Shown here piece by piece: positions 1-64,000 of a stretch of 64,000 nucleotides of DNA (its first letter is position 1; every line of letters starts with the position of its first letter). The notes beneath the pieces were generated by a model that searched no databases, had not been told where the DNA came from, and saw only the letters and a program-made list of their open reading frames with translations. The DNA comes from a virus: IMG/VR virus record IMGVR_UViG_3300030329_001359, positions 47,117 to 111,116 of that record; one strand, given 5' to 3'. The translations under genes were made by a program, and so were the position numbers.

Positions 1-560
1 GTTAAGCTATCATAGGGAGAGTTAATAAGAAAATCAGAACCATTTACCACAAAATACTTTCTATCATCTGTTGATAAAACATTTCTATGTGTATAACTAC
101 CCAATTCATTTATCGCAGTATCACCATCTTTTACAAAATCTATAGTAAATGTAAAGTCAGCATTTGCTGTTACCGATACTGGTCTAACTAGAATTTTGTG
201 AAATGTCATTTTAAAAGGAGGAAGGTATGCATCAAAATATCTCATATTAGTATTTTCTTCATGTGCTCCCCACGGAAAATAATGTTTATCAGTTCCTATA
301 TCATCTTGAAAACTATGCTGAAATGTTCTGTAGTCTGTAAATTTAGTATAGCTTAAATCTCCAGCTTCAACACTTCTAGGAGTTATTTTATTAAGAGACT
401 TATCAATATTAGCTGAAGAATTGAACTGAGTATGAAATAATTGACTTCCTTGTTTTGTATACATAGCAACGCCTTTAGAGTTTCTAGCAAATACTATTTG
501 TCCATCTCTCATTGAAGATGCTGAAGGAGGGCTATTTCTAAATGTAATATTTTGTTGCAC
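1..560 (-). CDS. hypothetical virion-associated protein, 3' end runs off the window (not in ORF track)
   Basis: GTG at 560 overlaps the TAG of the 1186-aa ORF. Frame MQQNITFRNSPPSASSMRDGQIVFAR... is open to position 1. Same position relative to the tail tubular gene as 56895..57299. Confidence 0.75.
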   Translation of the reverse strand, partial: MQQNITFRNSPPSASSMRDGQIVFARNSKGVAMYTKQGSQLFHTQFNSSANIDKSLNKITPRSVEAGDLSYTKFTDYRTFQHSFQDDIGTDKHYFPWGAHEENTNMRYFDAYLPPFKMTFHKILVRPVSVTANADFTFTIDFVKDGDTAINELGSYTHRNVLSTDDRKYFVVNGSDFLINSPYDSL

Positions 561-3500
561 TATGATACTCTTTTATGTATAGTTCTATATTCAAAACTAA
601 TATCATTAATAGAAACTCCATTTGCAGTACCTCCATCATTGAAATATAAAGCTATACTTTGACAAGGAAATGGATTGTCAAAACTAAAAACAGCTACATT
701 CCATTTAGATTGACTAGCAAGAAATGAACCAGTTAATGCATAAGTGGAAGCAGAATGAGGAGTTGAAATACTCGTTTGAGCAAATGTTGTATTTCCATCT
801 GCTGCTACTTTTATTAAGTTATCTAATTGACTACCAGCTGAGTTCATATATGTTATATATATTTTATATATCTTTTTAACTCTACTAGGGTCATCAAAAT
901 CATAATCTTTTGTTATAAATGATGGTGCTGCAGTCGCAACAGAAGTTGGACTTAATTGTTTAAATGCTGCCTTGTATGCATATATAGACCTACTAGAACT
1001 ATGAGCAATGCTAGATGTGGAATTATACCCAGGTTCTACAACAACTTTATCTGATATTACATTTTTAACAAAAAATTCTTCATTTCCGTCTCCAACTTCA
1101 GGAACAGAGTCGTCACTAGAATCTGCTGCTACAAGCCTATCTCCAACTTGAATATTATTTGCTGCAGATGCGTTCAAATCAAGAGTTATATTTTTTATAG
1201 AAACTTCATTTATATACCAAGCTGTTTCTACTGCTGTTCCTGTACCATCACTACCATCGTGATATATCATAATACAGGGGTCTGCGCTCGCAGAAGAACA
1301 TTCTACATCAAGGGTATACTCAGTAGAAACATTTGTTATTGTTCCTATGTCAACAATATTACTAAAAAAATTAAGTTTAAAAACTATATTTTCAATATTA
1401 TCACCAGCACTACCAGCGTGTTGCAAATTAATAGTAACTCTATAAAAAGAAGATGCAATTATAGCAGCACTCGTTAATTTATTAAGAGCCAATTGAGCAC
1501 CTTCTTTATTACCATTATTGTTAGTATGGTCTAATTCAAGTCTATCATTAGCAGTACTATGAGAAAAAGCAGGGGCTACTCCATCTGGGGAATACTCAGT
1601 CCAATCTTGACTACCAGAGTTAAATCTTATATTTTTAGTATCAGTTATAACATCAACATCAAAATCTGGAAAATCTGTTCCTAAATTTAGACCAGTATCA
1701 ACATAACCTTCATGAGCTATTACAACATTATCATTCCAATCCTTAATTGGATTTGTATAAGCAACCCCATCAGTAAATATACTATCATTATAAGTCCAAG
1801 ATTTAGTCATGAAATTATATATATAGCATATATCTTCAGTACTTCCACCCTTAGTAGGGTCTTTCATTATGTATATTTGTTTTTCTTTTGGAGCAAACAT
1901 TATTAATGGATTTACAGTATAAACAGCAGATTGAATAAATGACTCCCAACTAGGAGGAAGAGTTGCCCCATGATAAGAATTTTCTGTATCTTTTATTTTT
2001 TGCTCTGTCAAGTCAGTAACATTTTTACCATCGTAATAAAAACAACCGCTTCTATTAGCCCAAACTATTCCATAAGGAGTATCTATAGCACTAGCTGGAT
2101 GCTGTAAACCATTATTTTTCATTGTTTGCTCTGGAAACCAGTTAATAGGTTCTGGTTGAGCCACATTCCAAATGTGTACACTATTTGATTTAAACACAAA
2201 AAGTTTATTTGTAAAAAATTTTATTTGAACAATATCATCCGAATCTCCTTCAGATACATTAATATAATTAAACCCAGGGATAACATCATATTTTCTATAT
2301 TCGCTATACATAACTCTATCACCAAACCTAGTTAAAGAACCAGAAGAGTTTTCTCTTAATTTAACATTTCCATACCAAGCTCTTTCCCCTCCAACAGTAG
2401 AACATTTATAACTTTCACCTAAATGACCTATGCTATTTCTAATCATATCTGGATAATAATTATTAATATCTTCATATTTATATGGAGATACTTCTTCAGA
2501 AATTAAGTTTTTAGATACATCACCACCCCCAGGTACTGGATGAGATTGTATTTCTCCAAGATAAAAACAATCATTTGGAACAACTCCACTTGCCCATATT
2601 TGGTCTGCGTCTGTAGCATCTCCATCAGTTTCAGTACCAGTTACTTTTCTCCAAGTGACATAATCACCAGTTAAACTAGTTCGACCACCTTTTGCTAAAT
2701 CAATATCAACTAATAAAGACCAATTCTCATCTCCAATTTTTTTAATATAAATTCTACCACCAGTTACTCTTGCTGGGTACGGTCCGAAAGCCGCTACCCT
2801 TATTCTTAATCTCATGCCTTCATTGTTCTGAGGAATAGTAAATTTTTTAATTGTATCTGTGTTTACATAATCTTTTTTAGTTCTTAATAAAGATTCTTGG
2901 TCTCCATCATATATAAAAGATTGAGCAAATTCATAATCTCCAGATTCATAACCTAAATAACCTTCACCATCAGTATCATATTGAACAGTAAAGTTAAAAC
3001 CACATCCATATTGAACTATATTTGGATAAGCATCTGTATCTATAGTTGTAGGATTAGTAGTCCCATATCCTCTATAAACATACATTCTATTATTTTCTAT
3101 ATCTAAATTTCTAACAACCATCCTTTCAGCGTAAAATGTAACCCCAGAATCAATTCTTCCATTTGTATTTGATAAACCAATAACAGCTCCAATAGGGATT
3201 TTACTGATAGAAGAATTTCTTACTTCTATATAAGTTTGAGTTGCAGTTGGATTTTTGTTTGCATCTGATTTTATTTGACAAGCACCTTGAGGGTCTGTTT
3301 CGTATACACCAGTTGTACTTGAAAGAATATTATTTAAAGACCTAACTAAATGATAATCAGTATTAACTTTTTGGCGTTCCCCTGCTGTGGTTGTAGTATC
3401 TGAAAAACCATAAAATTTTGTATCATCAGCTCCCCCAAGAACAATACCATCTAAATACCAATTGTCATTTGAAAATCCCCCAGCTGATGAAGAACCTATT

Positions 3501-4120
3501 GTCAATAATCCTCCACTAGAGGGCTTTGGTAAAGTATTTATAGATTCTTGCCAGCCTAAAAAACTCCCAGTTCCATGTGTACTAGCAAAAGAACCAGAGC
3601 TATTAAATTGTACAGTTTCATAAAATTTATAATGTTTTATTAATGAGGTATTAGTATCATTAGAATCGCAAACTCTTAATGAACCTTGACCAGCGGTAAA
3701 TACAAATTCAGCATTACTACCAGACATAACTGGACTTATTGCATTTGCAGTCCAACCACTTGTCCCAACTTCAACTCCTGGGGTTCCAGATTCTATTACA
3801 GTCCCAGTGCTAGAATTGGTAGAGCCATTATAAGACCAAATATTTACAGTACCAGAATCTTCATCTCCTAATGCTACTAATTTATCGCCAGTTGTTCCTA
3901 CTGGAATAATATCTACATCAGTTTGGTCTAATTCTTGTGTAATTGGAGGACCAGTCAATCCCATATAGGAATGACTTCCATCTGTTGTTATTGCATTTAC
4001 TGTATATATACCATCATTATCATCAGTATTTTTAACAATTACAGTATCCCCAACTGAAAAATTTGAAAATCCAGTTTCTGTATTTAGTTTTTTTACAAAT
4101 TGACCAACTGGGAGAGCCAT
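560..4120 (-). CDS. tail tubular/nozzle (beta-propeller-type stabilisation) protein, C-terminal part, copy A
   Basis: Shares blocks with 57299..60085: DTPYGIVWANRSGCFYYDGKNVTDL vs KTDYGIAWVNENGAYLYDGQKVTDL, TKDYDFDDPSRVKKIYKIYITY vs TKDYDFGQPGQRKKIYKVYISY, and terminal INDISFEYR vs INDMTIIYR. Confidence 0.7.
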   Translation of the reverse strand: MALPVGQFVKKLNTETGFSNFSVGDTVIVKNTDDNDGIYTVNAITTDGSHSYMGLTGPPITQELDQTDVDIIPVGTTGDKLVALGDEDSGTVNIWSYNGSTNSSTGTVIESGTPGVEVGTSGWTANAISPVMSGSNAEFVFTAGQGSLRVCDSNDTNTSLIKHYKFYETVQFNSSGSFASTHGTGSFLGWQESINTLPKPSSGGLLTIGSSSAGGFSNDNWYLDGIVLGGADDTKFYGFSDTTTTAGERQKVNTDYHLVRSLNNILSSTTGVYETDPQGACQIKSDANKNPTATQTYIEVRNSSISKIPIGAVIGLSNTNGRIDSGVTFYAERMVVRNLDIENNRMYVYRGYGTTNPTTIDTDAYPNIVQYGCGFNFTVQYDTDGEGYLGYESGDYEFAQSFIYDGDQESLLRTKKDYVNTDTIKKFTIPQNNEGMRLRIRVAAFGPYPARVTGGRIYIKKIGDENWSLLVDIDLAKGGRTSLTGDYVTWRKVTGTETDGDATDADQIWASGVVPNDCFYLGEIQSHPVPGGGDVSKNLISEEVSPYKYEDINNYYPDMIRNSIGHLGESYKCSTVGGERAWYGNVKLRENSSGSLTRFGDRVMYSEYRKYDVIPGFNYINVSEGDSDDIVQIKFFTNKLFVFKSNSVHIWNVAQPEPINWFPEQTMKNNGLQHPASAIDTPYGIVWANRSGCFYYDGKNVTDLTEQKIKDTENSYHGATLPPSWESFIQSAVYTVNPLIMFAPKEKQIYIMKDPTKGGSTEDICYIYNFMTKSWTYNDSIFTDGVAYTNPIKDWNDNVVIAHEGYVDTGLNLGTDFPDFDVDVITDTKNIRFNSGSQDWTEYSPDGVAPAFSHSTANDRLELDHTNNNGNKEGAQLALNKLTSAAIIASSFYRVTINLQHAGSAGDNIENIVFKLNFFSNIVDIGTITNVSTEYTLDVECSSASADPCIMIYHDGSDGTGTAVETAWYINEVSIKNITLDLNASAANNIQVGDRLVAADSSDDSVPEVGDGNEEFFVKNVISDKVVVEPGYNSTSSIAHSSSRSIYAYKAAFKQLSPTSVATAAPSFITKDYDFDDPSRVKKIYKIYITYMNSAGSQLDNLIKVAADGNTTFAQTSISTPHSASTYALTGSFLASQSKWNVAVFSFDNPFPCQSIALYFNDGGTANGVSINDISFEYRTIHKRVS

Positions 4121-4482
4121 TATAAACCTGAAGGTGGTGTAGGAGCAGTAGGACTACTTAAATTAGCCTCAGTTCCACCAGTATGAAATTCAACAGTAGC
4201 ACCAGTAAGACCAGTTCCACCAGAGACATCATGGTCGCTTTCAAAATAAAACAGATTTCTACCCCCAGAATTCCCAATAATAAAAGAACTTTTACTAGAA
4301 ATACTTTTATTTGATACTAGACCATTATGGGCTATCAAGCTACCAGAAGGTCTTAAAGCTCCAAGTTGGTCTACATAAAAGTTGTTTAAGTAAGCAAACT
4401 CTCTTTTATCAATATCTCTAGGGTCTTGTACTGAATTAATCCCACCAGAAAAATCTCTAACAGTAAATATTTTCTTAGGCAT
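4120..4482 (-). CDS. tail tubular/nozzle protein, N-terminal part, copy A (start likely MPKKIF)
   Basis: MPKKIFTVRDFSGGINSVQDPRDI aligns with MPKQIQPIQEFHGGLSDASDARDI, the N-terminus of 57299..60085. The F-x-GG-(I/L) start is typical of podovirus stabilisation proteins. TAATG overlap with the next ORF. Confidence 0.7.
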   Translation of the reverse strand: MPKKIFTVRDFSGGINSVQDPRDIDKREFAYLNNFYVDQLGALRPSGSLIAHNGLVSNKSISSKSSFIIGNSGGRNLFYFESDHDVSGGTGLTGATVEFHTGGTEANLSSPTAPTPPSGL

Positions 4483-4483
4483 A

Positions 4484-4963
4484 TCACGAGCCACCATCTG
4501 CTAATATTGCAGCAACATGGCAATTTACAGTACCACTATGAGTCCCACTAGGTTTACCAGATGCTCCAGTCATTGTAACTGGTATAACATGGACAGAGCC
4601 AATTGGAGTTAAACGACATTTCATAACTAACATCTCCCCAGCTCCTATAAACATATTACCAGCACTATTCCAAGCGGCTGTACCAGCGTCTATTCTTACA
4701 GCTATTCCATCTGTTGCTGTTCCAGATATATTTTTTATAGCTATCCATTCTACATCATCATCAGCTACTACGATTGCAGTTGTTGTACCAAGAAAATTTG
4801 TTGTTCCAAGTAAATCACCACTACTACCAGTAACTCCTACTTCAGCAAATACCCATTTATCACCAGAATCTGCAGGTGTATAATCACATATACCAGATAT
4901 TTTAGAACGTATTTCATCTAAAAATATTTCAGTAGATATATTTGAAGTTCCAGCGTCAGCCAT
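4484..4963 (-). CDS. small beta-rich virion protein
   Basis: 159 aa, G/T/S/V-rich, in late operon. C-terminal pattern resembles 14624..15112 and 61215..61673. Confidence 0.6.
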   Translation of the reverse strand: MADAGTSNISTEIFLDEIRSKISGICDYTPADSGDKWVFAEVGVTGSSGDLLGTTNFLGTTTAIVVADDDVEWIAIKNISGTATDGIAVRIDAGTAAWNSAGNMFIGAGEMLVMKCRLTPIGSVHVIPVTMTGASGKPSGTHSGTVNCHVAAILADGGS

Positions 4964-4966
4964 TTA

Positions 4967-5059
4967 TTAATACCTTTTCTTCATTTTTTTAGATGATTTC
5001 TTACCTTTCTTAGGTGGTCTACCACGCTTTGAACCATAAGTTCCTTTTCCTTTAGGCAT
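4967..5059 (-). CDS. 30-aa basic AT-hook-like peptide (not in ORF track)
   Basis: MPKGKGTYGSKRGRPPRKGKKSSKKMKKRY with AAGGAG RBS upstream and an RGRP core. Confidence 0.7.
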   Translation of the reverse strand: MPKGKGTYGSKRGRPPKKGKKSSKKMKKRY

Positions 5060-5061
5060 AA

Positions 5062-5220
5062 TTAACTCCTTATTCCCATTCTTGTTTCTAGTTTAGTCAA
5101 TCTTGACTCAATAATTTCTAACTTAGAAAGAACTTTTAAAAACCTTTTTTGAGAATTAGATAATTCTTTCTTTGGTTTAGTTTCTTCTTTTTTAGAAAAA
5201 GCATTAGTAATTGATTGCAT
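5062..5220 (-). CDS. hypothetical coiled-coil protein
   Basis: ATG at 5220 just after the previous stop. MQSITNAF...LTKLETRMGIRS. Confidence 0.55.
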   Translation of the reverse strand: MQSITNAFSKKEETKPKKELSNSQKRFLKVLSKLEIIESRLTKLETRMGIRS

Positions 5221-5221
5221 A

Positions 5222-5449
5222 TTACTTACCTTTAAAAACGCCTTCAAGAACATCTGTAACCACGTCAACTACTTTTTCAAAGAATATTTGCTCTTTATCT
5301 TCAGAAACAAATGGGATGTCGATTCTTTTATTGATTGCACTAGCAATCTTTTCAGTCATCTCATCTGAGCCTAGATGCTTTACAGCCTCTTCTTGCATTT
5401 TCTCTGCTTGCTGTTCAGCAAGTTTAATTAACATTGATTTAATATCCAT
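5222..5449 (-). CDS. hypothetical protein (homologue of 61680..61856)
   Basis: INKRIDIPFVSEDKEQ vs INKAVDIPIISEKTEK. AAGGAG RBS. Confidence 0.75.
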   Translation of the reverse strand: MDIKSMLIKLAEQQAEKMQEEAVKHLGSDEMTEKIASAINKRIDIPFVSEDKEQIFFEKVVDVVTDVLEGVFKGK

Positions 5450-5460
5450 GTTTTCTCCTT

Positions 5461-5664
5461 TTATTTTAAAGCTCCAAGTAAAACAGTTAACAAAGCCATT
5501 CCTCCTAGCATATAATTACGCCAGTTTTCAAGAGACCTTGTTCTACCATTTGACAATCTGAGCTGTTCTTTTATGTCAGGTAGCTCCCTATGTAGAATAG
5601 TTTCTATTCTAGTAAGTCTTTCTTTTATATCAAGTCTATACTTATCAATCGGTTCGTAGTCCAT
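5461..5664 (-). CDS. coiled-coil plus C-terminal TM protein (holin/haemolysin XhlA-like architecture)
   Basis: NGRTRSLENWR followed by hydrophobic YMLGGMALLTVLLGAL. Confidence 0.55.
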   Translation of the reverse strand: MDYEPIDKYRLDIKERLTRIETILHRELPDIKEQLRLSNGRTRSLENWRNYMLGGMALLTVLLGALK

Positions 5665-5842
5665 TTTCTTTGCTCTTTATTTCCATTATTTCGTCTCGAA
5701 GTAAAGCCATCTTTTCATTATGTTCTATTTTCATTTCTAAAGCCTGAACTCTTAACTCCATTTGATACCAGCCCCAAGCGACTGCTCCAAGTACGCTAAT
5801 AATATTAAAGATAAATTTTGCATCTAGTTTAATGCCGCCCAT
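5645..5842 (-). CDS. TM plus coiled-coil membrane protein (lysis cluster)
   Basis: FIFNIISVLGAVAWGWY TM segment, then a heptad region. Confidence 0.6.
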   Translation of the reverse strand: MGGIKLDAKFIFNIISVLGAVAWGWYQMELRVQALEMKIEHNEKMALLRDEIMEIKSKENGLRTD

Positions 5843-6146
5843 TTATTCTGCTCATTGAGCCTTTTAATTCTGATACTTGATTATCAAGGTCATTTATTTC
5901 TTTTGTAATAGCGTCGAACTTTCTATCTAATTTATCATCAGATGTATTCCATCTGCCAATTAATTTAATAATCATGCCTTCCATGTTCTCAAGTGTTTCT
6001 GATTGACCTCTGTTTTCAACTTTTAATTTTTCTAATGCTTCTTGCTGAGTTTCAGATTTTTTAGATAAAGACATAACTAGATATACAAACATAACTCCAA
6101 CAACTCCAATCATTCCAGCTTCGCCATATACTGCCATGAAATCCAT
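5829..6146 (-). CDS. TM plus coiled-coil protein (holin/spanin-like), copy A
   Basis: GMIGVVGVMFVYLVM TM segment then long coiled coil. Near-identical to 62260..62577. Confidence 0.7.
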   Translation of the reverse strand: MDFMAVYGEAGMIGVVGVMFVYLVMSLSKKSETQQEALEKLKVENRGQSETLENMEGMIIKLIGRWNTSDDKLDRKFDAITKEINDLDNQVSELKGSMSRINGRH

Positions 6147-6256
6147 TTAAGCCTCTGCCATTTTTATAGTTGGATTATACATCCTATTTTCCCAAAAAAG
6201 AACTGTTAATTCCTGCATTTCTTTTAAATCATATCCCATAAGATAAAATATTGTAT

Positions 6257-6565
6257 TCACTTTTTCTTCTTTTTTGCAAAAGGATTTATATTTTTTTCGT
6301 ACCATTTTAGTTCTGCTTCCATTTCTTGATAACGTTGTTGTTCTTCTTCTATATGTTTTTCAACTAATTCTGTAATTGTATTATTTGCATCTGACATTTC
6401 TCTTTCTAACTCAGTAATTCTCTGAATGACTGAATAATATGAATACACCAATCCCGCAATAACGACAGCTGACTGAAGTAACCATTTAATATTAATAGAT
6501 ATAATGGCGTTATCATCAACGACTGAACCTCTATAACTTCGTGCTGTTTCAGGTTTTCCACTCAA
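6257..6565 (-). CDS. TM plus coiled-coil protein, copy A (start likely TTG overlapping the upstream stop)
   Basis: SGKPETARSY...KWLLQSAVVIAGLVYSYY. Near-identical to 62577..62873. Confidence 0.7.
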   Translation of the reverse strand: MSGKPETARSYRGSVVDDNAIISINIKWLLQSAVVIAGLVYSYYSVIQRITELEREMSDANNTITELVEKHIEEEQQRYQEMEAELKWYEKNINPFAKKKKK

Positions 6566-6852
6566 AGCACCATCCACCAAGCCATAGCTGTTTCAACTAT
6601 TAAATCTGAAGCTGTATTATAAGCCCATTTCTTTTTAGAACCATAAGGTCTCCAATCTTCAATTATCCATTCAAATATTTCCCATAATACACCAATAATA
6701 AAGACACCCATTACACACCAAAAATCACTCCAATGTAGCCATTGAAATATCTTGCATAAAAACGCACCTGCAGCAATATGATACGCTGTCCAACCATCAA
6801 GTTGACCAGTTCTTTGTTGCCATGATACTAATTTTGCTATTGGATTATTCAT
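6562..6852 (-). CDS. multi-pass membrane protein (HxxxG...WExxE motif), copy A
   Basis: MNNPIAK... near-identical to 62987..63277. An upstream in-frame extension from GTG 6957 is possible. Confidence 0.7.
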   Translation of the reverse strand: MNNPIAKLVSWQQRTGQLDGWTAYHIAAGAFLCKIFQWLHWSDFWCVMGVFIIGVLWEIFEWIIEDWRPYGSKKKWAYNTASDLIVETAMAWWMVL

Positions 6853-6953
6853 AATAGCTTTTTCCTTTATATTTTTAAAGTCACATTTAAATTCATTTTC
6901 TACATCTCTATGAGGAAATTTTTTCCCCAATCTAGCTAAACGAGTTCTTCTGC

Positions 6954-7274
6954 TCACCCTCTGTAAGCTATGCACGTTGCTGTGGAATTTGTATGATTAA
7001 TGATGCCACTAAAATTACCATAAAATATCTCACCTGGCACCATATAAAACCAACTTGTAATGCTATCTCCAATGTTTGAATTAACTTTTAATTGTAAAAA
7101 TTCAACAGCCGCGTCACCACCACCTTTACCAAGTGCTTGTATTGCTATCCAATTGCCACTATCGGGTTCTGATGTATTTGTATCATGTTCTGCAATTACG
7201 TCAAATCCTAACTGCCCTATAGCTAAAGAAGTAGCTTCTGCTGCTGTATACTTTCTCATTCCTTTTTGAGCCAT
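6954..7274 (-). CDS. small beta-rich virion protein, present only in copy A
   Basis: 106 aa. N-terminus MRKYTAAEA resembles LQKFRAHES of 13253..13588. Absent between 63277 and 63279 in copy B. Confidence 0.65.
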   Translation of the reverse strand: MAQKGMRKYTAAEATSLAIGQLGFDVIAEHDTNTSEPDSGNWIAIQALGKGGGDAAVEFLQLKVNSNIGDSITSWFYMVPGEIFYGNFSGIINHTNSTATCIAYRG

Positions 7275-7275
7275 A

Positions 7276-7725
7276 TTAAACCTTTATATGTTTAGACACT
7301 TCTTCAGTACCTTTATATTTAGGAACTATCCTTGACAATAATTCCGATTTAGTTTCACTAGAACTATAAGAAATTCCTCGTTTATCATAAAAATCTTTTA
7401 TTTTTGCTTTAGTATTATCCATAGTAGGATAATCTGATTGACTTGTAGCTACTCCATTAATCAAATGATGACCTCCTACTACTAACCTACCATGTCCATC
7501 ATCATGCTTTTTTTTACATTCTGATACATAGTATTCTTCTGCAACTTTAAAGCTATTACTTTTCTTTGCTACAGTTCCATCTACATCTACAAAATAATCA
7601 TAAGACGAAGGGTAAGCCAGAGTCTCTTTCGTTCCATCTGGATATGTTTTTACTCGGGTTGCTCCTGGGGTTGTATTTTTATGGAGTCTTACTCGATGAC
7701 CCTGACTACACCTTCTTACAATCAT
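7276..7725 (-). CDS. protein with C-terminal HeH/LEM-like helical domain, copy A
   Basis: NTKAKIKDFYDKRGISYSSSETKSELLSRI motif. About 88% identical to 63279..63728 by manual count. Confidence 0.7.
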   Translation of the reverse strand: MIVRRCSQGHRVRLHKNTTPGATRVKTYPDGTKETLAYPSSYDYFVDVDGTVAKKSNSFKVAEEYYVSECKKKHDDGHGRLVVGGHHLINGVATSQSDYPTMDNTKAKIKDFYDKRGISYSSSETKSELLSRIVPKYKGTEEVSKHIKV

Positions 7726-7991
7726 GCTTCTGCTTCTACCTCTTCAGGTTCTAAAGCTTTTTTAAGATCTGCAAAACCTTTTTGAAACTTCTCTACAAAT
7801 ACTTTTTCACATTCAACTAATTGTTGTCTCATGAAAGCATTTGTATTCAGCTTATTTTGTATGTCTCTTACATGGTCTTGGTCTAATGCAACCTGACCTG
7901 CAAGTTTTTTTTGTGAATCAGTCATATCATCGATAAAAAAGTCTTCTCCATCGAGTTTTAAGACTGGCTTTTCTTTTTGTTCTTTAGCCAT
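7722..7991 (-). CDS. tail fibre-associated coiled-coil protein, copy A
   Basis: AAGGAG RBS. Near-identical to 63725..64000. Confidence 0.75.
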   Translation of the reverse strand: MAKEQKEKPVLKLDGEDFFIDDMTDSQKKLAGQVALDQDHVRDIQNKLNTNAFMRQQLVECEKVFVEKFQKGFADLKKALEPEEVEAEA

Positions 7992-8013
7992 TTCGTGACT
8001 CCTTGTTAGTTAA

Positions 8014-8292
8014 TTAAAGTTTTTTGAAATCTGCTATTGCTTTTGCTAATTCATCACTTTCTGCTTTTGCTCTTGCCATATCTTTATCATAACGAGCCTT
8101 TTCTCCTTCTAAATCAGATAGAGACCATTCTCGTTTTGAATCATCTAAGGCTTCGCCAGTTTCACTATCAAAGCGTTTCTGAGCTAAGACAACATGAGCT
8201 TGTTTTGTTACATTGTCATCGCTATCTTTTTCTTCAGCAACCTTTTCAAATGCAACCTTCTTTGCAGTTTTTAGTGTACTATATTTAGACCA
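8014..8292 (-). CDS. hypothetical protein downstream of tail fibre
   Basis: Intact ORF in operon with charged coiled-coil C-terminus. Start uncertain (track gives 8298). Confidence 0.6.
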   Translation of the reverse strand, partial: WSKYSTLKTAKKVAFEKVAEEKDSDDNVTKQAHVVLAQKRFDSETGEALDDSKREWSLSDLEGEKARYDKDMARAKAESDELAKAIADFKKL

Positions 8293-8300
8293 TCTCATTA

Positions 8301-8540
8301 TTAATCCTTTTTACTATCTTCATACGCTTTTTTAACTGCATCTGTCCATAGACTATTTGCCAATGCTTTTAATTCATCAGATTCACCACTTACATCAGCA
8401 TCTGGCATAAATGATGTTCGGTTATATGAAAATGATATTTCTTTACCATCTTCTTCAATCGCAGTTCTTTTTCGTTGCTGAATAATTTTGTACTCACCAC
8501 GAACTTCATAATCGTATGTTACTTTCTTTTCTAAAGCCAT
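8301..8540 (-). CDS. probable tail fibre assembly/chaperone protein
   Basis: Directly after the fibre, AAGGAG RBS, acidic 79 aa ending LWTDAVKKAY. Confidence 0.55.
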   Translation of the reverse strand: MALEKKVTYDYEVRGEYKIIQQRKRTAIEEDGKEISFSYNRTSFMPDADVSGESDELKALANSLWTDAVKKAYEDSKKD

Positions 8541-8613
8541 TCTAACTCCTTGTTGTTATTCGTTTCCAACTATATATCTATATAGTATTGAATTATAAAT
8601 CTTTGATAGTTTA

Positions 8614-11600
8614 TTATACAGTATAAGTAACATCAACAGCAACCGCCCAAGCCCCATCTACATCTGACTCATCTAAATAATTTCTATCTCCATTATCTTC
8701 AATTTCTACTAAAGTAAAAAATGCTTCACCTTCTTCAATCGAAACCATCACAGTTCCATCTATCGTTCCTCCGTGATTATACAATACACAGCTTCCATAC
8801 GACCTTGCTCCTAACCCAGTTGCATTTCCTGATGTAAACGGCAACGAAACTCGAATTGTTCCCGATGAAGAGTTGTCTGAATCAATACTAAGAAGTCCTT
8901 GCACATGAACAAGCCTACCTATTTTTGTATATCGAAAAATATCATTTGTACTATTTACAACAAAATTGCCAGAGGTTGTTCCAGTCACAGTAGCCGTGTG
9001 TTCACCTTCTTCATAATCGTCTTGCACATTTGCTCCACCGCTTGCTGATTGAGTTGCTGGAAATGATACACCAGAACAATGAACATGAGCACCACCATCT
9101 GAACCTGCATAAACATTCAATATAGATGCATTACCAAGTGTTACTGAGTTGTCTCCAACGCCTTGTGCATCTCTACCAATGACAACTTGATTTGTAGAGT
9201 CAGCGGCAGATGTTCTTGCATTATCTCCTATGACTATATTTTGAGTACCACTTGTCAACTGTACTGTATCGTGTCCTGCTTGATGCCCAATTAAAATATT
9301 TAAAGCCCCTGTAACTCCATAACCAGCCCTATATCCTACCGCCACATTCCCATTGCCACAATTTGCAGATAAGGATTGATAGCCAACGGCAGTATTAAGT
9401 CCTCCATCATCAGTTGCATCTAAACATTGATACCCCACAGCAGTGTTCCCAGCACCAGAAGTAATCGCATTTCCTGCCGCATATCCCACTGCAACTGTCC
9501 CATCAGCGGCAGAAGTCAGGTTTGCTCCACCAGCATCTCTCCCAATTATGACTGCATTATCTACGTCTGTTGTGGCACTTCCTGCGGCTTGTCCGATGAT
9601 GACATTGCCCCCTCCAGAAGTAACTGCTACTCCTGCACTTGCACCAAGTGCTACATTATTATCGCCTGTAGTCAATGCACCTAAAGAATGTCTCCCTATT
9701 GCGACATTGTAATTTGCCCCATCAAGAGCCGCATCCATAGTATAATTTCCAATAGCAACATTATAACTTGATGCTGTATCAGCCCATGTACCACCACCAG
9801 AATCAACTCCAATAAATATATTTTCGGTGCTACCTAATGAATTATTACCAGCATTGGTATCATCCATTGCACCATAGCCGATAGCCATATTGTATCCACC
9901 AGTCGTATGAACTAAACCAGCGTTGTGACCAATAAAAGTTGAGTATCCAGCGGTTGTGAGAGCATTCATAGCCGCATATCCAAGTGCTGTATTACCAATT
10001 CCAGATGTTAAACTTTCACCAGCATCACGCCCCACAATAGTTGTTCCATTAGCATTGTTGTGATTGATGGCTGTTCCAGCATTGCGACCTATAAGCACAC
10101 AATCAGATGTTGTAGTTATCGCATCTCCTGCGTTTACTCCAATAACTGTATTTGAACCGCCTGTACTAAGAGATAACAAAGCATTTGTTCCGAGGGCTAT
10201 ATTATTATCACCTTGAGTCAATGCATTTAAGGTTGCATATCCAACGGCTGTATTATTAGTAGCATCATCTAAGGTTGCACCACCAGCAGAAACATAACCT
10301 ATAAAAGTATTATAATTTGTACCTGCATCTATGTTTAAACCTGCGGAATGCCCGAAGACTGTATTCTGTGTACCAGCATCATTATTAGATAGTGAGATTC
10401 GGGAGTTGATGTCAAATTTTGCAACAGATGTGAAAGTAAAAGTACCAGTACCAGTTGCGGCACTTCCAAATGTATGAACTCCACCTGCTTGGATATATTC
10501 ACTTGCTTCATCATCACTTATTTTTGTCCAAGCAGAACCACTATGATAAGCATTTTGTAATATTTTTAATTCGCCACTTGCACCAGCAGATGTTGTTGCT
10601 TCGATTGCTCCATTACCACCAATTTGGACAGCAGACATAGCACTATTCCAAGTTTGTGGCGTAACTCCAATTCCGACATTGCCTGAACTATCAATTCTCA
10701 TTCTTTCAGTCCAACTACCAGAACCATCAGCAGTGGTCAGGAATCTAATCCTACCCGGCATATCATTTGCTCCGGGTGTACCATCTACCTGTATTTGAAT
10801 ACCACCAGCAAATGAATTAAAATCCCCATCTCCGTCATAACCATATGCTTGAGCTTGCCACAAAGTGTCTCCATCCTGAACAATCGCTGGAGAAGCCTTT
10901 GAACCACGGGCATGTCTTCCCGCAAAATTAGGTTGACCAGCATCATTTCTATACGATGTAACAAATATTTCTGATGGCCCCCCATCCTTTACTAATTCCA
11001 GTTCAGCCGCTGGAGAATTTGTATTAATTCCAATGTTGCCATCAGCAGTAATTCTCATTTTTTCAGTTTCAGTATCATCCTTAGATGTTTTAAAACTTAT
11101 AAAAGCAGACCTTGTGCTTGAGCCTGAAAAATTCTCTTCTCTTCCAACTTGTATTTTAGCGGCTGTTCCACCATTATGTCTAAATCTAAACCCAACTAAT
11201 TCATCTGTTGAATCTCCAGCGGCACTATTATCAAGAATTATTTCTGTAGCACCACCATCTGATGCACTTACGATATGAAGAATATCACCTGGTGCTTTTG
11301 TGCCGATTCCAGTATGTCCCGACTCATTTACATATATTCCATTACCATCATCTGGGTTATCATCAATACCAAAATACGCAGTATCTGCTGAGTTTAATAA
11401 TAGCCCCATGTAAGCGGCTTTACTGGAGTGACCAACTCGTATTATTGAATGTTCTCCATTAGCATCTATCGCACTTTGAAAATTCGCTACTGTTACATCT
11501 GAATTTGCTGTAGTTTCGACATCTAATTTAAAATCGGGGCTTGTATCGCCAATTCCGACATTGCCCAATGCATCGAAGCGTACCCTCTCAATTAAACTTC

Positions 11601-13242
11601 CACCTTTAGACCTTCTTCCTGCGGGGTCGGTTGTTCCTCCGGGTTGAGTATAAAAAGCAAGACCACCAGCATATGAAACATTACCTGAATTAGTATACAT
11701 ATCAACGCCTGCGATATATCCTTGAGTCCAGTAATCAGAACCATTGTAGGTACGAAACTCAAGTAACCCTCCAGGATTATCCGTAGCACTTTGTTGGTTT
11801 ATAATCAATCCAGGTTTTTCTGAGCCATATGTTGTAACAGTTCCTTGTGCTACGCCAACTATATCAAGGCTACCCTCTGGATCATTGATACCAATACCGA
11901 CATTGCCATTAGAACCAATTCTCATCCTTTCACTTGGAGTTGCAGAACCATCAGGCGAGGTTTTAAAAACCAAATCTGCTGGCATATCTGTGCCTGTTGA
12001 TGATGTTGCTATACTAACAGCAGTTATTTCAGCCCCGAACCTATCGTTTGAACCATCAAAACCAGAAAAGTATAATGTACCTAATAGGTCTCCACCAGCA
12101 GTATTAATTGCTGACCTACTACCAACCGAACCTCTGGCTTTTGCAAAATGTAAGACCGGTCCTGTTACAGTATTTCCAGACATTTCCATTGTAATATTTC
12201 CTGCAACGGCAGCAACACCAGTTGCAACGTGAAGCCCTGTTGCTTGTATTGCAGATGCCGCTGAACCAATATTGACATTACCATTATGGTCAATGGTCAT
12301 TCTCGCATCAAGTGTAGCACTACTATTATCTGTTGTATGAAAAACTAACTTAGTACCTTCAGCACTACCCTCAGTCCACGCTTCAGTTGTTAATGCTTCT
12401 ATTCTTGCACCATATCCAAAGTTTGAATGAGCATTCTCTGTTCCTACAAATGAAATTTGCCCTAACCTTTCTCCAGATGTTATCGTACTATCATTTCTAA
12501 TTATATTTATACCAGCACCAGAAGTTGAAGATAAGGATAAGGTGTCTTGTGGATTTGAATGTCCGACACCTATATTTGCCCCAGTAAAATAAAAAGAACC
12601 AGCACCAGTATAAAATTGCATTCCATTAGCATTATTATAACTATTAAAGTACCCCCAACCATTATCATCGTAACATCCAGTCAGTATGTAATTATCACCA
12701 GAACCATGAATTTTCAACCTTTTAGTTGTTCCCTCACTTGTAAGACCGACTCCATCAATATCAATAGCATATCCTGTACTATCTTGTGTAATCTTTAATG
12801 CTGTAGCACCAGTTGCACTTGCATGGTCATTATGTACAAGCATCACATTTCGAGTATTAGTATCAGATGAATTACTTGCAACTCTTAAAGCATTTGCAGT
12901 AGTTAAACTATCTGCATCTATGTTGACAGCATCTCCAGAGGTATTAGTTGCACTTACATTAATAGCCTGTTGATTTGTTCCTTCGTGGTCTATATTTAAG
13001 GCTATAGCATTCGCATTTTGGTCAATCAAAACAGCAGTACCAGCACCTGTATTTTGTTCTACCTCAAAAGCAGTACTTGCGGCAGTATTAGTAATCTTCA
13101 TATCTCCAGTTAATACTTCTGAATATGAAAATCCTCCACCACCATTTACAGTTAAATCACCATCAATGGTAACATCACCAGATATTGTACCCCCTGCCGA
13201 GCCTATGTCATGTGTAATTGCGTCTGCGAAACCTCTATTCAT
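8614..13242 (-). CDS. long trimeric tail fibre / receptor-binding protein
   Basis: About 6 repeats of R(M/V)xIxxxGN(V/I)GIG...P...L, a long run of NTAVGYxAL-type 14-16-aa beta-roll (YadA-head-like) repeats, and a C-terminal DDYEEG...YTKIGRLVHV head motif. Confidence 0.9.
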   Translation of the reverse strand: MNRGFADAITHDIGSAGGTISGDVTIDGDLTVNGGGGFSYSEVLTGDMKITNTAASTAFEVEQNTGAGTAVLIDQNANAIALNIDHEGTNQQAINVSATNTSGDAVNIDADSLTTANALRVASNSSDTNTRNVMLVHNDHASATGATALKITQDSTGYAIDIDGVGLTSEGTTKRLKIHGSGDNYILTGCYDDNGWGYFNSYNNANGMQFYTGAGSFYFTGANIGVGHSNPQDTLSLSSTSGAGINIIRNDSTITSGERLGQISFVGTENAHSNFGYGARIEALTTEAWTEGSAEGTKLVFHTTDNSSATLDARMTIDHNGNVNIGSAASAIQATGLHVATGVAAVAGNITMEMSGNTVTGPVLHFAKARGSVGSRSAINTAGGDLLGTLYFSGFDGSNDRFGAEITAVSIATSSTGTDMPADLVFKTSPDGSATPSERMRIGSNGNVGIGINDPEGSLDIVGVAQGTVTTYGSEKPGLIINQQSATDNPGGLLEFRTYNGSDYWTQGYIAGVDMYTNSGNVSYAGGLAFYTQPGGTTDPAGRRSKGGSLIERVRFDALGNVGIGDTSPDFKLDVETTANSDVTVANFQSAIDANGEHSIIRVGHSSKAAYMGLLLNSADTAYFGIDDNPDDGNGIYVNESGHTGIGTKAPGDILHIVSASDGGATEIILDNSAAGDSTDELVGFRFRHNGGTAAKIQVGREENFSGSSTRSAFISFKTSKDDTETEKMRITADGNIGINTNSPAAELELVKDGGPSEIFVTSYRNDAGQPNFAGRHARGSKASPAIVQDGDTLWQAQAYGYDGDGDFNSFAGGIQIQVDGTPGANDMPGRIRFLTTADGSGSWTERMRIDSSGNVGIGVTPQTWNSAMSAVQIGGNGAIEATTSAGASGELKILQNAYHSGSAWTKISDDEASEYIQAGGVHTFGSAATGTGTFTFTSVAKFDINSRISLSNNDAGTQNTVFGHSAGLNIDAGTNYNTFIGYVSAGGATLDDATNNTAVGYATLNALTQGDNNIALGTNALLSLSTGGSNTVIGVNAGDAITTTSDCVLIGRNAGTAINHNNANGTTIVGRDAGESLTSGIGNTALGYAAMNALTTAGYSTFIGHNAGLVHTTGGYNMAIGYGAMDDTNAGNNSLGSTENIFIGVDSGGGTWADTASSYNVAIGNYTMDAALDGANYNVAIGRHSLGALTTGDNNVALGASAGVAVTSGGGNVIIGQAAGSATTDVDNAVIIGRDAGGANLTSAADGTVAVGYAAGNAITSGAGNTAVGYQCLDATDDGGLNTAVGYQSLSANCGNGNVAVGYRAGYGVTGALNILIGHQAGHDTVQLTSGTQNIVIGDNARTSAADSTNQVVIGRDAQGVGDNSVTLGNASILNVYAGSDGGAHVHCSGVSFPATQSASGGANVQDDYEEGEHTATVTGTTSGNFVVNSTNDIFRYTKIGRLVHVQGLLSIDSDNSSSGTIRVSLPFTSGNATGLGARSYGSCVLYNHGGTIDGTVMVSIEEGEAFFTLVEIEDNGDRNYLDESDVDGAWAVAVDVTYTV

Positions 13243-13252
13243 TATTTACTCC

Positions 13253-13588
13253 TTACATATGTACAATTTTTAAATATTTAGCAGAAGCTGATGTTGCTTG
13301 TTTTGCATGGAATATTATTGTATCACCAACACCTCTAGGGACTTTTAGAAATACTAATGTATTAGCTGGTATTGTTGGGTCGTTATTAGCTGAGATAGTA
13401 TCAGACGTTGATGAATCAAATCTAAATAAAATTTCTGATTCACTTTCAATGCATATTTGATTTGCGGCACTAACATCTGAAGTTACATGAGCAGCTGAAC
13501 TAATTGTTAATCTATCTTGAACGTCCCACCCTGCTGCTGTATCTACATTTAAAGATTCGTGGGCCCTGAATTTTTGAAGTGTTGCCAT
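13253..13588 (-). CDS. small virion (tail/collar) protein
   Basis: AAGGAG RBS, 111 aa, beta-rich, immediately upstream of the fibre. Confidence 0.65.
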   Translation of the reverse strand: MATLQKFRAHESLNVDTAAGWDVQDRLTISSAAHVTSDVSAANQICIESESEILFRFDSSTSDTISANNDPTIPANTLVFLKVPRGVGDTIIFHAKQATSASAKYLKIVHM

Positions 13589-13606
13589 TTACTTCTCCTT
13601 TTAATT

Positions 13607-13654
13607 TAATGCTTGTCTTGCGAGGCGAGAATGCTCCTTATACAAGCACATTAA
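13607..13654 (-). other. intergenic stem-loop
   Basis: Sense strand TGCTTGT...ACAAGCA closing stem around a GC-rich interior, just upstream of the RBS of 13588. Confidence 0.45.
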
Positions 13655-13659
13655 TTTAA

Positions 13660-14346
13660 TTACCTTACTGCAAAATTACTAACAGGAAATGTTATTGATA
13701 TTTTCCTTCTATTACTTTGGTCATCTGCAATCTTTTTATAAAAATCTCTCATAAAATATTCTTTCATATTAATATCACCTTGCTCTAATGCTACTTGAGC
13801 TTTAATATAATCTATAACAGCTAATGATAATAATCTGTTTAAATTCATATGTGATGTTTCGTCAACACTTGAATCTGCTACAGGTTTAGGTATTTGATAT
13901 ACAGTAATACTTTCTCCAGCTGATTCTGCTGTAAATGTAGAAGATGCAAAAACAAGAGTGTTGCTACCTGAGCTTATTGATGTATAAACACCATCATTGC
14001 TAGCTGAACCTATAATTCTTACTTTATCACCAGTAGCAAATCCATCGCTAGTACCAGCTCCTGTAATAGTAGTTGTAGAAAATGATATATCAGTCCCAGA
14101 TGCTCTTTTAGTTGTATCTTCTAATGACTCAGATATAAATGGCTCATATAAAGCTGTGTATTCAACTCTAAGACCATTAGTTATATCCTCATTAGGATAA
14201 ATAAGTTGACTACCGTAAAACTCAGAAGGAAGCTTTACTCTATAATTAGCTACTGTATCGCTAGCCGCTGTTTCAACCCATTGCCATAAATGTACTTTTC
14301 TACCATACAACTCATAGAACCAATTTCTATCTGTATCGTAACTCAT
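13660..14346 (-). CDS. head-tail adaptor-like protein, C-terminal half, with inserted beta domain
   Basis: WFYELYGRKVHL..YP...LRVEY...LAVIDYIKA..EQGD...YFMRDF pattern of podovirus adaptor/ring proteins. Insert GFATGDKVRIIGSASNDGVYT. Confidence 0.55.
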   Translation of the reverse strand: MSYDTDRNWFYELYGRKVHLWQWVETAASDTVANYRVKLPSEFYGSQLIYPNEDITNGLRVEYTALYEPFISESLEDTTKRASGTDISFSTTTITGAGTSDGFATGDKVRIIGSASNDGVYTSISSGSNTLVFASSTFTAESAGESITVYQIPKPVADSSVDETSHMNLNRLLSLAVIDYIKAQVALEQGDINMKEYFMRDFYKKIADDQSNRRKISITFPVSNFAVR

Positions 14347-14624
14347 TATTCAGGGTCTGTATCTTCTCTCATAACAGATTCAGAACCTAGTCTTCTGATT
14401 CTTTTATATTTTTTATCATTAGTATCTTTTACAGATATTGATTTTACAGCAATAACGTCATTAGGAAGATGATACTCTCTTTGACCATCTATGATATTTT
14501 GTTTGTCTTCTACTAATTCTTCAAAATTACCAGATTTAATTATATTAATAGCGTCTTCTATCCATGACTTAACCAATAAAGTATTTTTACCGCCAGTACG
14601 TTCCATTACTTCTAATACAGTCAT
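14346..14624 (-). CDS. head-tail adaptor-like protein, N-terminal half
   Basis: MTVLEVMER...WIEDAINII...DGQREYHLPND motif typical of adaptor N-termini. TAATG overlap with the next ORF. Confidence 0.55.
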   Translation of the reverse strand: MTVLEVMERTGGKNTLLVKSWIEDAINIIKSGNFEELVEDKQNIIDGQREYHLPNDVIAVKSISVKDTNDKKYKRIRRLGSESVMREDTDPE

Positions 14625-15112
14625 TATTGACCAGCTATCATTACGTTAACAGTTGCTTCTCTTGACCCATTGCTATAATTAGCGTCATGAATTCCAACAG
14701 AACCTACAGCTTCTCCCATATGCATAGGTATAACTACTGATTCACCAGGTGTCAAAGCTGCGAATATCTCACCACTAACTGTTACATTAACAACACTATC
14801 AGAACCTAATTGAGATACATATTCAACAGCTACTACATATGCAGTTGCAGGAATTGTACCATCAGTCACATCAGACGCTTCTGTCCATCCACTATCATTT
14901 AAGTAATCTACTGATGTTGCTGACACAACAACATTTTTCCAATAACATACATCATCATCATTATAAGCTGTTGATATATTATAATTTCCTCCCCATGTCC
15001 TTGAATCTGCGTTCCCATCTAATATTTTATGAGTATAAGATATTCCTTGTACTGTTACATCATTATCTTGAACCACTTCACAAGATGTATGAATTCTTAT
15101 TTGGTTTGCCAT
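14624..15112 (-). CDS. small beta-rich virion protein
   Basis: 162 aa, LTPGESVVIP and ATVNVMIAG motifs. Confidence 0.6.
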   Translation of the reverse strand: MANQIRIHTSCEVVQDNDVTVQGISYTHKILDGNADSRTWGGNYNISTAYNDDDVCYWKNVVVSATSVDYLNDSGWTEASDVTDGTIPATAYVVAVEYVSQLGSDSVVNVTVSGEIFAALTPGESVVIPMHMGEAVGSVGIHDANYSNGSREATVNVMIAGQ

Positions 15113-15115
15113 ATT

Positions 15116-16873
15116 TTACGTCCCTTCTCCAGCAGCTATTTTAGTTGCCATTGCTTGTCTAATCATTTTAGAATTATTTTGCATATAAGAATTTACCTCC
15201 AATTTTGCCCAATTATAATATTTTTCAGCTTCTTTTGCATAGTAAGCTGCGTTCTGTGTTGCAAATGTAGATTTTTGAGCTTTCTCACCAACTTCAGATG
15301 CGTACTTTTGAACATTTGAATTATATAATGCTAATTTACTTTCATATTCTTTCATATTCTTTTGTAGAGAATTAGCATAATTTTGTACTGTCTTATCTAT
15401 ATCATCCTTATATGACTGTAATTCAGTAGAATATTTTTGAATTTTTTGAGCATCATCTTGAGAACTTAACTGAGCATCTTGTATAGATATTTGTAATTGG
15501 GCCTGATATTCAGAATTCTCTTTATTAAAACTATTTAAACTATCTTGCAATTTAGACTGATATATCGCCATCTTTTGAGATTCTTCATTTTGCCAAGCTT
15601 GTACAGATGTAGATAACTCAAGTTGATACTGGGCCATTTTTTGTTGATATTGCTGTACTTCTTTAGATACATCAGATTGATAAGTTTGAACTTCAGCTGA
15701 GTATTTTTGAAGACTTGCTGCGTATTCTTGATTCTCTTTTTGTAACAACAAGTTAGTTTCTTGCTGAGCTTCTTGAGCATTTATCTGAGCTTGCTGTATA
15801 GCTTCTTGTAACTTACCTTGGTATTCTGCGTTTTCTTTATTAAACTCATTTAGTTTATTTTGCATTGCTTGAGTATAAGCATTTATATATGTAGAAATCT
15901 TTTGTATTTGAGCCGCTGCTAATTCTGTATCTTCTTCATCTTCTATTAAATGAGCAGCTGTAGACCACCATTGGTCAAATTCTATAGCATTACCATCAAA
16001 ATCATCAATAGTATTTTGTGCATCTAATTGAGTTATCGCAGTTAATTCTATAGTACTGTCACTAGCTACAAGTGGAGCTGTATAAGTAGGTGGAATACCT
16101 AAATTAGATATATTAATTGAATCTACATCAGGCGTAGTAAAACTTGGAGCTGCAGGAGCTGAAGGTGATATAGATGATATTGAAAATGTTCCAGGGTCGC
16201 TTTCACTAAGTCCACTAGAATAATATTTAAAAGCTGTCCTAGATTCTAATATTGGAGCAACATATGTAGGAGCTGTAGTACTAAAAGAAACAGAACTACT
16301 AGATAAGCTAGGAGCTGTAGGAGGAATTGATGATATATTCAAATCAGAACCAAAACTTGGATTAGATAACGGGATTGGTACTGTAATATCTGACCAATCT
16401 AAAATCTTTGAAGATGCTAATTTTGAAAATTCTTTTGAAGCTGCGTGATAAACAACAGCATTTCTTAAATCACTATCATCATCTATTTTTGAATAATCTA
16501 TATAATACACATATCCAGCATTGCTTCCATCTGTAACTGGAGCAAAATGTACAGCTCCTTGTTTATGATACCAAACTGGATGTCTAGCTGTAGCGTATTT
16601 TAAACTTGATGAATCTAATGCCCATGCAGCATCAGACATCGGTATTTCTCTGCAACTATATCCATTTCTTTGTACATCTATTATTGAATCGTTTACTGAA
16701 AATGTTATAGCAGTTCCATCAGTAGAAGCAGATGAAACTTTTTGTGCAAAACTTAATAAATTTTTTGGAATACTAGATACTATAGATTTTTGCGCAGATA
16801 TTATAAACTGGTCATTAGCATCAGATACACCAGTTATATTTTCAATATCTAGTTCTATGTTTGTTGTAGCCAT
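15116..16873 (-). CDS. adaptor-like N-terminal domain plus Pro/Ser linker plus Gln-rich repeated coiled coil
   Basis: HPVWYHKQGAVHFAP...LRNAVVYHAA domain. Internal repeats LNEFNKENAEYQ/LNSFNKENSEYQ and QKYSAEVQTY/QKYSTELQSY. Confidence 0.6.
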   Translation of the reverse strand: MATTNIELDIENITGVSDANDQFIISAQKSIVSSIPKNLLSFAQKVSSASTDGTAITFSVNDSIIDVQRNGYSCREIPMSDAAWALDSSSLKYATARHPVWYHKQGAVHFAPVTDGSNAGYVYYIDYSKIDDDSDLRNAVVYHAASKEFSKLASSKILDWSDITVPIPLSNPSFGSDLNISSIPPTAPSLSSSSVSFSTTAPTYVAPILESRTAFKYYSSGLSESDPGTFSISSISPSAPAAPSFTTPDVDSINISNLGIPPTYTAPLVASDSTIELTAITQLDAQNTIDDFDGNAIEFDQWWSTAAHLIEDEEDTELAAAQIQKISTYINAYTQAMQNKLNEFNKENAEYQGKLQEAIQQAQINAQEAQQETNLLLQKENQEYAASLQKYSAEVQTYQSDVSKEVQQYQQKMAQYQLELSTSVQAWQNEESQKMAIYQSKLQDSLNSFNKENSEYQAQLQISIQDAQLSSQDDAQKIQKYSTELQSYKDDIDKTVQNYANSLQKNMKEYESKLALYNSNVQKYASEVGEKAQKSTFATQNAAYYAKEAEKYYNWAKLEVNSYMQNNSKMIRQAMATKIAAGEGT

Positions 16874-16888
16874 TTAATCTTATCTTTA

Positions 16889-16957
16889 AATAAGGCTATG
16901 CTGTAACTCAATATTAGAAAGGAAGCTAAAAAATACCGAGAAACAGCATGCCTTATT
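16889..16957 (-). terminator. long hairpin after the capsid/decoration genes (attenuator, terminator or processing site)
   Basis: Sense AATAAGGC-ATGCTGT..CTCGGTATT pairs with AATATTGAG..ACAGCAT-A-GCCTTATT, including G-U pairs. Confidence 0.55.
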
Positions 16958-16965
16958 ATTTTGTT

Positions 16966-17388
16966 TTAGGATACTGTGAATCCTGCACTAGCGTGTTGAC
17001 ATTGACCTTTAACAAACCAATATGTACCATCGCTAATTAATTCAAGCCAATCACCAGCTGCAGCACTTGTACCAATGGTAACTGTAGTGCTTCCTGATAC
17101 ATTAGTTGAATCATTATCATCTGTAAATACACCATACAACTGTGTACTTTCAGCATTAATAGTACTAGCGGCAGTCGAATCTGTAACAATGAACTTATAA
17201 CAAACTCCAGCTTTAGGGGCTGGCAAGTTAATAGTTCTTGCTACTGTAGAATGTACAAGATACGTTCTACCGCTTTCCTTAGGTTCGAGATCATGTGTAG
17301 AAGCAGCTGAATCATTCATTCTGAAGATATATTCTCCATCTTGATAATTTGCTCTGCCTTTTATTCTAGCACCTTTACCATCAGCCAT
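16966..17388 (-). CDS. probable capsid decoration/auxiliary protein
   Basis: GGAGG RBS. INLPAP..G..YKF..GDWLELISDGTYW beta-sandwich motif, two genes after the MCP. Confidence 0.6.
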   Translation of the reverse strand: MADGKGARIKGRANYQDGEYIFRMNDSAASTHDLEPKESGRTYLVHSTVARTINLPAPKAGVCYKFIVTDSTAASTINAESTQLYGVFTDDNDSTNVSGSTTVTIGTSAAAGDWLELISDGTYWFVKGQCQHASAGFTVS

Positions 17389-17399
17389 GATTTACCTCC

Positions 17400-18197
17400 T
17401 TACTGTAATCCAGTTTCGAGCTCTTCAAGAATAATATCGCAAGAAGCTGCACTGGAGTGAAGCATAAACATGAATGGTGTAAACACATCACCAGTATCGA
17501 ATGTAACATCTGCCGTAGGAGATGTAGTTACCGCTCTTCCATCAAGGTAATATGAAGCAACACCAGCTTTAGAGATACGAACTTCTAAAGTATGTGATTC
17601 TCCATCACCCCAATTGTCAGTAGTATCAGTAGTAACAGTAGTAGCATTATTTAAAATACTTTCTACTTTAATGTCTCCACTAATTACGTTTAGACATGCT
17701 ACGTCAGTATAGTTATCCAATGCTGCATTTGAAGCTTGTGATTTTAGTCTAAAACCAAAAGCACAGTCATCTGTAACACTAACATCTTCAATACTAAACT
17801 TCAATTTAGCATAAAACGCAGGTCCGCCAATCGTAAATGAATCAATATTCTTTAGACCTTGACACCCTGGATAACTCATAGCCCATTGAAAACCTTCATC
17901 GTCAGCTTCATCACCTTCATAATTCATTCCAGTAGATGCAACTGAAGGACCGTCAATAGCCTGAGTTCCATTATATGAAGCAGCTAACTGCAAACCATAC
18001 AATGAACCTTTACCAGCTGGATACTGATGCAAAACAACATCTTGAGCAGCACCATCAGGAACGTCCCATGCTGCTCCCAATGCTCCATCATCCATTAGTA
18101 TCGGAGGTCTTTCAAATGTCCACTTATGAGTATCATTTACCAAATTGTCAATAGCGGAGCCATCTTTATTTTGTCCATACATTGGTATAGCCATCAT
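17400..18197 (-). CDS. probable capsid decoration protein (lectin/ConA-like jelly roll)
   Basis: GGAGG RBS directly after the MCP. HTLEVRI...YYLDG motif, acidic. Confidence 0.6.
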   Translation of the reverse strand: MMAIPMYGQNKDGSAIDNLVNDTHKWTFERPPILMDDGALGAAWDVPDGAAQDVVLHQYPAGKGSLYGLQLAASYNGTQAIDGPSVASTGMNYEGDEADDEGFQWAMSYPGCQGLKNIDSFTIGGPAFYAKLKFSIEDVSVTDDCAFGFRLKSQASNAALDNYTDVACLNVISGDIKVESILNNATTVTTDTTDNWGDGESHTLEVRISKAGVASYYLDGRAVTTSPTADVTFDTGDVFTPFMFMLHSSAASCDIILEELETGLQ

Positions 18198-18205
18198 CTA
18201 CCTCC

Positions 18206-19795
18206 TTATGACCAGTAAGCATGGGCTTCTGGCATTTGCCATTCCATCCCAGCTTCTGTTTGAATTAAGTCAACCCTTCGGTCAACACCACTGTTTTCTA
18301 AGGTTTGTACACCAACATAGACAGCCGTATCACGATTCAATCCGTTACCAACAAGAGGTCTGTATTTACAGTACTTCATGTTAACAGCAAGAATCTTGAT
18401 AGGATGACCATCAAGGTGAATATTCCTAGCAACATTCATATCACCAAAAGGTGTAGAGATAACACTAATGTCAACTCCAAATGTCTTCTTTTTACCTGTA
18501 AGCGACATATCAGCTCTGAAATTGGATGAAACTTCAAGATTATTCGAGAAGTATCCACTCAACTTATGTAACCAATTGTATGTCGGGGTATCACAGAAGA
18601 ACAATGAAGCATTAGCATTATTGTACCTTGGGTCAAGGAAGTTACTAAGGTCGTCTAAGAAATCGTCTTGTGTTTTAGTTGAATGAGTCAAACTAAAAAC
18701 ATTACCATAACTTGAAACGAAATCAACAGCACCTTGTGTATACCATTCATCACCAGAATCATACTGAGAACCAAACAATAAACTTTGTTCGATATCCCAT
18801 TTATGTTCAATCAACTTTTCTTTCCAGACACGGGCCCACTCATTAGGTTCATACTTTAGGACAGTAGCACGAGTTGTGTTATCCATCGCCATAGCTGTTT
18901 TCCAAATTTGAGTACGACCATATCCAGTTGTGAAAGGTTGGTCTTTCCATGTTTCTGGATAACCACTACCTTGTGAATGAGCTGTACCAACTACATAAGA
19001 ACGCATTGGTTCTAACACTTTAGCAATCGAAGCACTATATACTTCACCAAGAGGGTCATCAGCTACGAAAGAACAAAGTTCTTTATTCGCTGCTGCGTCC
19101 AATGGTCTTACAATAGTACCAGTGATTGGTGTATAATAATACGTTTTAGCAGATTCTACAGCACCATCATTTAATCCACGACCAACAACACTTCCAGTAC
19201 TGGTGTTTGCATGAACAGTATCAATCTTAACAATGATATAATCTTGTTGATTAACACTTGTAACTTCAGATCCACCACTATGACCGCCAGTATCATTACT
19301 TGTCATATTTACTTTGACCATTTGACCAGGTAAGAAAAATCCTGGCTGCGTACCATCGTCACCAACACTAACTTCACTATTGGACTGTCCAAAAACACTT
19401 GATTGGTTACCTGATGATTTATAATCAGTAGCCATGTGTAATTTTACTTGTTGTCCAGCAGTTGTAGTAAGAGCTGCTCCGCCTGAAGTCAGTAGTTCGG
19501 AACTCGCAAAAGTATCTGCGGAACCATTATAAAAACCGACTACATACGCATATCGTCTGTAAAATGAAGGTCGTCTTTCTGTATATTTGAATTCTGGGTC
19601 ATCTGTAGGTCTTTTAGCGACTTTTGAAACAAACCTAAAGAAAGGGTCTTGCTGAATTGAAAGTTCAGACACCCTATCTCCAAAGTTATATTTCCGTCTA
19701 AGGTCACCAGTATCTAAACTGGAAGACGCAGGACTTATACCGCTAGGAGAACTATTTTCAGTTAATCCAGATTCCAACTGAAATAATTCAGCCAT
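18206..19795 (-). CDS. major capsid protein (HK97 fold, SU10/DUF5309-like)
   Basis: Follows the scaffold. TQIWKT...HKWDIEQSLLFG and TEAGME motifs, AAGGAG RBS. Confidence 0.85.
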   Translation of the reverse strand: MAELFQLESGLTENSSPSGISPASSSLDTGDLRRKYNFGDRVSELSIQQDPFFRFVSKVAKRPTDDPEFKYTERRPSFYRRYAYVVGFYNGSADTFASSELLTSGGAALTTTAGQQVKLHMATDYKSSGNQSSVFGQSNSEVSVGDDGTQPGFFLPGQMVKVNMTSNDTGGHSGGSEVTSVNQQDYIIVKIDTVHANTSTGSVVGRGLNDGAVESAKTYYYTPITGTIVRPLDAAANKELCSFVADDPLGEVYSASIAKVLEPMRSYVVGTAHSQGSGYPETWKDQPFTTGYGRTQIWKTAMAMDNTTRATVLKYEPNEWARVWKEKLIEHKWDIEQSLLFGSQYDSGDEWYTQGAVDFVSSYGNVFSLTHSTKTQDDFLDDLSNFLDPRYNNANASLFFCDTPTYNWLHKLSGYFSNNLEVSSNFRADMSLTGKKKTFGVDISVISTPFGDMNVARNIHLDGHPIKILAVNMKYCKYRPLVGNGLNRDTAVYVGVQTLENSGVDRRVDLIQTEAGMEWQMPEAHAYWS

Positions 19796-19831
19796 CTTTT
19801 TTAACTCCTTATTTTAATTAAGGCATTTAGC

Positions 19832-20689
19832 TTAGCTAAATACCGAGTCTAATTCAGAGTCAAGTCCTGCTATAGCGTCAAATACTGAATCATCCGCTGA
19901 TTGTTCTACCTGTGCACTTCCTGTTGTAGCAAGAGAACGAGGCTGTTCTTGAGCTTTACGCATCTGGTCAGCCATTTGTTTTCTTGTACTATCAGCAATA
20001 TTAGCATCCCTGTTTTCACGATTCTTTAAAAAGTAAATATCTTCTAGCTCAAGTGATTTGGATTTAGCAAAGTCAACAAAATCTTTCCACTCTTCATCAG
20101 TCATTTCATGTTGCTGTCGAAAAGCAGTTTCTTTAGCCAACCTTTGGTTTTCAGTTCTCTGTGATTGTAAAGCTGTATTAAGTCTACGCTGTACAATTCC
20201 ATCAACTGTTGCACCTAGCACTTTCGCTGAATCGGAATCAGGTGTACTGAAAGCATCATCAGCATCGAATACAAAATCTTCAGGTAATTCAAGTCTTTCT
20301 GACATAGTTTCAGGAGCTTGACCTCCACCCTCAAAATAATTCCGCACATGCTGAATTAAATTAGGGTCTTCTCTCATTGCATCGAGTATAGGCATATATG
20401 GTTCAATTTCTTTTAGCTGTCCGTTTAATCTTTTAGCTTCTCTACTTGAATCACTATACCTCTTTTGCAAAGCATCATCGCCTTGCTGCTGAACTTCACT
20501 AGGGCTCTGTGGTGTGTTATCACCTTCTACCGAGGTTGACTGTGTTAGTTCTGTTTCTTCTTGGATACCGCCATTTACAGATGAATCTAATGCACTAAAA
20601 AAATCATCAGAATCACCTGAGTCAAATACGCTATCCTGGACCGTACTTTCAGGGGCCGTTTGGGCGTTGCTTACTTGTTCTTGTTCCAT
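19832..20689 (-). CDS. capsid scaffolding protein
   Basis: Between portal and MCP. Acidic disordered N-terminus, KRYSDSSREAKRL, helical. Confidence 0.75.
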   Translation of the reverse strand: MEQEQVSNAQTAPESTVQDSVFDSGDSDDFFSALDSSVNGGIQEETELTQSTSVEGDNTPQSPSEVQQQGDDALQKRYSDSSREAKRLNGQLKEIEPYMPILDAMREDPNLIQHVRNYFEGGGQAPETMSERLELPEDFVFDADDAFSTPDSDSAKVLGATVDGIVQRRLNTALQSQRTENQRLAKETAFRQQHEMTDEEWKDFVDFAKSKSLELEDIYFLKNRENRDANIADSTRKQMADQMRKAQEQPRSLATTGSAQVEQSADDSVFDAIAGLDSELDSVFS

Positions 20690-20712
20690 TTGCTATCCTT
20701 TTTATTTATTAA

Positions 20713-20742
20713 AATATAATATATATAAAATACTATTCACAA
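20713..20742 (-). promoter_or_regulatory. sigma70-like promoter upstream of scaffold/MCP
   Basis: TTGTGA-N18-TATATT on the minus strand in the intergenic gap. Confidence 0.45.
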
Positions 20743-20749
20743 CTAATCT

Positions 20750-22990
20750 TTATTTTTCTTCATTTGAAGATACTTGTTGCTTAATAGCCATTTTTTCTTT
20801 CTCAAATTCTGTTTTTAACATACCTCTAAGAAGCTTTTGCTGAGCTTCTGTTTCTAACACATCTTTACGAACTTCGTTAGCAGCATCACCAACTTTCATT
20901 TTAATACCAGCTTGTACTAATTGACGTTCTAATGTTTCTATGGTCCCTTCTTTATCTTTTAAAGCTTCTTCCATAGATGATATTTGACCTTGCATTTGAG
21001 AATACATTGATTTTCTTTCCACAATACTCTTCTTATTTCTTATATCAGTTTCAGATATCATAGCTATATCATCAATCAATCCAGCTTGGAACCATTTAAA
21101 ATATTCTTCTAATAAGGCCCATCTATTTACTGGCATTGTGGCTCCAGCTACGAGTCTAACATCAAATCTACCTGCGTTATAATCTCTAAATAATCCAATC
21201 GCTTTACCATAGTCATTGTATATAGGTACATTAATTCTTGATTCTTTATCAGCATCAGGTCTTTGACCAGCTTCTGGTTGAACAATCCTAAATACTTTTT
21301 CAGCTGTATAATGATTTTGAGATACCATTTGAAAACATTTACCAAGATGTTCAAGAGCAGGTTCCACTATAGAACCCATCCATGCTTTTAATCTACGAGT
21401 ACCAAATTCATCATTCGCAAGTAATCCTCTATATGTCTCAGCTTGTTCTTGAGCAAATCCCATCATAGCTGAAGGAACACCAGCGATATACTCAGCATCT
21501 TGTTTACCTTGTTGAACAACAGAAAAGAATGCATTATTTATAGGAGCTGGTAATACAGGAGTTGGAGGATTAAATCCTTGCCTATATTTTAATAAGGCTC
21601 CAGGGGCCGATGAATATCGTTCCCATTCTTCTTCAGGTACAGAACCTTCTTCATACATCCATCTAAGATTAGAAGCTAAGTTAGCATTGTGAAGCATGAT
21701 TTGATGAGCTTTATTTATTTCTTGTTGCTTACCAATAAGAGGAGTCACAGCACTCATAGGATACGGTGTTCCTGTATACATATAAGGAATAGGTATAATA
21801 GGATACTCTGAAATCTCTAATGTTCTTTCATATAATAAAACATCATCTCCTACAGAACAAACTAATACAATTCTATTTTCATAAAATTTTATTGAATCTA
21901 CTATGTTATCTGCCATTCCACCACCATCAACAAGGTCTTTAAAACCTTTCTCTGACATTATACGCTGGTCTATAACAGTTGCAGCATCTTGAGCTTCAGA
22001 TGTAAGTTGCATTTCTTTTTCGCGCATAGCTTGCTGAGACATCTCTTCAGCTTTCTTCATTTCAAGCTCAGCTCTTTCAGGTATCATTTCACCTGCTTCT
22101 ACAGATTGCTGTATTTGCAAAGCTTTTTCTTTTAAACCTACATCTACTTCTTCTTTAAACTTATCCATCTCTTTTTGAACATGAGCTTTTATATTCTGCA
22201 TTTGAGCTGGAGTTGGGTCAATTCTTATAAATACATTTCTGTATGGAAACTTTACTTTTTTATATGTCTCATAATATGGGATTATATCATCATCTTCAGC
22301 ATCTAAATTGATACCTAGTGTTATATCTTCTTGTTGGATAGTAGGTGATTGGTCTAGGTCTCTTTGAGAATATGTAACAACTTCATTTGATTTTTCAACT
22401 TTCTTTATCTTGGCTGAAAATTGAGGAAACATATTAAGTAGTCTTGTACGAGATAAATTCTTACGAACACTAATAAAAGAAGCATCTCTAAATAAAAAAT
22501 CTTTACTAGCAGGGTCTACATATACATCATATGGCTCAATTCTTTTAAATAATACTTCACCCATTCCTCTGTCCATATCTGGGTCAACATCAACCATAAA
22601 ATATCCAATACCCTTCGTAAGAGCATCTAAGGCTACTTGGCTATATATAGATTTACCATTGGAAAGATGCCAACAATAATCTGTTATATCAGAATGAACT
22701 TGAGCAATATCTGTATCATCCCCTGTAACTCCAACAGCTTTCCATCTTGGATTGTTAGATGTCACAAAATATTTCATTATCTCAACAATAGGTGTAACCC
22801 TATTAATGATAAATGTAGGCATCCCTGATTCTTGAAGGACCCGTTCTTCTTCTTTTGTTAATTGCTCATTTAAATAAAAATCATATGACTTTTGAGATAT
22901 TGATTGCCATTTTGTTCTATGAGATGTATTTGCTCTATCCCATAATTGTTTATTTATCTGGGCTTTTGTTTTCTTGGTTTTTCTTGCCAT
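20750..22990 (-). CDS. portal protein (P22/N4-like)
   Basis: 746 aa after terL. FYLNEQL, PTFIINRV, VYVDP, YPIIP, QQEINKAH motifs and C-terminal coiled-coil barrel. Confidence 0.9.
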   Translation of the reverse strand: MARKTKKTKAQINKQLWDRANTSHRTKWQSISQKSYDFYLNEQLTKEEERVLQESGMPTFIINRVTPIVEIMKYFVTSNNPRWKAVGVTGDDTDIAQVHSDITDYCWHLSNGKSIYSQVALDALTKGIGYFMVDVDPDMDRGMGEVLFKRIEPYDVYVDPASKDFLFRDASFISVRKNLSRTRLLNMFPQFSAKIKKVEKSNEVVTYSQRDLDQSPTIQQEDITLGINLDAEDDDIIPYYETYKKVKFPYRNVFIRIDPTPAQMQNIKAHVQKEMDKFKEEVDVGLKEKALQIQQSVEAGEMIPERAELEMKKAEEMSQQAMREKEMQLTSEAQDAATVIDQRIMSEKGFKDLVDGGGMADNIVDSIKFYENRIVLVCSVGDDVLLYERTLEISEYPIIPIPYMYTGTPYPMSAVTPLIGKQQEINKAHQIMLHNANLASNLRWMYEEGSVPEEEWERYSSAPGALLKYRQGFNPPTPVLPAPINNAFFSVVQQGKQDAEYIAGVPSAMMGFAQEQAETYRGLLANDEFGTRRLKAWMGSIVEPALEHLGKCFQMVSQNHYTAEKVFRIVQPEAGQRPDADKESRINVPIYNDYGKAIGLFRDYNAGRFDVRLVAGATMPVNRWALLEEYFKWFQAGLIDDIAMISETDIRNKKSIVERKSMYSQMQGQISSMEEALKDKEGTIETLERQLVQAGIKMKVGDAANEVRKDVLETEAQQKLLRGMLKTEFEKEKMAIKQQVSSNEEK

Positions 22991-23009
22991 TATTTTTTAT
23001 AAAAAAAGA

Positions 23010-23399
23010 CTACTTGTGCCATCTTGATTTTTCTTCTGCTTTGCGCATTTTTGCTTTCCAATTTGCATCCGATCTTTCATCAAACAAATAATCTTCTAAA
23101 GTCCTTTCTCTTCCTTTCGTGTCCCATAAACCTTGTTTTCTTTCATAAAGTTCTTGAGCCTGTTCTAAAACTGCCTTTTTATCATTTACATGCTTTATAG
23201 CTTTTATAAATCCTGCACCATATTTTTGTATTTTTTCGTCTCTTTCACGATATAGTCTATCTATGTCTGCATATGACTGTTCTCTTTCTGCATCCATATT
23301 GATTCTATTTCTTACATGATTAACACATTTTTTCTTTTTATCACCTTTAAGATTTCCACATGCGCTATTAATTTGTTCAGATAATTTATTTTTTGCCAT
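23010..23399 (-). CDS. basic hypothetical protein with one Cys pair
   Basis: 129 aa, CGNLKGDKKKKC. Confidence 0.65.
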   Translation of the reverse strand: MAKNKLSEQINSACGNLKGDKKKKCVNHVRNRINMDAEREQSYADIDRLYRERDEKIQKYGAGFIKAIKHVNDKKAVLEQAQELYERKQGLWDTKGRERTLEDYLFDERSDANWKAKMRKAEEKSRWHK

Positions 23400-23410
23400 T
23401 TTTTTCTACC

Positions 23411-23905
23411 TTAGCGTTTTGAAATTGTGTCTCTTACTTTGGAACCTGACTTTTTACTTTTTCGACGCACACCAGTTATACAAAAACCTTTACTGTAAAT
23501 ACCACCTTTTTCTGTACAAGCTTTTCTTGCTTTTAAACTTTTTCCAATTTTTTTAGCACCTTTAACAGCTCCTTTTGCAATTTCAGCTCCAGTTAAAACA
23601 GCAGCAACTCCTGGCAATGACCTTCCTAGAGCTTTTACACCTTTTTTCATAATTTTTTTGCCAACACTTTTTGATGCGCGAGGTTTATATTTTTTAAATG
23701 CTTTTGAAAGCTTATCCACATCTGATTTCGGAATTTTACCTGTTGGAATTTTACGTTTTTTTGCAATAGCTGTTTGCGTTTTTGGCTTAGGTTTTTTTAA
23801 TCTTTTCCCTGTGGCGCCTGCAATCATTTTATCATAGTCCTTTTTAATAGCAAGGAGTTCTTTCTTTGATTTTCTTCGTTTTATTTCACGTTCTTTATTA
23901 GTCAT
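23411..23905 (-). CDS. highly Lys-rich protein with one Cys pair
   Basis: 164 aa, AAGGAG RBS, CTEKGGIYSKGFC. Confidence 0.7.
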   Translation of the reverse strand: MTNKEREIKRRKSKKELLAIKKDYDKMIAGATGKRLKKPKPKTQTAIAKKRKIPTGKIPKSDVDKLSKAFKKYKPRASKSVGKKIMKKGVKALGRSLPGVAAVLTGAEIAKGAVKGAKKIGKSLKARKACTEKGGIYSKGFCITGVRRKSKKSGSKVRDTISKR

Positions 23906-23919
23906 TTTTTATCTCCTTA

Positions 23920-24300
23920 TTAATCTCTTAGTTCTACATGAACTAGGTCATCAAATTTGTTATCTTTTATTTCACCATCAGAATCCCAGTCACCACCCCA
24001 ACGAATCTTCAATCCTAATTTATGTCCAATCCCTCTGAGCATACCACCCATATAGTGAAACCTTTCTCTATCATTCCAATCTATCGGGTAAGGAGCGAGG
24101 TCAACAGCTTTTCCTTCCATGTGTTTGGAATACTTTACTTTCGTTTTCCCTTGTGCTAATAATTCCTGCTGCCGCTCCTTACTCCGTAATCCTTCAATAA
24201 TGGTTACATCCATTATTTTTATTAATTCATTTAGGACATTAACAAGTCTAGCATCAACACCTTTTAATCGCTGCTTAGAACGTTTACCAAATCTAAACAT
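23920..24300 (-). CDS. endolysin, peptidase M15 (L-Ala-D-Glu peptidase type)
   Basis: IEGLRS..RQ, SKH..GKAVD, WGGDW and DLVHVEL Zn-binding motifs. Confidence 0.9.
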   Translation of the reverse strand: MFRFGKRSKQRLKGVDARLVNVLNELIKIMDVTIIEGLRSKERQQELLAQGKTKVKYSKHMEGKAVDLAPYPIDWNDRERFHYMGGMLRGIGHKLGLKIRWGGDWDSDGEIKDNKFDDLVHVELRD

Positions 24301-24761
24301 TATTTTTTCCTATTTGTCACTATGTTTTTTCCGTCTTTACCTCTTTTAGCTGGCTTGTCATCTGCTCTCGAGCAACTATAAGAACGTCCTTGCCAAGTAA
24401 AAGGCCCTTTACCTCCACCTGAACAAGCTTTTTTGAAAGCAGCTCTAAAACTACCAGCTGATTTTGATTCTTGTTTGTATTTTGGATATACACCAGCTTT
24501 TGTCAACTGAGAACCTTTATCGGCTAGGTCTTTTTTCGTTACTTTGGATTTAATACCCATTGCTTTTTTCTTAGCGGCTACTGTCCCTGGTGAACCTGAT
24601 TTACCACCTTCTTTCATACCTGCAACTGTTTTTATTTTGCCACGAACTTTTTTCGTCATCTTTCTGCGGCGGGCTCTTTCTCTTCCAGCCTTAGTAAGTT
24701 TTTCACCAAGAACCCATTTATCTTCAGATGCTCGTTTTTTTCTTCTTTTTAATAAACTCAT
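24300..24761 (-). CDS. highly Lys-rich protein with one Cys pair
   Basis: 153 aa, SFRAAFKKAC...FTWQGRSYSC. Confidence 0.7.
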   Translation of the reverse strand: MSLLKRRKKRASEDKWVLGEKLTKAGRERARRRKMTKKVRGKIKTVAGMKEGGKSGSPGTVAAKKKAMGIKSKVTKKDLADKGSQLTKAGVYPKYKQESKSAGSFRAAFKKACSGGGKGPFTWQGRSYSCSRADDKPAKRGKDGKNIVTNRKK

Positions 24762-24785
24762 TTTATTGACTTTTTTTTGTTTACG

Positions 24786-26354
24786 CTATGCTACTATCCA
24801 GCTTTTTGCACGTTTTTTAGGCTTAAACCACGACTTTTTATCATCATTTCTACTTAAATCTGATGGAAAAGCATGTAAATTTGCATAAAAAAGAGCTTCT
24901 ATAGTATCATCATGTGCCATTCTAGGTCCAAAAGTAACAATTTCGTTATTTAAATCAAACATATTTTCTCTAATATGTATAGTTCCCATGCTAAATCGAC
25001 CTGAAAGACCACTATATATACGATTTATCTTCTGTCTACCTCCTGGCTTCTCTGGAATAACAGCAACATCAAACTTATTCAACCTTCTTCTTTCATCATT
25101 TAATGCTTGAAATACGCTTCTATTCATTGCTACGTCTTCAACAGTAGAAGATATGCAATGGTACTTTTGATGTAAATCCAGTATATAGTCAACAACACCT
25201 TTTCTATCTATTATCTCATTTTTATCATTCTTAGCTCCTATAGTAGGAATACTTCTATGTCTTTCGTACTCAAGTACATAAAGATTATTGTCGCTATCAA
25301 TGGCAATACACATGATAACAGAGAAATCAGATTCTTTAGTATCAATATCTGTAGCAGGGTCACACCCTACAAAACAATTAACAGGAAATCTTTCACCTTC
25401 GACAACAAGAAAACTTTGATTTTCATCAGCATTGTAATCATAGTAACCTTTCCAATACTTTATATGGTCTCTTGTCCATAAAGCATCTTCAGCACTTTGG
25501 ACCTCCATCATATACTCTTGATAGAATTTTGAAGCTTGACCTGAATCTTGATAGAATTTCTTTTTCTCTTCTAACTTAGATGATGGAAACCAAGATGACC
25601 ACAATGGGTCTCCTGATTTAGTATAAGCTTTATATGTTATAAGTTTCCATGCGAAATCTTCATTATTTGATTGAGCTCTTGAATGGTTTATAAGAAGATT
25701 ATTGATAAATGAATCATAGTGAACTGGTGTACCATTTACTCTTAGTCTCCCAGTATGAGGTTCAATAGCAGGATAGACAACAGCAGTTACAAGATTAGCA
25801 TTCTTATCACGGGCCTCTCTTGTAATAGTATTTGCTTCATGTTCAAAGTCATCAAGTATAATAAGGTCATATCTTTTATGAAGTTTTGCACCTCCGCGAA
25901 TACCAGCAACATTAGACTTTGATATAAGTTTACAACCATTAGACAACTCAATATCTTCTTCAGTCCATTTACTGCCTTTCATTTTACCAAAATAATATAT
26001 GAATCTATCATTGAACTCAAGATGATGTTTAATATAGTCCATGTTACCAACAGATAGTTTCTGAGTTGCAGATACCCAAGCGTAGAATAACATATCATCT
26101 TTAGGGCAGAATACAAAGTCTTTAAGTATTGATGCTTTTGTTAATACTGTCTTTCCATGACCACGAGGTAAAATAATAGCAAGCTGCTTGACAGATTTAT
26201 TATCTATCGCATCTGATACTTCGTAGTGGAAGGGGGGAGTTTCGCTGCGCATGAAGTCATCAGGAAGAAACAGCTTGCCAAATGATATTAAATCTTTACT
26301 TGCTAATTCAAATACTTCTTCAGCTTGAGATACATTTTGTGAATTAATATTCAC
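24786..26354 (-). CDS. terL: terminase large subunit
   Basis: Walker A PRGHGKT, Walker B LIILDDFE, GTP coupling motif, nuclease GCDPA...SDFS...HDD. Confidence 0.95.
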   Translation of the reverse strand: MNINSQNVSQAEEVFELASKDLISFGKLFLPDDFMRSETPPFHYEVSDAIDNKSVKQLAIILPRGHGKTVLTKASILKDFVFCPKDDMLFYAWVSATQKLSVGNMDYIKHHLEFNDRFIYYFGKMKGSKWTEEDIELSNGCKLISKSNVAGIRGGAKLHKRYDLIILDDFEHEANTITREARDKNANLVTAVVYPAIEPHTGRLRVNGTPVHYDSFINNLLINHSRAQSNNEDFAWKLITYKAYTKSGDPLWSSWFPSSKLEEKKKFYQDSGQASKFYQEYMMEVQSAEDALWTRDHIKYWKGYYDYNADENQSFLVVEGERFPVNCFVGCDPATDIDTKESDFSVIMCIAIDSDNNLYVLEYERHRSIPTIGAKNDKNEIIDRKGVVDYILDLHQKYHCISSTVEDVAMNRSVFQALNDERRRLNKFDVAVIPEKPGGRQKINRIYSGLSGRFSMGTIHIRENMFDLNNEIVTFGPRMAHDDTIEALFYANLHAFPSDLSRNDDKKSWFKPKKRAKSWIVA

Positions 26355-26734
26355 TTAAATTGTTTTTTCTTACCACCATCATATTCATATGCATGGCCAT
26401 TTTCTTTTAACAACTCATTCAAACTTTTTTCTTCGTCTTTAAGGAATATTTCTCCCAGTACTCTACCATATTTACCAGTACCATGGGACTTTATAGTAAA
26501 GTTCCCTTCATCTGTATTCTTTAATTTATCTTTTGTATATGCTTTTGCTTCTAGGCCCTTCTTCTTTTCATCAATATCTTTAGTTCGAGATTCCCAAGTG
26601 TCTACACCCATGAATCGTATACGTTTTTTTACCCAAGTATCAAACCCTAGGTCAATCATAGCATCACAAGTATCTCCATCAACAACCCGTACAAGAGTAG
26701 CATTGTATATGAATTTGTCTAATTTCTTACCCAT
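26351..26734 (-). CDS. thermonuclease (staphylococcal nuclease family)
   Basis: RVVDGDT, RIRFMGVDTWE and GKYGRVLG motifs. Confidence 0.9.
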   Translation of the reverse strand: MGKKLDKFIYNATLVRVVDGDTCDAMIDLGFDTWVKKRIRFMGVDTWESRTKDIDEKKKGLEAKAYTKDKLKNTDEGNFTIKSHGTGKYGRVLGEIFLKDEEKSLNELLKENGHAYEYDGGKKKQFK

Positions 26735-27512
26735 CTATTTTCTCTGGTAATACAGCTTGTTTAGCCCCTTCTAATTGTTCTGGTGAGAACCCTTGAAAGA
26801 CACCAAAGACGCCTACATCCTTGTGTTTAACAGTATTGACAGATGTTCCAATTATTTTACCTAATTCTTTTGTTGATTGTAATATGATATTATCATCTTC
26901 ACTATTATCAGCTAAGCATTTTAGTCTATTAAGTACATATTTATGGTCAACGCCTAATTCTTTAGCAACGTCTAGTACTGTTTTTTCTATTTCTTGCATT
27001 ACTCTCTCCTGTTTTAAAAGTACTAAAGCTTTCTTTTTAGCTTTGTTCTCATCTGAGACACCTTTAAAAGCATCCATGTAAGCTTTAACTGGACCCATGC
27101 CAGTAACGACATTAGTAGCAAATATCTTCTCATTGTTCGTAACCTTTTTCCTTTTTTTAACTCGCATATTCGTATACTTAATCTTTTTAGAAAAAGTATA
27201 TCTATTAGGATGTTGGTCAAAGTCTGTATCCATGAATGTATTTTTGTTATTAACAAACGTACCTACAATCGTTCTGACATAATTCTTGGCCCACTTATAA
27301 TTTTTTCTATCATTAGGGTGATTCAAATCAGATACTTTTAATAATTGAAGAATCCTATCATCATCACTATATACCCATTGATTCTCTTCACCATCTCTCC
27401 AATCTTTACATACAGGCAAAGCTTCTTCTTTGAAATGCTCTTGATATTCTTCTATATTGTCGAAGATATAGTGTCTTTTACCTTTAATTTTTCGGTATTC
27501 CATCCAATTCAC
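26727..27512 (-). CDS. terS: terminase small subunit with extra N-terminal domain
   Basis: C-half EKIFA...KAY..AF...A..LLK...V...I...LAD...ELGKIIG pattern. Located upstream of terL. Confidence 0.7.
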   Translation of the reverse strand: MNWMEYRKIKGKRHYIFDNIEEYQEHFKEEALPVCKDWRDGEENQWVYSDDDRILQLLKVSDLNHPNDRKNYKWAKNYVRTIVGTFVNNKNTFMDTDFDQHPNRYTFSKKIKYTNMRVKKRKKVTNNEKIFATNVVTGMGPVKAYMDAFKGVSDENKAKKKALVLLKQERVMQEIEKTVLDVAKELGVDHKYVLNRLKCLADNSEDDNIILQSTKELGKIIGTSVNTVKHKDVGVFGVFQGFSPEQLEGAKQAVLPEKIDG

Positions 27513-27702
27513 TTATTTGATTCTTGTATCTAATGCAGTCTTCTGTCAATTTTTCTACTAATGTAGCAACAGGTTCTTCTACAAAATATACTACATCATC
27601 AATCTCAAGAGGGCAATCTTTATTAACTCTCTTGGATAGCATCCTCAAAATATCTTCTTGCAACTCTATTGGAAGGTGGTCTATGAAATCTATGTTAACA
27701 GC
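27484..27702 (-). CDS. hypothetical protein
   Basis: MAVNIDF... in operon, overlapping terS start. Confidence 0.6.
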   Translation of the reverse strand, partial: AVNIDFIDHLPIELQEDILRMLSKRVNKDCPLEIDDVVYFVEEPVATLVEKLTEDCIRYKNQISELDGIPKN

Positions 27703-27710
27703 CATATATC

Positions 27711-28031
27711 TCACCAATCCTTTCTTTCTGTATAATTATGTTTTGTCTTGTACACTCTCTTCTTCCTTGGTTTGCTATAATAAGCCTTTTTCTTTATTGG
27801 TTTGAATTTATTACCAATAACCTCCCCATCAAATACCTCAATCAATTTTAATAATAATTTAGATTCTTCAATATGGTCAATATCTAATTCATGCTTTACA
27901 CACCCTTTTTTGAATACATCAGTAGGAATATTCTTAGGGTGAAACTCATTGTTTCTCTTAACAAACCAATAGCATTGGTTCTTATGTTCTAAAAAGCAGC
28001 TGTTACAAGTTCTATTATTTTTATTTACCAT
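27711..28031 (-). CDS. Cys-rich (Zn-binding) hypothetical protein, first gene of late operon
   Basis: CNSC...C...GC motif. Basic C-terminus. Confidence 0.65.
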   Translation of the reverse strand: MVNKNNRTCNSCFLEHKNQCYWFVKRNNEFHPKNIPTDVFKKGCVKHELDIDHIEESKLLLKLIEVFDGEVIGNKFKPIKKKAYYSKPRKKRVYKTKHNYTERKDW

Positions 28032-28038
28032 TTGTTTA

Positions 28039-28085
28039 TGTATATATATATTATATATATATTATATATATTATATATACTATAT
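28039..28085. repeat. alternating TA tract
   Basis: About 45 nt of (TA)n interrupted by TT steps. Confidence 0.9.
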
Positions 28086-28090
28086 CCCCC

Positions 28091-28133
28091 TATTCTTTTC
28101 TTTTCTTTACTCCACTTTCTTTTCTTTTCTTAT
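28091..28133. repeat. perfect 18-nt homopyrimidine mirror repeat with 7-nt spacer
   Basis: TATTCTTTTCTTTTCTTT-ACTCCAC-TTTCTTTTCTTTTCTTAT. Confidence 0.85.
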
Positions 28134-28146
28134 GAAAAGTAGCACG

Positions 28147-28176
28147 AATATACAAAAATGCCCATGTGTTAGTCAA
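28147..28176 (-). promoter_or_regulatory. sigma70-like promoter for late operon
   Basis: TTGACT-N18-TATATT on the minus strand at the divergence point. Confidence 0.55.
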
Positions 28177-28220
28177 CAGTAGCATCATTTTGATATGGGG
28201 TGTTTTATACAGGTACACCG

Positions 28221-28254
28221 GTCTCATAGAGACTTTCCGTAAATAGGATTTACG
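28221..28254. promoter_or_regulatory. two short perfect inverted repeats with 3-nt loops (operator or hairpin promoter)
   Basis: GTCTC-ATA-GAGAC (28221-28233) and CGTAAAT-AGG-ATTTACG (28238-28254) upstream of the first plus-strand gene. Confidence 0.5.
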
Positions 28255-28308
28255 TTATTTTTGATTTAGGAATTAAGAAGTTTACACTGAATAATAAAGG
28301 AGACATAT

Positions 28309-28716
28309 ATGTCAAATCTCACACCTAACCCTATCTTGAACGTACTGCCTCAACTGGCTGCTATTAAAGAGATGGGCTCGCGGTTCCCTTCGTGGCCTAA
28401 AGTAATGAACCTTGCTAATCAATGCATGTATGCCCAAGCAGGCATAACAGTTCTTACGGATTCAATGGGTAACTCGTTTCAGGTTCCTCAGGCTCAACTA
28501 GCTCAGATACAAGGAGCTCAACCTCAGGCTCAACTGACTGCTGCCAATCAAGTAGCTGATACTACTGATGAGATTCAGGCTCTTAAAGCTGAAATCAATA
28601 AGACTCAGGGTAGAGCTCTACACAATGTTGAATCTAAGCTTAATGCTAGATTTGATAAGATTGAGAAGTTTCTTGAGTCTTTACCAACTGTACCAGTGGT
28701 ACCGGACTCCGCATAA
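28309..28716 (+). CDS. monocistronic early protein, Gln/Ala-rich with coiled coil
   Basis: AAGGAG RBS, own terminator, internal repeat CCTCAGGCTCAACT twice. Confidence 0.8.
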   Translation: MSNLTPNPILNVLPQLAAIKEMGSRFPSWPKVMNLANQCMYAQAGITVLTDSMGNSFQVPQAQLAQIQGAQPQAQLTAANQVADTTDEIQALKAEINKTQGRALHNVESKLNARFDKIEKFLESLPTVPVVPDSA

Positions 28717-28720
28717 GGCT

Positions 28721-28750
28721 AAAAGGGCCCCTTCGGGGGCTCTTTTTTTT
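28721..28750 (+). terminator. Rho-independent terminator
   Basis: AAAAGGGCCCC-TTCG-GGGGCTCTTTT plus T run. cUUCGg tetraloop. Confidence 0.9.
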
Positions 28751-28794
28751 AAGAAGTTCTTTGATATCTATCGCTTATACACCTGCAATGCTAC

Positions 28795-29023
28795 AGCAAC
28801 AGCAATATAATGCACCATTATAGTTGTATGCTACATATAATCTACTTTATATAGTACTTGTATTATACAAACATGGTCATGCAACATGCTCGTGTTGGTC
28901 ATGCATTCTAAGCTCAGTATGAATGCTATATCGAGTGTGCGTCCCCTGAGTTTCCGCTTAGTGTTGGAGAATCTAAGTATTGACAGACAGAGCGTCCAAA
29001 GGCTAGTGTCGAACCTACTAGCC
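28795..29023 (+). other. tandem array of hairpins in a non-coding gap
   Basis: TATAATG-CAC-CATTATA, TATAA..TTATA, TTGTA-TTA-TACAA, CAACAT..GTGTTG, GCATTC..GAATGC, GCTTAG..CTAAGT, GGCTAGT..ACTAGCC. Confidence 0.5.
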
Positions 29024-29048
29024 AAATCTTTATAGAATTTTTTATGAA

Positions 29049-29321
29049 ATGATTAAAAAAGGAACTGTTATGAGAAAAGCAAAGCTAATAAAAAAGGAAA
29101 AGAAAAAACTAAACGATAAACTTGCAGCTGAAGGTAGAACAAAGAATCAAAGAAGGAAGAAGAAGATGAAGGCTGCTGTTGATACTTATGATGGTCGTTT
29201 AGGTGCATTGAAAGGTGAAACACTTAGAGAAAAATATCTTCATATGCATAGATTGATTGGTGATGAGAACACAAGGCTTAAGAAAGAAGCTGAAGAGAAA
29301 GAATCAAAGAAAACTGAATAA
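29049..29321 (+). CDS. basic hypothetical early protein
   Basis: Probable start MRKAKL at 29070 after AAGGA. Confidence 0.7.
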   Translation: MIKKGTVMRKAKLIKKEKKKLNDKLAAEGRTKNQRRKKKMKAAVDTYDGRLGALKGETLREKYLHMHRLIGDENTRLKKEAEEKESKKTE

Positions 29322-29333
29322 GATTAAAAAGAT

Positions 29334-29402
29334 ATGCAGGGGTCTATCCATTTGTTACCCACAACTACTTGTATCATATGGACCAACCCTAGGCCCCTGT
29401 AT
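29334..29402 (+). ncRNA. structured intergenic RNA element
   Basis: 13-bp closing stem ATGCAGGGGTCTA/TAGGCCCCTGTAT with two G-U pairs. Inner TCCAT/ATGGA. Confidence 0.45.
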
Positions 29403-29436
29403 TTAACACATACTGAAATACCAAAAGGAGCACAAA

Positions 29437-29559
29437 ATGAGTATTGAAAAAGTAAACCATGTTAGCTATGCTGTTTGGGATAATATAGGCGGTTTTTGCT
29501 TATTTATAGGTACATTACAGCAATGCAGACAATATATAAAAGAATGCAAGGAGGAATAA
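29437..29559 (+). CDS. 40-aa hypothetical protein (not in ORF track)
   Basis: AAGGAG RBS. MSIEKVNHVSYAVWDNIGGFCLFIGTLQQCRQYIKECKEE. Confidence 0.7.
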   Translation: MSIEKVNHVSYAVWDNIGGFCLFIGTLQQCRQYIKECKEE

Positions 29560-29563
29560 AATA

Positions 29564-29962
29564 ATGATACTACCAAAAGTATTACATAAGGAGTTTCTTC
29601 ATTATTATAATGAGTGTGAAATAGCTGGATGTGAAAATGATACAGACTATTATAGTGAACTTGAAGTTCGAGTATGCTTTAATCATCAGGATAATTATTT
29701 TGAACAATATAAAATTCAAAAAGCAAAATGGGTATCCAGAGAAAGTCGTGCGAGTGAAAAACATGAAAAAGATATGAGAAATGCTAGTAAAGAGCTGGAT
29801 ATTTATCAAAAGAAACTTATATATGCTGAAAGAGATATAGAACGTTTAAAAGAAATAATATCAAGACCATTATGGTCCATTGCTAAAGACAGGATTATAA
29901 TTTTCTATTTAAAGCATATTAAAAGAGAAGAATTTAAAATAGCAATTAGAAAGGCTAAGTAA
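29564..29962 (+). CDS. hypothetical protein (Cys/His motif plus coiled coil)
   Basis: GGAGG RBS. CEIAGC...CFNH. Confidence 0.7.
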   Translation: MILPKVLHKEFLHYYNECEIAGCENDTDYYSELEVRVCFNHQDNYFEQYKIQKAKWVSRESRASEKHEKDMRNASKELDIYQKKLIYAERDIERLKEIISRPLWSIAKDRIIIFYLKHIKREEFKIAIRKAK

Positions 29963-29965
29963 TAC

Positions 29966-30178
29966 AAGGACGCTTGGGCGATGGTATGCCATAGCCAATT
30001 TGCCCTTTCTAAAAGAGGGTGTCAATGATGGTCGGAATGTTCTTTTACACAAACCTGAGGCAATTCGGCGGATTAAGGCACCCTCTGCTTTTCGCATCCC
30101 AGCAATGTCTTTAGAGAGTAGTACTAAGTCACGTGGATATGTAGTGCGCAAAAGGTCAGACCTCTCTCTTTAGATATT
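29966..30178 (+). ncRNA. GC-rich structured intergenic RNA element (~210 nt)
   Basis: AGAGGGTGTC/GGCACCCTCT stem within a long hairpin. Second hairpin AATGTCT-TT-AGAGAG/CTCTCT-TT-AGATATT. Confidence 0.55.
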
Positions 30179-30211
30179 CTAATAATAAATAATTGAATTA
30201 AAGGAGCAACA

Positions 30212-30457
30212 ATGTTAAAAAATAAAAATCTTAAAGAATTGATACCAATATTTCATAAAATATTTCAAATGTTATTTACTGAAATGAGAAATAGTGGAAT
30301 TAACGATGAAAGAGTTAAATGGTATGCTGATTCCATAGCTACTTTATTAAGCTTTACAATAGTTCTTATCTATGAAGATAAGGAAGAATTTGATAAATAT
30401 GTGAATGAACTTGATGATAGATATGATGATGAATTAGAACAAAAAGCAAGGGCTTAA
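30212..30457 (+). CDS. hypothetical protein
   Basis: AAGGAG RBS, intact ORF. Confidence 0.7.
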   Translation: MLKNKNLKELIPIFHKIFQMLFTEMRNSGINDERVKWYADSIATLLSFTIVLIYEDKEEFDKYVNELDDRYDDELEQKARA

Positions 30458-30466
30458 AGAAATATT

Positions 30467-30640
30467 ATGAAAAAAGAAAACAGATATCAAATAACAGTTA
30501 AAGAATTGCAAAAGAATGTAAAAGATAGAATAGTAGATGTATACACACAAGGCGATGTAACTGTTGTTGAAATACCTAATGGTAGGGTAAAAATTATGCC
30601 AGAACATAAAAAACCGAATGTTAAAAGGGGAAGCAAATGA
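30467..30640 (+). CDS. 57-aa hypothetical protein (not in ORF track)
   Basis: MKKENRYQITVKEL... fills the gap, ATGA overlap with next ORF. Confidence 0.6.
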   Translation: MKKENRYQITVKELQKNVKDRIVDVYTQGDVTVVEIPNGRVKIMPEHKKPNVKRGSK

Positions 30641-30891
30641 GTAAACAAAAACTATTTCCAAAACATAAAGATGATATAGAAATAAAACTTACGGAATGTT
30701 TAGAAAAAAAATATACTGACTTTAATGTAGAAGCAAAAGCAGTAAATCATGGATGGATACAAGCATTGAAATGGGTAAAAGGATATGATAATTTATTTAA
30801 AAATAATGATAAAGATGTTCCAGTAATAACTGGAGATAAAGATACGGATGCTTTATTGGAAGATGAAAGAATAGCTCAAGAAGAATTATGA
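30637..30891 (+). CDS. hypothetical protein
   Basis: GWIQALKWV motif, coupled ORF. Confidence 0.7.
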   Translation: MSKQKLFPKHKDDIEIKLTECLEKKYTDFNVEAKAVNHGWIQALKWVKGYDNLFKNNDKDVPVITGDKDTDALLEDERIAQEEL

Positions 30892-31166
30892 GTTATTATA
30901 ATCAATATTCTCCTATTACACCAATAGAATATAAGATAACTCTTTTATTGGTAATGGAAGGATATAAAAAAGATGACATACATTTTAGAAATGAACTTGG
31001 AAGTAAAAATAGATATCTAAGATGTGCATATTGGGAATACATCAAGACAGAAACATTAAAATATGTTGAAGAGCACGCCAATGTATCTTTTAATATGGAA
31101 GTCATAGAAGATAGTGATTGTTTAGATAAATATTGTTATAAATATAAAATAAAAGGAGATGTATAA
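30888..31166 (+). CDS. hypothetical protein
   Basis: Coupled ORF in early operon. Confidence 0.65.
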   Translation: MSYYNQYSPITPIEYKITLLLVMEGYKKDDIHFRNELGSKNRYLRCAYWEYIKTETLKYVEEHANVSFNMEVIEDSDCLDKYCYKYKIKGDV

Positions 31167-31678
31167 TGGGATTTGATTTATATGGAATGAATCCACAAGA
31201 AAATACAAAAAAACCAGCTATATTAGAAAAGCCTTGGTGGGAATGTGAAACAAACAAAGAAAAAGAAAATCATTCTATTGCTTTAAATGAATATGAAAAA
31301 CAGAATCCAGGTGTTTATTTTAGATTAAATAATTGGGGATGGAGACCTCTTTGGGGATTTATTTATGCATCTTGTGATGATATATTAACTGAAAAAGATT
31401 ACGATAATGGCCATGCTAATTCGGGTCATCGTATATCAAAAACAAAAGCAACAAGAATATCAAAAAGACTGCAAAAACTTGACAAATTAGGAATACTTGA
31501 AACATATCAAAATGAAGTTATAGATATTATTGAAAAAGCTGAAAAGAAAAATAAAAAGCTTAAATTATCTGTATCAGATAAAGAATACGACTGGGCGGCC
31601 CACTATCCATTTCGTAGAGATTGGGTGGTTGAATTTGCTAACTTCTGTGAGCAATCCGGAGGGTTTGAAATATGTTGA
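31166..31678 (+). CDS. conserved-looking phage hypothetical protein
   Basis: MGFDLYG...YFR.N.WGWRPLW...F.NFC..SGGFEIC motif. Confidence 0.75.
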   Translation: MGFDLYGMNPQENTKKPAILEKPWWECETNKEKENHSIALNEYEKQNPGVYFRLNNWGWRPLWGFIYASCDDILTEKDYDNGHANSGHRISKTKATRISKRLQKLDKLGILETYQNEVIDIIEKAEKKNKKLKLSVSDKEYDWAAHYPFRRDWVVEFANFCEQSGGFEIC

Positions 31679-31682
31679 CCGC

Positions 31683-31711
31683 TTGACAAATAAACTGATT
31701 TAAAGTAAATT
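31683..31711 (+). promoter_or_regulatory. sigma70-like promoter for recombination/replication genes
   Basis: TTGACA-N17-TAAATT followed by AAGGAG. Confidence 0.65.
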
Positions 31712-31728
31712 CTATACATCAAAAGGAG

Positions 31729-32532
31729 TTGATATTGTTGAACTTAGAGACAATATATGATGACTACCTTGAAAGGCTCCAAGAAGAGCGTAAAAAAGAA
31801 TATAAAGAATACGAAGAATGGTTTTCAGGTTCATCTGCTGGAAGTTGCTATAAAAAGCAATGGTACAAAATCAAGCAATTTGAGCCTGAACCATTTGACC
31901 TAAGAACTAAAAGACTACTAAGACTTGGTACTATAGTTCATGCTGATATAGAAAAAGCAATATCTGAAGCAGAGCCTGCTGATGGTGTTGAGGTCCTACT
32001 TGAGCATGAAATAAAGATAGATGAATGGAATGTAGTTGGACACTTAGACCACTGTTTCCTAAGAAGAGATGGTGATAAGATTGAAATGTATGTTAGTGAT
32101 TTAAAAACACTCGCTGCATTCAGTTGGACAAGTAAGTTCGGAAGGAAAGCTAAAAAGCAAAGTATTAATATGATTCCTACGTTTGGACATTATGAGCTTC
32201 AAGTAGCAACATATGCATTAGGAATGTTAAAAAGTGTTATGCCTGAACTACCCAATTTTAATAGTGGAGACCATATTCATTATGAAATTGATAACTTGAA
32301 AGATAATATTTCTATCAACATAGTTTGGTATAATAAGAATGATTCAAAAATGAAGACAGTAGAAATATCTACAGAAGCATTACATGCTGCTATAGCATAT
32401 TGGAATGATTTAAATGATTTTATAAATGAAGATAAAAACATTGAATCAATACCACCAGATGGAGCTATAGGTATACCAATGCAAGGATGGGAATGTAAAT
32501 ACTGTCAATATAAGAAACATTGTATTAAATAA
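31729..32532 (+). CDS. Cas4-like PD-(D/E)XK exonuclease with Fe-S cysteines
   Basis: SAGSC, GTIVH, GHLD, DLKT, QxxxY and C-terminal CKYC...C. Confidence 0.85.
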   Translation: MILLNLETIYDDYLERLQEERKKEYKEYEEWFSGSSAGSCYKKQWYKIKQFEPEPFDLRTKRLLRLGTIVHADIEKAISEAEPADGVEVLLEHEIKIDEWNVVGHLDHCFLRRDGDKIEMYVSDLKTLAAFSWTSKFGRKAKKQSINMIPTFGHYELQVATYALGMLKSVMPELPNFNSGDHIHYEIDNLKDNISINIVWYNKNDSKMKTVEISTEALHAAIAYWNDLNDFINEDKNIESIPPDGAIGIPMQGWECKYCQYKKHCIK

Positions 32533-32543
32533 AAGGAAGACAA

Positions 32544-33158
32544 ATGGCAAAAAAAGATAATAAGATAGCTGTTCTAAATGAACAATCTATACAAAATATA
32601 GAAAGTCGTAGAGAGCATCATTCTTATCATAAGACTGTGAGTAATATGAAAACTCCACAGAAATATATAAAACAAAAGATGGGCCTTGATTATGTAGAGT
32701 ATGGATATATGAGAGACCTAGCTGATAAGTTTTATCCTGGGTGGAGTTGGACAATCATAAGATGTGCAGCTTTAGGAAGTGAAGCATATGAAGTTCATGG
32801 TAGACTTAAATGGTTTGATAATGGTATATGGAGAGAAGGTGATTGTATTGCAGCTCATAGAATACAGAAGAAAAGAGGTTCTGATGAGTTTGTAGACGTT
32901 GGAAATGATTTAAAAGCCGCTAATACAGATACTATTAAGAAAGCATTTAATATGTATATGAACATCGCTGATGATATTTATCGTAATCAGATTGACGAAT
33001 ATGAATTAGAGAAAAGTCAGATACAACAGTTACTTGATAGTGCTGGTAATGTAGATGAAGATACTCAAACTATTATTGCTGAGAAGATAGATACTAGAGA
33101 AATAAATGCATATAACTTTGAACAATCATTAGAAAAGCTAAAGGAAATGAATAAATGA
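32544..33158 (+). CDS. sak: Sak/Rad52-family single-strand annealing protein
   Basis: LDYVE..Y...L....PGWSW...LKAA.TD..KKA motif. Follows the exonuclease. Confidence 0.75.
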   Translation: MAKKDNKIAVLNEQSIQNIESRREHHSYHKTVSNMKTPQKYIKQKMGLDYVEYGYMRDLADKFYPGWSWTIIRCAALGSEAYEVHGRLKWFDNGIWREGDCIAAHRIQKKRGSDEFVDVGNDLKAANTDTIKKAFNMYMNIADDIYRNQIDEYELEKSQIQQLLDSAGNVDEDTQTIIAEKIDTREINAYNFEQSLEKLKEMNK

Positions 33159-33439
33159 AAAGTATAAATAATTATGGAGAGATTCATTCTCTTCTACATG
33201 AAGATGAAGTTTATACAGTAGGAACGAATGACGGAAAAGAATTTAGGAGAGTAGTATACAAAGGAACAAAACTCTTAAATGGAAAGTCTATGATGGTATT
33301 TAAAACAGAAGACAATAGTCGATTGACAATAAATCCATCATTTCACACTTTCACAATAGAAGAACATCCATTACCTCAACCTGAGGACTTTGAAAGTAAA
33401 GTGGATGTTTACATTGAAAATAAAACAAAGGAGAAGTAA
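33155..33439 (+). CDS. hypothetical protein
   Basis: Coupled ORF. Confidence 0.7.
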   Translation: MKSINNYGEIHSLLHEDEVYTVGTNDGKEFRRVVYKGTKLLNGKSMMVFKTEDNSRLTINPSFHTFTIEEHPLPQPEDFESKVDVYIENKTKEK

Positions 33440-33442
33440 GGC

Positions 33443-33709
33443 ATGGGCCGATTAACAATAAAGGAAGTAGACGAACTAAAAAAAGCTGGTGTTCTTGATA
33501 GTAAAGCTGTAAAAGAGCTTGAAAGTAAGAATCTTGTAGGCACTAGAACTCGTGGAACTAAGTATTATTTTAAGAATGGTAAAGGGAAAGTACATCCTCA
33601 ACTATACTTTAAAGGGCTTGGTAAAAAGACAAAGCCATCTAAGGAAATGTCAACATTTAGGCAAGAGTTTAATAAACTGCTTGATAAATACGCAACTAAA
33701 GAACAGTAA
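33443..33709 (+). CDS. basic hypothetical protein
   Basis: AAGGAG RBS, intact ORF. Confidence 0.7.
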   Translation: MGRLTIKEVDELKKAGVLDSKAVKELESKNLVGTRTRGTKYYFKNGKGKVHPQLYFKGLGKKTKPSKEMSTFRQEFNKLLDKYATKEQ

Positions 33710-33717
33710 TTGGAGTA

Positions 33718-34293
33718 TTGATGAAACAATTTGATGCAACGTTTGACGATGGAAAAGATGGATATCAGTCTGCTAACCCAGGCAAATATCCAGCTCATGT
33801 TTCAGGCTTTGATGTTAGAACATTTGAATCAGGAAGCAAGGTTTTCAATATTGAATTCACACTTGCTGAAGAATGTAAGAACATGAAAGTTCATAAACAT
33901 ATAAGAAATGGAAATGAATACGAACCATGTTTTCATAAAAATGAAGACCCTGAAAAGATTTCAGCTGGATTCATGAGTGGTAAGAAGTATTTCTCAGCAG
34001 GCGTATGGTTAACACCTAACTTACCTAAAGACCAAGGATGGAAAAACAGAACATATAAGGAATTCTTTACTAATATAGGTATTGAATTTCCAACTAACGA
34101 AAGTGGCACTATTGAATTACAAGAAGTAGAAGAAGAAGATGTAATTGGTATGCCATCTCTTGTTAATGTTCAACCATATTCATATACAAATAAAGATGGA
34201 AGTGAAAAAACAACTTTAAGAGTAATGAATGTGTTTCCTTGGAATGATGGATCTCGTAAAGAACCACCTAAGGATACTGACGTACCATTCTAA
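33718..34293 (+). CDS. single-stranded DNA-binding protein-like (DUF669-type)
   Basis: PGKYPAHV N-terminal motif and acidic C-tail DTDVPF. In the exonuclease-SSAP module. Confidence 0.7.
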   Translation: MMKQFDATFDDGKDGYQSANPGKYPAHVSGFDVRTFESGSKVFNIEFTLAEECKNMKVHKHIRNGNEYEPCFHKNEDPEKISAGFMSGKKYFSAGVWLTPNLPKDQGWKNRTYKEFFTNIGIEFPTNESGTIELQEVEEEDVIGMPSLVNVQPYSYTNKDGSEKTTLRVMNVFPWNDGSRKEPPKDTDVPF

Positions 34294-34389
34294 ATGAACA
34301 ATATACTAAGGGCTAAAGTGGATAACTTAAAAGGGTGCATCTGTTCTTTTAGGTTGGCTGGAGGTTCCTGCCATGCCCTTAGTTCATTT
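34292..34389 (+). ncRNA. three-way-junction intergenic RNA element
   Basis: ACTAAGGGC/GCCCTTAGT closing stem. Inner AACTTAAAAGG/TCTTTTAGGTT and TGGC-TGGA..TCCT-GCCA. Confidence 0.5.
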
Positions 34390-34409
34390 TGTTTTTATAA
34401 AGGAGAATT

Positions 34410-34805
34410 ATGGATTGGGTAATAAGAAGATTAAGTAGAAAGGTTTCTTCTTCTAGGAATAAATCTAATAGTAGAAATAGCAACTTAAAGGAATCTAAGA
34501 GACTTAAACTTTGCAATATGTGTAAAAATGTATGGGAAATATCTCATACTGGAACCACGATGTATTATAATTCATTCCCTACATACAAACTTGAAAGAAG
34601 ATTATGTAGAAAATGTATAGGAGTTATCATGAAAAGAAAAGAATTAATAGATGAAATGGAAGAACATATATATGATTTAGGATGGGAAAGAGATAGAATG
34701 ACAAGTAGTGGAACTGAAACATTAGATAAAATGGAAAAACTTTTAATTAAAATAAAAAGAGAGGTTAGAAATGCCGAGAAAAAAGAGAAAGAATATTCCA
34801 AATAA
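34410..34805 (+). CDS. Zn-finger hypothetical protein
   Basis: CNMC...CRKC. AAGGAG RBS. Confidence 0.65.
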   Translation: MDWVIRRLSRKVSSSRNKSNSRNSNLKESKRLKLCNMCKNVWEISHTGTTMYYNSFPTYKLERRLCRKCIGVIMKRKELIDEMEEHIYDLGWERDRMTSSGTETLDKMEKLLIKIKREVRNAEKKEKEYSK

Positions 34806-34884
34806 CTTTCGAGGAAAAGAAGATAGATTCTGGACCAAGATAGTTAAAGGATTAAAGAAATTCTTAGAATCTCCATTTAAGTAG
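34771..34884 (+). CDS. 37-aa basic amphipathic peptide (not in ORF track)
   Basis: GAGG RBS. MPRKKRKNIPNNFRGKEDRFWTKIVKGLKKFLESPFK. Confidence 0.55.
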   Translation: MPRKKRKNIPNNFRGKEDRFWTKIVKGLKKFLESPFK

Positions 34885-34886
34885 TC

Positions 34887-35078
34887 ATGCCTAAAGCATC
34901 TACATTAATGAAAGCAAAAAGGATGTCATGTTGTCCATTATGCCTTAATGTTATACCAAAAGGTACCAACATAAAAGTATATAGTAACGCATGGTATCAC
35001 CCTAAATGCTGTGATGAGATAATCAGAGCAGTAGAATCAAAAAAGAAACTAAAAGAAAGGAATAGTTATGCCACATAA
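34887..35078 (+). CDS. small Zn-finger protein (PARP-type-like CxxC...HxxC)
   Basis: CPLC...I.KG...WYHPKC. Confidence 0.65.
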   Translation: MPKASTLMKAKRMSCCPLCLNVIPKGTNIKVYSNAWYHPKCCDEIIRAVESKKKLKERNSYAT

Positions 35079-35283
35079 ATATACTAAAGTGGGTTCAGGT
35101 AATGCATTTAAAAACAAAGAAACTGATGGAAATAGACCTCCATATTCAGGTAATAAGTTTGAACTTGAATTAGGTGGTGAAAAATATGAATTGCAATTAG
35201 CTATATGGCCCGGTAAAGCAAAGAATGGTAATGAATATCTTAGAGCTGTATTAACACAAGTAGAGGAGATTCAAGGTGAGTGA
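35068..35283 (+). CDS. small OB-fold-like protein (DUF736-like)
   Basis: FKN....RPPYSG...LAIW......YL pattern. Confidence 0.55.
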   Translation: MPHKYTKVGSGNAFKNKETDGNRPPYSGNKFELELGGEKYELQLAIWPGKAKNGNEYLRAVLTQVEEIQGE

Positions 35284-35611
35284 TTTTACAGTAAGAGTAA
35301 GAAATGAAAGACAGAACTTGAGAGATAGAATTGAATGGTTAGAAAAAGGAATGAAAGAAATAATTAACCATTATAGTTACAATACAGTTCCAAGAGAAGT
35401 AAGAGACATTGCTAAATCATATCTTGATGGGGAACCTACAACTGCAGATGAATTCAACCCAAAATTAGAAGACCAACAAATGGAAGGTATTCAATTAAAG
35501 GAAGAATTAGAATCTGAATATGATAATCTAAATGCTGAAATGGAAGAAGGGTATGACGATATTGAGAAATTTAGAGAAGACCATCTAACAATAATAGAGG
35601 AAGAAGAATGA
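35276..35611 (+). CDS. acidic hypothetical protein
   Basis: Coupled ORF, Glu-rich. Confidence 0.65.
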   Translation: MSDFTVRVRNERQNLRDRIEWLEKGMKEIINHYSYNTVPREVRDIAKSYLDGEPTTADEFNPKLEDQQMEGIQLKEELESEYDNLNAEMEEGYDDIEKFREDHLTIIEEEE

Positions 35612-35859
35612 ATAAAAAAAAATGGTTAAATCAAAATGTAATGGTTGATGAATGGGGTAGACCTCCTTCATTGGCAGACGTTCCATTAACCGTTATGAGT
35701 AGAACAGAAATGTTTAAAAAAAGAAATATGGACAAAAAAGAAATAGATAGAATATGGAATGTAATGAAAGAATATGGTTCAGATAAAACAGATTTTAATA
35801 AAGACCTACTTTTTGATAGAAAAAAAGGTACTTATTATTATAAAAAGGAGAAGAAATGA
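35608..35859 (+). CDS. hypothetical protein
   Basis: Coupled ORF. Confidence 0.65.
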   Translation: MNKKKWLNQNVMVDEWGRPPSLADVPLTVMSRTEMFKKRNMDKKEIDRIWNVMKEYGSDKTDFNKDLLFDRKKGTYYYKKEKK

Positions 35860-35993
35860 TACAAGCATTAGCAGAAGTAATACGGATGTTTGGAGAATTG
35901 GTATCTTACATAGTTCTAAGTGGAGTTGGTCTCTTCTTATTAGCAATGTCATTGGTGATATTTAAAGACTACAAAGGGAGGAACGATGGATAA
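35856..35993 (+). CDS. small membrane protein (not in ORF track)
   Basis: AAGGAG RBS. MIQALAEVIRMFGELVSYIVLSGVGLFLLAMSLVIFKDY... Confidence 0.6.
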   Translation: MIQALAEVIRMFGELVSYIVLSGVGLFLLAMSLVIFKDYKGRNDG

Positions 35994-36165
35994 ATTTTCA
36001 AGGAATGAAGTATTCTTATATCTTGAACAATTAAGAGATTCAGGTGAGACAAATATGTGGGGAGCCGCTCCATACTTAGAAAAACATTTTGAGATTGATA
36101 AAAAAACAGCAAAAGAATGGCTGTTGAAATGGATAAAAAGTTACAATAAAGGAGTAGAAGAATGA
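35986..36165 (+). CDS. 59-aa protein with LRDSGxTNM motif (DUF5049-like; not in ORF track)
   Basis: GGAGG RBS. YLEQLRDSGETNMWGAAPYL. Confidence 0.7.
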   Translation: MDKFSRNEVFLYLEQLRDSGETNMWGAAPYLEKHFEIDKKTAKEWLLKWIKSYNKGVEE

Positions 36166-36338
36166 GATATTACTGGGAAGTTCTATTTAGTACTGAATAC
36201 TTTCCATATTGGGAGTTCACAATGCTTATGATGTTAGCATTACAACTCAGCCAACTATGGAGACTTCATAGAATAGAAAATAAAATAGAAAGAGATAACG
36301 AATTGTTGCATCATATAATAGATGAAGTAGAGTTATAA
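36162..36338 (+). CDS. small membrane protein (not in ORF track)
   Basis: AAGGAG RBS. MRYYWEVLF...TMLMMLALQL... Confidence 0.55.
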   Translation: MRYYWEVLFSTEYFPYWEFTMLMMLALQLSQLWRLHRIENKIERDNELLHHIIDEVEL

Positions 36339-36434
36339 ATGAATTTAGTAATTAACATAATATTAATATTAGCATTGTGTTTTGTATTTGTATACGGACT
36401 ATCTATGCTAATGTTTGATGAGGAGGAAGAATGA
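36339..36434 (+). CDS. 31-aa membrane peptide (not in ORF track)
   Basis: MNLVINIILILALCFVFVYGLSMLMFDEEEE, ATGA-coupled to the next ORF. Confidence 0.5.
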   Translation: MNLVINIILILALCFVFVYGLSMLMFDEEEE

Positions 36435-36643
36435 GTAAAATGTCATGGATAAGTTATCTGTGTGAATCTGGTAACACAAAAGAGTTAATAGAAGAGGTCG
36501 GTGAAGAACTTGCCAACCAATTCTTACATGCTCATAATCAAATGAGAGATAACAGAGACAACCCTGCATATGATAAATTGAATGAAATTCATGATGAAAT
36601 GCAAAAAGAGGCAAAGAATGAAAGAATCGTCAGCAACGATTAA
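36431..36643 (+). CDS. hypothetical protein
   Basis: GGAGG RBS. Confidence 0.65.
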   Translation: MSKMSWISYLCESGNTKELIEEVGEELANQFLHAHNQMRDNRDNPAYDKLNEIHDEMQKEAKNERIVSND

Positions 36644-36872
36644 ACTAACTAAATCCGAAATAGAATGGAATATACTTGCATTGGTCATAGCTGAGAAATC
36701 ATCAGAAATGCATGACAGATTTGGAAATGCAAAGACATTTAAAAAACTAAGAGAGGATTTAATTAAAATAAAAAACGATATAATAGAAGGAGAAAAAAAA
36801 ATTGAAACCAGAAACAAAACAGAAGAGAAAATTAGGACAGGCCCGAAAACTTGCGAAAGCTGCATTGATTGA
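36618..36872 (+). CDS. hypothetical protein
   Basis: Likely start MKESSAT, C-terminal CESC. Confidence 0.6.
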   Translation: MKESSATIKLTKSEIEWNILALVIAEKSSEMHDRFGNAKTFKKLREDLIKIKNDIIEGEKKIETRNKTEEKIRTGPKTCESCID

Positions 36873-37089
36873 TAAACCAATTTGGAAACCTTCTAAAGGT
36901 AAAGTATACCTAAAAGATGTTCCAGTAGGAAGTTTATTCAAAACATCAGGCATTAAAGGGATATTGCTAGATATATCAGCTTCTTCAGCTTCTGTTGTTA
37001 TAACTGAAAAATATGGGCCAGATAGTGAAGATTCATTTTATCTAGGGAAAAGATTGATAGCACCAACTACGGAGGTAGAAAAATTATGA
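36802..37089 (+). CDS. hypothetical protein
   Basis: TTG start after AAGGAG. LKDVPVGSLF motif. Confidence 0.6.
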   Translation: MKPETKQKRKLGQARKLAKAALIDKPIWKPSKGKVYLKDVPVGSLFKTSGIKGILLDISASSASVVITEKYGPDSEDSFYLGKRLIAPTTEVEKL

Positions 37090-37481
37090 AGAAATGCCCG
37101 TGTTGTGGATATGAGTTCGGAAAGAAATACAATCCATCAATGCAAATTGTAACATTACTATCTAAGAGAGATATGATAACTAAGAATATGATTAATCAGG
37201 CTTGCTCTTATATTCAATCTGAAGTACCTTCTGATGACAATATAAAGAAAAGATTTCAATTTATTCAGGGTATCTCTCATGTAGATAATGAAAATATCCA
37301 ATACACAATAGCAAGATTCGTATCACAAAAACTTTTCATGCAAGGGTATGGATACAGTTATCTAAGAAGCATGATAATTAGAGAACACATAGATTCACCA
37401 AAAAAGAAACTAAATGAATTAAAGAGGTATGGAAAGCCTCCAAAGAAAAGAAAAAAGGAGAAAGATAATGCAGAAACATAA
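37086..37481 (+). CDS. Zn-ribbon protein, possible replication initiator/loader
   Basis: MKKCPCCG N-terminus. YLRSMI helix resembles DnaD-like C-terminal motif (weak). Confidence 0.5.
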   Translation: MKKCPCCGYEFGKKYNPSMQIVTLLSKRDMITKNMINQACSYIQSEVPSDDNIKKRFQFIQGISHVDNENIQYTIARFVSQKLFMQGYGYSYLRSMIIREHIDSPKKKLNELKRYGKPPKKRKKEKDNAET

Positions 37482-38250
37482 CATTAATGATTCGTATTTC
37501 CCAGTAAAAGAAATACCAGCAGTTGGTAGACATTTAGATAAAGATGTTACATTGCTAAATAATACTGGATACAAGTTCATTGTAAGAGAAGATACTGGAA
37601 AAGTACTTAGTTGTATGACAGATAACTATAAACTTGTTACGAATAAAAGTATAATGGAAAAAGCGGAACCTGTTCTTAAAGAGCAAGGAGCTGTGCTTTC
37701 AGATGTTCGTGTCTTTGGAAATGGTGCAAGAGTAAGATACAAGTACACATTTAAAGATACAAAAGTGGAAGTAGAAAAGAATGATTGGTTGAACCCTGAG
37801 ATAATCATTAACAATAGTTATGATGGTACAAGTGAAGTATCAGCAATGGGAGGAGCATTTAGAATGATATGTTCTAATGGTCTTATCATAGGATACACTA
37901 TTGGAAAGGAAGGTTCAAGACATACAGTATGGAATAATAAAGCAGACATAGAAGCAATAGTTAAATCCGTCATTAATAAAACAACAACAGTATTTACTAA
38001 TGACTTTCCTGCAATGATAGAGAAAGGTGTTAAGAAGAAAGATACTCAGAAACTTCTTGAATTATTCCCAGGATATACGATGGAATCAATGGTACAGTAT
38101 ATGTTGAATACGCCACCTAAGAACTATTGGGATTTGTTAAATGCTGCTACTTGGGTAACAACTCATGTAATGAAGCGTGAAGCAGAAGCAACTCATAAGT
38201 TTGAATCAAGGATATTTGATACTGTTAAGAATATGGCTGCAAGGGCCTAA
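37468..38250 (+). CDS. DUF932 family protein
   Basis: VREDTG.VL.....YKLVTN, NSYDGTS, RMICSNG and WDLLNAAT motifs. Confidence 0.8.
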   Translation: MQKHNINDSYFPVKEIPAVGRHLDKDVTLLNNTGYKFIVREDTGKVLSCMTDNYKLVTNKSIMEKAEPVLKEQGAVLSDVRVFGNGARVRYKYTFKDTKVEVEKNDWLNPEIIINNSYDGTSEVSAMGGAFRMICSNGLIIGYTIGKEGSRHTVWNNKADIEAIVKSVINKTTTVFTNDFPAMIEKGVKKKDTQKLLELFPGYTMESMVQYMLNTPPKNYWDLLNAATWVTTHVMKREAEATHKFESRIFDTVKNMAARA

Positions 38251-39071
38251 TGGACGTTGATTGTCCTGTAGTAATTCCTTATTATGGGGGAAAATTTACC
38301 ATGAGTAGACAACTTGTTGGTATGATTCCCCCACATAGGAGATACTTTGAACCATTCTTTGGCGGTGGTTCAATGTTTTTCAGGAAAAAGAAAGCTGAAT
38401 GGAACGTTTTAAATGATATAGACAATGACCTTGTGAACTTGTATTTGTGTGTTATTTCGAGGTTTTCTGAATTATGTGAGTATGTAGAGTGGCTTCCTAG
38501 AAGCAGACAAGTATTTGAAGAAGCTCAGTCATTGATAAAAACACCAGTAATAGATAATCCAAATCCTAAAAGAGCTGCTATGTATTTCTTTGCAGTTAGG
38601 AACTCATTTAATAATATACCAACAGGTTCATTTAGTAAAGACACTAAGTGGGATGTAAGTATAATAAATGAATTAAAAGTATCTAAAAAGAAACTGGATA
38701 ATTGTACAATAGAGAATATGCATTTTGGTGATTTAGTTAAAAGGTATGAACCTAGAAAAGGTGATTTCTTTTACTTTGACCCTCCGTATGTAGTTACAGA
38801 TAAGAAAACTAAGAAGAACTATTATAGAAATGTTTTCGATGATAAATTACATGATGAATTAAAAGAGATATGCGATTTTATAGATGAAAGCGACGCTAAA
38901 TTCATGGTCAGTTATGATAATAAAGAAGAAATATCAAATCTTTACAAAGACTATAATCTCAATCATATTAAAACAAAGTATGTAGGCACAAAAGCTGAAG
39001 ACCGAGGTAAGGTTAGGATAGAATTGCTTATTACAAACTATAAAATACAGGAGCAAGGAGTATTGTTTTGA
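38250..39071 (+). CDS. D12/Dam-family N6-adenine DNA methyltransferase
   Basis: YYGGK, EPFFGGGS, LND, DPPY and MVSY motifs. Confidence 0.92.
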   Translation: MDVDCPVVIPYYGGKFTMSRQLVGMIPPHRRYFEPFFGGGSMFFRKKKAEWNVLNDIDNDLVNLYLCVISRFSELCEYVEWLPRSRQVFEEAQSLIKTPVIDNPNPKRAAMYFFAVRNSFNNIPTGSFSKDTKWDVSIINELKVSKKKLDNCTIENMHFGDLVKRYEPRKGDFFYFDPPYVVTDKKTKKNYYRNVFDDKLHDELKEICDFIDESDAKFMVSYDNKEEISNLYKDYNLNHIKTKYVGTKAEDRGKVRIELLITNYKIQEQGVLF

Positions 39072-40144
39072 GTTTAGGAGATGATATAAGAAAAGATATT
39101 GATGGCAATGTAATAGGTTGCCCTCATTGTGGTTCTAGGTCGATACATAAAAGTGGTTTTTTGTATAGAGCTAGTTCAAAAAGACAGCAGTATAAATGTA
39201 CTGCGTGTGGAAGAAAAACAGTAAAACCTTCAATATTGGAAAAAAGTCCATTTAAAGTAGACAATGTTGACCCAGAAAACATACCAATAGAAGAACTGAT
39301 AGTACATAGAAAGAAGCAGTATAAACAAAAGAAAATATCAAAAGAAAGCAAGAAGTTAGTAAGAATCAATATCAATATGGATGGGCCCATAGGGATTGCT
39401 CATTTTGGAGACCCTCATGTAGATGACGACGGAACTGATTTGTCTCAAATTATCAGATATATGGATATTATAAATGATACAGAAGGGATGTTTGCTGGTA
39501 ATCTTGGAGATATACAGAACAACTGGATAGGGAGACTCTCATACCTCTATGGTCAGCAGTCTACATCTGCAAAGGAATCTTGGAGATTAACTGAATACTT
39601 CGTGAATAAAATGAATTGGTTATACTTAGTAGCAGGTAACCATGATGTGTGGAGTGGTGATGGTGACCCGTTAGAATTCATTATGAGAGACCATAAAGGA
39701 TTGTATGAAAGATGGGGAGCAAGAATGAGATTATTATTTCCAAATCAAAAGAGTATTAGAATAAATGCTAGACATACATTCAAAGGTAACTCACAATGGA
39801 ATACAGCTCACGGTGTAGCTAAAGCTGCGCAAATGGGATGGTCTGACCATATATTAACTTGTGGTCATACCCATGTATCAGGTTATCAGGTAATAAAAAG
39901 TCCTTCTACGGGATTAATAAGTCATGCATTACAAGTAGCTTCATTCAAGATAATGGATAACTATGCTGATAAGTTAGGATTAGACGATAAGAATATATTT
40001 AATTGTCCTGTTACAATCATTGACCCTCAGTATGACGATGATGATAATAGATTAATTACAACAATATTCAACCCAGAAGAAGGATGTGAATTCCTTAAAT
40101 ACAAAAGAAAAGAATGGAAACAAAAAAACAAGGAGGCTAAATGA
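39068..40144 (+). CDS. Zn-ribbon fused calcineurin-like metallophosphoesterase
   Basis: CPHC...YKCTAC, then GDPH, GD, GNHD, H and GHTH motifs. Confidence 0.85.
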   Translation: MSLGDDIRKDIDGNVIGCPHCGSRSIHKSGFLYRASSKRQQYKCTACGRKTVKPSILEKSPFKVDNVDPENIPIEELIVHRKKQYKQKKISKESKKLVRININMDGPIGIAHFGDPHVDDDGTDLSQIIRYMDIINDTEGMFAGNLGDIQNNWIGRLSYLYGQQSTSAKESWRLTEYFVNKMNWLYLVAGNHDVWSGDGDPLEFIMRDHKGLYERWGARMRLLFPNQKSIRINARHTFKGNSQWNTAHGVAKAAQMGWSDHILTCGHTHVSGYQVIKSPSTGLISHALQVASFKIMDNYADKLGLDDKNIFNCPVTIIDPQYDDDDNRLITTIFNPEEGCEFLKYKRKEWKQKNKEAK

Positions 40145-41466
40145 CAATAAGAATACAACCTCACAGCGAAGAAGCTGAGAAAGCACTTCTTGGTTCTGTT
40201 TTAACAGGTGGAAGTGAAGTATTTGAAAAATGTAAGCACTGGATAAGACAATCTGATGCATTTTATAATGATTGCCATAAGAAAATATGGATTGCAATGC
40301 ACAGATTATATAGAGATAAAGATGGAATTGATTGTGTAACAGTTGTTGATAAATTCAAAAGGTTAAACCCAGATGAAAGTGATACAAGAGATATAACGTA
40401 TTACATATCAGGATTACCAGATGAATCACCATCTCCAGCTTTAGTAGAAAAGTATAGCAAGATTGTATGGGAAAAATATCTTAGAAGGTCTGTTAGTAAA
40501 AGCGCTATTAATTTAAATAGCACAGTTCTACAAGACGATAACCAATCAATGGAAGAAATAGTAGGTGAACATATTAGGTTATTGGAAGAGATAAAGAATA
40601 TACAACCTACAAAATTAAATGATATTGAAGAAATAGTAGAGAAAACTAGAGAATTGGTAAACTCAGGTGATAACATTATAAAGTTTGGTATTCCAGCATT
40701 GGATATACCAGCAGGCGGAATGACAAGAAAAGAAATAACTGTACTAGGAGGAAGACCTGGACATGGTAAAACAACATTAGTTGTTAACATTGTAAGGTCA
40801 TTGATAGAACAAGGGAATAAAGTAATAATATTTAATAGAGAAATGTCAAACCCTGAAATGATAAGAAAACTTGTAGTAATGGAAGGAAATAATCTTTCGT
40901 ATTCAAAAGTTAGAAAAGGCGATTTAAATGGAACAACGGATGAGTTCAATAAATCAATAGATAAGATTAAAGATAAGTATAAAGATAAATTACTTATGTT
41001 TGATGATGTCAGTACACTTGATGAAGCAATGCTTGAAATATCAAGACATAAACCGGATGTAATTATTGATGATTACATTCAACTAATTGCTATGCCGGAG
41101 AAACAAGAAAGAAGATTCCAGATAGAAAAGATAGTTCAAGACTATAAATGGATATGCAAGAAAGAAGATTGTTCAGCATTATTGGTCAGTCAATTAAATA
41201 GAGACATAGAAAAAAGATATGAACCTAGACCAAGACTATCAGATTATTCTGAAAGTGGTGTAATTGAGCAAACAGCAGAGTCTGCATTATTTGTATGGTA
41301 TGGATATGTATTCAATGATGAAGAATATAGTCCTTATCAATCAGAAATCATATCAGCTAAGACAAGATATGGTAAAGTAATGACAGAAGAAGTAGGATTT
41401 AATGGTGATAGATGTAGGTTCTATGAATCAAAAGAGCAAGCATTAGAAGACACACCTAAACAATAA
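40141..41466 (+). CDS. dnaB: DnaB-like replicative helicase
   Basis: PHSEEAEKALLG N-domain, Walker A GGRPGHGKT, IIDDYIQL, SQLNR and SGVIEQ motifs. Confidence 0.93.
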   Translation: MTIRIQPHSEEAEKALLGSVLTGGSEVFEKCKHWIRQSDAFYNDCHKKIWIAMHRLYRDKDGIDCVTVVDKFKRLNPDESDTRDITYYISGLPDESPSPALVEKYSKIVWEKYLRRSVSKSAINLNSTVLQDDNQSMEEIVGEHIRLLEEIKNIQPTKLNDIEEIVEKTRELVNSGDNIIKFGIPALDIPAGGMTRKEITVLGGRPGHGKTTLVVNIVRSLIEQGNKVIIFNREMSNPEMIRKLVVMEGNNLSYSKVRKGDLNGTTDEFNKSIDKIKDKYKDKLLMFDDVSTLDEAMLEISRHKPDVIIDDYIQLIAMPEKQERRFQIEKIVQDYKWICKKEDCSALLVSQLNRDIEKRYEPRPRLSDYSESGVIEQTAESALFVWYGYVFNDEEYSPYQSEIISAKTRYGKVMTEEVGFNGDRCRFYESKEQALEDTPKQ

Positions 41467-41473
41467 AGAGAAT

Positions 41474-41591
41474 GGGCAGATGCAAGGCTAATGTCGTTAC
41501 TGGTGGAGAGAAACAGTTAACTGTATTGCCATGGCTATACAAGGATACAGCGAAAGATTGCTGGGTGGGATTGTTTCAATAGTATCTGCCC
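41474..41591 (+). ncRNA. multibranch intergenic RNA element containing a near-palindrome
   Basis: GGGCAGATGC/GTATCTGCCC closing stem. Inner TTACTG/CAGTTAA, CAGC/GCTG and TGTATTGCCATGGCTATACA. Confidence 0.5.
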
Positions 41592-41615
41592 CTTCCACTA
41601 AAAAAAGGAGATAGT

Positions 41616-41804
41616 ATGAGTAAAACAAAAAAGAAAGATACACTTGGCATGGAGCCAGCTGTACATAGAGCAAACATAGAAGAAAGAATAGATGAATTGG
41701 ATAAAAGAATTGATGATCTTATAGTTGATTTTGGAGACATAATAGATGGTATGCAAAAAACACTAGATAAGATATGTGTTCGCATGGGCCTACCAAAAAA
41801 TTAA
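41616..41804 (+). CDS. small coiled-coil protein
   Basis: AAGGAG RBS. C-terminus KICVRMGL resembles KLETRMGI of 5062..5220. Confidence 0.65.
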   Translation: MSKTKKKDTLGMEPAVHRANIEERIDELDKRIDDLIVDFGDIIDGMQKTLDKICVRMGLPKN

Positions 41805-41805
41805 T

Positions 41806-42282
41806 ATGATTGCTGTTGGTATTGACCCTGGAAAATCTGGAGGTCTAGTTATAATTCATTCAAATAATAATGAGTGTTCTATGCATAAATGCCCAGAGAA
41901 TGCTAGTGGTATGTCAGATATTCTATTAAGAGCTAAAGATAGTGCTTACTCAGATAATGTACCAATAATGATATCAATAGAAAAAGTTCATGCGTTTCCA
42001 ACTGACGCTAGAAGTGCTGCGTTCAAGTTTGGAATGAACTATGGTATGTGGTTAGGTGTAATAGGGGCATTGAATATACCATTCATTGAAGTTGCTCCCA
42101 AGGTTTGGATGAAATCTTATGCCCCTTTACCTAAAATAAAACAAGAAAGAAAGAAAAAAATAAAAGAGATAGCAACTGATATATATTCAGATGTCTATAG
42201 TAATACAAATAAAATAACATATGCCGTTAGCGACGCTGCATTAATAGCTATATGGTGCTTAGAAAGGAGTAAAGATGACTAA
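41806..42282 (+). CDS. RuvC-like Holliday junction resolvase
   Basis: GIDPG, IEKV, AFKFG.NYG, P.VWMK and SDAALIA motifs. Confidence 0.85.
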   Translation: MIAVGIDPGKSGGLVIIHSNNNECSMHKCPENASGMSDILLRAKDSAYSDNVPIMISIEKVHAFPTDARSAAFKFGMNYGMWLGVIGALNIPFIEVAPKVWMKSYAPLPKIKQERKKKIKEIATDIYSDVYSNTNKITYAVSDAALIAIWCLERSKDD

Positions 42283-42442
42283 TGAAAGAAAGATAGAAGT
42301 TATGGACGAATTGAGTCTAATGAGAAAAAAAATGAAAAATGTTATGGATTCAGAATTTAAAATAATAAAAGAAGCAAAGAAGAATATTGATACGATTGAT
42401 GAATTGTTGATAAATCTAAGAGGAAATAATAAGAAAAATTAA
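42275..42442 (+). CDS. 55-aa coiled-coil protein (not in ORF track)
   Basis: AAGGAG RBS, last gene before the terminator. Confidence 0.55.
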   Translation: MTNERKIEVMDELSLMRKKMKNVMDSEFKIIKEAKKNIDTIDELLINLRGNNKKN

Positions 42443-42466
42443 TTGCCTTTATTATTCATATGGCAT

Positions 42467-42498
42467 AAAGGGGTAGCTTGTATAGTGCCCCTTTTTTT
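42467..42498. terminator. bidirectional terminator at the convergence point
   Basis: AAAGGGGT..GCCCCTTTTTTTT between convergent operons. Confidence 0.8.
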
Positions 42499-45224
42499 TA
42501 TGCTACCTGATTAGCCTGCCTATTTTTTATGCTATCAAGTAAAGATAACATTTGTTTGTTGCGACCCCTACTTGTCCTAGGTGATTTAGATATACCTTCG
42601 AGAGCAAGCATTATATTCTCACCTTCTGTTCTTATGTCTTTTGATGCTTTCTTTTTCTTCTTAGCATATGAAGGAATTGGTATTGATTTACCAACTACAG
42701 GTAGTTTACGAGCTTGTTTAATCCAAGCAAGTTTACGTTCTTTTAATTCTCTTGATGGATATATGCCTGTCTGTAATGAAACAAGGTCACCAAATCCAGC
42801 ACCATTATACATTCTAGGCCCAACAATAAATAATTGTCTTGCTATTTCTGAATTAATAGTTCGAGCTACATCAAATACTTTTTCACTCTTTCTAGTACCC
42901 GAGTAATCATGGTAACCAGCTAAGTAACCTAATAACCCAGGGTCACCACGTTCAAAGTTTAAAAATAAATCATAGAAACCAAATACATTACCAAGTGTAA
43001 CCATGTCAGCAACAAAAGGACCACCTAATGTACCTATGACTGGACCTTTACCAAAAAATGCTTGTCTCTGTCTCTCTTTATCGCCAGAAGCCATGTCTAA
43101 GAACTGTTTAGCTCTTTCATATGTATCATTCTGTATGAGATTACCGAACTTACTATTTGTAGCTGTACTTAATACACCGTCAATAAATAACTGCATCATG
43201 CCCAATCTATACAATCTCCAGGCCCTTTCAGATTTCCAATCACCTGCTAATATATCTTCAGCTCCACGTTTAGCTATCTTTCTTTGGTAATTAAAAAAGT
43301 TAATACTATATGTAGCAAACTGACCAAGAACAGCACCTTTAGCCGTCCTCAATGCTTTAGGCTTAGCAAATGGAGAATACTCATAGTGTATCTCTTTTAC
43401 CATTTCAGCTGCAAACCTACCAGCTTCATTATTTATATGTGTTTCTACTTGCTTAGATATTGTATCACCATACTCTGTCTTAGTAAAAAATTCTGGATGT
43501 TGGTCTATAAACCTTTCAATATTCTCTCTCTCTGAGCTTAATTGTTTATGTCTTTTTGCAAATGCCACTCTAAATGTTAGATTACGATTGATTTTATTTT
43601 CAACCCATGACATAGGTTTACCAGCTTTCTGAGCAACTGTTTCCAAACCAGATAAAAACTTTTCGCCTGTAGTGTCTGTTTTCCATGTCATTACTTCTTG
43701 ACCATTAACTCTACTTACTTGAGTATCTGGAAATAATCCTGTAACACCAGCTAATTCTCTAGCTTCTTCAAAGAACACACCATGTCTTTCCATCTCATTC
43801 TTTAATACCGTATCCATTTCTCTTGTTTTTAAATACTGCTCAGCCTCATACCATCCTTTACCACCAAAGTAAACAAAGTTTTGCAATGACTGGGTTGCAT
43901 TTCTAAATGCTGAACGTATATTGAGACCTAGTTTAGATATAAATTCCCATGATGTTATTCCTCTAGCTAGAGACCTATATAAAGGACTCTGTATGTTATA
44001 TCCTAGCATGGTTGCATGAGTATCAGTTAAATAATCTATATAAACTTTTGCAGCATCAGCTGTCTGCTCATTGCTCATATCTCTAAGCTTTCTAACTCCA
44101 TCTATTAATGTAGCCGATGTATTTACAGTATAATTAAATCTAGTTACATCACGAATATAATTATCAAGAACACCAATAACATTTTTATTTCTACGGTCAG
44201 TAGGTAGAGCTGTTTTCTCTTTAAGATGACCACTAATAGGTACTCTATCAAGTACATTCTTTACCATAGAACTCACATATGTATTTAGTTGTTCCATGTT
44301 AACAGAACCAGAATCTTTAGTTTCATACACACTATCAGTAATAGCTTTCATTGTAGGGAATATATTAAGCAATGAAGTAGGGAAATAATTTTCAGAAGGC
44401 TTTAGATTATCATTCAATTCTTTCAGCTTATCTATAACATTTTTATATTCAGCAGCATTGTTCTGACTCTCAAGTACTCTTACATATTTAGACAATCCAT
44501 TTCTTAGACTATTAAATAACTGTGGTCTTATTACTTGCCACTCATCAACAACAGGCTTAAATATCTTATATTTATCTTGTAAGATAAGTTTAGGATTTCT
44601 TAATACTTCATCAGCCATCTCAAATACTTTGAATTGCTGTTCTTTAGCAAGGTTAGCTAAGTTTTCTTGGTAGTATTCTTCAGCTGCAACTTCTTTAGCT
44701 GGGCTGGTAGCAGATTCTTCTAGTAATTTAGTGTATTCATTATATCTACGCTGTAATTCTCTCCTAGCTTTTGACATATTAGGAGCTTTTATTCTTTCAG
44801 CGATAGCCATTTCTTTAGAGATATTACTTAAAGAGTCTGCAATCTTTATCATACTTGCATTGTATTTATCTTTCTCACCTCTAAAGTAATTATGATTAAT
44901 AACAAATTGGTCAAATGTTTTCTTACCTACTGGATTTGTTTTAAGAAATTCTTCAGGTAAATAAAACAACTCAGCAAGCTTACCAGGTGTTCTCTGTTTT
45001 ATCTTTGCTTGAAATTTATCTATCCTTTTACTAAGCCTATCTAAACTCTTTTCACTAGGAGCATCTCCATAATCAAAATCTTTACCAGTAACAGCTCGAT
45101 ACATCTTCTTATATTCACCGCCACTATTAGATGTTAATCTTACTGTTAAAGGGTCGTCAAACCATTTATCTATTGTTTTATCTATTTTTTCTTGTAATTC
45201 TTTTGGTGTGCAAGCCATTAGCAA
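42498..45224 (-). CDS. large internal virion (ejection) protein
   Basis: 908 aa, helical. Last gene of the ejection cluster, with LGQFATYSINFFNYQ region typical of ejection-protein C-termini. Confidence 0.6.
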   Translation of the reverse strand: MLMACTPKELQEKIDKTIDKWFDDPLTVRLTSNSGGEYKKMYRAVTGKDFDYGDAPSEKSLDRLSKRIDKFQAKIKQRTPGKLAELFYLPEEFLKTNPVGKKTFDQFVINHNYFRGEKDKYNASMIKIADSLSNISKEMAIAERIKAPNMSKARRELQRRYNEYTKLLEESATSPAKEVAAEEYYQENLANLAKEQQFKVFEMADEVLRNPKLILQDKYKIFKPVVDEWQVIRPQLFNSLRNGLSKYVRVLESQNNAAEYKNVIDKLKELNDNLKPSENYFPTSLLNIFPTMKAITDSVYETKDSGSVNMEQLNTYVSSMVKNVLDRVPISGHLKEKTALPTDRRNKNVIGVLDNYIRDVTRFNYTVNTSATLIDGVRKLRDMSNEQTADAAKVYIDYLTDTHATMLGYNIQSPLYRSLARGITSWEFISKLGLNIRSAFRNATQSLQNFVYFGGKGWYEAEQYLKTREMDTVLKNEMERHGVFFEEARELAGVTGLFPDTQVSRVNGQEVMTWKTDTTGEKFLSGLETVAQKAGKPMSWVENKINRNLTFRVAFAKRHKQLSSERENIERFIDQHPEFFTKTEYGDTISKQVETHINNEAGRFAAEMVKEIHYEYSPFAKPKALRTAKGAVLGQFATYSINFFNYQRKIAKRGAEDILAGDWKSERAWRLYRLGMMQLFIDGVLSTATNSKFGNLIQNDTYERAKQFLDMASGDKERQRQAFFGKGPVIGTLGGPFVADMVTLGNVFGFYDLFLNFERGDPGLLGYLAGYHDYSGTRKSEKVFDVARTINSEIARQLFIVGPRMYNGAGFGDLVSLQTGIYPSRELKERKLAWIKQARKLPVVGKSIPIPSYAKKKKKASKDIRTEGENIMLALEGISKSPRTSRGRNKQMLSLLDSIKNRQANQVA

Positions 45225-48200
45225 ATCCCATTTTCGTTACCATGCCTAGATGATGTTCTTTTCATAGCCTTTCTATTTGATTGTAAGGATTCAGGGCCTC
45301 CGTATATATCACCAGCAATAGACTCTTTCCTTCCTGTAAACAAATTCCTACCATCATGTGGTTGACCATAAAACAACTTTACTTGATTCATCTTATGTCT
45401 AAAATACGAATTTATACCATGTACTGGTACAATTTTACCACTCATTGTAAGAGCATTTCTAGGTATTCTTCTCATTTCAACAAGAGATGATAGATTAGCT
45501 ATAAGGTCAAGACCTCCGCCTGGAAGTTTATATGATATATAATCAAGAGATAAATCTCCTGTTAGACCTAATACATTAAGAACATTTTCATTTACTTTCT
45601 CAAATTGTTTCCATTCTCTTAAATCAGCAGGTAAAGATTCATTTATAGATAGTCTTTGAGCAATCGTGTCTACTTTTTTAACTAAATCAGATTCATATTC
45701 TATTAAAGGAGAACCACCTTCTGAATCTTTAAATGATAAAGCATTATAATTTTTAAGGTCTATTTGCTCAAAATTATACTTAGGGTCTATCTCACCTCTA
45801 AGCCATGCTAATTGATTGCTTATAGGTTTAGCAATCTCTATCATTAAATGGTCAGATAAAGTTGTATTTAATCTTTCAAAGAACCTAAGTCCCAATGTAA
45901 TAAATTTAGTTTGACTATTAACTTTATTAAAACCAGGCATCATTGTACCATTATGATATGTAACAGTATTAGTAGAAATTTTAGGTGTCATGAGTGAAAG
46001 TACAAATTGCTTACCAAGACCAGGGTGACTTCCTTCCCAGTCATAATATAATTTTTCTAACTTTATTATTGCTTCATTCATTACAGAATTAGCATCCATG
46101 TCATCTGTTAATCTATTATTAAATAACTCCCACCATTTCTTACCATATTCACCTTTGAATTGTCTAATATCTTGTTCCCATTTCATAGCTGTAGATTTTT
46201 CTACAGTTGCAGGATTAAGACCTACACCAGTAAGCCTTGAAAGGACATTGTATGTAGCAAGTATTTGAGCATAATCATCTGAGTTAACACCTCTTATCTT
46301 TAATCCAAGTTGTTTATTTCTTGTATCCCATATACTGCTAGTTATTTGTGGTTTTATTTTTTCTATAGCTTTAAATCTTTCACTTCTACTTCTTATTTTT
46401 GAGAAATCATGAGTTTTACCATATTTATCTGTCCATGTTCCTCCTGACGCTAATGTACGATAAATCTGTCTTAGTATTCTAGTTCTTACAGCCTTTTGAA
46501 CACTTTTACTAGCCATTACCTCTTTAGTTAGGTCTGATTTTAAATCTCTAAGCCTAGCATGGCTCTCTCCAAAACTACTAGCCATCTCATGGTTACCGTT
46601 CCTTTCCATCCTTCTTTGAGACCTTCGATATCTACGCATTCTATAGTCTATGCTGTTTATAGCATTTAACTTATCAAAATCAGAACTGAATCCTTCAACT
46701 ATCTTTCTTACGGCTCCGTCAACATCTCTAGTATCTCCTAGTAAAAAGTCATATATAAATCCATCTGTTTTATATTGAACATCAGGGTTGACCTTCTTCA
46801 TTGACATTCTATCCATGCCTGCAAGGTTAGCAATCATTCTATCAGCTGCTATCATTCCAGTATTTTGACCAGCAGCATCTACACCAGAAACTGCATCATC
46901 AAACCTAGTGTCTCTTAATCTAAATGGGTCTACAAAACGACCTTGTTCTTTAAAAATAGAATCAATATCATCACCACTCCATTTATTTTTAGAAAGACCT
47001 CTTCCATTTCTCAATCCCCAATAAACATATCTATTTAAATTGCTCATTATATAAGAATATCTTTGAGTATAATCTATGAGAGTATCGTAATCAACTTTCT
47101 TTTGTTCACCACTTTCAAATACACTTGTACGAAGACCTAAGAATCTTTTATAGGGCGTCAAAGCTAAACCAACCATATCTTGTTCAAGCTTATCAAGCCT
47201 AACTCCATTATCTACCCAAGATTTAGTTTTTTGGTCATACGTTTGCTTAGAGAATATACCAGGGTATGTTTCACCATCTCCAAATAATAACTTACTCTCC
47301 CACTGCTTGTCGAATGTACTTTTATCATAACCTCTTCCACCAGCATCAACAATTCTTTGTATATCTGTAGCTAATAAATATTCTACTTCTTTTATTTTAT
47401 CAGCATCTCCTAATACTATTCTTCCTCTATCTAGTTTTATATTAAATCCTTCAACATCAGTATAATTTGCTCCACGATATGACTTTAAAAATTGTATTGT
47501 ATTTTTGGCTTTAACAACAATACCTCTATACAAAGAACTATTTGCTTCGCTAAAATTATAATTCATTAAAGCTTTTCCATTAAATGGATTTAAACCATGT
47601 ATTGATGTTCTTTGTTGTGTGCCTTTTACAGAAGGAACTTCACCAGACTTACTATCCCAAAATCTTAATATATCAGAAGGTGTATCCCACCAGTAATTTA
47701 TCTTGTCTATATCAAAATCCATCTCAAGTCTAAACCATCCATCAGCATGATTTATTCTAGCTGCATTACCAGTTAAATCACCAAATCCTTTTAACCCAAC
47801 AATAACTTTATCAGATGAACGAGTTGTAGGTGTTCTATGAGCAACCAGTGCTATTTCATATCTTTTCCCTTCTATGCCATCGTTAAAAGCTTCAACAGAC
47901 CTATAAAGGTCATTGAGTGTAACAGCTTGTTTACCATCTAATAAAGATTGAATTTCTTTTGATAATTCATTAGCTCTGACTATCTTATCTTTTGCTGTAT
48001 AATTATGCTCAATAAATCTTATTCTTTCTGGAGCAACTAACTTACCTTTATTTGTAGCATCTATTTCTATCTGTCCATATGTCCATACATCTCTTGATAC
48101 AATATCAGCAGGATTACCTGACCTTTCTCCATTAAGCCATTCAGTTTTAAATAATGTATTTCTTAAATGACCTTTTGTTCCAAAATCTGTAAAATCAGGA

Positions 48201-51200
48201 ACCACAACACTTTGACTGCCGTATTCATTACGAGGTGTTAAGAGATTTCTTTTGTCAATTAATTGACTTTTGATTTGATTCCTTACAGTTCTTTTGAATG
48301 GTATATATGTTGGGTCACCTCCATGACTTATCCATCTTTCAAACATCGCCATTTGGTCAGTATCGACATCTAATTCATCAAAGTTTATTTTAAGCTTTGT
48401 TGCTATTTCTGATGTTTTACCATCTCCAAATATTGTATTAGCCTCTGTTATAAAATCTCTTACTCCTCTGACTAATTGCCATTCGTAAAAAGAATTATTT
48501 AATTTAGGTGTATTAAAATCATTAGCTACTTGCAAAGGTAGAGTTGATGATTTCTGAGGCTTTACAGCACTTGCTATTGAGAAAGTATTTATAGGTAGTG
48601 TAATACGATTATTAGATAAATCACTTTCTGTTCGTATTAAGTCAGACATAGAATTAAAATCGCTCATGTATATTACTTTTTCAGAAGCACCGTCAGGAGA
48701 TTTTTCTCCTGTTATGTCAGTACCAGACATCTTATTAGCAGAATCCATTATAACCATGTCAATCTTATGTCTTTCTAAGTATTTATCCCATGTTCTATCT
48801 GTTATCCAAGCTGTTTTATCTAAGAATACAGCATTGCCATTTGATGATGATGCTCCAACAGCTTTAAGATGTTCTACTCCGCTACCATGCAATCCAAATA
48901 AGAAATTAATAGCATTCAATCTTTCTCTTGTTACAATATTAACACTATCAAATCTGCTAACATCACCTAATCCACCTGGCATACTAAGATTTTCAGTATT
49001 GAAATCATTTAATGACAATAAACCTTTTCCTTCACTATTATATAATTCAGATTCAGCCTTTATCTGTTTACTTAATGATTGAAATAAAGAAGATATCATA
49101 GGAGGAGCTTCACCATCTATAGGGCTTTCATCTCCTAGTATATGGGCCTTCCAACCTTTCTTAGATAGTTTCTTTAATTCACTTTTAACAGATTGTTTAT
49201 CGCCAACTACATCTTCACCAAGAAATTTAAAAAATCTATTATTCTTACTATCAAGTCTTTCGAGAAGGTCAATAGCGTCATTAACATATTCTTCTGTAAT
49301 CTCTTTGGACGACCTATTAGAAAGTAGTTTCATATATCTCAGTTGCTTATTAGCAAATAACTCAGCATTATTCCAATTATCATTACTAACAGATTCCCAA
49401 TATTCTCTGCCTTGAGCTTTATCACCAAAGATATTATTAAGCATCATTGTCATATCTTCAGTTACTCTTTGATGACTTGATTCTCCTCTTGTATACTCAT
49501 ATAGTCCAGTTTTTTCATTAAATGTAACTGAAACTTTTCTCCAATCTTTATATGTTGATATAGCATCAGGGCTCATGTAGTCACCAAGTTCTTTTATTCT
49601 AGCATCTACAATATTAATAAACTCATTAGTTACTCTATCTATCGCTATATACTTATTTACACCAAGTCCGTAAGGTATACCAATACCATCTTTCATATTA
49701 CTTACAAAAGCAACAGCATAAGGTTGTTTACCAAGAGACTGACCAAGGTCGTTAAGAAGTTGGGCAGTATCACCTCCTCCTTTAGCAGATATAGCTGGTT
49801 GATTAGCTATCTTAGCAAAGAATTCAGTTTTTATAGTATTGTCAACGCTATCAAGAGCTATATCGTATTCTCTACCAGCTCTTTTATATTTTGTATCTAT
49901 AAGAGTAAACTCACCTAGAAGGTCTTTAACTATATTATATAAATCATTCTTTTGAAATGTTTCTGTTGAATACTTAGGTTGAGCATTACCAAATGCCTTA
50001 ATTTTATTTACAGTAACATTATTCTTTAATTGAGAATAGACCATAAGAGTTTCATGTACAAACTTTTCATGCATATCTCTATACTGAACAAGTCCCCATT
50101 TTTCTTGAGAGATACTATCCCCTTTGTAAGGTATACTAGCTCCTTTTTTTCTCATGTAATCATAAAAATTAAATGGATTCTTCATTACATCAGTATTTCC
50201 ACCAATCGAAATTCCTAATGTAGTACCAGGCTCTGCTTTTAAATCTATATTATATCTGGATATATACTTATTAAGACCTATTGTAAGCTGAGTATCTACT
50301 GGATATCTACTTTGACTATCAAGCCTGTCTTTTTCCCACATTATTTTTAAATCTCTATCACTATTAAATACTTGAAACATCATATTTAAAGTTTCTTCAA
50401 CATCTTTTATTCTTTCTATCATGTTTTTATCTGCATTGTCAAACTTGAATTGATTATCAGTTCTGTCAAAGAGTTTCCCTGCAACCAATGTCTTCAAAGC
50501 AATGGAAGCTGAAGAAGGATTTGTTAAATATAAATTTTGTATATTTTTCATTAATGAATGGACGCTTCTATGTTCAGCTGTTTGTTTATTAAAACCAGAC
50601 TTTCCAACTCTTATCCAGTCAGCTGTAGCATCAAATAATTCTTGATGAGACAATCTTGATGATGATTCTTTTAATAGGTCTATTGTCATTTTAAGTTCAG
50701 CTAGATACTGAGCTGATATGTGAGTCTGACCTTGAGGTGTCATATCAAGATTTATAAAACCACCTTTTTTACCTGACTCTTTTATAAGAGGATATAAATG
50801 ATTATTTAAACCTTCATGCATGTCAGCAATAAATTCACCTATAGACATATTAGATTGCTCAGCTGCTACAGATAATTGTTTTATATAATCCATATCTTTA
50901 GACATTCCAGAAATTTGATGCCATAATGTAGGGTCGCTCTTTAATAATTTAGCCATAGCAACAACATCACCAACAGCTTCAACATCTTTCTTATTATCTC
51001 TAAACCAATCAACCATTTTAATAAGATTGTTATCTATGACACCTTTTATATTTAGCATTGTCATTTGAGGCGATACGATTTTTTGGTCAATAAGATATTT
51101 AACAACACGCCTATCAACAGAATCTAATGGAATAGCTTGACCTTCAGGTGATGACTTTTGAAAACTAGAAATACTTCTATCTAATGTATAGTCAGCCATT

Positions 51201-54199
51201 TGATTTATTAAATCATTCTTAGCTTCTCCACCAGGCATTGTAAAGATAGGCATTGTTTTATCAACAAGCTTCATTAAATCTTGGACATCTTTAATAGTAA
51301 CATCTGTCTTTATTACTTTTTCTCTACCTGTATTTCTACTTAGGTCATTCCTTAATACAGTTAACATCTTGTTAATAAAGTTATATTCTCTTGGGTAATC
51401 TTTTCCTTCAACAAGTCTACCTGCTTTTGTTAATTGAACACTATCTGCTAATTCACCTAATACATTAAAAACCTTAGGCATTAACTTTTGTATCTTAGCA
51501 TAGTCAGTAGATTCAAATATATCATTTTTATTATTAGACTCAGGATGAAGTTCTTTTATAGCTCTCCAATGTTGCCTTACAGATTTTCTATTTAATACAA
51601 GATTTGTCCATCCAGATATCATCTCATCACCCATTCTCTGCCATCTTTCAACTGGTATTGTATCAGGAGATGCTTCAAGTATCATTTCAGTAAGAGATCT
51701 ATCATGCTTATCCATTACTCCAGGCTCTACTAACTTACCTTCTTTATACTTACCAAATATAGCATCAACCATTTCTTGATTAAGTCTAATAGGCTCGCCT
51801 TGATGTTTATAATACGGACTAACAGTTCTCATTAAGAATGATTCTGGATGTATCGTATCGATATGTCGTGGAGGAAGTATAATAGTGTTATCTGAAAAGT
51901 CTAATGGTTGTAATATTATTCTTTCATTTAAATCAAAAGCATCTTTAGAGTATTTTTCTAAATCTTTATTATTATTAAGTATTTTATGTATCTCATTATA
52001 TATATCAATAACAGCATCTTTAGACATCTCTCTATATCTAATCGCTTGGTTCTCTGCCGAACCTAATACAATATCAAGTATATCTGTAGATGTCTCTACA
52101 CCTCTTCTACCAGTAGGTTTTAATTCTTCTAATGCGTCAAATTCAGTTTTATTTAAATCTTCTTTAACTCTATTTAATTGTTCTTTAGTTAATTCAAATG
52201 CCTCTTTAACCTCATATTCAGTATCTCTAGGCTTAAGGTTATTCATTTCAACTATAGCTGCAAAAGTAGTATATATCTCATCAGAAAATGTATCTTCTGT
52301 AGGTACTTCTTTTGTAACCTCTTTACCATCTTCAATAACTTTTACTTTTTCTTTAGCTGCTTCTTTTGTTCTTGTTTCTCTATTTCCTTCAGCATCTTCG
52401 CTAACATATTTTTCTACAACAAGACCATTTTTCTCAGCTATTTCTAAAAGCTTTTGCATATCTCTACTTGATTCATCTACTCCTGTAAAACCGCGTCTAA
52501 TAGCAGTATGCTCATTAAATAATGCTCTATAAAGAGCAGCGTCTACAGCTGTATTAGTTTGATTAAGCCATGTATCTACTTGCTCAAGTTCTTTGGTATA
52601 TGTGTAGGGCCTATCATCAAATAAATGTTCTACTTTACCAGTTTTTCTATTGACATACTCAAAAGGCTTACCTTTCTTTGTCATAAACATTCCAAGAGCA
52701 ACATTGAATATTATATCTTCTAATGGATAACCGTCCTGAGACATCATTTCTATACCAGACCAATTAAATGCTAAAGCTCCAGTTAGCATTCTAGCTGAAC
52801 TACCAGCTACATCGCCAGGAATTTCTTTTAAGAACTTAGGGTACCAACTCTTATATAATGCTGTTTCAATATCAATAAGTGAATCTTTAACAGTTTGAGC
52901 TCCTTTAGATGTTTTCACTAAATCATCTATGTCTGTTTTACTATGAATAGGAATCTTATAAGAGCTTCCTTTAACGCCTTCAACTGTTTTTGTTAAGTCT
53001 CTTAATGATTCTTTTTTCATGCTAAACATACGCTTAGCTTCTTCACCAATAAATAATCTATCTGCTTCATTCTTTACATCATAAGACCTATATCTACGTC
53101 TTGTTTCTAATGTTTTAGTAATTCTATTCCAAGCGGGCCTTATAATACCATAATCGCTACCACCAGGGATAAATCTTATTACACCAAGAGCTGAACCTAA
53201 TACAAATGAATGACTTAATGTTCCTCCTAAACTAAAATCTACTTCATCATTAGCAAGTGAATTCATAAAATTTAAAGGTAATTCAACAGCTGAGAATAAT
53301 ATAGCTTCTTCTAATGCGTGAGCAGCTAAGTTACCAAGTTTTCCATTGCCCATATGAGCAGCTAATACTTGATGCATTTGAGTCATAGGAAATTTAAATG
53401 TACCACCAGCGTCATCTAAAACAGTACCTATCTTCTTAGCAAGGTCGTCACCTAATGTACCAGCAATTCTAGCTGCGTCATCAGCTGAATACCCAGCCTT
53501 TTCAAATGTATCTCTTAAAATCTTTGGAGTATTCTCATTAAAATTCTTAGCAAAGTTCATTCTATTTTCAGCTGTCCTAGCAAACATAGCTTCACCTTGT
53601 CTTGTACCTAAGCCTAATAAAGTATCTTTTCTATCTTGAACAAGGCTAGATAAGAAATCATCAACACCTTGCTTACCACCTTCTATTTCACCATTTCTAA
53701 CTTTCTTATTTACCCATCCCATGAATTCTTTATCACCACGCATCATCTTAATAGCATCATCAGAATATGACTGTGCAAATTTCTTAGTACCAGCTCTTGC
53801 AAATGTCCTAACACCAGCATTTAAAACACCTCTAGCGGCTGCCATTGGACCTATGAAACCAGCAGCTCCACCAATACCAGTAGTTACTCTTTCTGCAAAA
53901 GTCTTAGGTTCCATTGCTTCAGTAAAAGCTTCACCACCTATTGCCCTACCTGCTAAGCCAGGAATACCAAGTCCTGTTATATCAAAAGCTGTCCATAGAC
54001 CTTTACCGACAGCTGTCAAAACATTTGTTTGTTCATCTTCAATTTCTTGGGACATCCAAGCAGGCATTTCTTTACCAGCTGCTGACTCCCATAGAGAGCC
54101 GCCTGTTGTAGTTTTTAAATTAGGTGAGGGTCTTTCAGTAGCTAGCTTTGTTCTTTCTTCAAGCTGCCTTTTGAATTCTAATGTAAGATTGTCTGCCAT
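45218..54199 (-). CDS. giant internal virion protein containing a two-barrel (DPBB) RNA polymerase, crAss-like virion RNAP type
   Basis: HRTP (R~2122) and EMDFDIDK (D2161-D2165, nt 47705-47719), 39 residues apart. Upstream Lys motifs HLK, LDK, DSANK. Gly/Ala-rich amphipathic N-terminus. Confidence 0.78.
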   Translation of the reverse strand: MADNLTLEFKRQLEERTKLATERPSPNLKTTTGGSLWESAAGKEMPAWMSQEIEDEQTNVLTAVGKGLWTAFDITGLGIPGLAGRAIGGEAFTEAMEPKTFAERVTTGIGGAAGFIGPMAAARGVLNAGVRTFARAGTKKFAQSYSDDAIKMMRGDKEFMGWVNKKVRNGEIEGGKQGVDDFLSSLVQDRKDTLLGLGTRQGEAMFARTAENRMNFAKNFNENTPKILRDTFEKAGYSADDAARIAGTLGDDLAKKIGTVLDDAGGTFKFPMTQMHQVLAAHMGNGKLGNLAAHALEEAILFSAVELPLNFMNSLANDEVDFSLGGTLSHSFVLGSALGVIRFIPGGSDYGIIRPAWNRITKTLETRRRYRSYDVKNEADRLFIGEEAKRMFSMKKESLRDLTKTVEGVKGSSYKIPIHSKTDIDDLVKTSKGAQTVKDSLIDIETALYKSWYPKFLKEIPGDVAGSSARMLTGALAFNWSGIEMMSQDGYPLEDIIFNVALGMFMTKKGKPFEYVNRKTGKVEHLFDDRPYTYTKELEQVDTWLNQTNTAVDAALYRALFNEHTAIRRGFTGVDESSRDMQKLLEIAEKNGLVVEKYVSEDAEGNRETRTKEAAKEKVKVIEDGKEVTKEVPTEDTFSDEIYTTFAAIVEMNNLKPRDTEYEVKEAFELTKEQLNRVKEDLNKTEFDALEELKPTGRRGVETSTDILDIVLGSAENQAIRYREMSKDAVIDIYNEIHKILNNNKDLEKYSKDAFDLNERIILQPLDFSDNTIILPPRHIDTIHPESFLMRTVSPYYKHQGEPIRLNQEMVDAIFGKYKEGKLVEPGVMDKHDRSLTEMILEASPDTIPVERWQRMGDEMISGWTNLVLNRKSVRQHWRAIKELHPESNNKNDIFESTDYAKIQKLMPKVFNVLGELADSVQLTKAGRLVEGKDYPREYNFINKMLTVLRNDLSRNTGREKVIKTDVTIKDVQDLMKLVDKTMPIFTMPGGEAKNDLINQMADYTLDRSISSFQKSSPEGQAIPLDSVDRRVVKYLIDQKIVSPQMTMLNIKGVIDNNLIKMVDWFRDNKKDVEAVGDVVAMAKLLKSDPTLWHQISGMSKDMDYIKQLSVAAEQSNMSIGEFIADMHEGLNNHLYPLIKESGKKGGFINLDMTPQGQTHISAQYLAELKMTIDLLKESSSRLSHQELFDATADWIRVGKSGFNKQTAEHRSVHSLMKNIQNLYLTNPSSASIALKTLVAGKLFDRTDNQFKFDNADKNMIERIKDVEETLNMMFQVFNSDRDLKIMWEKDRLDSQSRYPVDTQLTIGLNKYISRYNIDLKAEPGTTLGISIGGNTDVMKNPFNFYDYMRKKGASIPYKGDSISQEKWGLVQYRDMHEKFVHETLMVYSQLKNNVTVNKIKAFGNAQPKYSTETFQKNDLYNIVKDLLGEFTLIDTKYKRAGREYDIALDSVDNTIKTEFFAKIANQPAISAKGGGDTAQLLNDLGQSLGKQPYAVAFVSNMKDGIGIPYGLGVNKYIAIDRVTNEFINIVDARIKELGDYMSPDAISTYKDWRKVSVTFNEKTGLYEYTRGESSHQRVTEDMTMMLNNIFGDKAQGREYWESVSNDNWNNAELFANKQLRYMKLLSNRSSKEITEEYVNDAIDLLERLDSKNNRFFKFLGEDVVGDKQSVKSELKKLSKKGWKAHILGDESPIDGEAPPMISSLFQSLSKQIKAESELYNSEGKGLLSLNDFNTENLSMPGGLGDVSRFDSVNIVTRERLNAINFLFGLHGSGVEHLKAVGASSSNGNAVFLDKTAWITDRTWDKYLERHKIDMVIMDSANKMSGTDITGEKSPDGASEKVIYMSDFNSMSDLIRTESDLSNNRITLPINTFSIASAVKPQKSSTLPLQVANDFNTPKLNNSFYEWQLVRGVRDFITEANTIFGDGKTSEIATKLKINFDELDVDTDQMAMFERWISHGGDPTYIPFKRTVRNQIKSQLIDKRNLLTPRNEYGSQSVVVPDFTDFGTKGHLRNTLFKTEWLNGERSGNPADIVSRDVWTYGQIEIDATNKGKLVAPERIRFIEHNYTAKDKIVRANELSKEIQSLLDGKQAVTLNDLYRSVEAFNDGIEGKRYEIALVAHRTPTTRSSDKVIVGLKGFGDLTGNAARINHADGWFRLEMDFDIDKINYWWDTPSDILRFWDSKSGEVPSVKGTQQRTSIHGLNPFNGKALMNYNFSEANSSLYRGIVVKAKNTIQFLKSYRGANYTDVEGFNIKLDRGRIVLGDADKIKEVEYLLATDIQRIVDAGGRGYDKSTFDKQWESKLLFGDGETYPGIFSKQTYDQKTKSWVDNGVRLDKLEQDMVGLALTPYKRFLGLRTSVFESGEQKKVDYDTLIDYTQRYSYIMSNLNRYVYWGLRNGRGLSKNKWSGDDIDSIFKEQGRFVDPFRLRDTRFDDAVSGVDAAGQNTGMIAADRMIANLAGMDRMSMKKVNPDVQYKTDGFIYDFLLGDTRDVDGAVRKIVEGFSSDFDKLNAINSIDYRMRRYRRSQRRMERNGNHEMASSFGESHARLRDLKSDLTKEVMASKSVQKAVRTRILRQIYRTLASGGTWTDKYGKTHDFSKIRSRSERFKAIEKIKPQITSSIWDTRNKQLGLKIRGVNSDDYAQILATYNVLSRLTGVGLNPATVEKSTAMKWEQDIRQFKGEYGKKWWELFNNRLTDDMDANSVMNEAIIKLEKLYYDWEGSHPGLGKQFVLSLMTPKISTNTVTYHNGTMMPGFNKVNSQTKFITLGLRFFERLNTTLSDHLMIEIAKPISNQLAWLRGEIDPKYNFEQIDLKNYNALSFKDSEGGSPLIEYESDLVKKVDTIAQRLSINESLPADLREWKQFEKVNENVLNVLGLTGDLSLDYISYKLPGGGLDLIANLSSLVEMRRIPRNALTMSGKIVPVHGINSYFRHKMNQVKLFYGQPHDGRNLFTGRKESIAGDIYGGPESLQSNRKAMKRTSSRHGNENGIC

Positions 54200-55231
54200 C
54201 TAAAACAAACCGCCAACTCCAGTACCTTCAAGACCAGGATATTTTTCGGAAATTTGCTCAAACTTAGCAGCTTCAACAGCTCTTCTTTTCTTTGTAAATT
54301 CAGTAATTGATTTATTTAAATCATCCATTTCAGCTCTAAATAAAGATTCAATTTCAGGAGCTCTAACCAAAAGATTTTCTTCATTATCTGTTAATGTTAT
54401 ACCATGTCTGCTTTTTTGATTAATATATCTAACATTTAAATCAAGAGTATTTAATGATTCTTGCTTTTGCTTTATAGTGTTAGATAATTCATCTATATTT
54501 TCTATAGATGATGATATATCTTCTTCAGGTGACATAATTAATCCATCTATACCTGGAGATTCAGGAGGGTCAATACCAGCAAATGCATCTAATTCTTCTG
54601 AAACTGAGTCAGGTTCAAATATACCAATATCTCTTGTTATATCAATATCGCCTGTAGTTCCATATTCAGTCATCTCAGCAAGTAAATCATTTCTATTTTG
54701 CATTACTTTTTGAACTGATGATAAAGCTTTTAATCCTTTCTCACTATCAGCTCCAAGAGGTGTTAATGAATATAAAGCTTTTGTCATCCTTTTATCATCT
54801 TTAGATATTTCTTCACCTTCAAATGATTTTTGAACAGTAGAAGCTATATCTTCAGCAATAGATAGAACACCTTTTGTATTCTGACCTTCATAATAACCAT
54901 ACAAAGCAGAAGCTACTCTATTCGCTTGACTTCTATTTAGATTATATTGGTCTTCTAACTCATCTATAACATTATCAAGGTCTTCACCATCGCCAATATA
55001 TGATTGATAAACAGCTCCAATTCCTGTTGTTGTTACAAAATCATCAGCATGAGATGTCATTAATTGTTCATTTACTGTATTTAAGACTTGTAACCTTTGA
55101 CCAAATTCAGCTGACCTAGCTTGGTCTATCGACATTTTTGTTAAGACCCACTCTCTTTCAGCTCGTCTTTTATCTGCAGCATGAGCTCTTAGCTCTCTAA
55201 GAGTTCTTAATACTTCTAATTCTCTAGCCAT
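54200..55231 (-). CDS. internal virion protein
   Basis: 343 aa, acidic and helical, directly upstream of the giant gene. Confidence 0.6.
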   Translation of the reverse strand: MARELEVLRTLRELRAHAADKRRAEREWVLTKMSIDQARSAEFGQRLQVLNTVNEQLMTSHADDFVTTTGIGAVYQSYIGDGEDLDNVIDELEDQYNLNRSQANRVASALYGYYEGQNTKGVLSIAEDIASTVQKSFEGEEISKDDKRMTKALYSLTPLGADSEKGLKALSSVQKVMQNRNDLLAEMTEYGTTGDIDITRDIGIFEPDSVSEELDAFAGIDPPESPGIDGLIMSPEEDISSSIENIDELSNTIKQKQESLNTLDLNVRYINQKSRHGITLTDNEENLLVRAPEIESLFRAEMDDLNKSITEFTKKRRAVEAAKFEQISEKYPGLEGTGVGGLF

Positions 55232-55233
55232 TT

Positions 55234-55398
55234 TTATCTTGGCCCATATGGTGGTGTTGGTTCATAATCATAGTCGGTTGAATCCGATTTTACTTTACTA
55301 TTAATAGATTTAGTTTTCTTTTTTCCATAAGAAGTGCAATCTTTTTTACTTTTATATCCTAATTTTTTCCAATTTTTGCATTTTGTTTTACTTGGCAT
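55234..55398 (-). CDS. 54-aa Lys-rich peptide with one Cys pair (not in ORF track)
   Basis: GGAGG RBS. MPSKTKCKNWKKLGYKSKKDCTSYGKKK... Confidence 0.7.
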   Translation of the reverse strand: MPSKTKCKNWKKLGYKSKKDCTSYGKKKTKSINSKVKSDSTDYDYEPTPPYGPR

Positions 55399-55409
55399 AT
55401 TATACCTCC

Positions 55410-56153
55410 TTAAAATATCCCCAAAAATTTCGATTCTGATTTTGCTAAATGAAGTTCTCGCTCAGCCCTTAATCTTCTTTCATCAGCATCTAACCTTCCT
55501 GTTTCCGATTCAAACCATCCTTCAATATCGCCCATCTTAGCTCCAATTTGTGCCCATAAATCATCTTTAGCTGATAAATATGCATTTGAAATATTCTTCC
55601 AAGTAGTAGACATCTTGGTCTCAGCTGTTCCAGATGTAGCCAATCCGCTTTGCTGAATCATTGTTTCATACCCTTCTCGTAGTTCATCTCTTGATTTACC
55701 AGTCGCAGTTTGAACTTTATTCATACCTATATCAGCTTCAGCGCTAACTGCTTTTTTCTTAGCTTCATATCCTTCTTTTAATGAACCCCTAGATTGATTA
55801 ATAACATCTAATGAATCACGTATTAAATCTAACTGAACGCCAGCAGCTTTTTTATCCTGCTCATGAGCACCCCAACTGCCAACAAAACTAACAGCAGCCA
55901 TTCCAAGAGTAAGAGGGTCTACATATTCTCTGTTTCCTGTATATGGATTTATAGTACCTGAACCTCTTTCTTTTACCATATCTTCACCTTTTTTACCAAA
56001 GGCGTCTATTGTACTAGCTTCAACAGGATTGACATGAGATGGTTCACCATCGACAAGTCTCATTTCTGTATCACCAGTCATAGCAGCTCTCTGCTGAGCA
56101 TTTGAACCTAATGAAAATGAAGATAAATGATTTTTTGCTAATGTATTTATCAT
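55410..56153 (-). CDS. ejection/pilot protein with GSGTINPxTG pro-domain-like motif
   Basis: GDT...HVNP.E...GSGTINPYTGNREY followed by VDPLTLGMAAVSFVGSW and a SGLATSG helical region. Confidence 0.6.
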   Translation of the reverse strand: MINTLAKNHLSSFSLGSNAQQRAAMTGDTEMRLVDGEPSHVNPVEASTIDAFGKKGEDMVKERGSGTINPYTGNREYVDPLTLGMAAVSFVGSWGAHEQDKKAAGVQLDLIRDSLDVINQSRGSLKEGYEAKKKAVSAEADIGMNKVQTATGKSRDELREGYETMIQQSGLATSGTAETKMSTTWKNISNAYLSAKDDLWAQIGAKMGDIEGWFESETGRLDADERRLRAERELHLAKSESKFLGIF

Positions 56154-56833
56154 TATTGGATACCTAATGGATTAGTCATTCCATATTCACCTAGAATTTC
56201 ATCTCCATATTCATAATTAATAGATTTTTTTTCTTTATTAGCAAGTAGTTCTTGATACTTAGCTACTCTTTCACTAGCTGGTTTACCTTTCATTTCAGGG
56301 TATTCTGCATATAATTCTTGATTAGCTTCTAATGTCAGTCCAGAGCCTTGCCTCCATTCTTCATACAAGCTTGGTTTATTTTCATTAGCTAAGTCTATTG
56401 TAGGTGTTGTTTCTGCTGTTTTCTTAGTAGCTAATCGTTTTTTCTCTTTTGCAATACGGTCTCTTTCTTCATCTGATATAATATTAGTTTTTACTAATTC
56501 ATCATCTTGCTCTTGAGTAGAAATAATTTCATCTTCATCTTTTTCTTTTAATGTTTCATTCTCATCTTTTGCTTCTTGAGGACTTTTTTTACCAAAGAAC
56601 TCATCAAACCTTTCTTGTTCTTTTTGTTCTTGCTTATAATCCTGAACTAATCCAATGGCTTCTGTTATAGCAGCTGTAGTATCGCGAAGCTGTTCACTTT
56701 TAAAATCACTTATCATAGACTCAGCAGTACGTTCTCCTTCTATCCCTGTTAAAGCTGCTAATGTACCTTTATATTTACCTTCAGCTGCCCCAGCTGCTTT
56801 AAATGTTCCATATAAACTAGATTTCGTTGCCAT
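56153..56833 (-). CDS. probable ejection protein
   Basis: Ala/Gly-rich N-terminus, first gene of ejection cluster. Confidence 0.55.
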   Translation of the reverse strand: MATKSSLYGTFKAAGAAEGKYKGTLAALTGIEGERTAESMISDFKSEQLRDTTAAITEAIGLVQDYKQEQKEQERFDEFFGKKSPQEAKDENETLKEKDEDEIISTQEQDDELVKTNIISDEERDRIAKEKKRLATKKTAETTPTIDLANENKPSLYEEWRQGSGLTLEANQELYAEYPEMKGKPASERVAKYQELLANKEKKSINYEYGDEILGEYGMTNPLGIQ

Positions 56834-56860
56834 TACATTACCTTAGAGTTATACATTGAT

Positions 56861-56889
56861 AATTTAATATTTATCATAGTATTATTCAA
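56861..56889 (-). promoter_or_regulatory. sigma70-like promoter upstream of ejection cluster
   Basis: TTGAAT-N17-TAAATT on the minus strand. Confidence 0.45.
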
Positions 56890-56894
56890 AACCT

Positions 56895-57299
56895 TCATTG
56901 AGACAAGCTATCCTTTTTAATAAGTCCTTGTTCTCTAAGAACATCTATGATTCTATTAACCCTGTGAGCTAAAGACGCTACAGCTAATTCAAATTCTGCA
57001 GATGTAGGTACTTTAGTTGAAACAGAAGCATTATTAGCAACCCCAACTGTATTTGGAATTGTATTAGCTGAATTTACACCAGTATTATCAACTACCTTAA
57101 CAATAGGGCCTGAAGGTGTAAGTCTTCTTTCGTTAACAGAGCCATTTACTTTAATGAATTCAGTTAGTCCAGCCCCACCAACATCTCTTATTTCACTAAC
57201 ACCTTCTTTTAAATCAGTATGTTTTACCCTACCTTTTCTAAAGCTAGTTCTTTCTTGCTTCTTATGTAGCGAAAGCCTTTCTTGTCTTGTCATTGCCAT
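56895..57299 (-). CDS. virion-associated hypothetical protein
   Basis: C-terminal VNRIIDVLREQGLI resembles head-fibre trimerisation motif. TAATG coupled. Confidence 0.6.
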   Translation of the reverse strand: MAMTRQERLSLHKKQERTSFRKGRVKHTDLKEGVSEIRDVGGAGLTEFIKVNGSVNERRLTPSGPIVKVVDNTGVNSANTIPNTVGVANNASVSTKVPTSAEFELAVASLAHRVNRIIDVLREQGLIKKDSLSQ

Positions 57300-60085
57300 T
57301 ATTTAATATTCTTTAATCTATATATTATTGTCATATCATTTATTTCAAAATCTGAAGATGCTGTACCACCTAATCTTAATTGGAAACTATATACATTATT
57401 AATAGAAGATACTGGTCTTAATTCTGCTAATACCCAATCATCAACACCAACACTAATATTATAAAATGGTGTAGAAGAGTCAGTTGCTTTAGTACTAGAC
57501 CCATCTGCGGCTATTTTGTAAAAATTAGATAAAGTATCATTGTCTCCATTAATAGCATATTGAGCTGTAACACCAGAACCATTTCCTTTATATGATATAT
57601 AAACCTTATATATCTTTTTTCGTTGGCCTGGTTGACCAAAATCATAATCTTTAGTATGTAATTTATAAGTACCTGAGCCAGAAGCATCAGCTGCGTCATC
57701 CCAATAAACAAGACTGTTAGTTGTAAAAGGATACACTTGTTGAGATACAGTTAATCTATTATCTCTATCTATTACAAAATTGGTTTGTTTAGCATGGTCT
57801 GATAATTTAGAGTCACCTTTTGTCCAACTTAATGTAACTAAATCTAGTAAGTATATATCTCCAGGCCATGCACTTGCTATCGACCCAAAAGCTGTATTAC
57901 CAAGTACAATTAATTGTCTTTTGTCAGGTAAATATCCAACAGAAGGTTTTGGTCCTATAAAAGATGCCCAATTCAATTCATTAATAATTTGTCTTCCACC
58001 TTTCTCAAGTAAGTCTGTTACTTTTTGACCGTCATATAAGTACGCTCCATTTTCATTAACCCAAGCAATTCCATAATCAGTCTTAACAGTAGCTGAAGGA
58101 TGAGCAACTCCTTTATGCATGAATGTATCTTCTAAGAATTCTAAGTTTTGAGATACGTTTATCAAATGCATTTTCTTCTTTTTAAACTGAAGTATTCTAT
58201 CTGCGTATTCTTCAAGCTTTATTATTTCATCGCCATCTTGAACAGATGCTTCAATAATTCTACTTAATGGGAAATTATCAAACTGGTTTACAGGTGATTT
58301 TAACATAGCGTCACCTTTTATTTCTTTAGATTGAACACCATGAGAAGAAGACCCTTCATAAAGTACTTGTATATTACCTATATATACCATTCTATTTACA
58401 ACAACAGCAGTCTTATATTTAGATGTTATACTTAATTCTTCTTCTTCAAAACCACTATTTATTTGATATGTTGATATCTTTGAAGGTGAAACATTATCAG
58501 CAGGAGGTATTTCCCAAAAATAATAATTTTCATTACTTTGAGTTTGATAAGATGCATTATATTTCTGCTGATTACCATCAAGTGTAGCAACTCCAGTTAC
58601 CAAATCAAACTTAGCTTGTAGATACCAAGGCTCAACTGTAGTAGTGACATCTTTCATATATAGATTGATACCGGTAACTCTTTTATTATACCCATTATCC
58701 ATTCCTATGTGAAGTCTATACCCTGGTGAAGTAGCTGCATTAGTACTTGAAGCTGTTAAAGTTGTAGTAGAAACATTATTATATTCACCTAATGTCCTTA
58801 TTTGACTTTCTTGTTTTTCATCATATATATGAGATATTCCAAACATATACTTACCAGCTGTGCTACCATCTGACCACAATGCACCATCTCCATCATCCCA
58901 ATCTAAATAAAGAAAAGCATTATTAGGATTTAAGTATGCTGATAAATCAGGTATAGTTGTAACTTCTGTAACCTCTATATTTGTAAATATGATTGCACTT
59001 TTATTTATATTCGGATTCGTTTCTTCTATTTCACATATAAGATACTCATTTGTATCAGTACCAGAATCTCCCCAAACTTGATTTGTTAATGTATTAGCAC
59101 TATTAAAATAAAAAGTATGGTCAAATGTATAAGTTCCAGGCCCATATTCCCCATCAACTACCCAATTAGAAACTCTATCATATCCATTTGCATGAGCTCC
59201 AGCCTGGTCCCATATAACAGTTGAATCTATAGCTCCATAACCAGCATTTTCTGTACCACTCGCATTTGCAACATGAGCAGCTGTACCACATCTCATTTTA
59301 ACTTTTCTAACTCTAGGAGAATCACCTGACGCTATAAGCATCTGAAAAGAAACCTTAGCTTTCCCAACATTAGCTAAAGCTCCTCCAGTTCCACTAGCTA
59401 ATACAGCTCTTGTTATACCAATCTGATATACGTCTGGGACAGCTGCTGCGGCTTGAGTATTAGTATCTCCATATAATGTTGAAAAATCAGTACCATTTCT
59501 ATAATAAGACGTTGGAGGTCTTTCACATTTAGAGCCAGCTAAATGCCATTCGTTAATAGTTAAAGGTTGACTTATATTCTTAAATAGAGTTCTATATATA
59601 TACCCATACCATTTATTAGCATTGGTATCACCAAAATTACCATCACTAACTCTTAATACACCATCTACAATATAAAACACAGGTCTCATATTTGTAGTAT
59701 CACCAAGACTAAATACAGGTTTCCAAAGATCTGTATCGAAATTATATATATAGACAGTTGTAGTAATATCGCAGTCAGCCATTACAAGATAATCTGTATT
59801 ACTTTGAGCCCCCAAAAAACCTGGGCCTTGCTCAGCTCCATTTCTATCATGACTAAATGCAAATAATCCAAATCCAGAACTATTTCTAATTCCATTTGGT
59901 ACAAAACCATCATCTGCTGTAGCAGCAGGATGAGCAACTGTACCTCCCATGTTTCTTATTTTACCTATATCATGTACAACAGCATCTTGTATATCAGATA
60001 GTTCTGTAGTCGATATATCTCTAGCATCGGAAGCATCACTTAGTCCCCCATGAAATTCTTGTATAGGTTGTATCTGCTTAGGCAT
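57299..60085 (-). CDS. tail tubular/nozzle (stabilisation) protein, intact copy B
   Basis: FHGGL N-terminus, beta-propeller-like repeats, TKDYDFGQPGQRKK. Collinear with 4120..4482 plus 560..4120. Confidence 0.75.
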   Translation of the reverse strand: MPKQIQPIQEFHGGLSDASDARDISTTELSDIQDAVVHDIGKIRNMGGTVAHPAATADDGFVPNGIRNSSGFGLFAFSHDRNGAEQGPGFLGAQSNTDYLVMADCDITTTVYIYNFDTDLWKPVFSLGDTTNMRPVFYIVDGVLRVSDGNFGDTNANKWYGYIYRTLFKNISQPLTINEWHLAGSKCERPPTSYYRNGTDFSTLYGDTNTQAAAAVPDVYQIGITRAVLASGTGGALANVGKAKVSFQMLIASGDSPRVRKVKMRCGTAAHVANASGTENAGYGAIDSTVIWDQAGAHANGYDRVSNWVVDGEYGPGTYTFDHTFYFNSANTLTNQVWGDSGTDTNEYLICEIEETNPNINKSAIIFTNIEVTEVTTIPDLSAYLNPNNAFLYLDWDDGDGALWSDGSTAGKYMFGISHIYDEKQESQIRTLGEYNNVSTTTLTASSTNAATSPGYRLHIGMDNGYNKRVTGINLYMKDVTTTVEPWYLQAKFDLVTGVATLDGNQQKYNASYQTQSNENYYFWEIPPADNVSPSKISTYQINSGFEEEELSITSKYKTAVVVNRMVYIGNIQVLYEGSSSHGVQSKEIKGDAMLKSPVNQFDNFPLSRIIEASVQDGDEIIKLEEYADRILQFKKKKMHLINVSQNLEFLEDTFMHKGVAHPSATVKTDYGIAWVNENGAYLYDGQKVTDLLEKGGRQIINELNWASFIGPKPSVGYLPDKRQLIVLGNTAFGSIASAWPGDIYLLDLVTLSWTKGDSKLSDHAKQTNFVIDRDNRLTVSQQVYPFTTNSLVYWDDAADASGSGTYKLHTKDYDFGQPGQRKKIYKVYISYKGNGSGVTAQYAINGDNDTLSNFYKIAADGSSTKATDSSTPFYNISVGVDDWVLAELRPVSSINNVYSFQLRLGGTASSDFEINDMTIIYRLKNIK

Positions 60086-60332
60086 CGCCTTCTTGATACT
60101 CTATATCTTCTATAATTAATGATTGAGAATGCTCAGGTAAGTCGCATACGCAAGGTAAATCTTCATCTGGGTCATCATGCTCAAATAAATCATAACGAAG
60201 ACCTCCTTCGGCTCCGTATATAGCACCACCTTCGGTGGATTCATTTACATATCTTTCGTTCTCTTGGCTTCTATGTCCCTGTATGGAACTAATGTATTCA
60301 GATATTGTTTTCTTTTCTGGCATCCACCACAC
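60078..60332 (-). CDS. acidic hypothetical protein (start uncertain)
   Basis: C-terminal half acidic with CVC. GAAGG RBS for the next gene lies inside it. Confidence 0.45.
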   Translation of the reverse strand: MWWMPEKKTISEYISSIQGHRSQENERYVNESTEGGAIYGAEGGLRYDLFEHDDPDEDLPCVCDLPEHSQSLIIEDIEYQEGDA

Positions 60333-60430
60333 TCCTTTATTTTACCTCTTGAAACTGTTTTGATAACTCTTGATACAGTATCACCAAGTCCTTTGTCATG
60401 CCCAAAAAGGTCAAATCTATTCTTTGACAT
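60245..60430 (-). CDS. small GLGDT...CGGC protein
   Basis: KGLGDTVSRVI...ECGGCQKRKQYLN motif. Confidence 0.7.
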   Translation of the reverse strand: MSKNRFDLFGHDKGLGDTVSRVIKTVSRGKIKECGGCQKRKQYLNTLVPYRDIEAKRTKDM

Positions 60431-60449
60431 CATATTATCCTATTATTTA

Positions 60450-60731
60450 TTATTGAACTGCAGCTGATTGTTTAATGCCTTGACCAGGATTAAACCATGA
60501 CCTTGTTTGAATCACAGGTTGACCAAGTATTTCAGACATAGGATGACTTTGTTGAGACATCTGTTTTATCTTTACAATCGTTTTTAATTGTTCATTTTTA
60601 ACCATATCAGTATACAATCTTTCTAAATGACCTATTAAACGACTAACCTCAGGAATATGAACAACTAGATTCACTTTCTTTGATTGAGATGCTGCTTTAT
60701 GCTGCGATTGCATTTTTTCTGCTAATGTCAT
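60450..60731 (-). CDS. hypothetical protein
   Basis: AAGG RBS, intact ORF. Confidence 0.65.
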   Translation of the reverse strand: MTLAEKMQSQHKAASQSKKVNLVVHIPEVSRLIGHLERLYTDMVKNEQLKTIVKIKQMSQQSHPMSEILGQPVIQTRSWFNPGQGIKQSAAVQ

Positions 60732-60741
60732 AATATTACCT

Positions 60742-60966
60742 TTAGTAACTTTTACCCCATTTAGGATTTTTCCCAGGCCCTGATGTTGCTTGTTTCTTTA
60801 ATTTTTTCTTCATTCTAACATTCTTGGATTTAGCCATATCCCACATAACCTTATCTTGCTCTTCTTGAGATGTAGAAGCTGGTTTTTGACCAGGATAACA
60901 AACTTTATGGGCCTTTTCTGGGCTCATTCCTTTAGCTATCATTTTTTCAACACATGCTTTTGGCAT
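60742..60966 (-). CDS. Lys-rich protein with one Cys pair
   Basis: AGGAG RBS. CVEKMIAKGMSPEKAHKVC. Confidence 0.7.
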   Translation of the reverse strand: MPKACVEKMIAKGMSPEKAHKVCYPGQKPASTSQEEQDKVMWDMAKSKNVRMKKKLKKQATSGPGKNPKWGKSY

Positions 60967-60975
60967 AATTATCTC

Positions 60976-61215
60976 CTATTTACCTACAAGTTTAGGTTTC
61001 TTTGATTTTACAGAAACTCCAACTTTCTGACCTTTAGGAACACATCTTTTTAACTTTTTACTGTAAACCTCATTAACGTGACATTCAGCACTTTGTGTAG
61101 GTTTACCTTCTGGTGTAGCCATATTATTACTCCTATTTAAACCACCTGTCTTTAATTTACTACCTTTTCCTGTATCTTTGGAAGAAACATTTGATAGTCC
61201 AATAACATCAGCCAT
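60976..61215 (-). CDS. Lys-rich protein with one Cys pair
   Basis: CHVNEVYSKKLKRC. Confidence 0.65.
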   Translation of the reverse strand: MADVIGLSNVSSKDTGKGSKLKTGGLNRSNNMATPEGKPTQSAECHVNEVYSKKLKRCVPKGQKVGVSVKSKKPKLVGK

Positions 61216-61673
61216 TATTGACTTGCAATATAAACTTCTATATCACAGTCAGCTGTATCAGCTTTACCGACAACTTTAGTAATAGTTGAAGCGCTAAAAT
61301 TATCAATATCAGCTTGGTCATCTATGCTTGATACATCACCAAACATTAATGTCTTACCAGCTTCAAGCTTTAATTCCCAATGATGAGAAGATTCATCTGT
61401 AAACTGAATAATAATAAAATTAGTATCATCAAGATTTGTTATCCTGCAATATTCAAAATCACCTCTTACAAATGCACCAGCACCAGGGTCAGAAGCAGCA
61501 ACGTCAAATATACCCGTACCATTTGTAGAACTCTCAATTTTCATAATTCTATTAAATATTTCACCTACAGAAGCAATAGTAGTTGTTGCCTCAGAATTTC
61601 TAGCAACACCATTTAAAGTTATAGTTTCTGTTACTGATACTGTAAGAGTAGCTGCTGTTATCGTAGTAGCCAT
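61215..61673 (-). CDS. small beta-rich virion protein
   Basis: TLTVSVTETITLNG...YCRITNLDDTNFI...ADTADCDIEVYIAS. Confidence 0.7.
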   Translation of the reverse strand: MATTITAATLTVSVTETITLNGVARNSEATTTIASVGEIFNRIMKIESSTNGTGIFDVAASDPGAGAFVRGDFEYCRITNLDDTNFIIIQFTDESSHHWELKLEAGKTLMFGDVSSIDDQADIDNFSASTITKVVGKADTADCDIEVYIASQ

Positions 61674-61679
61674 TTCTTT

Positions 61680-61856
61680 TTAAACACCTAGTCTTTTTAG
61701 TAAAACGCCTTTGATTATTTTCCAAAGCGCTTCAAGTATTGCTTTTTCTGTTTTTTCACTAATTATTGGAATGTCAACAGCTTTGTTGATTTCATCAATA
61801 ATTTCATCTTTTGTTTTATCAGATAACAACTCATCTGCAATCATCTTAACTAACAT
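61680..61856 (-). CDS. hypothetical protein (homologue of 5222..5449)
   Basis: True start ATG 61856 after AAGGAG. VDIPIISEKTE. Confidence 0.75.
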   Translation of the reverse strand: MLVKMIADELLSDKTKDEIIDEINKAVDIPIISEKTEKAILEALWKIIKGVLLKRLGV

Positions 61857-62002
61857 TATAACTCCTTCATTTTCTTTGATTTTAATATTAGGTAATAAAT
61901 GTTTATCGCAAACATAATACACATTAGTATACCAGATATTATATCTGTATAATAAACTAAACCTAAACTTGTACTAATTCCACTAACTTTTAAACTATCC
62001 AT
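61856..62002 (-). CDS. 48-aa holin-like membrane protein (not in ORF track)
   Basis: MDSLKVSGISTSLGLVYYTDIISGILMCIMFAINIYYLILKSKKMKEL, hydrophobic with basic C-tail, TAATG coupled. Confidence 0.6.
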   Translation of the reverse strand: MDSLKVSGISTSLGLVYYTDIISGILMCIMFAINIYYLILKSKKMKEL

Positions 62003-62004
62003 TA

Positions 62005-62250
62005 TTAGTTTCTTCTCTTTTTATTCCGCTGCACCATCTCATCATACCTTTTCCTTGATTCATCTTTCTTTTTCCATCGTTCTTTGCTTTTTCGATTTCT
62101 AATTTCACGTTGCTCTCTTATACTTGTTCCACGCCTTTGACTTCCTCTTATCTTTTCATAAGGAGTATCTGAATCAACACATTTTTTCAATTTTTGACTA
62201 TATACTTGTCCTGTCGGGCATCCAGCTTTTTTACCTTTTTTTTGTGACAT
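62005..62250 (-). CDS. Lys/Arg-rich protein with one Cys pair
   Basis: GAGG RBS. CPTGQVYSQKLKKC. Confidence 0.7.
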   Translation of the reverse strand: MSQKKGKKAGCPTGQVYSQKLKKCVDSDTPYEKIRGSQRRGTSIREQREIRNRKSKERWKKKDESRKRYDEMVQRNKKRRN

Positions 62251-62259
62251 ATTTAACCT

Positions 62260-62577
62260 CTAACTTCTTCCATTTATACGGCTCATTGAACCTTTTAATT
62301 CTGATACTTGATTATCCAGGTCGTTGATTTCTTTAGTAATAGCATCAAACTTTCTATCTAATTTATCATCTGATTGATTCCATCTATTAATTAATTTAAT
62401 AACCATACCTTCCATATTCTCTAGAGTTTCACTTTGACCTTTATTCTCAACTTTTAAATTCTCTAATATATCTTGCTGTTTAGCTGCTTTATTAGACATT
62501 TGCACTACCAAATATACAAACATAGCTCCAACCACACCAATCATTCCTGCTTCGCCATATAATTCCATGAAATCCAT
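62260..62577 (-). CDS. TM plus coiled-coil protein, copy B
   Basis: Near-identical to 5829..6146. Confidence 0.75.
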   Translation of the reverse strand: MDFMELYGEAGMIGVVGAMFVYLVVQMSNKAAKQQDILENLKVENKGQSETLENMEGMVIKLINRWNQSDDKLDRKFDAITKEINDLDNQVSELKGSMSRINGRS

Positions 62578-62873
62578 TATTTCTTCTTTTTACCTAATGC
62601 TTTTTCGTACCATTTTAATTCTTCTTCCATTTCAGCAAATCTTTCTTGCTCTTCTACTATGTGTTTTTCAACAAGCTCTGTAATTGTATGATTAGCGTCT
62701 GACATTTTTCTTTCTAATTCTGCAATTCTTTGAATAACTGAATAATATGAGTACACAAGACCTGCGATAACAACCGCTGACTGAAGTAACCATTTAATGT
62801 TAATTGATATAATGGCGTTATCATCAACGACTGTACCTCTATAGCTTCGTGCAGTTTCTGGTTTACCACTCAC
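62577..62873 (-). CDS. TM plus coiled-coil protein, copy B
   Basis: Near-identical to 6257..6565. GGAGG RBS, GTG start. Confidence 0.75.
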   Translation of the reverse strand: MSGKPETARSYRGTVVDDNAIISINIKWLLQSAVVIAGLVYSYYSVIQRIAELERKMSDANHTITELVEKHIVEEQERFAEMEEELKWYEKALGKKKK

Positions 62874-62965
62874 TTAACCTCCCAGCCACAGACTGACCAT
62901 CCAGAATCACACCCTGTCAATATAAATATAATTAACAGTAATATTATAAGATGTTGATATTTCAT
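62870..62965 (-). CDS. 31-aa mini-lipoprotein (not in ORF track)
   Basis: MKYQHLIILLLIIFILTG-CDSGWSVCGWEVK: n-region, h-region and LTGC lipobox. GTGA overlap with the next gene. Confidence 0.7.
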   Translation of the reverse strand: MKYQHLIILLLIIFILTGCDSGWSVCGWEVK

Positions 62966-62986
62966 AATCTATTTCATTTGTTATTA

Positions 62987-63277
62987 TCATAGAACCATCC
63001 ACCATGCTATTGCAGTTTCAACGAATAAATCTGAAGCTGTGTTGTAGGCCCAATTCTTTTTAGAACCATAGGGCCTCCAATCTTCAATTATCCATTCAAA
63101 GACCTCCCACAATACTCCAATGATAAATACCGCAAATACACACCAGAAATCACTCCAATTTAACCATTGAAATATCTTACATAAAAATGCACCAGCAGCT
63201 AAGTGATAAGAGGTCCAACTATCTAACTGACCTGTTCTTTGTTGCCATGCTACTAATTTTGCTATAGGATTATCCAT
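62987..63277 (-). CDS. multi-pass membrane protein, copy B
   Basis: Near-identical to 6562..6852. Confidence 0.75.
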   Translation of the reverse strand: MDNPIAKLVAWQQRTGQLDSWTSYHLAAGAFLCKIFQWLNWSDFWCVFAVFIIGVLWEVFEWIIEDWRPYGSKKNWAYNTASDLFVETAIAWWMVL

Positions 63278-63278
63278 A

Positions 63279-63728
63279 TTAAACCTTTAGATGTTTAGAT
63301 ACTTCTGTATTACCACTCATTTGTGGAACTATTCTTGATAATAATTCCGATTTAGTTTCACTAGAGACATAAGAGATTCCTCGTTTATCATAAAAATCTT
63401 TTATTTCTGCTTTTGTATTTGTATCAGTAGGATAATCTGCTTGACTTGTAGCGACACCATTAATTAAATGATGACTTCCTACTATCAATCTACCATGCCC
63501 ATCACCATGCTTTTTTGCACATTCTGACACATAAAATTCTTCAGCAACTTTAAAGCTATTGCTTTTCTTTGCTACAGTTCCATCTACATCTACAAAATAA
63601 TCATAAGACGAAGGGTAAGCCAGAGTCTCTTTAGTTCCATCTGGATATGTCTTTACACGGGTTGCACCGGGGGTTGTATTTTTATGGAGCCTTACTCGAT
63701 GACCCTGACTACACCTTCTTGCAATCAT
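63279..63728 (-). CDS. HeH/LEM-like domain protein, copy B
   Basis: Near-identical to 7276..7725. Confidence 0.75.
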   Translation of the reverse strand: MIARRCSQGHRVRLHKNTTPGATRVKTYPDGTKETLAYPSSYDYFVDVDGTVAKKSNSFKVAEEFYVSECAKKHGDGHGRLIVGSHHLINGVATSQADYPTDTNTKAEIKDFYDKRGISYVSSETKSELLSRIVPQMSGNTEVSKHLKV

Positions 63729-64000
63729 GATTCTGCTTCAACCTCTTCAGATTTAGGTTCTAAGGCTTTCTTAAGCTCTGCTAAACCTTTTTGAAACTTC
63801 TCTACAAATACCTTTTCACATTCAACTAATTGTTGTCTCATGAAAGCATTTGTATTGAGCTTGTTTTGTACATCCCTTACATGGTCTTGGTTTAATGCAA
63901 CTTGACCTGCAAGTTCTTTTTGTGAATCAGTCATATCCTCGATGATGTATTCTTCTCCATCAAGATTCAAGACTGGCTTTTCTTTTTGTTCTTTAGCCAT
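63725..64000 (-). CDS. tail fibre-associated coiled-coil protein, copy B
   Basis: Near-identical to 7722..7991. Confidence 0.75.
   Translation of the reverse strand: MAKEQKEKPVLNLDGEEYIIEDMTDSQKELAGQVALNQDHVRDVQNKLNTNAFMRQQLVECEKVFVEKFQKGLAELKKALEPKSEEVEAES

What the first reader, a model, noticed from the sequence alone, without database searches (positions are those of the whole stretch)
45218..54199. Virion-packaged two-barrel RNA polymerase (DFDID) hidden in a 2993-aa ejection protein of a ~56-kb, non-crAss-looking podophage
Seen: ...IALVAHRTPTT-(~35 aa)-RLEMDFDIDKINY..., with DFDID at nt 47705-47719 (residues 2161-2165) and R of RTP 39 residues upstream. Lys-containing motifs EHLK (K~1779), FLDK (K~1795) and DSANK (K~1823) lie about 350 aa earlier. 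Known: cellular beta' has NRxP about 35 residues before NADFDGD, and the crAss-like phage phi14:2 virion RNAP gp66 is a single-chain two-barrel enzyme with a DFDID catalytic loop, related to QDE-1-type RNAi polymerases. Inference: this is an ejected RNAP that transcribes the early arm. The context differs from Crassvirales: unit genome ~56 kb rather than ~100 kb, SU10/DUF5309-like capsid, strong AAGGAG Shine-Dalgarno sites (atypical of Bacteroidota phages), and no DNA polymerase or primase. It may mark an undescribed phage lineage using a crAss-type virion RNAP.
Basis: partly seen in the sequence, partly recalled or inferred. Interest (0 to 1): 0.9.

Follow-up and report, generated by a model that had tools for sequence, protein, structure and literature searches.

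The report
Hidden RNA polymerase in marine phage giant protein
A 2993-residue protein of an uncultured ~56-kb marine phage contains a complete cell-type ("two-barrel") RNA polymerase core like the one crAss-like phages inject into their hosts, so this injected-polymerase strategy also occurs in an unrelated, undescribed phage lineage.

Summary
Window 45218-54199(-) is one 2993-aa ORF with DFDID at residues 2161-2165 and R2122-x-P2124 39 residues upstream. The motif alone is expected by chance about 1.3 times per protein. The support comes from three results. The three Asp, R-x-P, K1779, K1795 and K1823 are invariant in 24 aligned homologues down to 33% identity. The Asp triad and R-x-P recur in every matched protein that covers the site. 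A confident AlphaFold model of residues 1650-2400 (pLDDT 80) matches phi14:2 gp66, QDE-1, RDR2, the P23-45/P74 phage polymerases and beta' subunits.

Virion delivery is inferred from three things. The gene sits at the far end of the late operon, as in phi14:2. It lies in a six-gene block with 2 Cys in 4851 aa (P = 5e-9). The polymerase's only Cys is its last residue and the next protein's only Cys is residue 3, as in the phi14:2 and crAss001 polymerase cargo proteins.

The phage is not crAss-like by tblastn of terL, portal and capsid. The 111-kb record is two related ~56-kb phages joined, each with one polymerase giant. The other phage's giant has a DWDGD loop and lies outside the window. This is a new sequence family of a known kind. 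The scan has noted similar hidden polymerases on other DNA.

The parts
45218..54199 (-). Giant ORF, 2993 aa (P0001), carrying the polymerase core. It has exactly one Cys, which is the last residue.
47000..49252 (-). Residues 1650-2400 (P0002), the folded two-barrel RNAP core. AF2 pLDDT 80.2, pTM 0.81.
48560..49162 (-). Approximate first (beta-like) barrel region, aa ~1680-1880, holding invariant K1779 (48863-48865), K1795 (48815-48817) and K1823 (48731-48733).
   Evidence: Invariant columns. All single-chain RNAP alignments start at model residue 26-33. The barrel boundary is approximate and the barrel was not folded on its own.
47681..48223 (-). Second (beta'-like) double-psi beta-barrel, aa ~1993-2173.
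   Evidence: Isolated DPBB domains (7dww, 7dbo, Cdc48-N) align to model residues 342-525 at Z 6-7, rmsd 2.2-2.4.
47828..47836 (-). R2122-T-P2124, counterpart of the beta' NRxP and gp66 YRIP motifs.
47705..47719 (-). DFDID, aa 2161-2165, the predicted Mg2+-binding catalytic loop.
45221..45223 (-). Codon of C2993, the only Cys of the giant protein.
42498..45218 (-). Downstream partner protein, ~906 aa from the ATG at 45216-45218, which overlaps the giant's stop codon. Its single Cys is residue 3 (MAC...). It is the positional counterpart of phi14:2 g065 and crAss001 gp49.
54200..57299 (-). Four upstream late genes (343, 247, 226 and 134 aa) with no Cys at all. With the giant and its partner they form a Cys-suppressed block, the candidate ejection operon.
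28309..42282 (+). Opposite-strand replication and recombination arm: Cas4-like nuclease, DUF932, Dam methylase, exonuclease, DnaB, resolvase. It is the presumed template of the injected polymerase (inferred, not shown).

Best explanation
P0001 is a cargo protein of an uncultured ~56-kb marine podophage. Residues ~1680-2400 form a single-chain two-barrel DNA-dependent RNA polymerase. The beta-like barrel carries invariant K1779, K1795 and K1823. The beta'-like barrel carries R2122-x-P and the Mg2+-binding loop D2161-F-D-I-D2165. Made late with the structural genes, the protein is packed into the capsid. On infection it is threaded, at least partly unfolded, through the tail and periplasm, together with or just ahead of the 906-aa protein encoded next to it. 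It then refolds in the cytoplasm and transcribes the opposite-strand early arm independently of the host polymerase, as gp66 does in phi14:2. Shown here: the fold, the conservation of catalytic residues, the gene position and the cysteine pattern. Inferred: catalysis, packaging, ejection and choice of template.
For: 1. Fold. The AF2 model of aa 1650-2400 has pLDDT 80.2 and pTM 0.81. The Foldseek top hit in the PDB is 6VR4, phi14:2 gp66 (E 4.6e-8), followed by QDE-1 (~1e-6), RDR2 and Rpb1/RpoA'. An independent aligner gives QDE-1 Z 15.5 (404 aa), RDR2 Z 11.0, P74 gp62 Z 10.9, gp66 Z 9.8 (523 aa) and P23-45 gp96 Z 8.6, all spanning model residues ~30-740.
2. Catalytic residues are invariant across the family.
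3. gp66 has YRIP, then 39 residues from R to the first D, then DFDIDK. This is the same spacing and the same hexapeptide as P0001. All three gp66 Asp are essential for activity (10.1101/2020.03.07.982082).
4. Gene order is terL, portal, capsid, tail, cargo, polymerase, partner, then strand switch, as in phi14:2 g094...g067-g066-g065.
5. Cysteine. The six-gene block 42498-57299 has 2 Cys in 4851 aa, against 21 in 4088 aa of the other late proteins (binomial P 5e-9). Cys suppression is a published mark of ejection-operon proteins, including the N4-type virion RNAP (PMC11445570).
6. Terminal Cys. 49 of 49 full-length family members have exactly one Cys, within the last 3 residues in 47. In all 13 related loci that hold a complete giant, the next protein has one Cys, at residue 3-6. 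The mass-spectrometry-verified virion proteins phi14:2 g067/g066/g065 and crAss001 gp47/gp50/gp49 show the same tail-to-head terminal Cys pattern.
7. The syntenic giant of the sister phage shares no BLAST similarity. It nevertheless folds as a two-barrel RNAP with invariant R-x-P and DWDGD, so this slot is kept for a polymerase.
Against: No enzymatic, proteomic or transcript evidence exists for this phage. No sequence-level similarity to gp66, gp50 or any PDB chain was found, even with a family profile, so homology rests on a predicted fold plus short motifs. Residue-by-residue superposition was not available. That D2161/2163/2165 overlay the gp66 and QDE-1 aspartates is therefore inferred from secondary-structure order and motif spacing. 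The bridge helix and trigger loop were not assigned. No polymerase-specific promoter motif was found in the early arm. Function of the other ~2250 residues is unknown: Pfam and PHROGs gave nothing, and the atlas gave only weak leads.
Confidence: 0.72

Rival explanations
1. The protein is an active two-barrel polymerase whose main job is priming DNA replication, or making RNA from RNA as QDE-1 does, rather than early transcription.
For: No DNA polymerase or primase was found among the replication-arm genes scanned, so primers must come from somewhere. The best structural Z-score is to QDE-1, which has both RNA- and DNA-templated activity (PMC9508822 abstract).
Against: The host primase and DNA polymerase can serve a phage that brings only DnaB. 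The only characterised phage enzymes of this fold (gp66, P23-45 gp96) transcribe early or pre-early genes. A late-operon position and Cys suppression fit a delivered enzyme, which is needed before any replication starts.
Confidence: 0.1
2. The protein is an active polymerase that is not packaged. It acts in the cell as a middle or late (non-virion) RNAP, like P23-45 gp64 or P74 gp62.
For: P74 gp62, a non-virion RNAP, is among the best structural matches (Z 10.9). Packaging was not shown here.
Against: The protein is 2993 aa, against ~600 aa for gp62. The gene lies inside the structural operon on the late strand. It has 1 Cys in 2993 residues, and the terminal-Cys pattern is shared with proteins found in virions by mass spectrometry. 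A polymerase made only late could not start the infection programme.
Confidence: 0.08
3. The protein is a structural or ejection (channel-forming or polyvalent) protein that keeps a relic polymerase fold without catalysis.
For: About 75% of the protein has no assigned function. The atlas search of the N-terminal 700 aa gave weak leads to large-polyvalent-protein domains and P22 gp16 (scores 0.85-0.90, leads only).
Against: A relic would not keep the three Asp, R-x-P and three Lys invariant over a family that has diverged to ~25-30% identity. The independent sister family keeps them as well.
Confidence: 0.05

Closest known systems
Virion RNA polymerase gp66 of Cellulophaga phage phi14:2 (PDB 6VR4) and its Crassvirales orthologues such as crAss001 gp50
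   Same: It is a giant single chain with both barrels and is the top Foldseek hit. It has the same DFDIDK loop with a non-Gly fourth residue, and R-x-P exactly 39 residues upstream. It takes the same place at the far end of the late operon, followed by a large partner protein. Cys occurs only at the termini, facing a terminal Cys of the neighbouring cargo protein.
   Different: No sequence similarity is detectable by tblastn, phmmer, profile search or hhalign. This protein is ~800 aa longer, with ~770 more residues ahead of the core. It has no N-terminal Cys and no upstream g067-like partner with a C-terminal Cys. The phage is ~56 kb with an SU10-type capsid and no own DNA polymerase. By contrast, Crassvirales genomes are ~100 kb with PolA and primase, as crAss001 shows.
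Neurospora QDE-1 and plant RDR2 (eukaryotic single-chain two-barrel RNA polymerases)
   Same: QDE-1 gives the best structural score (Z 15.5 over 404 residues) and RDR2 gives Z 11. Both barrels and the connector lie in one chain.
   Different: These are cellular RNA-silencing enzymes of ~1000-1400 aa, sharing 10-13% identity. They have no virion context.
Thermus phage P23-45 gp96 (tape-measure-fused virion RNAP) and gp64 / P74 gp62 (non-virion RNAP)
   Same: They are single-chain two-barrel phage polymerases (Z 8.6 and 10.9). gp96 is also delivered from the virion as part of a giant protein (PMC10770324).
   Different: gp96 is fused to a siphophage tape measure. Here the carrier is a capsid or ejection-type cargo protein of a podophage-like genome.
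N4-like (Schitoviridae) virion RNAP gp50 / DEV gp71
   Same: It is a ~3400-aa ejected polymerase inside a Cys-suppressed ejection operon (PMC11445570). The strategy and the cysteine signature are the same.
   Different: It is a T7-like single-subunit polymerase fold, not a two-barrel one. It has no terminal Cys pair.
Sister-phage giant (G000 34440-43007, 2855 aa, outside the window)
   Same: It has the same slot, the same size class, a single C-terminal Cys, a partner with an N-terminal Cys, and a two-barrel core.
   Different: It has a canonical DWDGD loop and no BLAST similarity. hhalign gives only E 0.027, although the alignment is collinear over 484 columns and pairs the motifs. Family members carry extra domains: an HExxH motif, SAP, Rho_N and RecD/Pif1-type helicase.

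Membership tests
Single-chain two-barrel RNA polymerases (QDE-1 / gp66 / P23-45 type) | Two double-psi beta-barrels plus a connector in one polypeptide | tested here: met
   Whole-core alignments to QDE-1, RDR2, gp66, gp62 and gp96 span model residues ~30-740. Barrel B is also matched by isolated DPBB domains at residues 342-525. Barrel A was not folded on its own.
Single-chain two-barrel RNA polymerases (QDE-1 / gp66 / P23-45 type) | Invariant DxDxD metal-binding loop at the end of the beta'-like barrel | tested here: met
   D2161, D2163 and D2165 are invariant in 24 sequences. The triad is present in every hit that covers the site. It lies between helix 502-508 and strand 517-521 of the model.
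Single-chain two-barrel RNA polymerases (QDE-1 / gp66 / P23-45 type) | Conserved R-x-P ~35-40 residues upstream of the loop | tested here: met
   R2122 and P2124 are invariant. The spacing of 39 equals that in gp66.
Single-chain two-barrel RNA polymerases (QDE-1 / gp66 / P23-45 type) | Conserved basic residues of the beta-like barrel facing the active site | tested here: inconclusive
   K1779, K1795 and K1823 are invariant, and K1823 pairs with a conserved Lys of the sister family in hhalign. Their position relative to the Asp loop could not be measured because no coordinates or residue-level superposition were available.
Single-chain two-barrel RNA polymerases (QDE-1 / gp66 / P23-45 type) | Bridge helix and trigger loop | tested here: inconclusive
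   Long helices follow the loop (model 559-591, 617-636, 688-708) and carry invariant residues. They were not assigned.
Single-chain two-barrel RNA polymerases (QDE-1 / gp66 / P23-45 type) | Mg2+- and template-dependent RNA synthesis | not testable with these tools
   This needs a biochemical assay.
Crassvirales virion RNAP family (gp66 / gp50 orthologues) | Detectable sequence homology to gp66 / gp50 | tested here: not met
   There was no hit by tblastn against 50,697 phage records, phmmer or profile search against the PDB including 6VR4, hhalign or local phmmer/hmmsearch (bit scores of 5 or less).
Crassvirales virion RNAP family (gp66 / gp50 orthologues) | DFDxD loop with a non-glycine fourth residue | tested here: met
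   The loop is DFDID here. Across the family it reads D-[FYH]-D-x-D with x non-Gly in all but one hit. gp66 has DFDID and gp50 has DFDVD.
Crassvirales virion RNAP family (gp66 / gp50 orthologues) | Presence in the virion | not testable with these tools
   Indirect evidence only: late-operon position, Cys suppression and the terminal-Cys pattern.
Order Crassvirales (the phage itself) | terL, portal and capsid proteins related to Crassvirales | tested here: not met
   The best terL hits are ~25% identical non-crAss podophages, with no crAss among 210 records by organism name. The capsid protein has no tblastn hit and carries Pfam SU10_MCP. The portal has two partial non-crAss hits. No profile-based phylogeny was made.
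Order Crassvirales (the phage itself) | ~100-kb genome with its own DNA polymerase and primase | tested here: not met
   The unit genome is ~56 kb. Neither enzyme was found among the replication-arm ORFs scanned. The smallest ORFs were not scanned.
N4-like virion RNAP (T7-type single-subunit) | T7-like polymerase domain | tested here: inconclusive
   Pfam gave no hit at E of 1 or less over the whole protein, and the conserved core is a two-barrel fold. Residues 1-1650 and 2400-2993 were not folded.

The most novel reading that the evidence does not exclude
The single C-terminal Cys of the polymerase giant and the single N-terminal Cys of the next protein form an intermolecular disulfide (or shared metal site) in the virion. 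This would chain the cargo proteins tail-to-head so that they leave the capsid as one ordered thread and are released by reduction in the cytoplasm. The same device would operate in Crassvirales (g067-g066-g065; gp47-gp50-gp49). It would mark an ancient injected-polymerase module shared by crAss-like phages and at least two families of ~56-kb marine phages.
Probability: 0.3. Interest if true: 0.8.

Novelty: new member of a known kind. Interest (0 to 1): 0.62.

Why it matters
Injected two-barrel RNA polymerases have been shown by experiment only in crAss-like phages and in Thermus phage P23-45. The DFDxD giant is treated as a crAss hallmark. Here the same enzyme type, down to the DFDIDK loop, the R-x-P spacing and the terminal-cysteine layout of the cargo proteins, sits in a phage half the size. 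That phage has a different capsid lineage, no DNA polymerase of its own, and genes that use Shine-Dalgarno sites. This separates the polymerase-cargo module from the crAss chassis. It gives two divergent polymerase families in two otherwise related phages for comparison. It also gives a simple sequence signature, a Cys-free giant with one terminal Cys beside a partner with one terminal Cys, for finding such modules in viral dark matter.

Tried and rejected
- Pfam and PHROGs on the whole protein gave nothing relevant.
- tblastn of the giant against 50,697 phage records gave no match.
- phmmer and a family profile against all PDB sequences gave no match.
- hhalign of the family profile against gp66 gave no alignment.
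- Local phmmer/hmmsearch against phi14:2 g065-g067 and crAss001 gp45-gp50 gave bit scores of 5 or less, which is noise.
- BLASTP between the two giants, and between their partners, gave nothing below E 0.4.
- A search for a repeated promoter-like motif in the early arm gave only chance pairs and Shine-Dalgarno contexts. The inverted-repeat scan at the strand switch found only a TA-rich palindromic tract at 28038-28085. I did not evaluate the short hairpins noted by another reader.
- There are no tRNA genes in the window. No Kyte-Doolittle window of 19 aa exceeds 1.4, and there is no HExxH in P0001.
- The atlas search of the N-terminal 700 aa gave only weak leads. A first atlas call failed because the protein was too long.
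- I rejected 'one phage with two polymerases', because terL, portal, capsid and DnaB are all duplicated collinearly at a ~56-58 kb offset.
- I rejected a PolD-like DNA polymerase as the closest relative, because no PolD chain appears among the listed matches. This is an absence, not an exclusion.
Sample origin, independent contigs and expression therefore could not be examined directly.
Full report
**1. Observation**

Window 45218-54199 on the minus strand is one open frame of 2993 codons. DFDID is at residues 2161-2165 (nt 47705-47719). HRTPTT is at 2121-2126, with R2122 39 residues before D2161. EHLK, FLDK and DSANK end in K1779, K1795 and K1823.

A DxDxD pattern is expected about 1.3 times by chance in this protein. 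A second, non-conserved one (DVDTD at 1944) is indeed present. The motif by itself proves nothing.

**2. Conservation**

A word-indexed search of 5.8 billion proteins with residues 1650-2400 found 31 clusters, nearly all 2900-3170 aa and unnamed by their sources. An exhaustive phmmer search of 1.84 billion representatives found 65 hits, 22 of them below E 1e-30.

In an alignment of 24 members down to 33% identity, the invariant columns include K1779, K1795, K1823, R2122, P2124, D2161, D2163, D2165 and K2166-x-N-Y-W-W-D-T-P. Every hit that covers the site keeps R-x-P, then ~35-40 residues, then D-[FYH]-D-x-D. This includes hits as weak as E 1e-4. The fourth loop residue is non-Gly in all but one of them.

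**3. Fold**

AlphaFold2 on residues 1650-2400 with this alignment gave pLDDT 80.2 and pTM 0.81.

- Foldseek against the PDB ranks phi14:2 gp66 (6VR4) first at E 4.6e-8. QDE-1 follows at about 1e-6, then RDR2 and the largest subunits of archaeal and eukaryotic RNAPs.
- An aligner that does not depend on Foldseek gives QDE-1 Z 15.5 (404 residues), maize RDR2 Z 11.0, P74 gp62 Z 10.9, gp66 Z 9.8 (523 residues), P23-45 gp96 Z 8.6 and beta'-type subunits Z 7.5-9. The unrelated background lies near Z 5-6.
- All single-chain polymerase alignments run from model residue ~30 to ~700-747, so they cover both barrels.
- Isolated double-psi barrels (Cdc48-N, designed DPBBs) align to residues 342-525 at rmsd 2.2-2.4.
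- The order of secondary-structure elements around the motif is: strand ending in R-x-P, strand, strand, short helix, Asp loop, strand. From my own knowledge of the E. coli beta' sequence, this is the order in beta' from NRAP to NADFDGD.

**4. Direct comparison with gp66**

I fetched phi14:2 g066 from its GenBank record. It reads YRIP, then 39 residues from R to the first D, then DFDIDK. This is the same spacing and the same hexapeptide as here. The three Asp of gp66 are each essential, and the enzyme is rifampicin-resistant and transcribes early genes (10.1101/2020.03.07.982082).

Beyond these motifs there is no detectable sequence similarity. The protein works like gp66 but is not a sequence-level member of the crAss family.

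**5. Is it delivered from the virion?**

This was not shown. Three lines of evidence support it.

(a) Position. On the late strand the order is terL (24786-26354), portal (20750-22990), SU10-type capsid (18206-19795) and tail fibre. Around the circle come a 928-aa protein, four small proteins, the giant and a ~906-aa partner, followed by the strand switch. phi14:2 has the same order, ending g067-g066-g065, all found in virions by mass spectrometry.

(b) Cysteine suppression. The six genes from 42498 to 57299 encode 4851 residues with 2 Cys. Eight other late proteins have 21 Cys in 4088 residues, giving a binomial P of 5e-9. The early arm has 1.5% Cys. Suppression of Cys in the ejection operon, including the virion RNAP, is documented for N4-like phages and is ascribed to passage through the periplasm (PMC11445570).

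(c) Terminal Cys.
- The giant's only Cys is its last residue.
- 49 of 49 full-length family members have exactly one Cys, within the last three residues in 47.
- In all 13 related IMG/VR loci that hold a complete giant, the next gene encodes a ~900-940-aa protein whose only Cys is at residue 3-6.
- phi14:2 shows the same layout: g067 has one Cys (its last residue), g066 has Cys only at 3 and 2179 of 2180, and g065 has one Cys at 3.
- crAss001 shows it too: gp47 has one Cys at 2339 of 2341, gp50 has Cys at 5, 1334 and 2404 of 2412, and gp49 has one Cys at 5. This holds although gp47 lies on the other strand.

I found no mention of this pattern for the cargo proteins in the two crAss papers I searched. 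A disulfide or metal bridge that chains the cargo proteins is a hypothesis, not a result.

**6. The record and the sister phage**

The window is the last 64 kb of a 111,116-bp IMG/VR record. Self-comparison shows that terL, portal, capsid, DnaB and other genes each occur twice, collinearly, at 66-94% nucleotide identity and a ~56-58 kb offset. An identical 85-bp stretch lies at positions 1-85 and 57715-57799.

The identical giants also occur on contigs no longer than 56.7 kb (sister-phage giant) and 51.1 kb (a close variant of P0001). I read the record as two related phages joined, A at 1-57714 and B from 57715 to the end. The tail-fibre ORF at window 8614-13242 is then a chimera across the junction.

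Window 1-10598 belongs to phage A, and the finding belongs to phage B. This contradicts an earlier unchecked note of 'one phage, two polymerases'.

Phage A's syntenic giant (2855 aa, outside the window) has no BLAST similarity to P0001. It does have invariant R-x-P and D-W-D-G-D. Its core folds with pLDDT 82.8 and matches QDE-1 (E 5e-9), gp66 (E 1.5e-7) and Thermus beta' (E 5e-6). hhalign of the two families gives only E 0.027, but over 484 collinear columns that pair the motifs. Two related phages thus keep very divergent polymerases in the same slot.

**7. What phage is it?**

- terL is at best 25% identical to terminases of non-crAss podophages and Mu-like phages.
- The capsid protein has no tblastn match and the portal has two partial ones.
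- The replication arm encodes a Cas4-like nuclease, DUF932, a Dam methylase, an exonuclease, DnaB and a resolvase. No DNA polymerase or primase was found among the ORFs scanned.
- Shine-Dalgarno cores precede 26 of 66 crude gene calls, against a 3% background.
- Sources include Tara Oceans. G+C content is ~33%. The host is unknown.
- In the BFVD library the closest predicted structures are unnamed UniProt entries (best TM 0.82, 27% identity). Crass-like 'cr' phage proteins appear near E 1e-8.

**8. Verdict**

- This is a new sequence family of a known kind, the virion-type single-chain two-barrel RNA polymerase, in a non-crAss, uncultured marine phage lineage.
- My confidence that it is a catalytically competent two-barrel polymerase is about 0.9.
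- My confidence that it is packaged, ejected and transcribes the early arm is about 0.7.
- The scan has recorded similar hidden polymerases in giant proteins on other DNA. I used those notes as leads only.

Noticed in passing
whole window; junction at window 10599-10683 (record 57715-57799): The 111-kb record is two related ~56-kb phage genomes joined through an 85-bp identical stretch. Every core gene occurs twice, collinearly, at 66-94% nucleotide identity. Window 1-10598 belongs to phage A and the rest to phage B.
   Followed up: yes
window 8614-13242 (-): The 1542-aa tail-fibre ORF spans the A/B junction. As assembled, it is probably a chimera of the two phages' fibres.
   Followed up: partly
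L018:3780-12347 (-) = record 34440-43007, outside the window: The sister phage's syntenic 2855-aa giant has no BLAST similarity to P0001. It carries invariant R-x-P and DWDGD and folds as a two-barrel RNAP (pLDDT 82.8; QDE-1 E 5e-9, gp66 E 1.5e-7). Its family (57 clusters) includes members fused to SAP, Rho_N, RecD/Pif1-type helicase and 2OG-Fe(II) oxygenase domains. The family also shows a conserved HExxH motif upstream of the core.
   Followed up: yes
window 45221-45223 and 45210-45212; L003-L017; L019-L022: The tail-to-head terminal cysteines recur widely. The giant's only Cys is C-terminal (49 of 49 members of this family, 44 of 45 of the sister family have exactly one Cys). The next protein's only Cys is at residue 3-6 (13 of 13 loci). 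The same layout occurs in phi14:2 g067/g066/g065 and crAss001 gp47/gp50/gp49.
   Followed up: yes
window 42498-57299 (-): This six-gene block has 2 Cys in 4851 residues, against 0.5% Cys in the other late proteins and 1.5% in early proteins. It is a candidate ejection operon by the criterion published for N4-like phages.
   Followed up: yes
window 28038-28085: A ~48-nt TA-rich palindromic tract lies at the divergent strand switch between the late and early arms. It could be an origin or a promoter region.
   Followed up: no
BFVD entries A0A516L9L2, A0A516M3R5 and others: Unnamed UniProt viral proteins are much closer structural relatives (TM 0.82 and 0.74) than any crAss protein. Relatives are therefore already deposited, but without a name in the tables at hand.
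   Followed up: no
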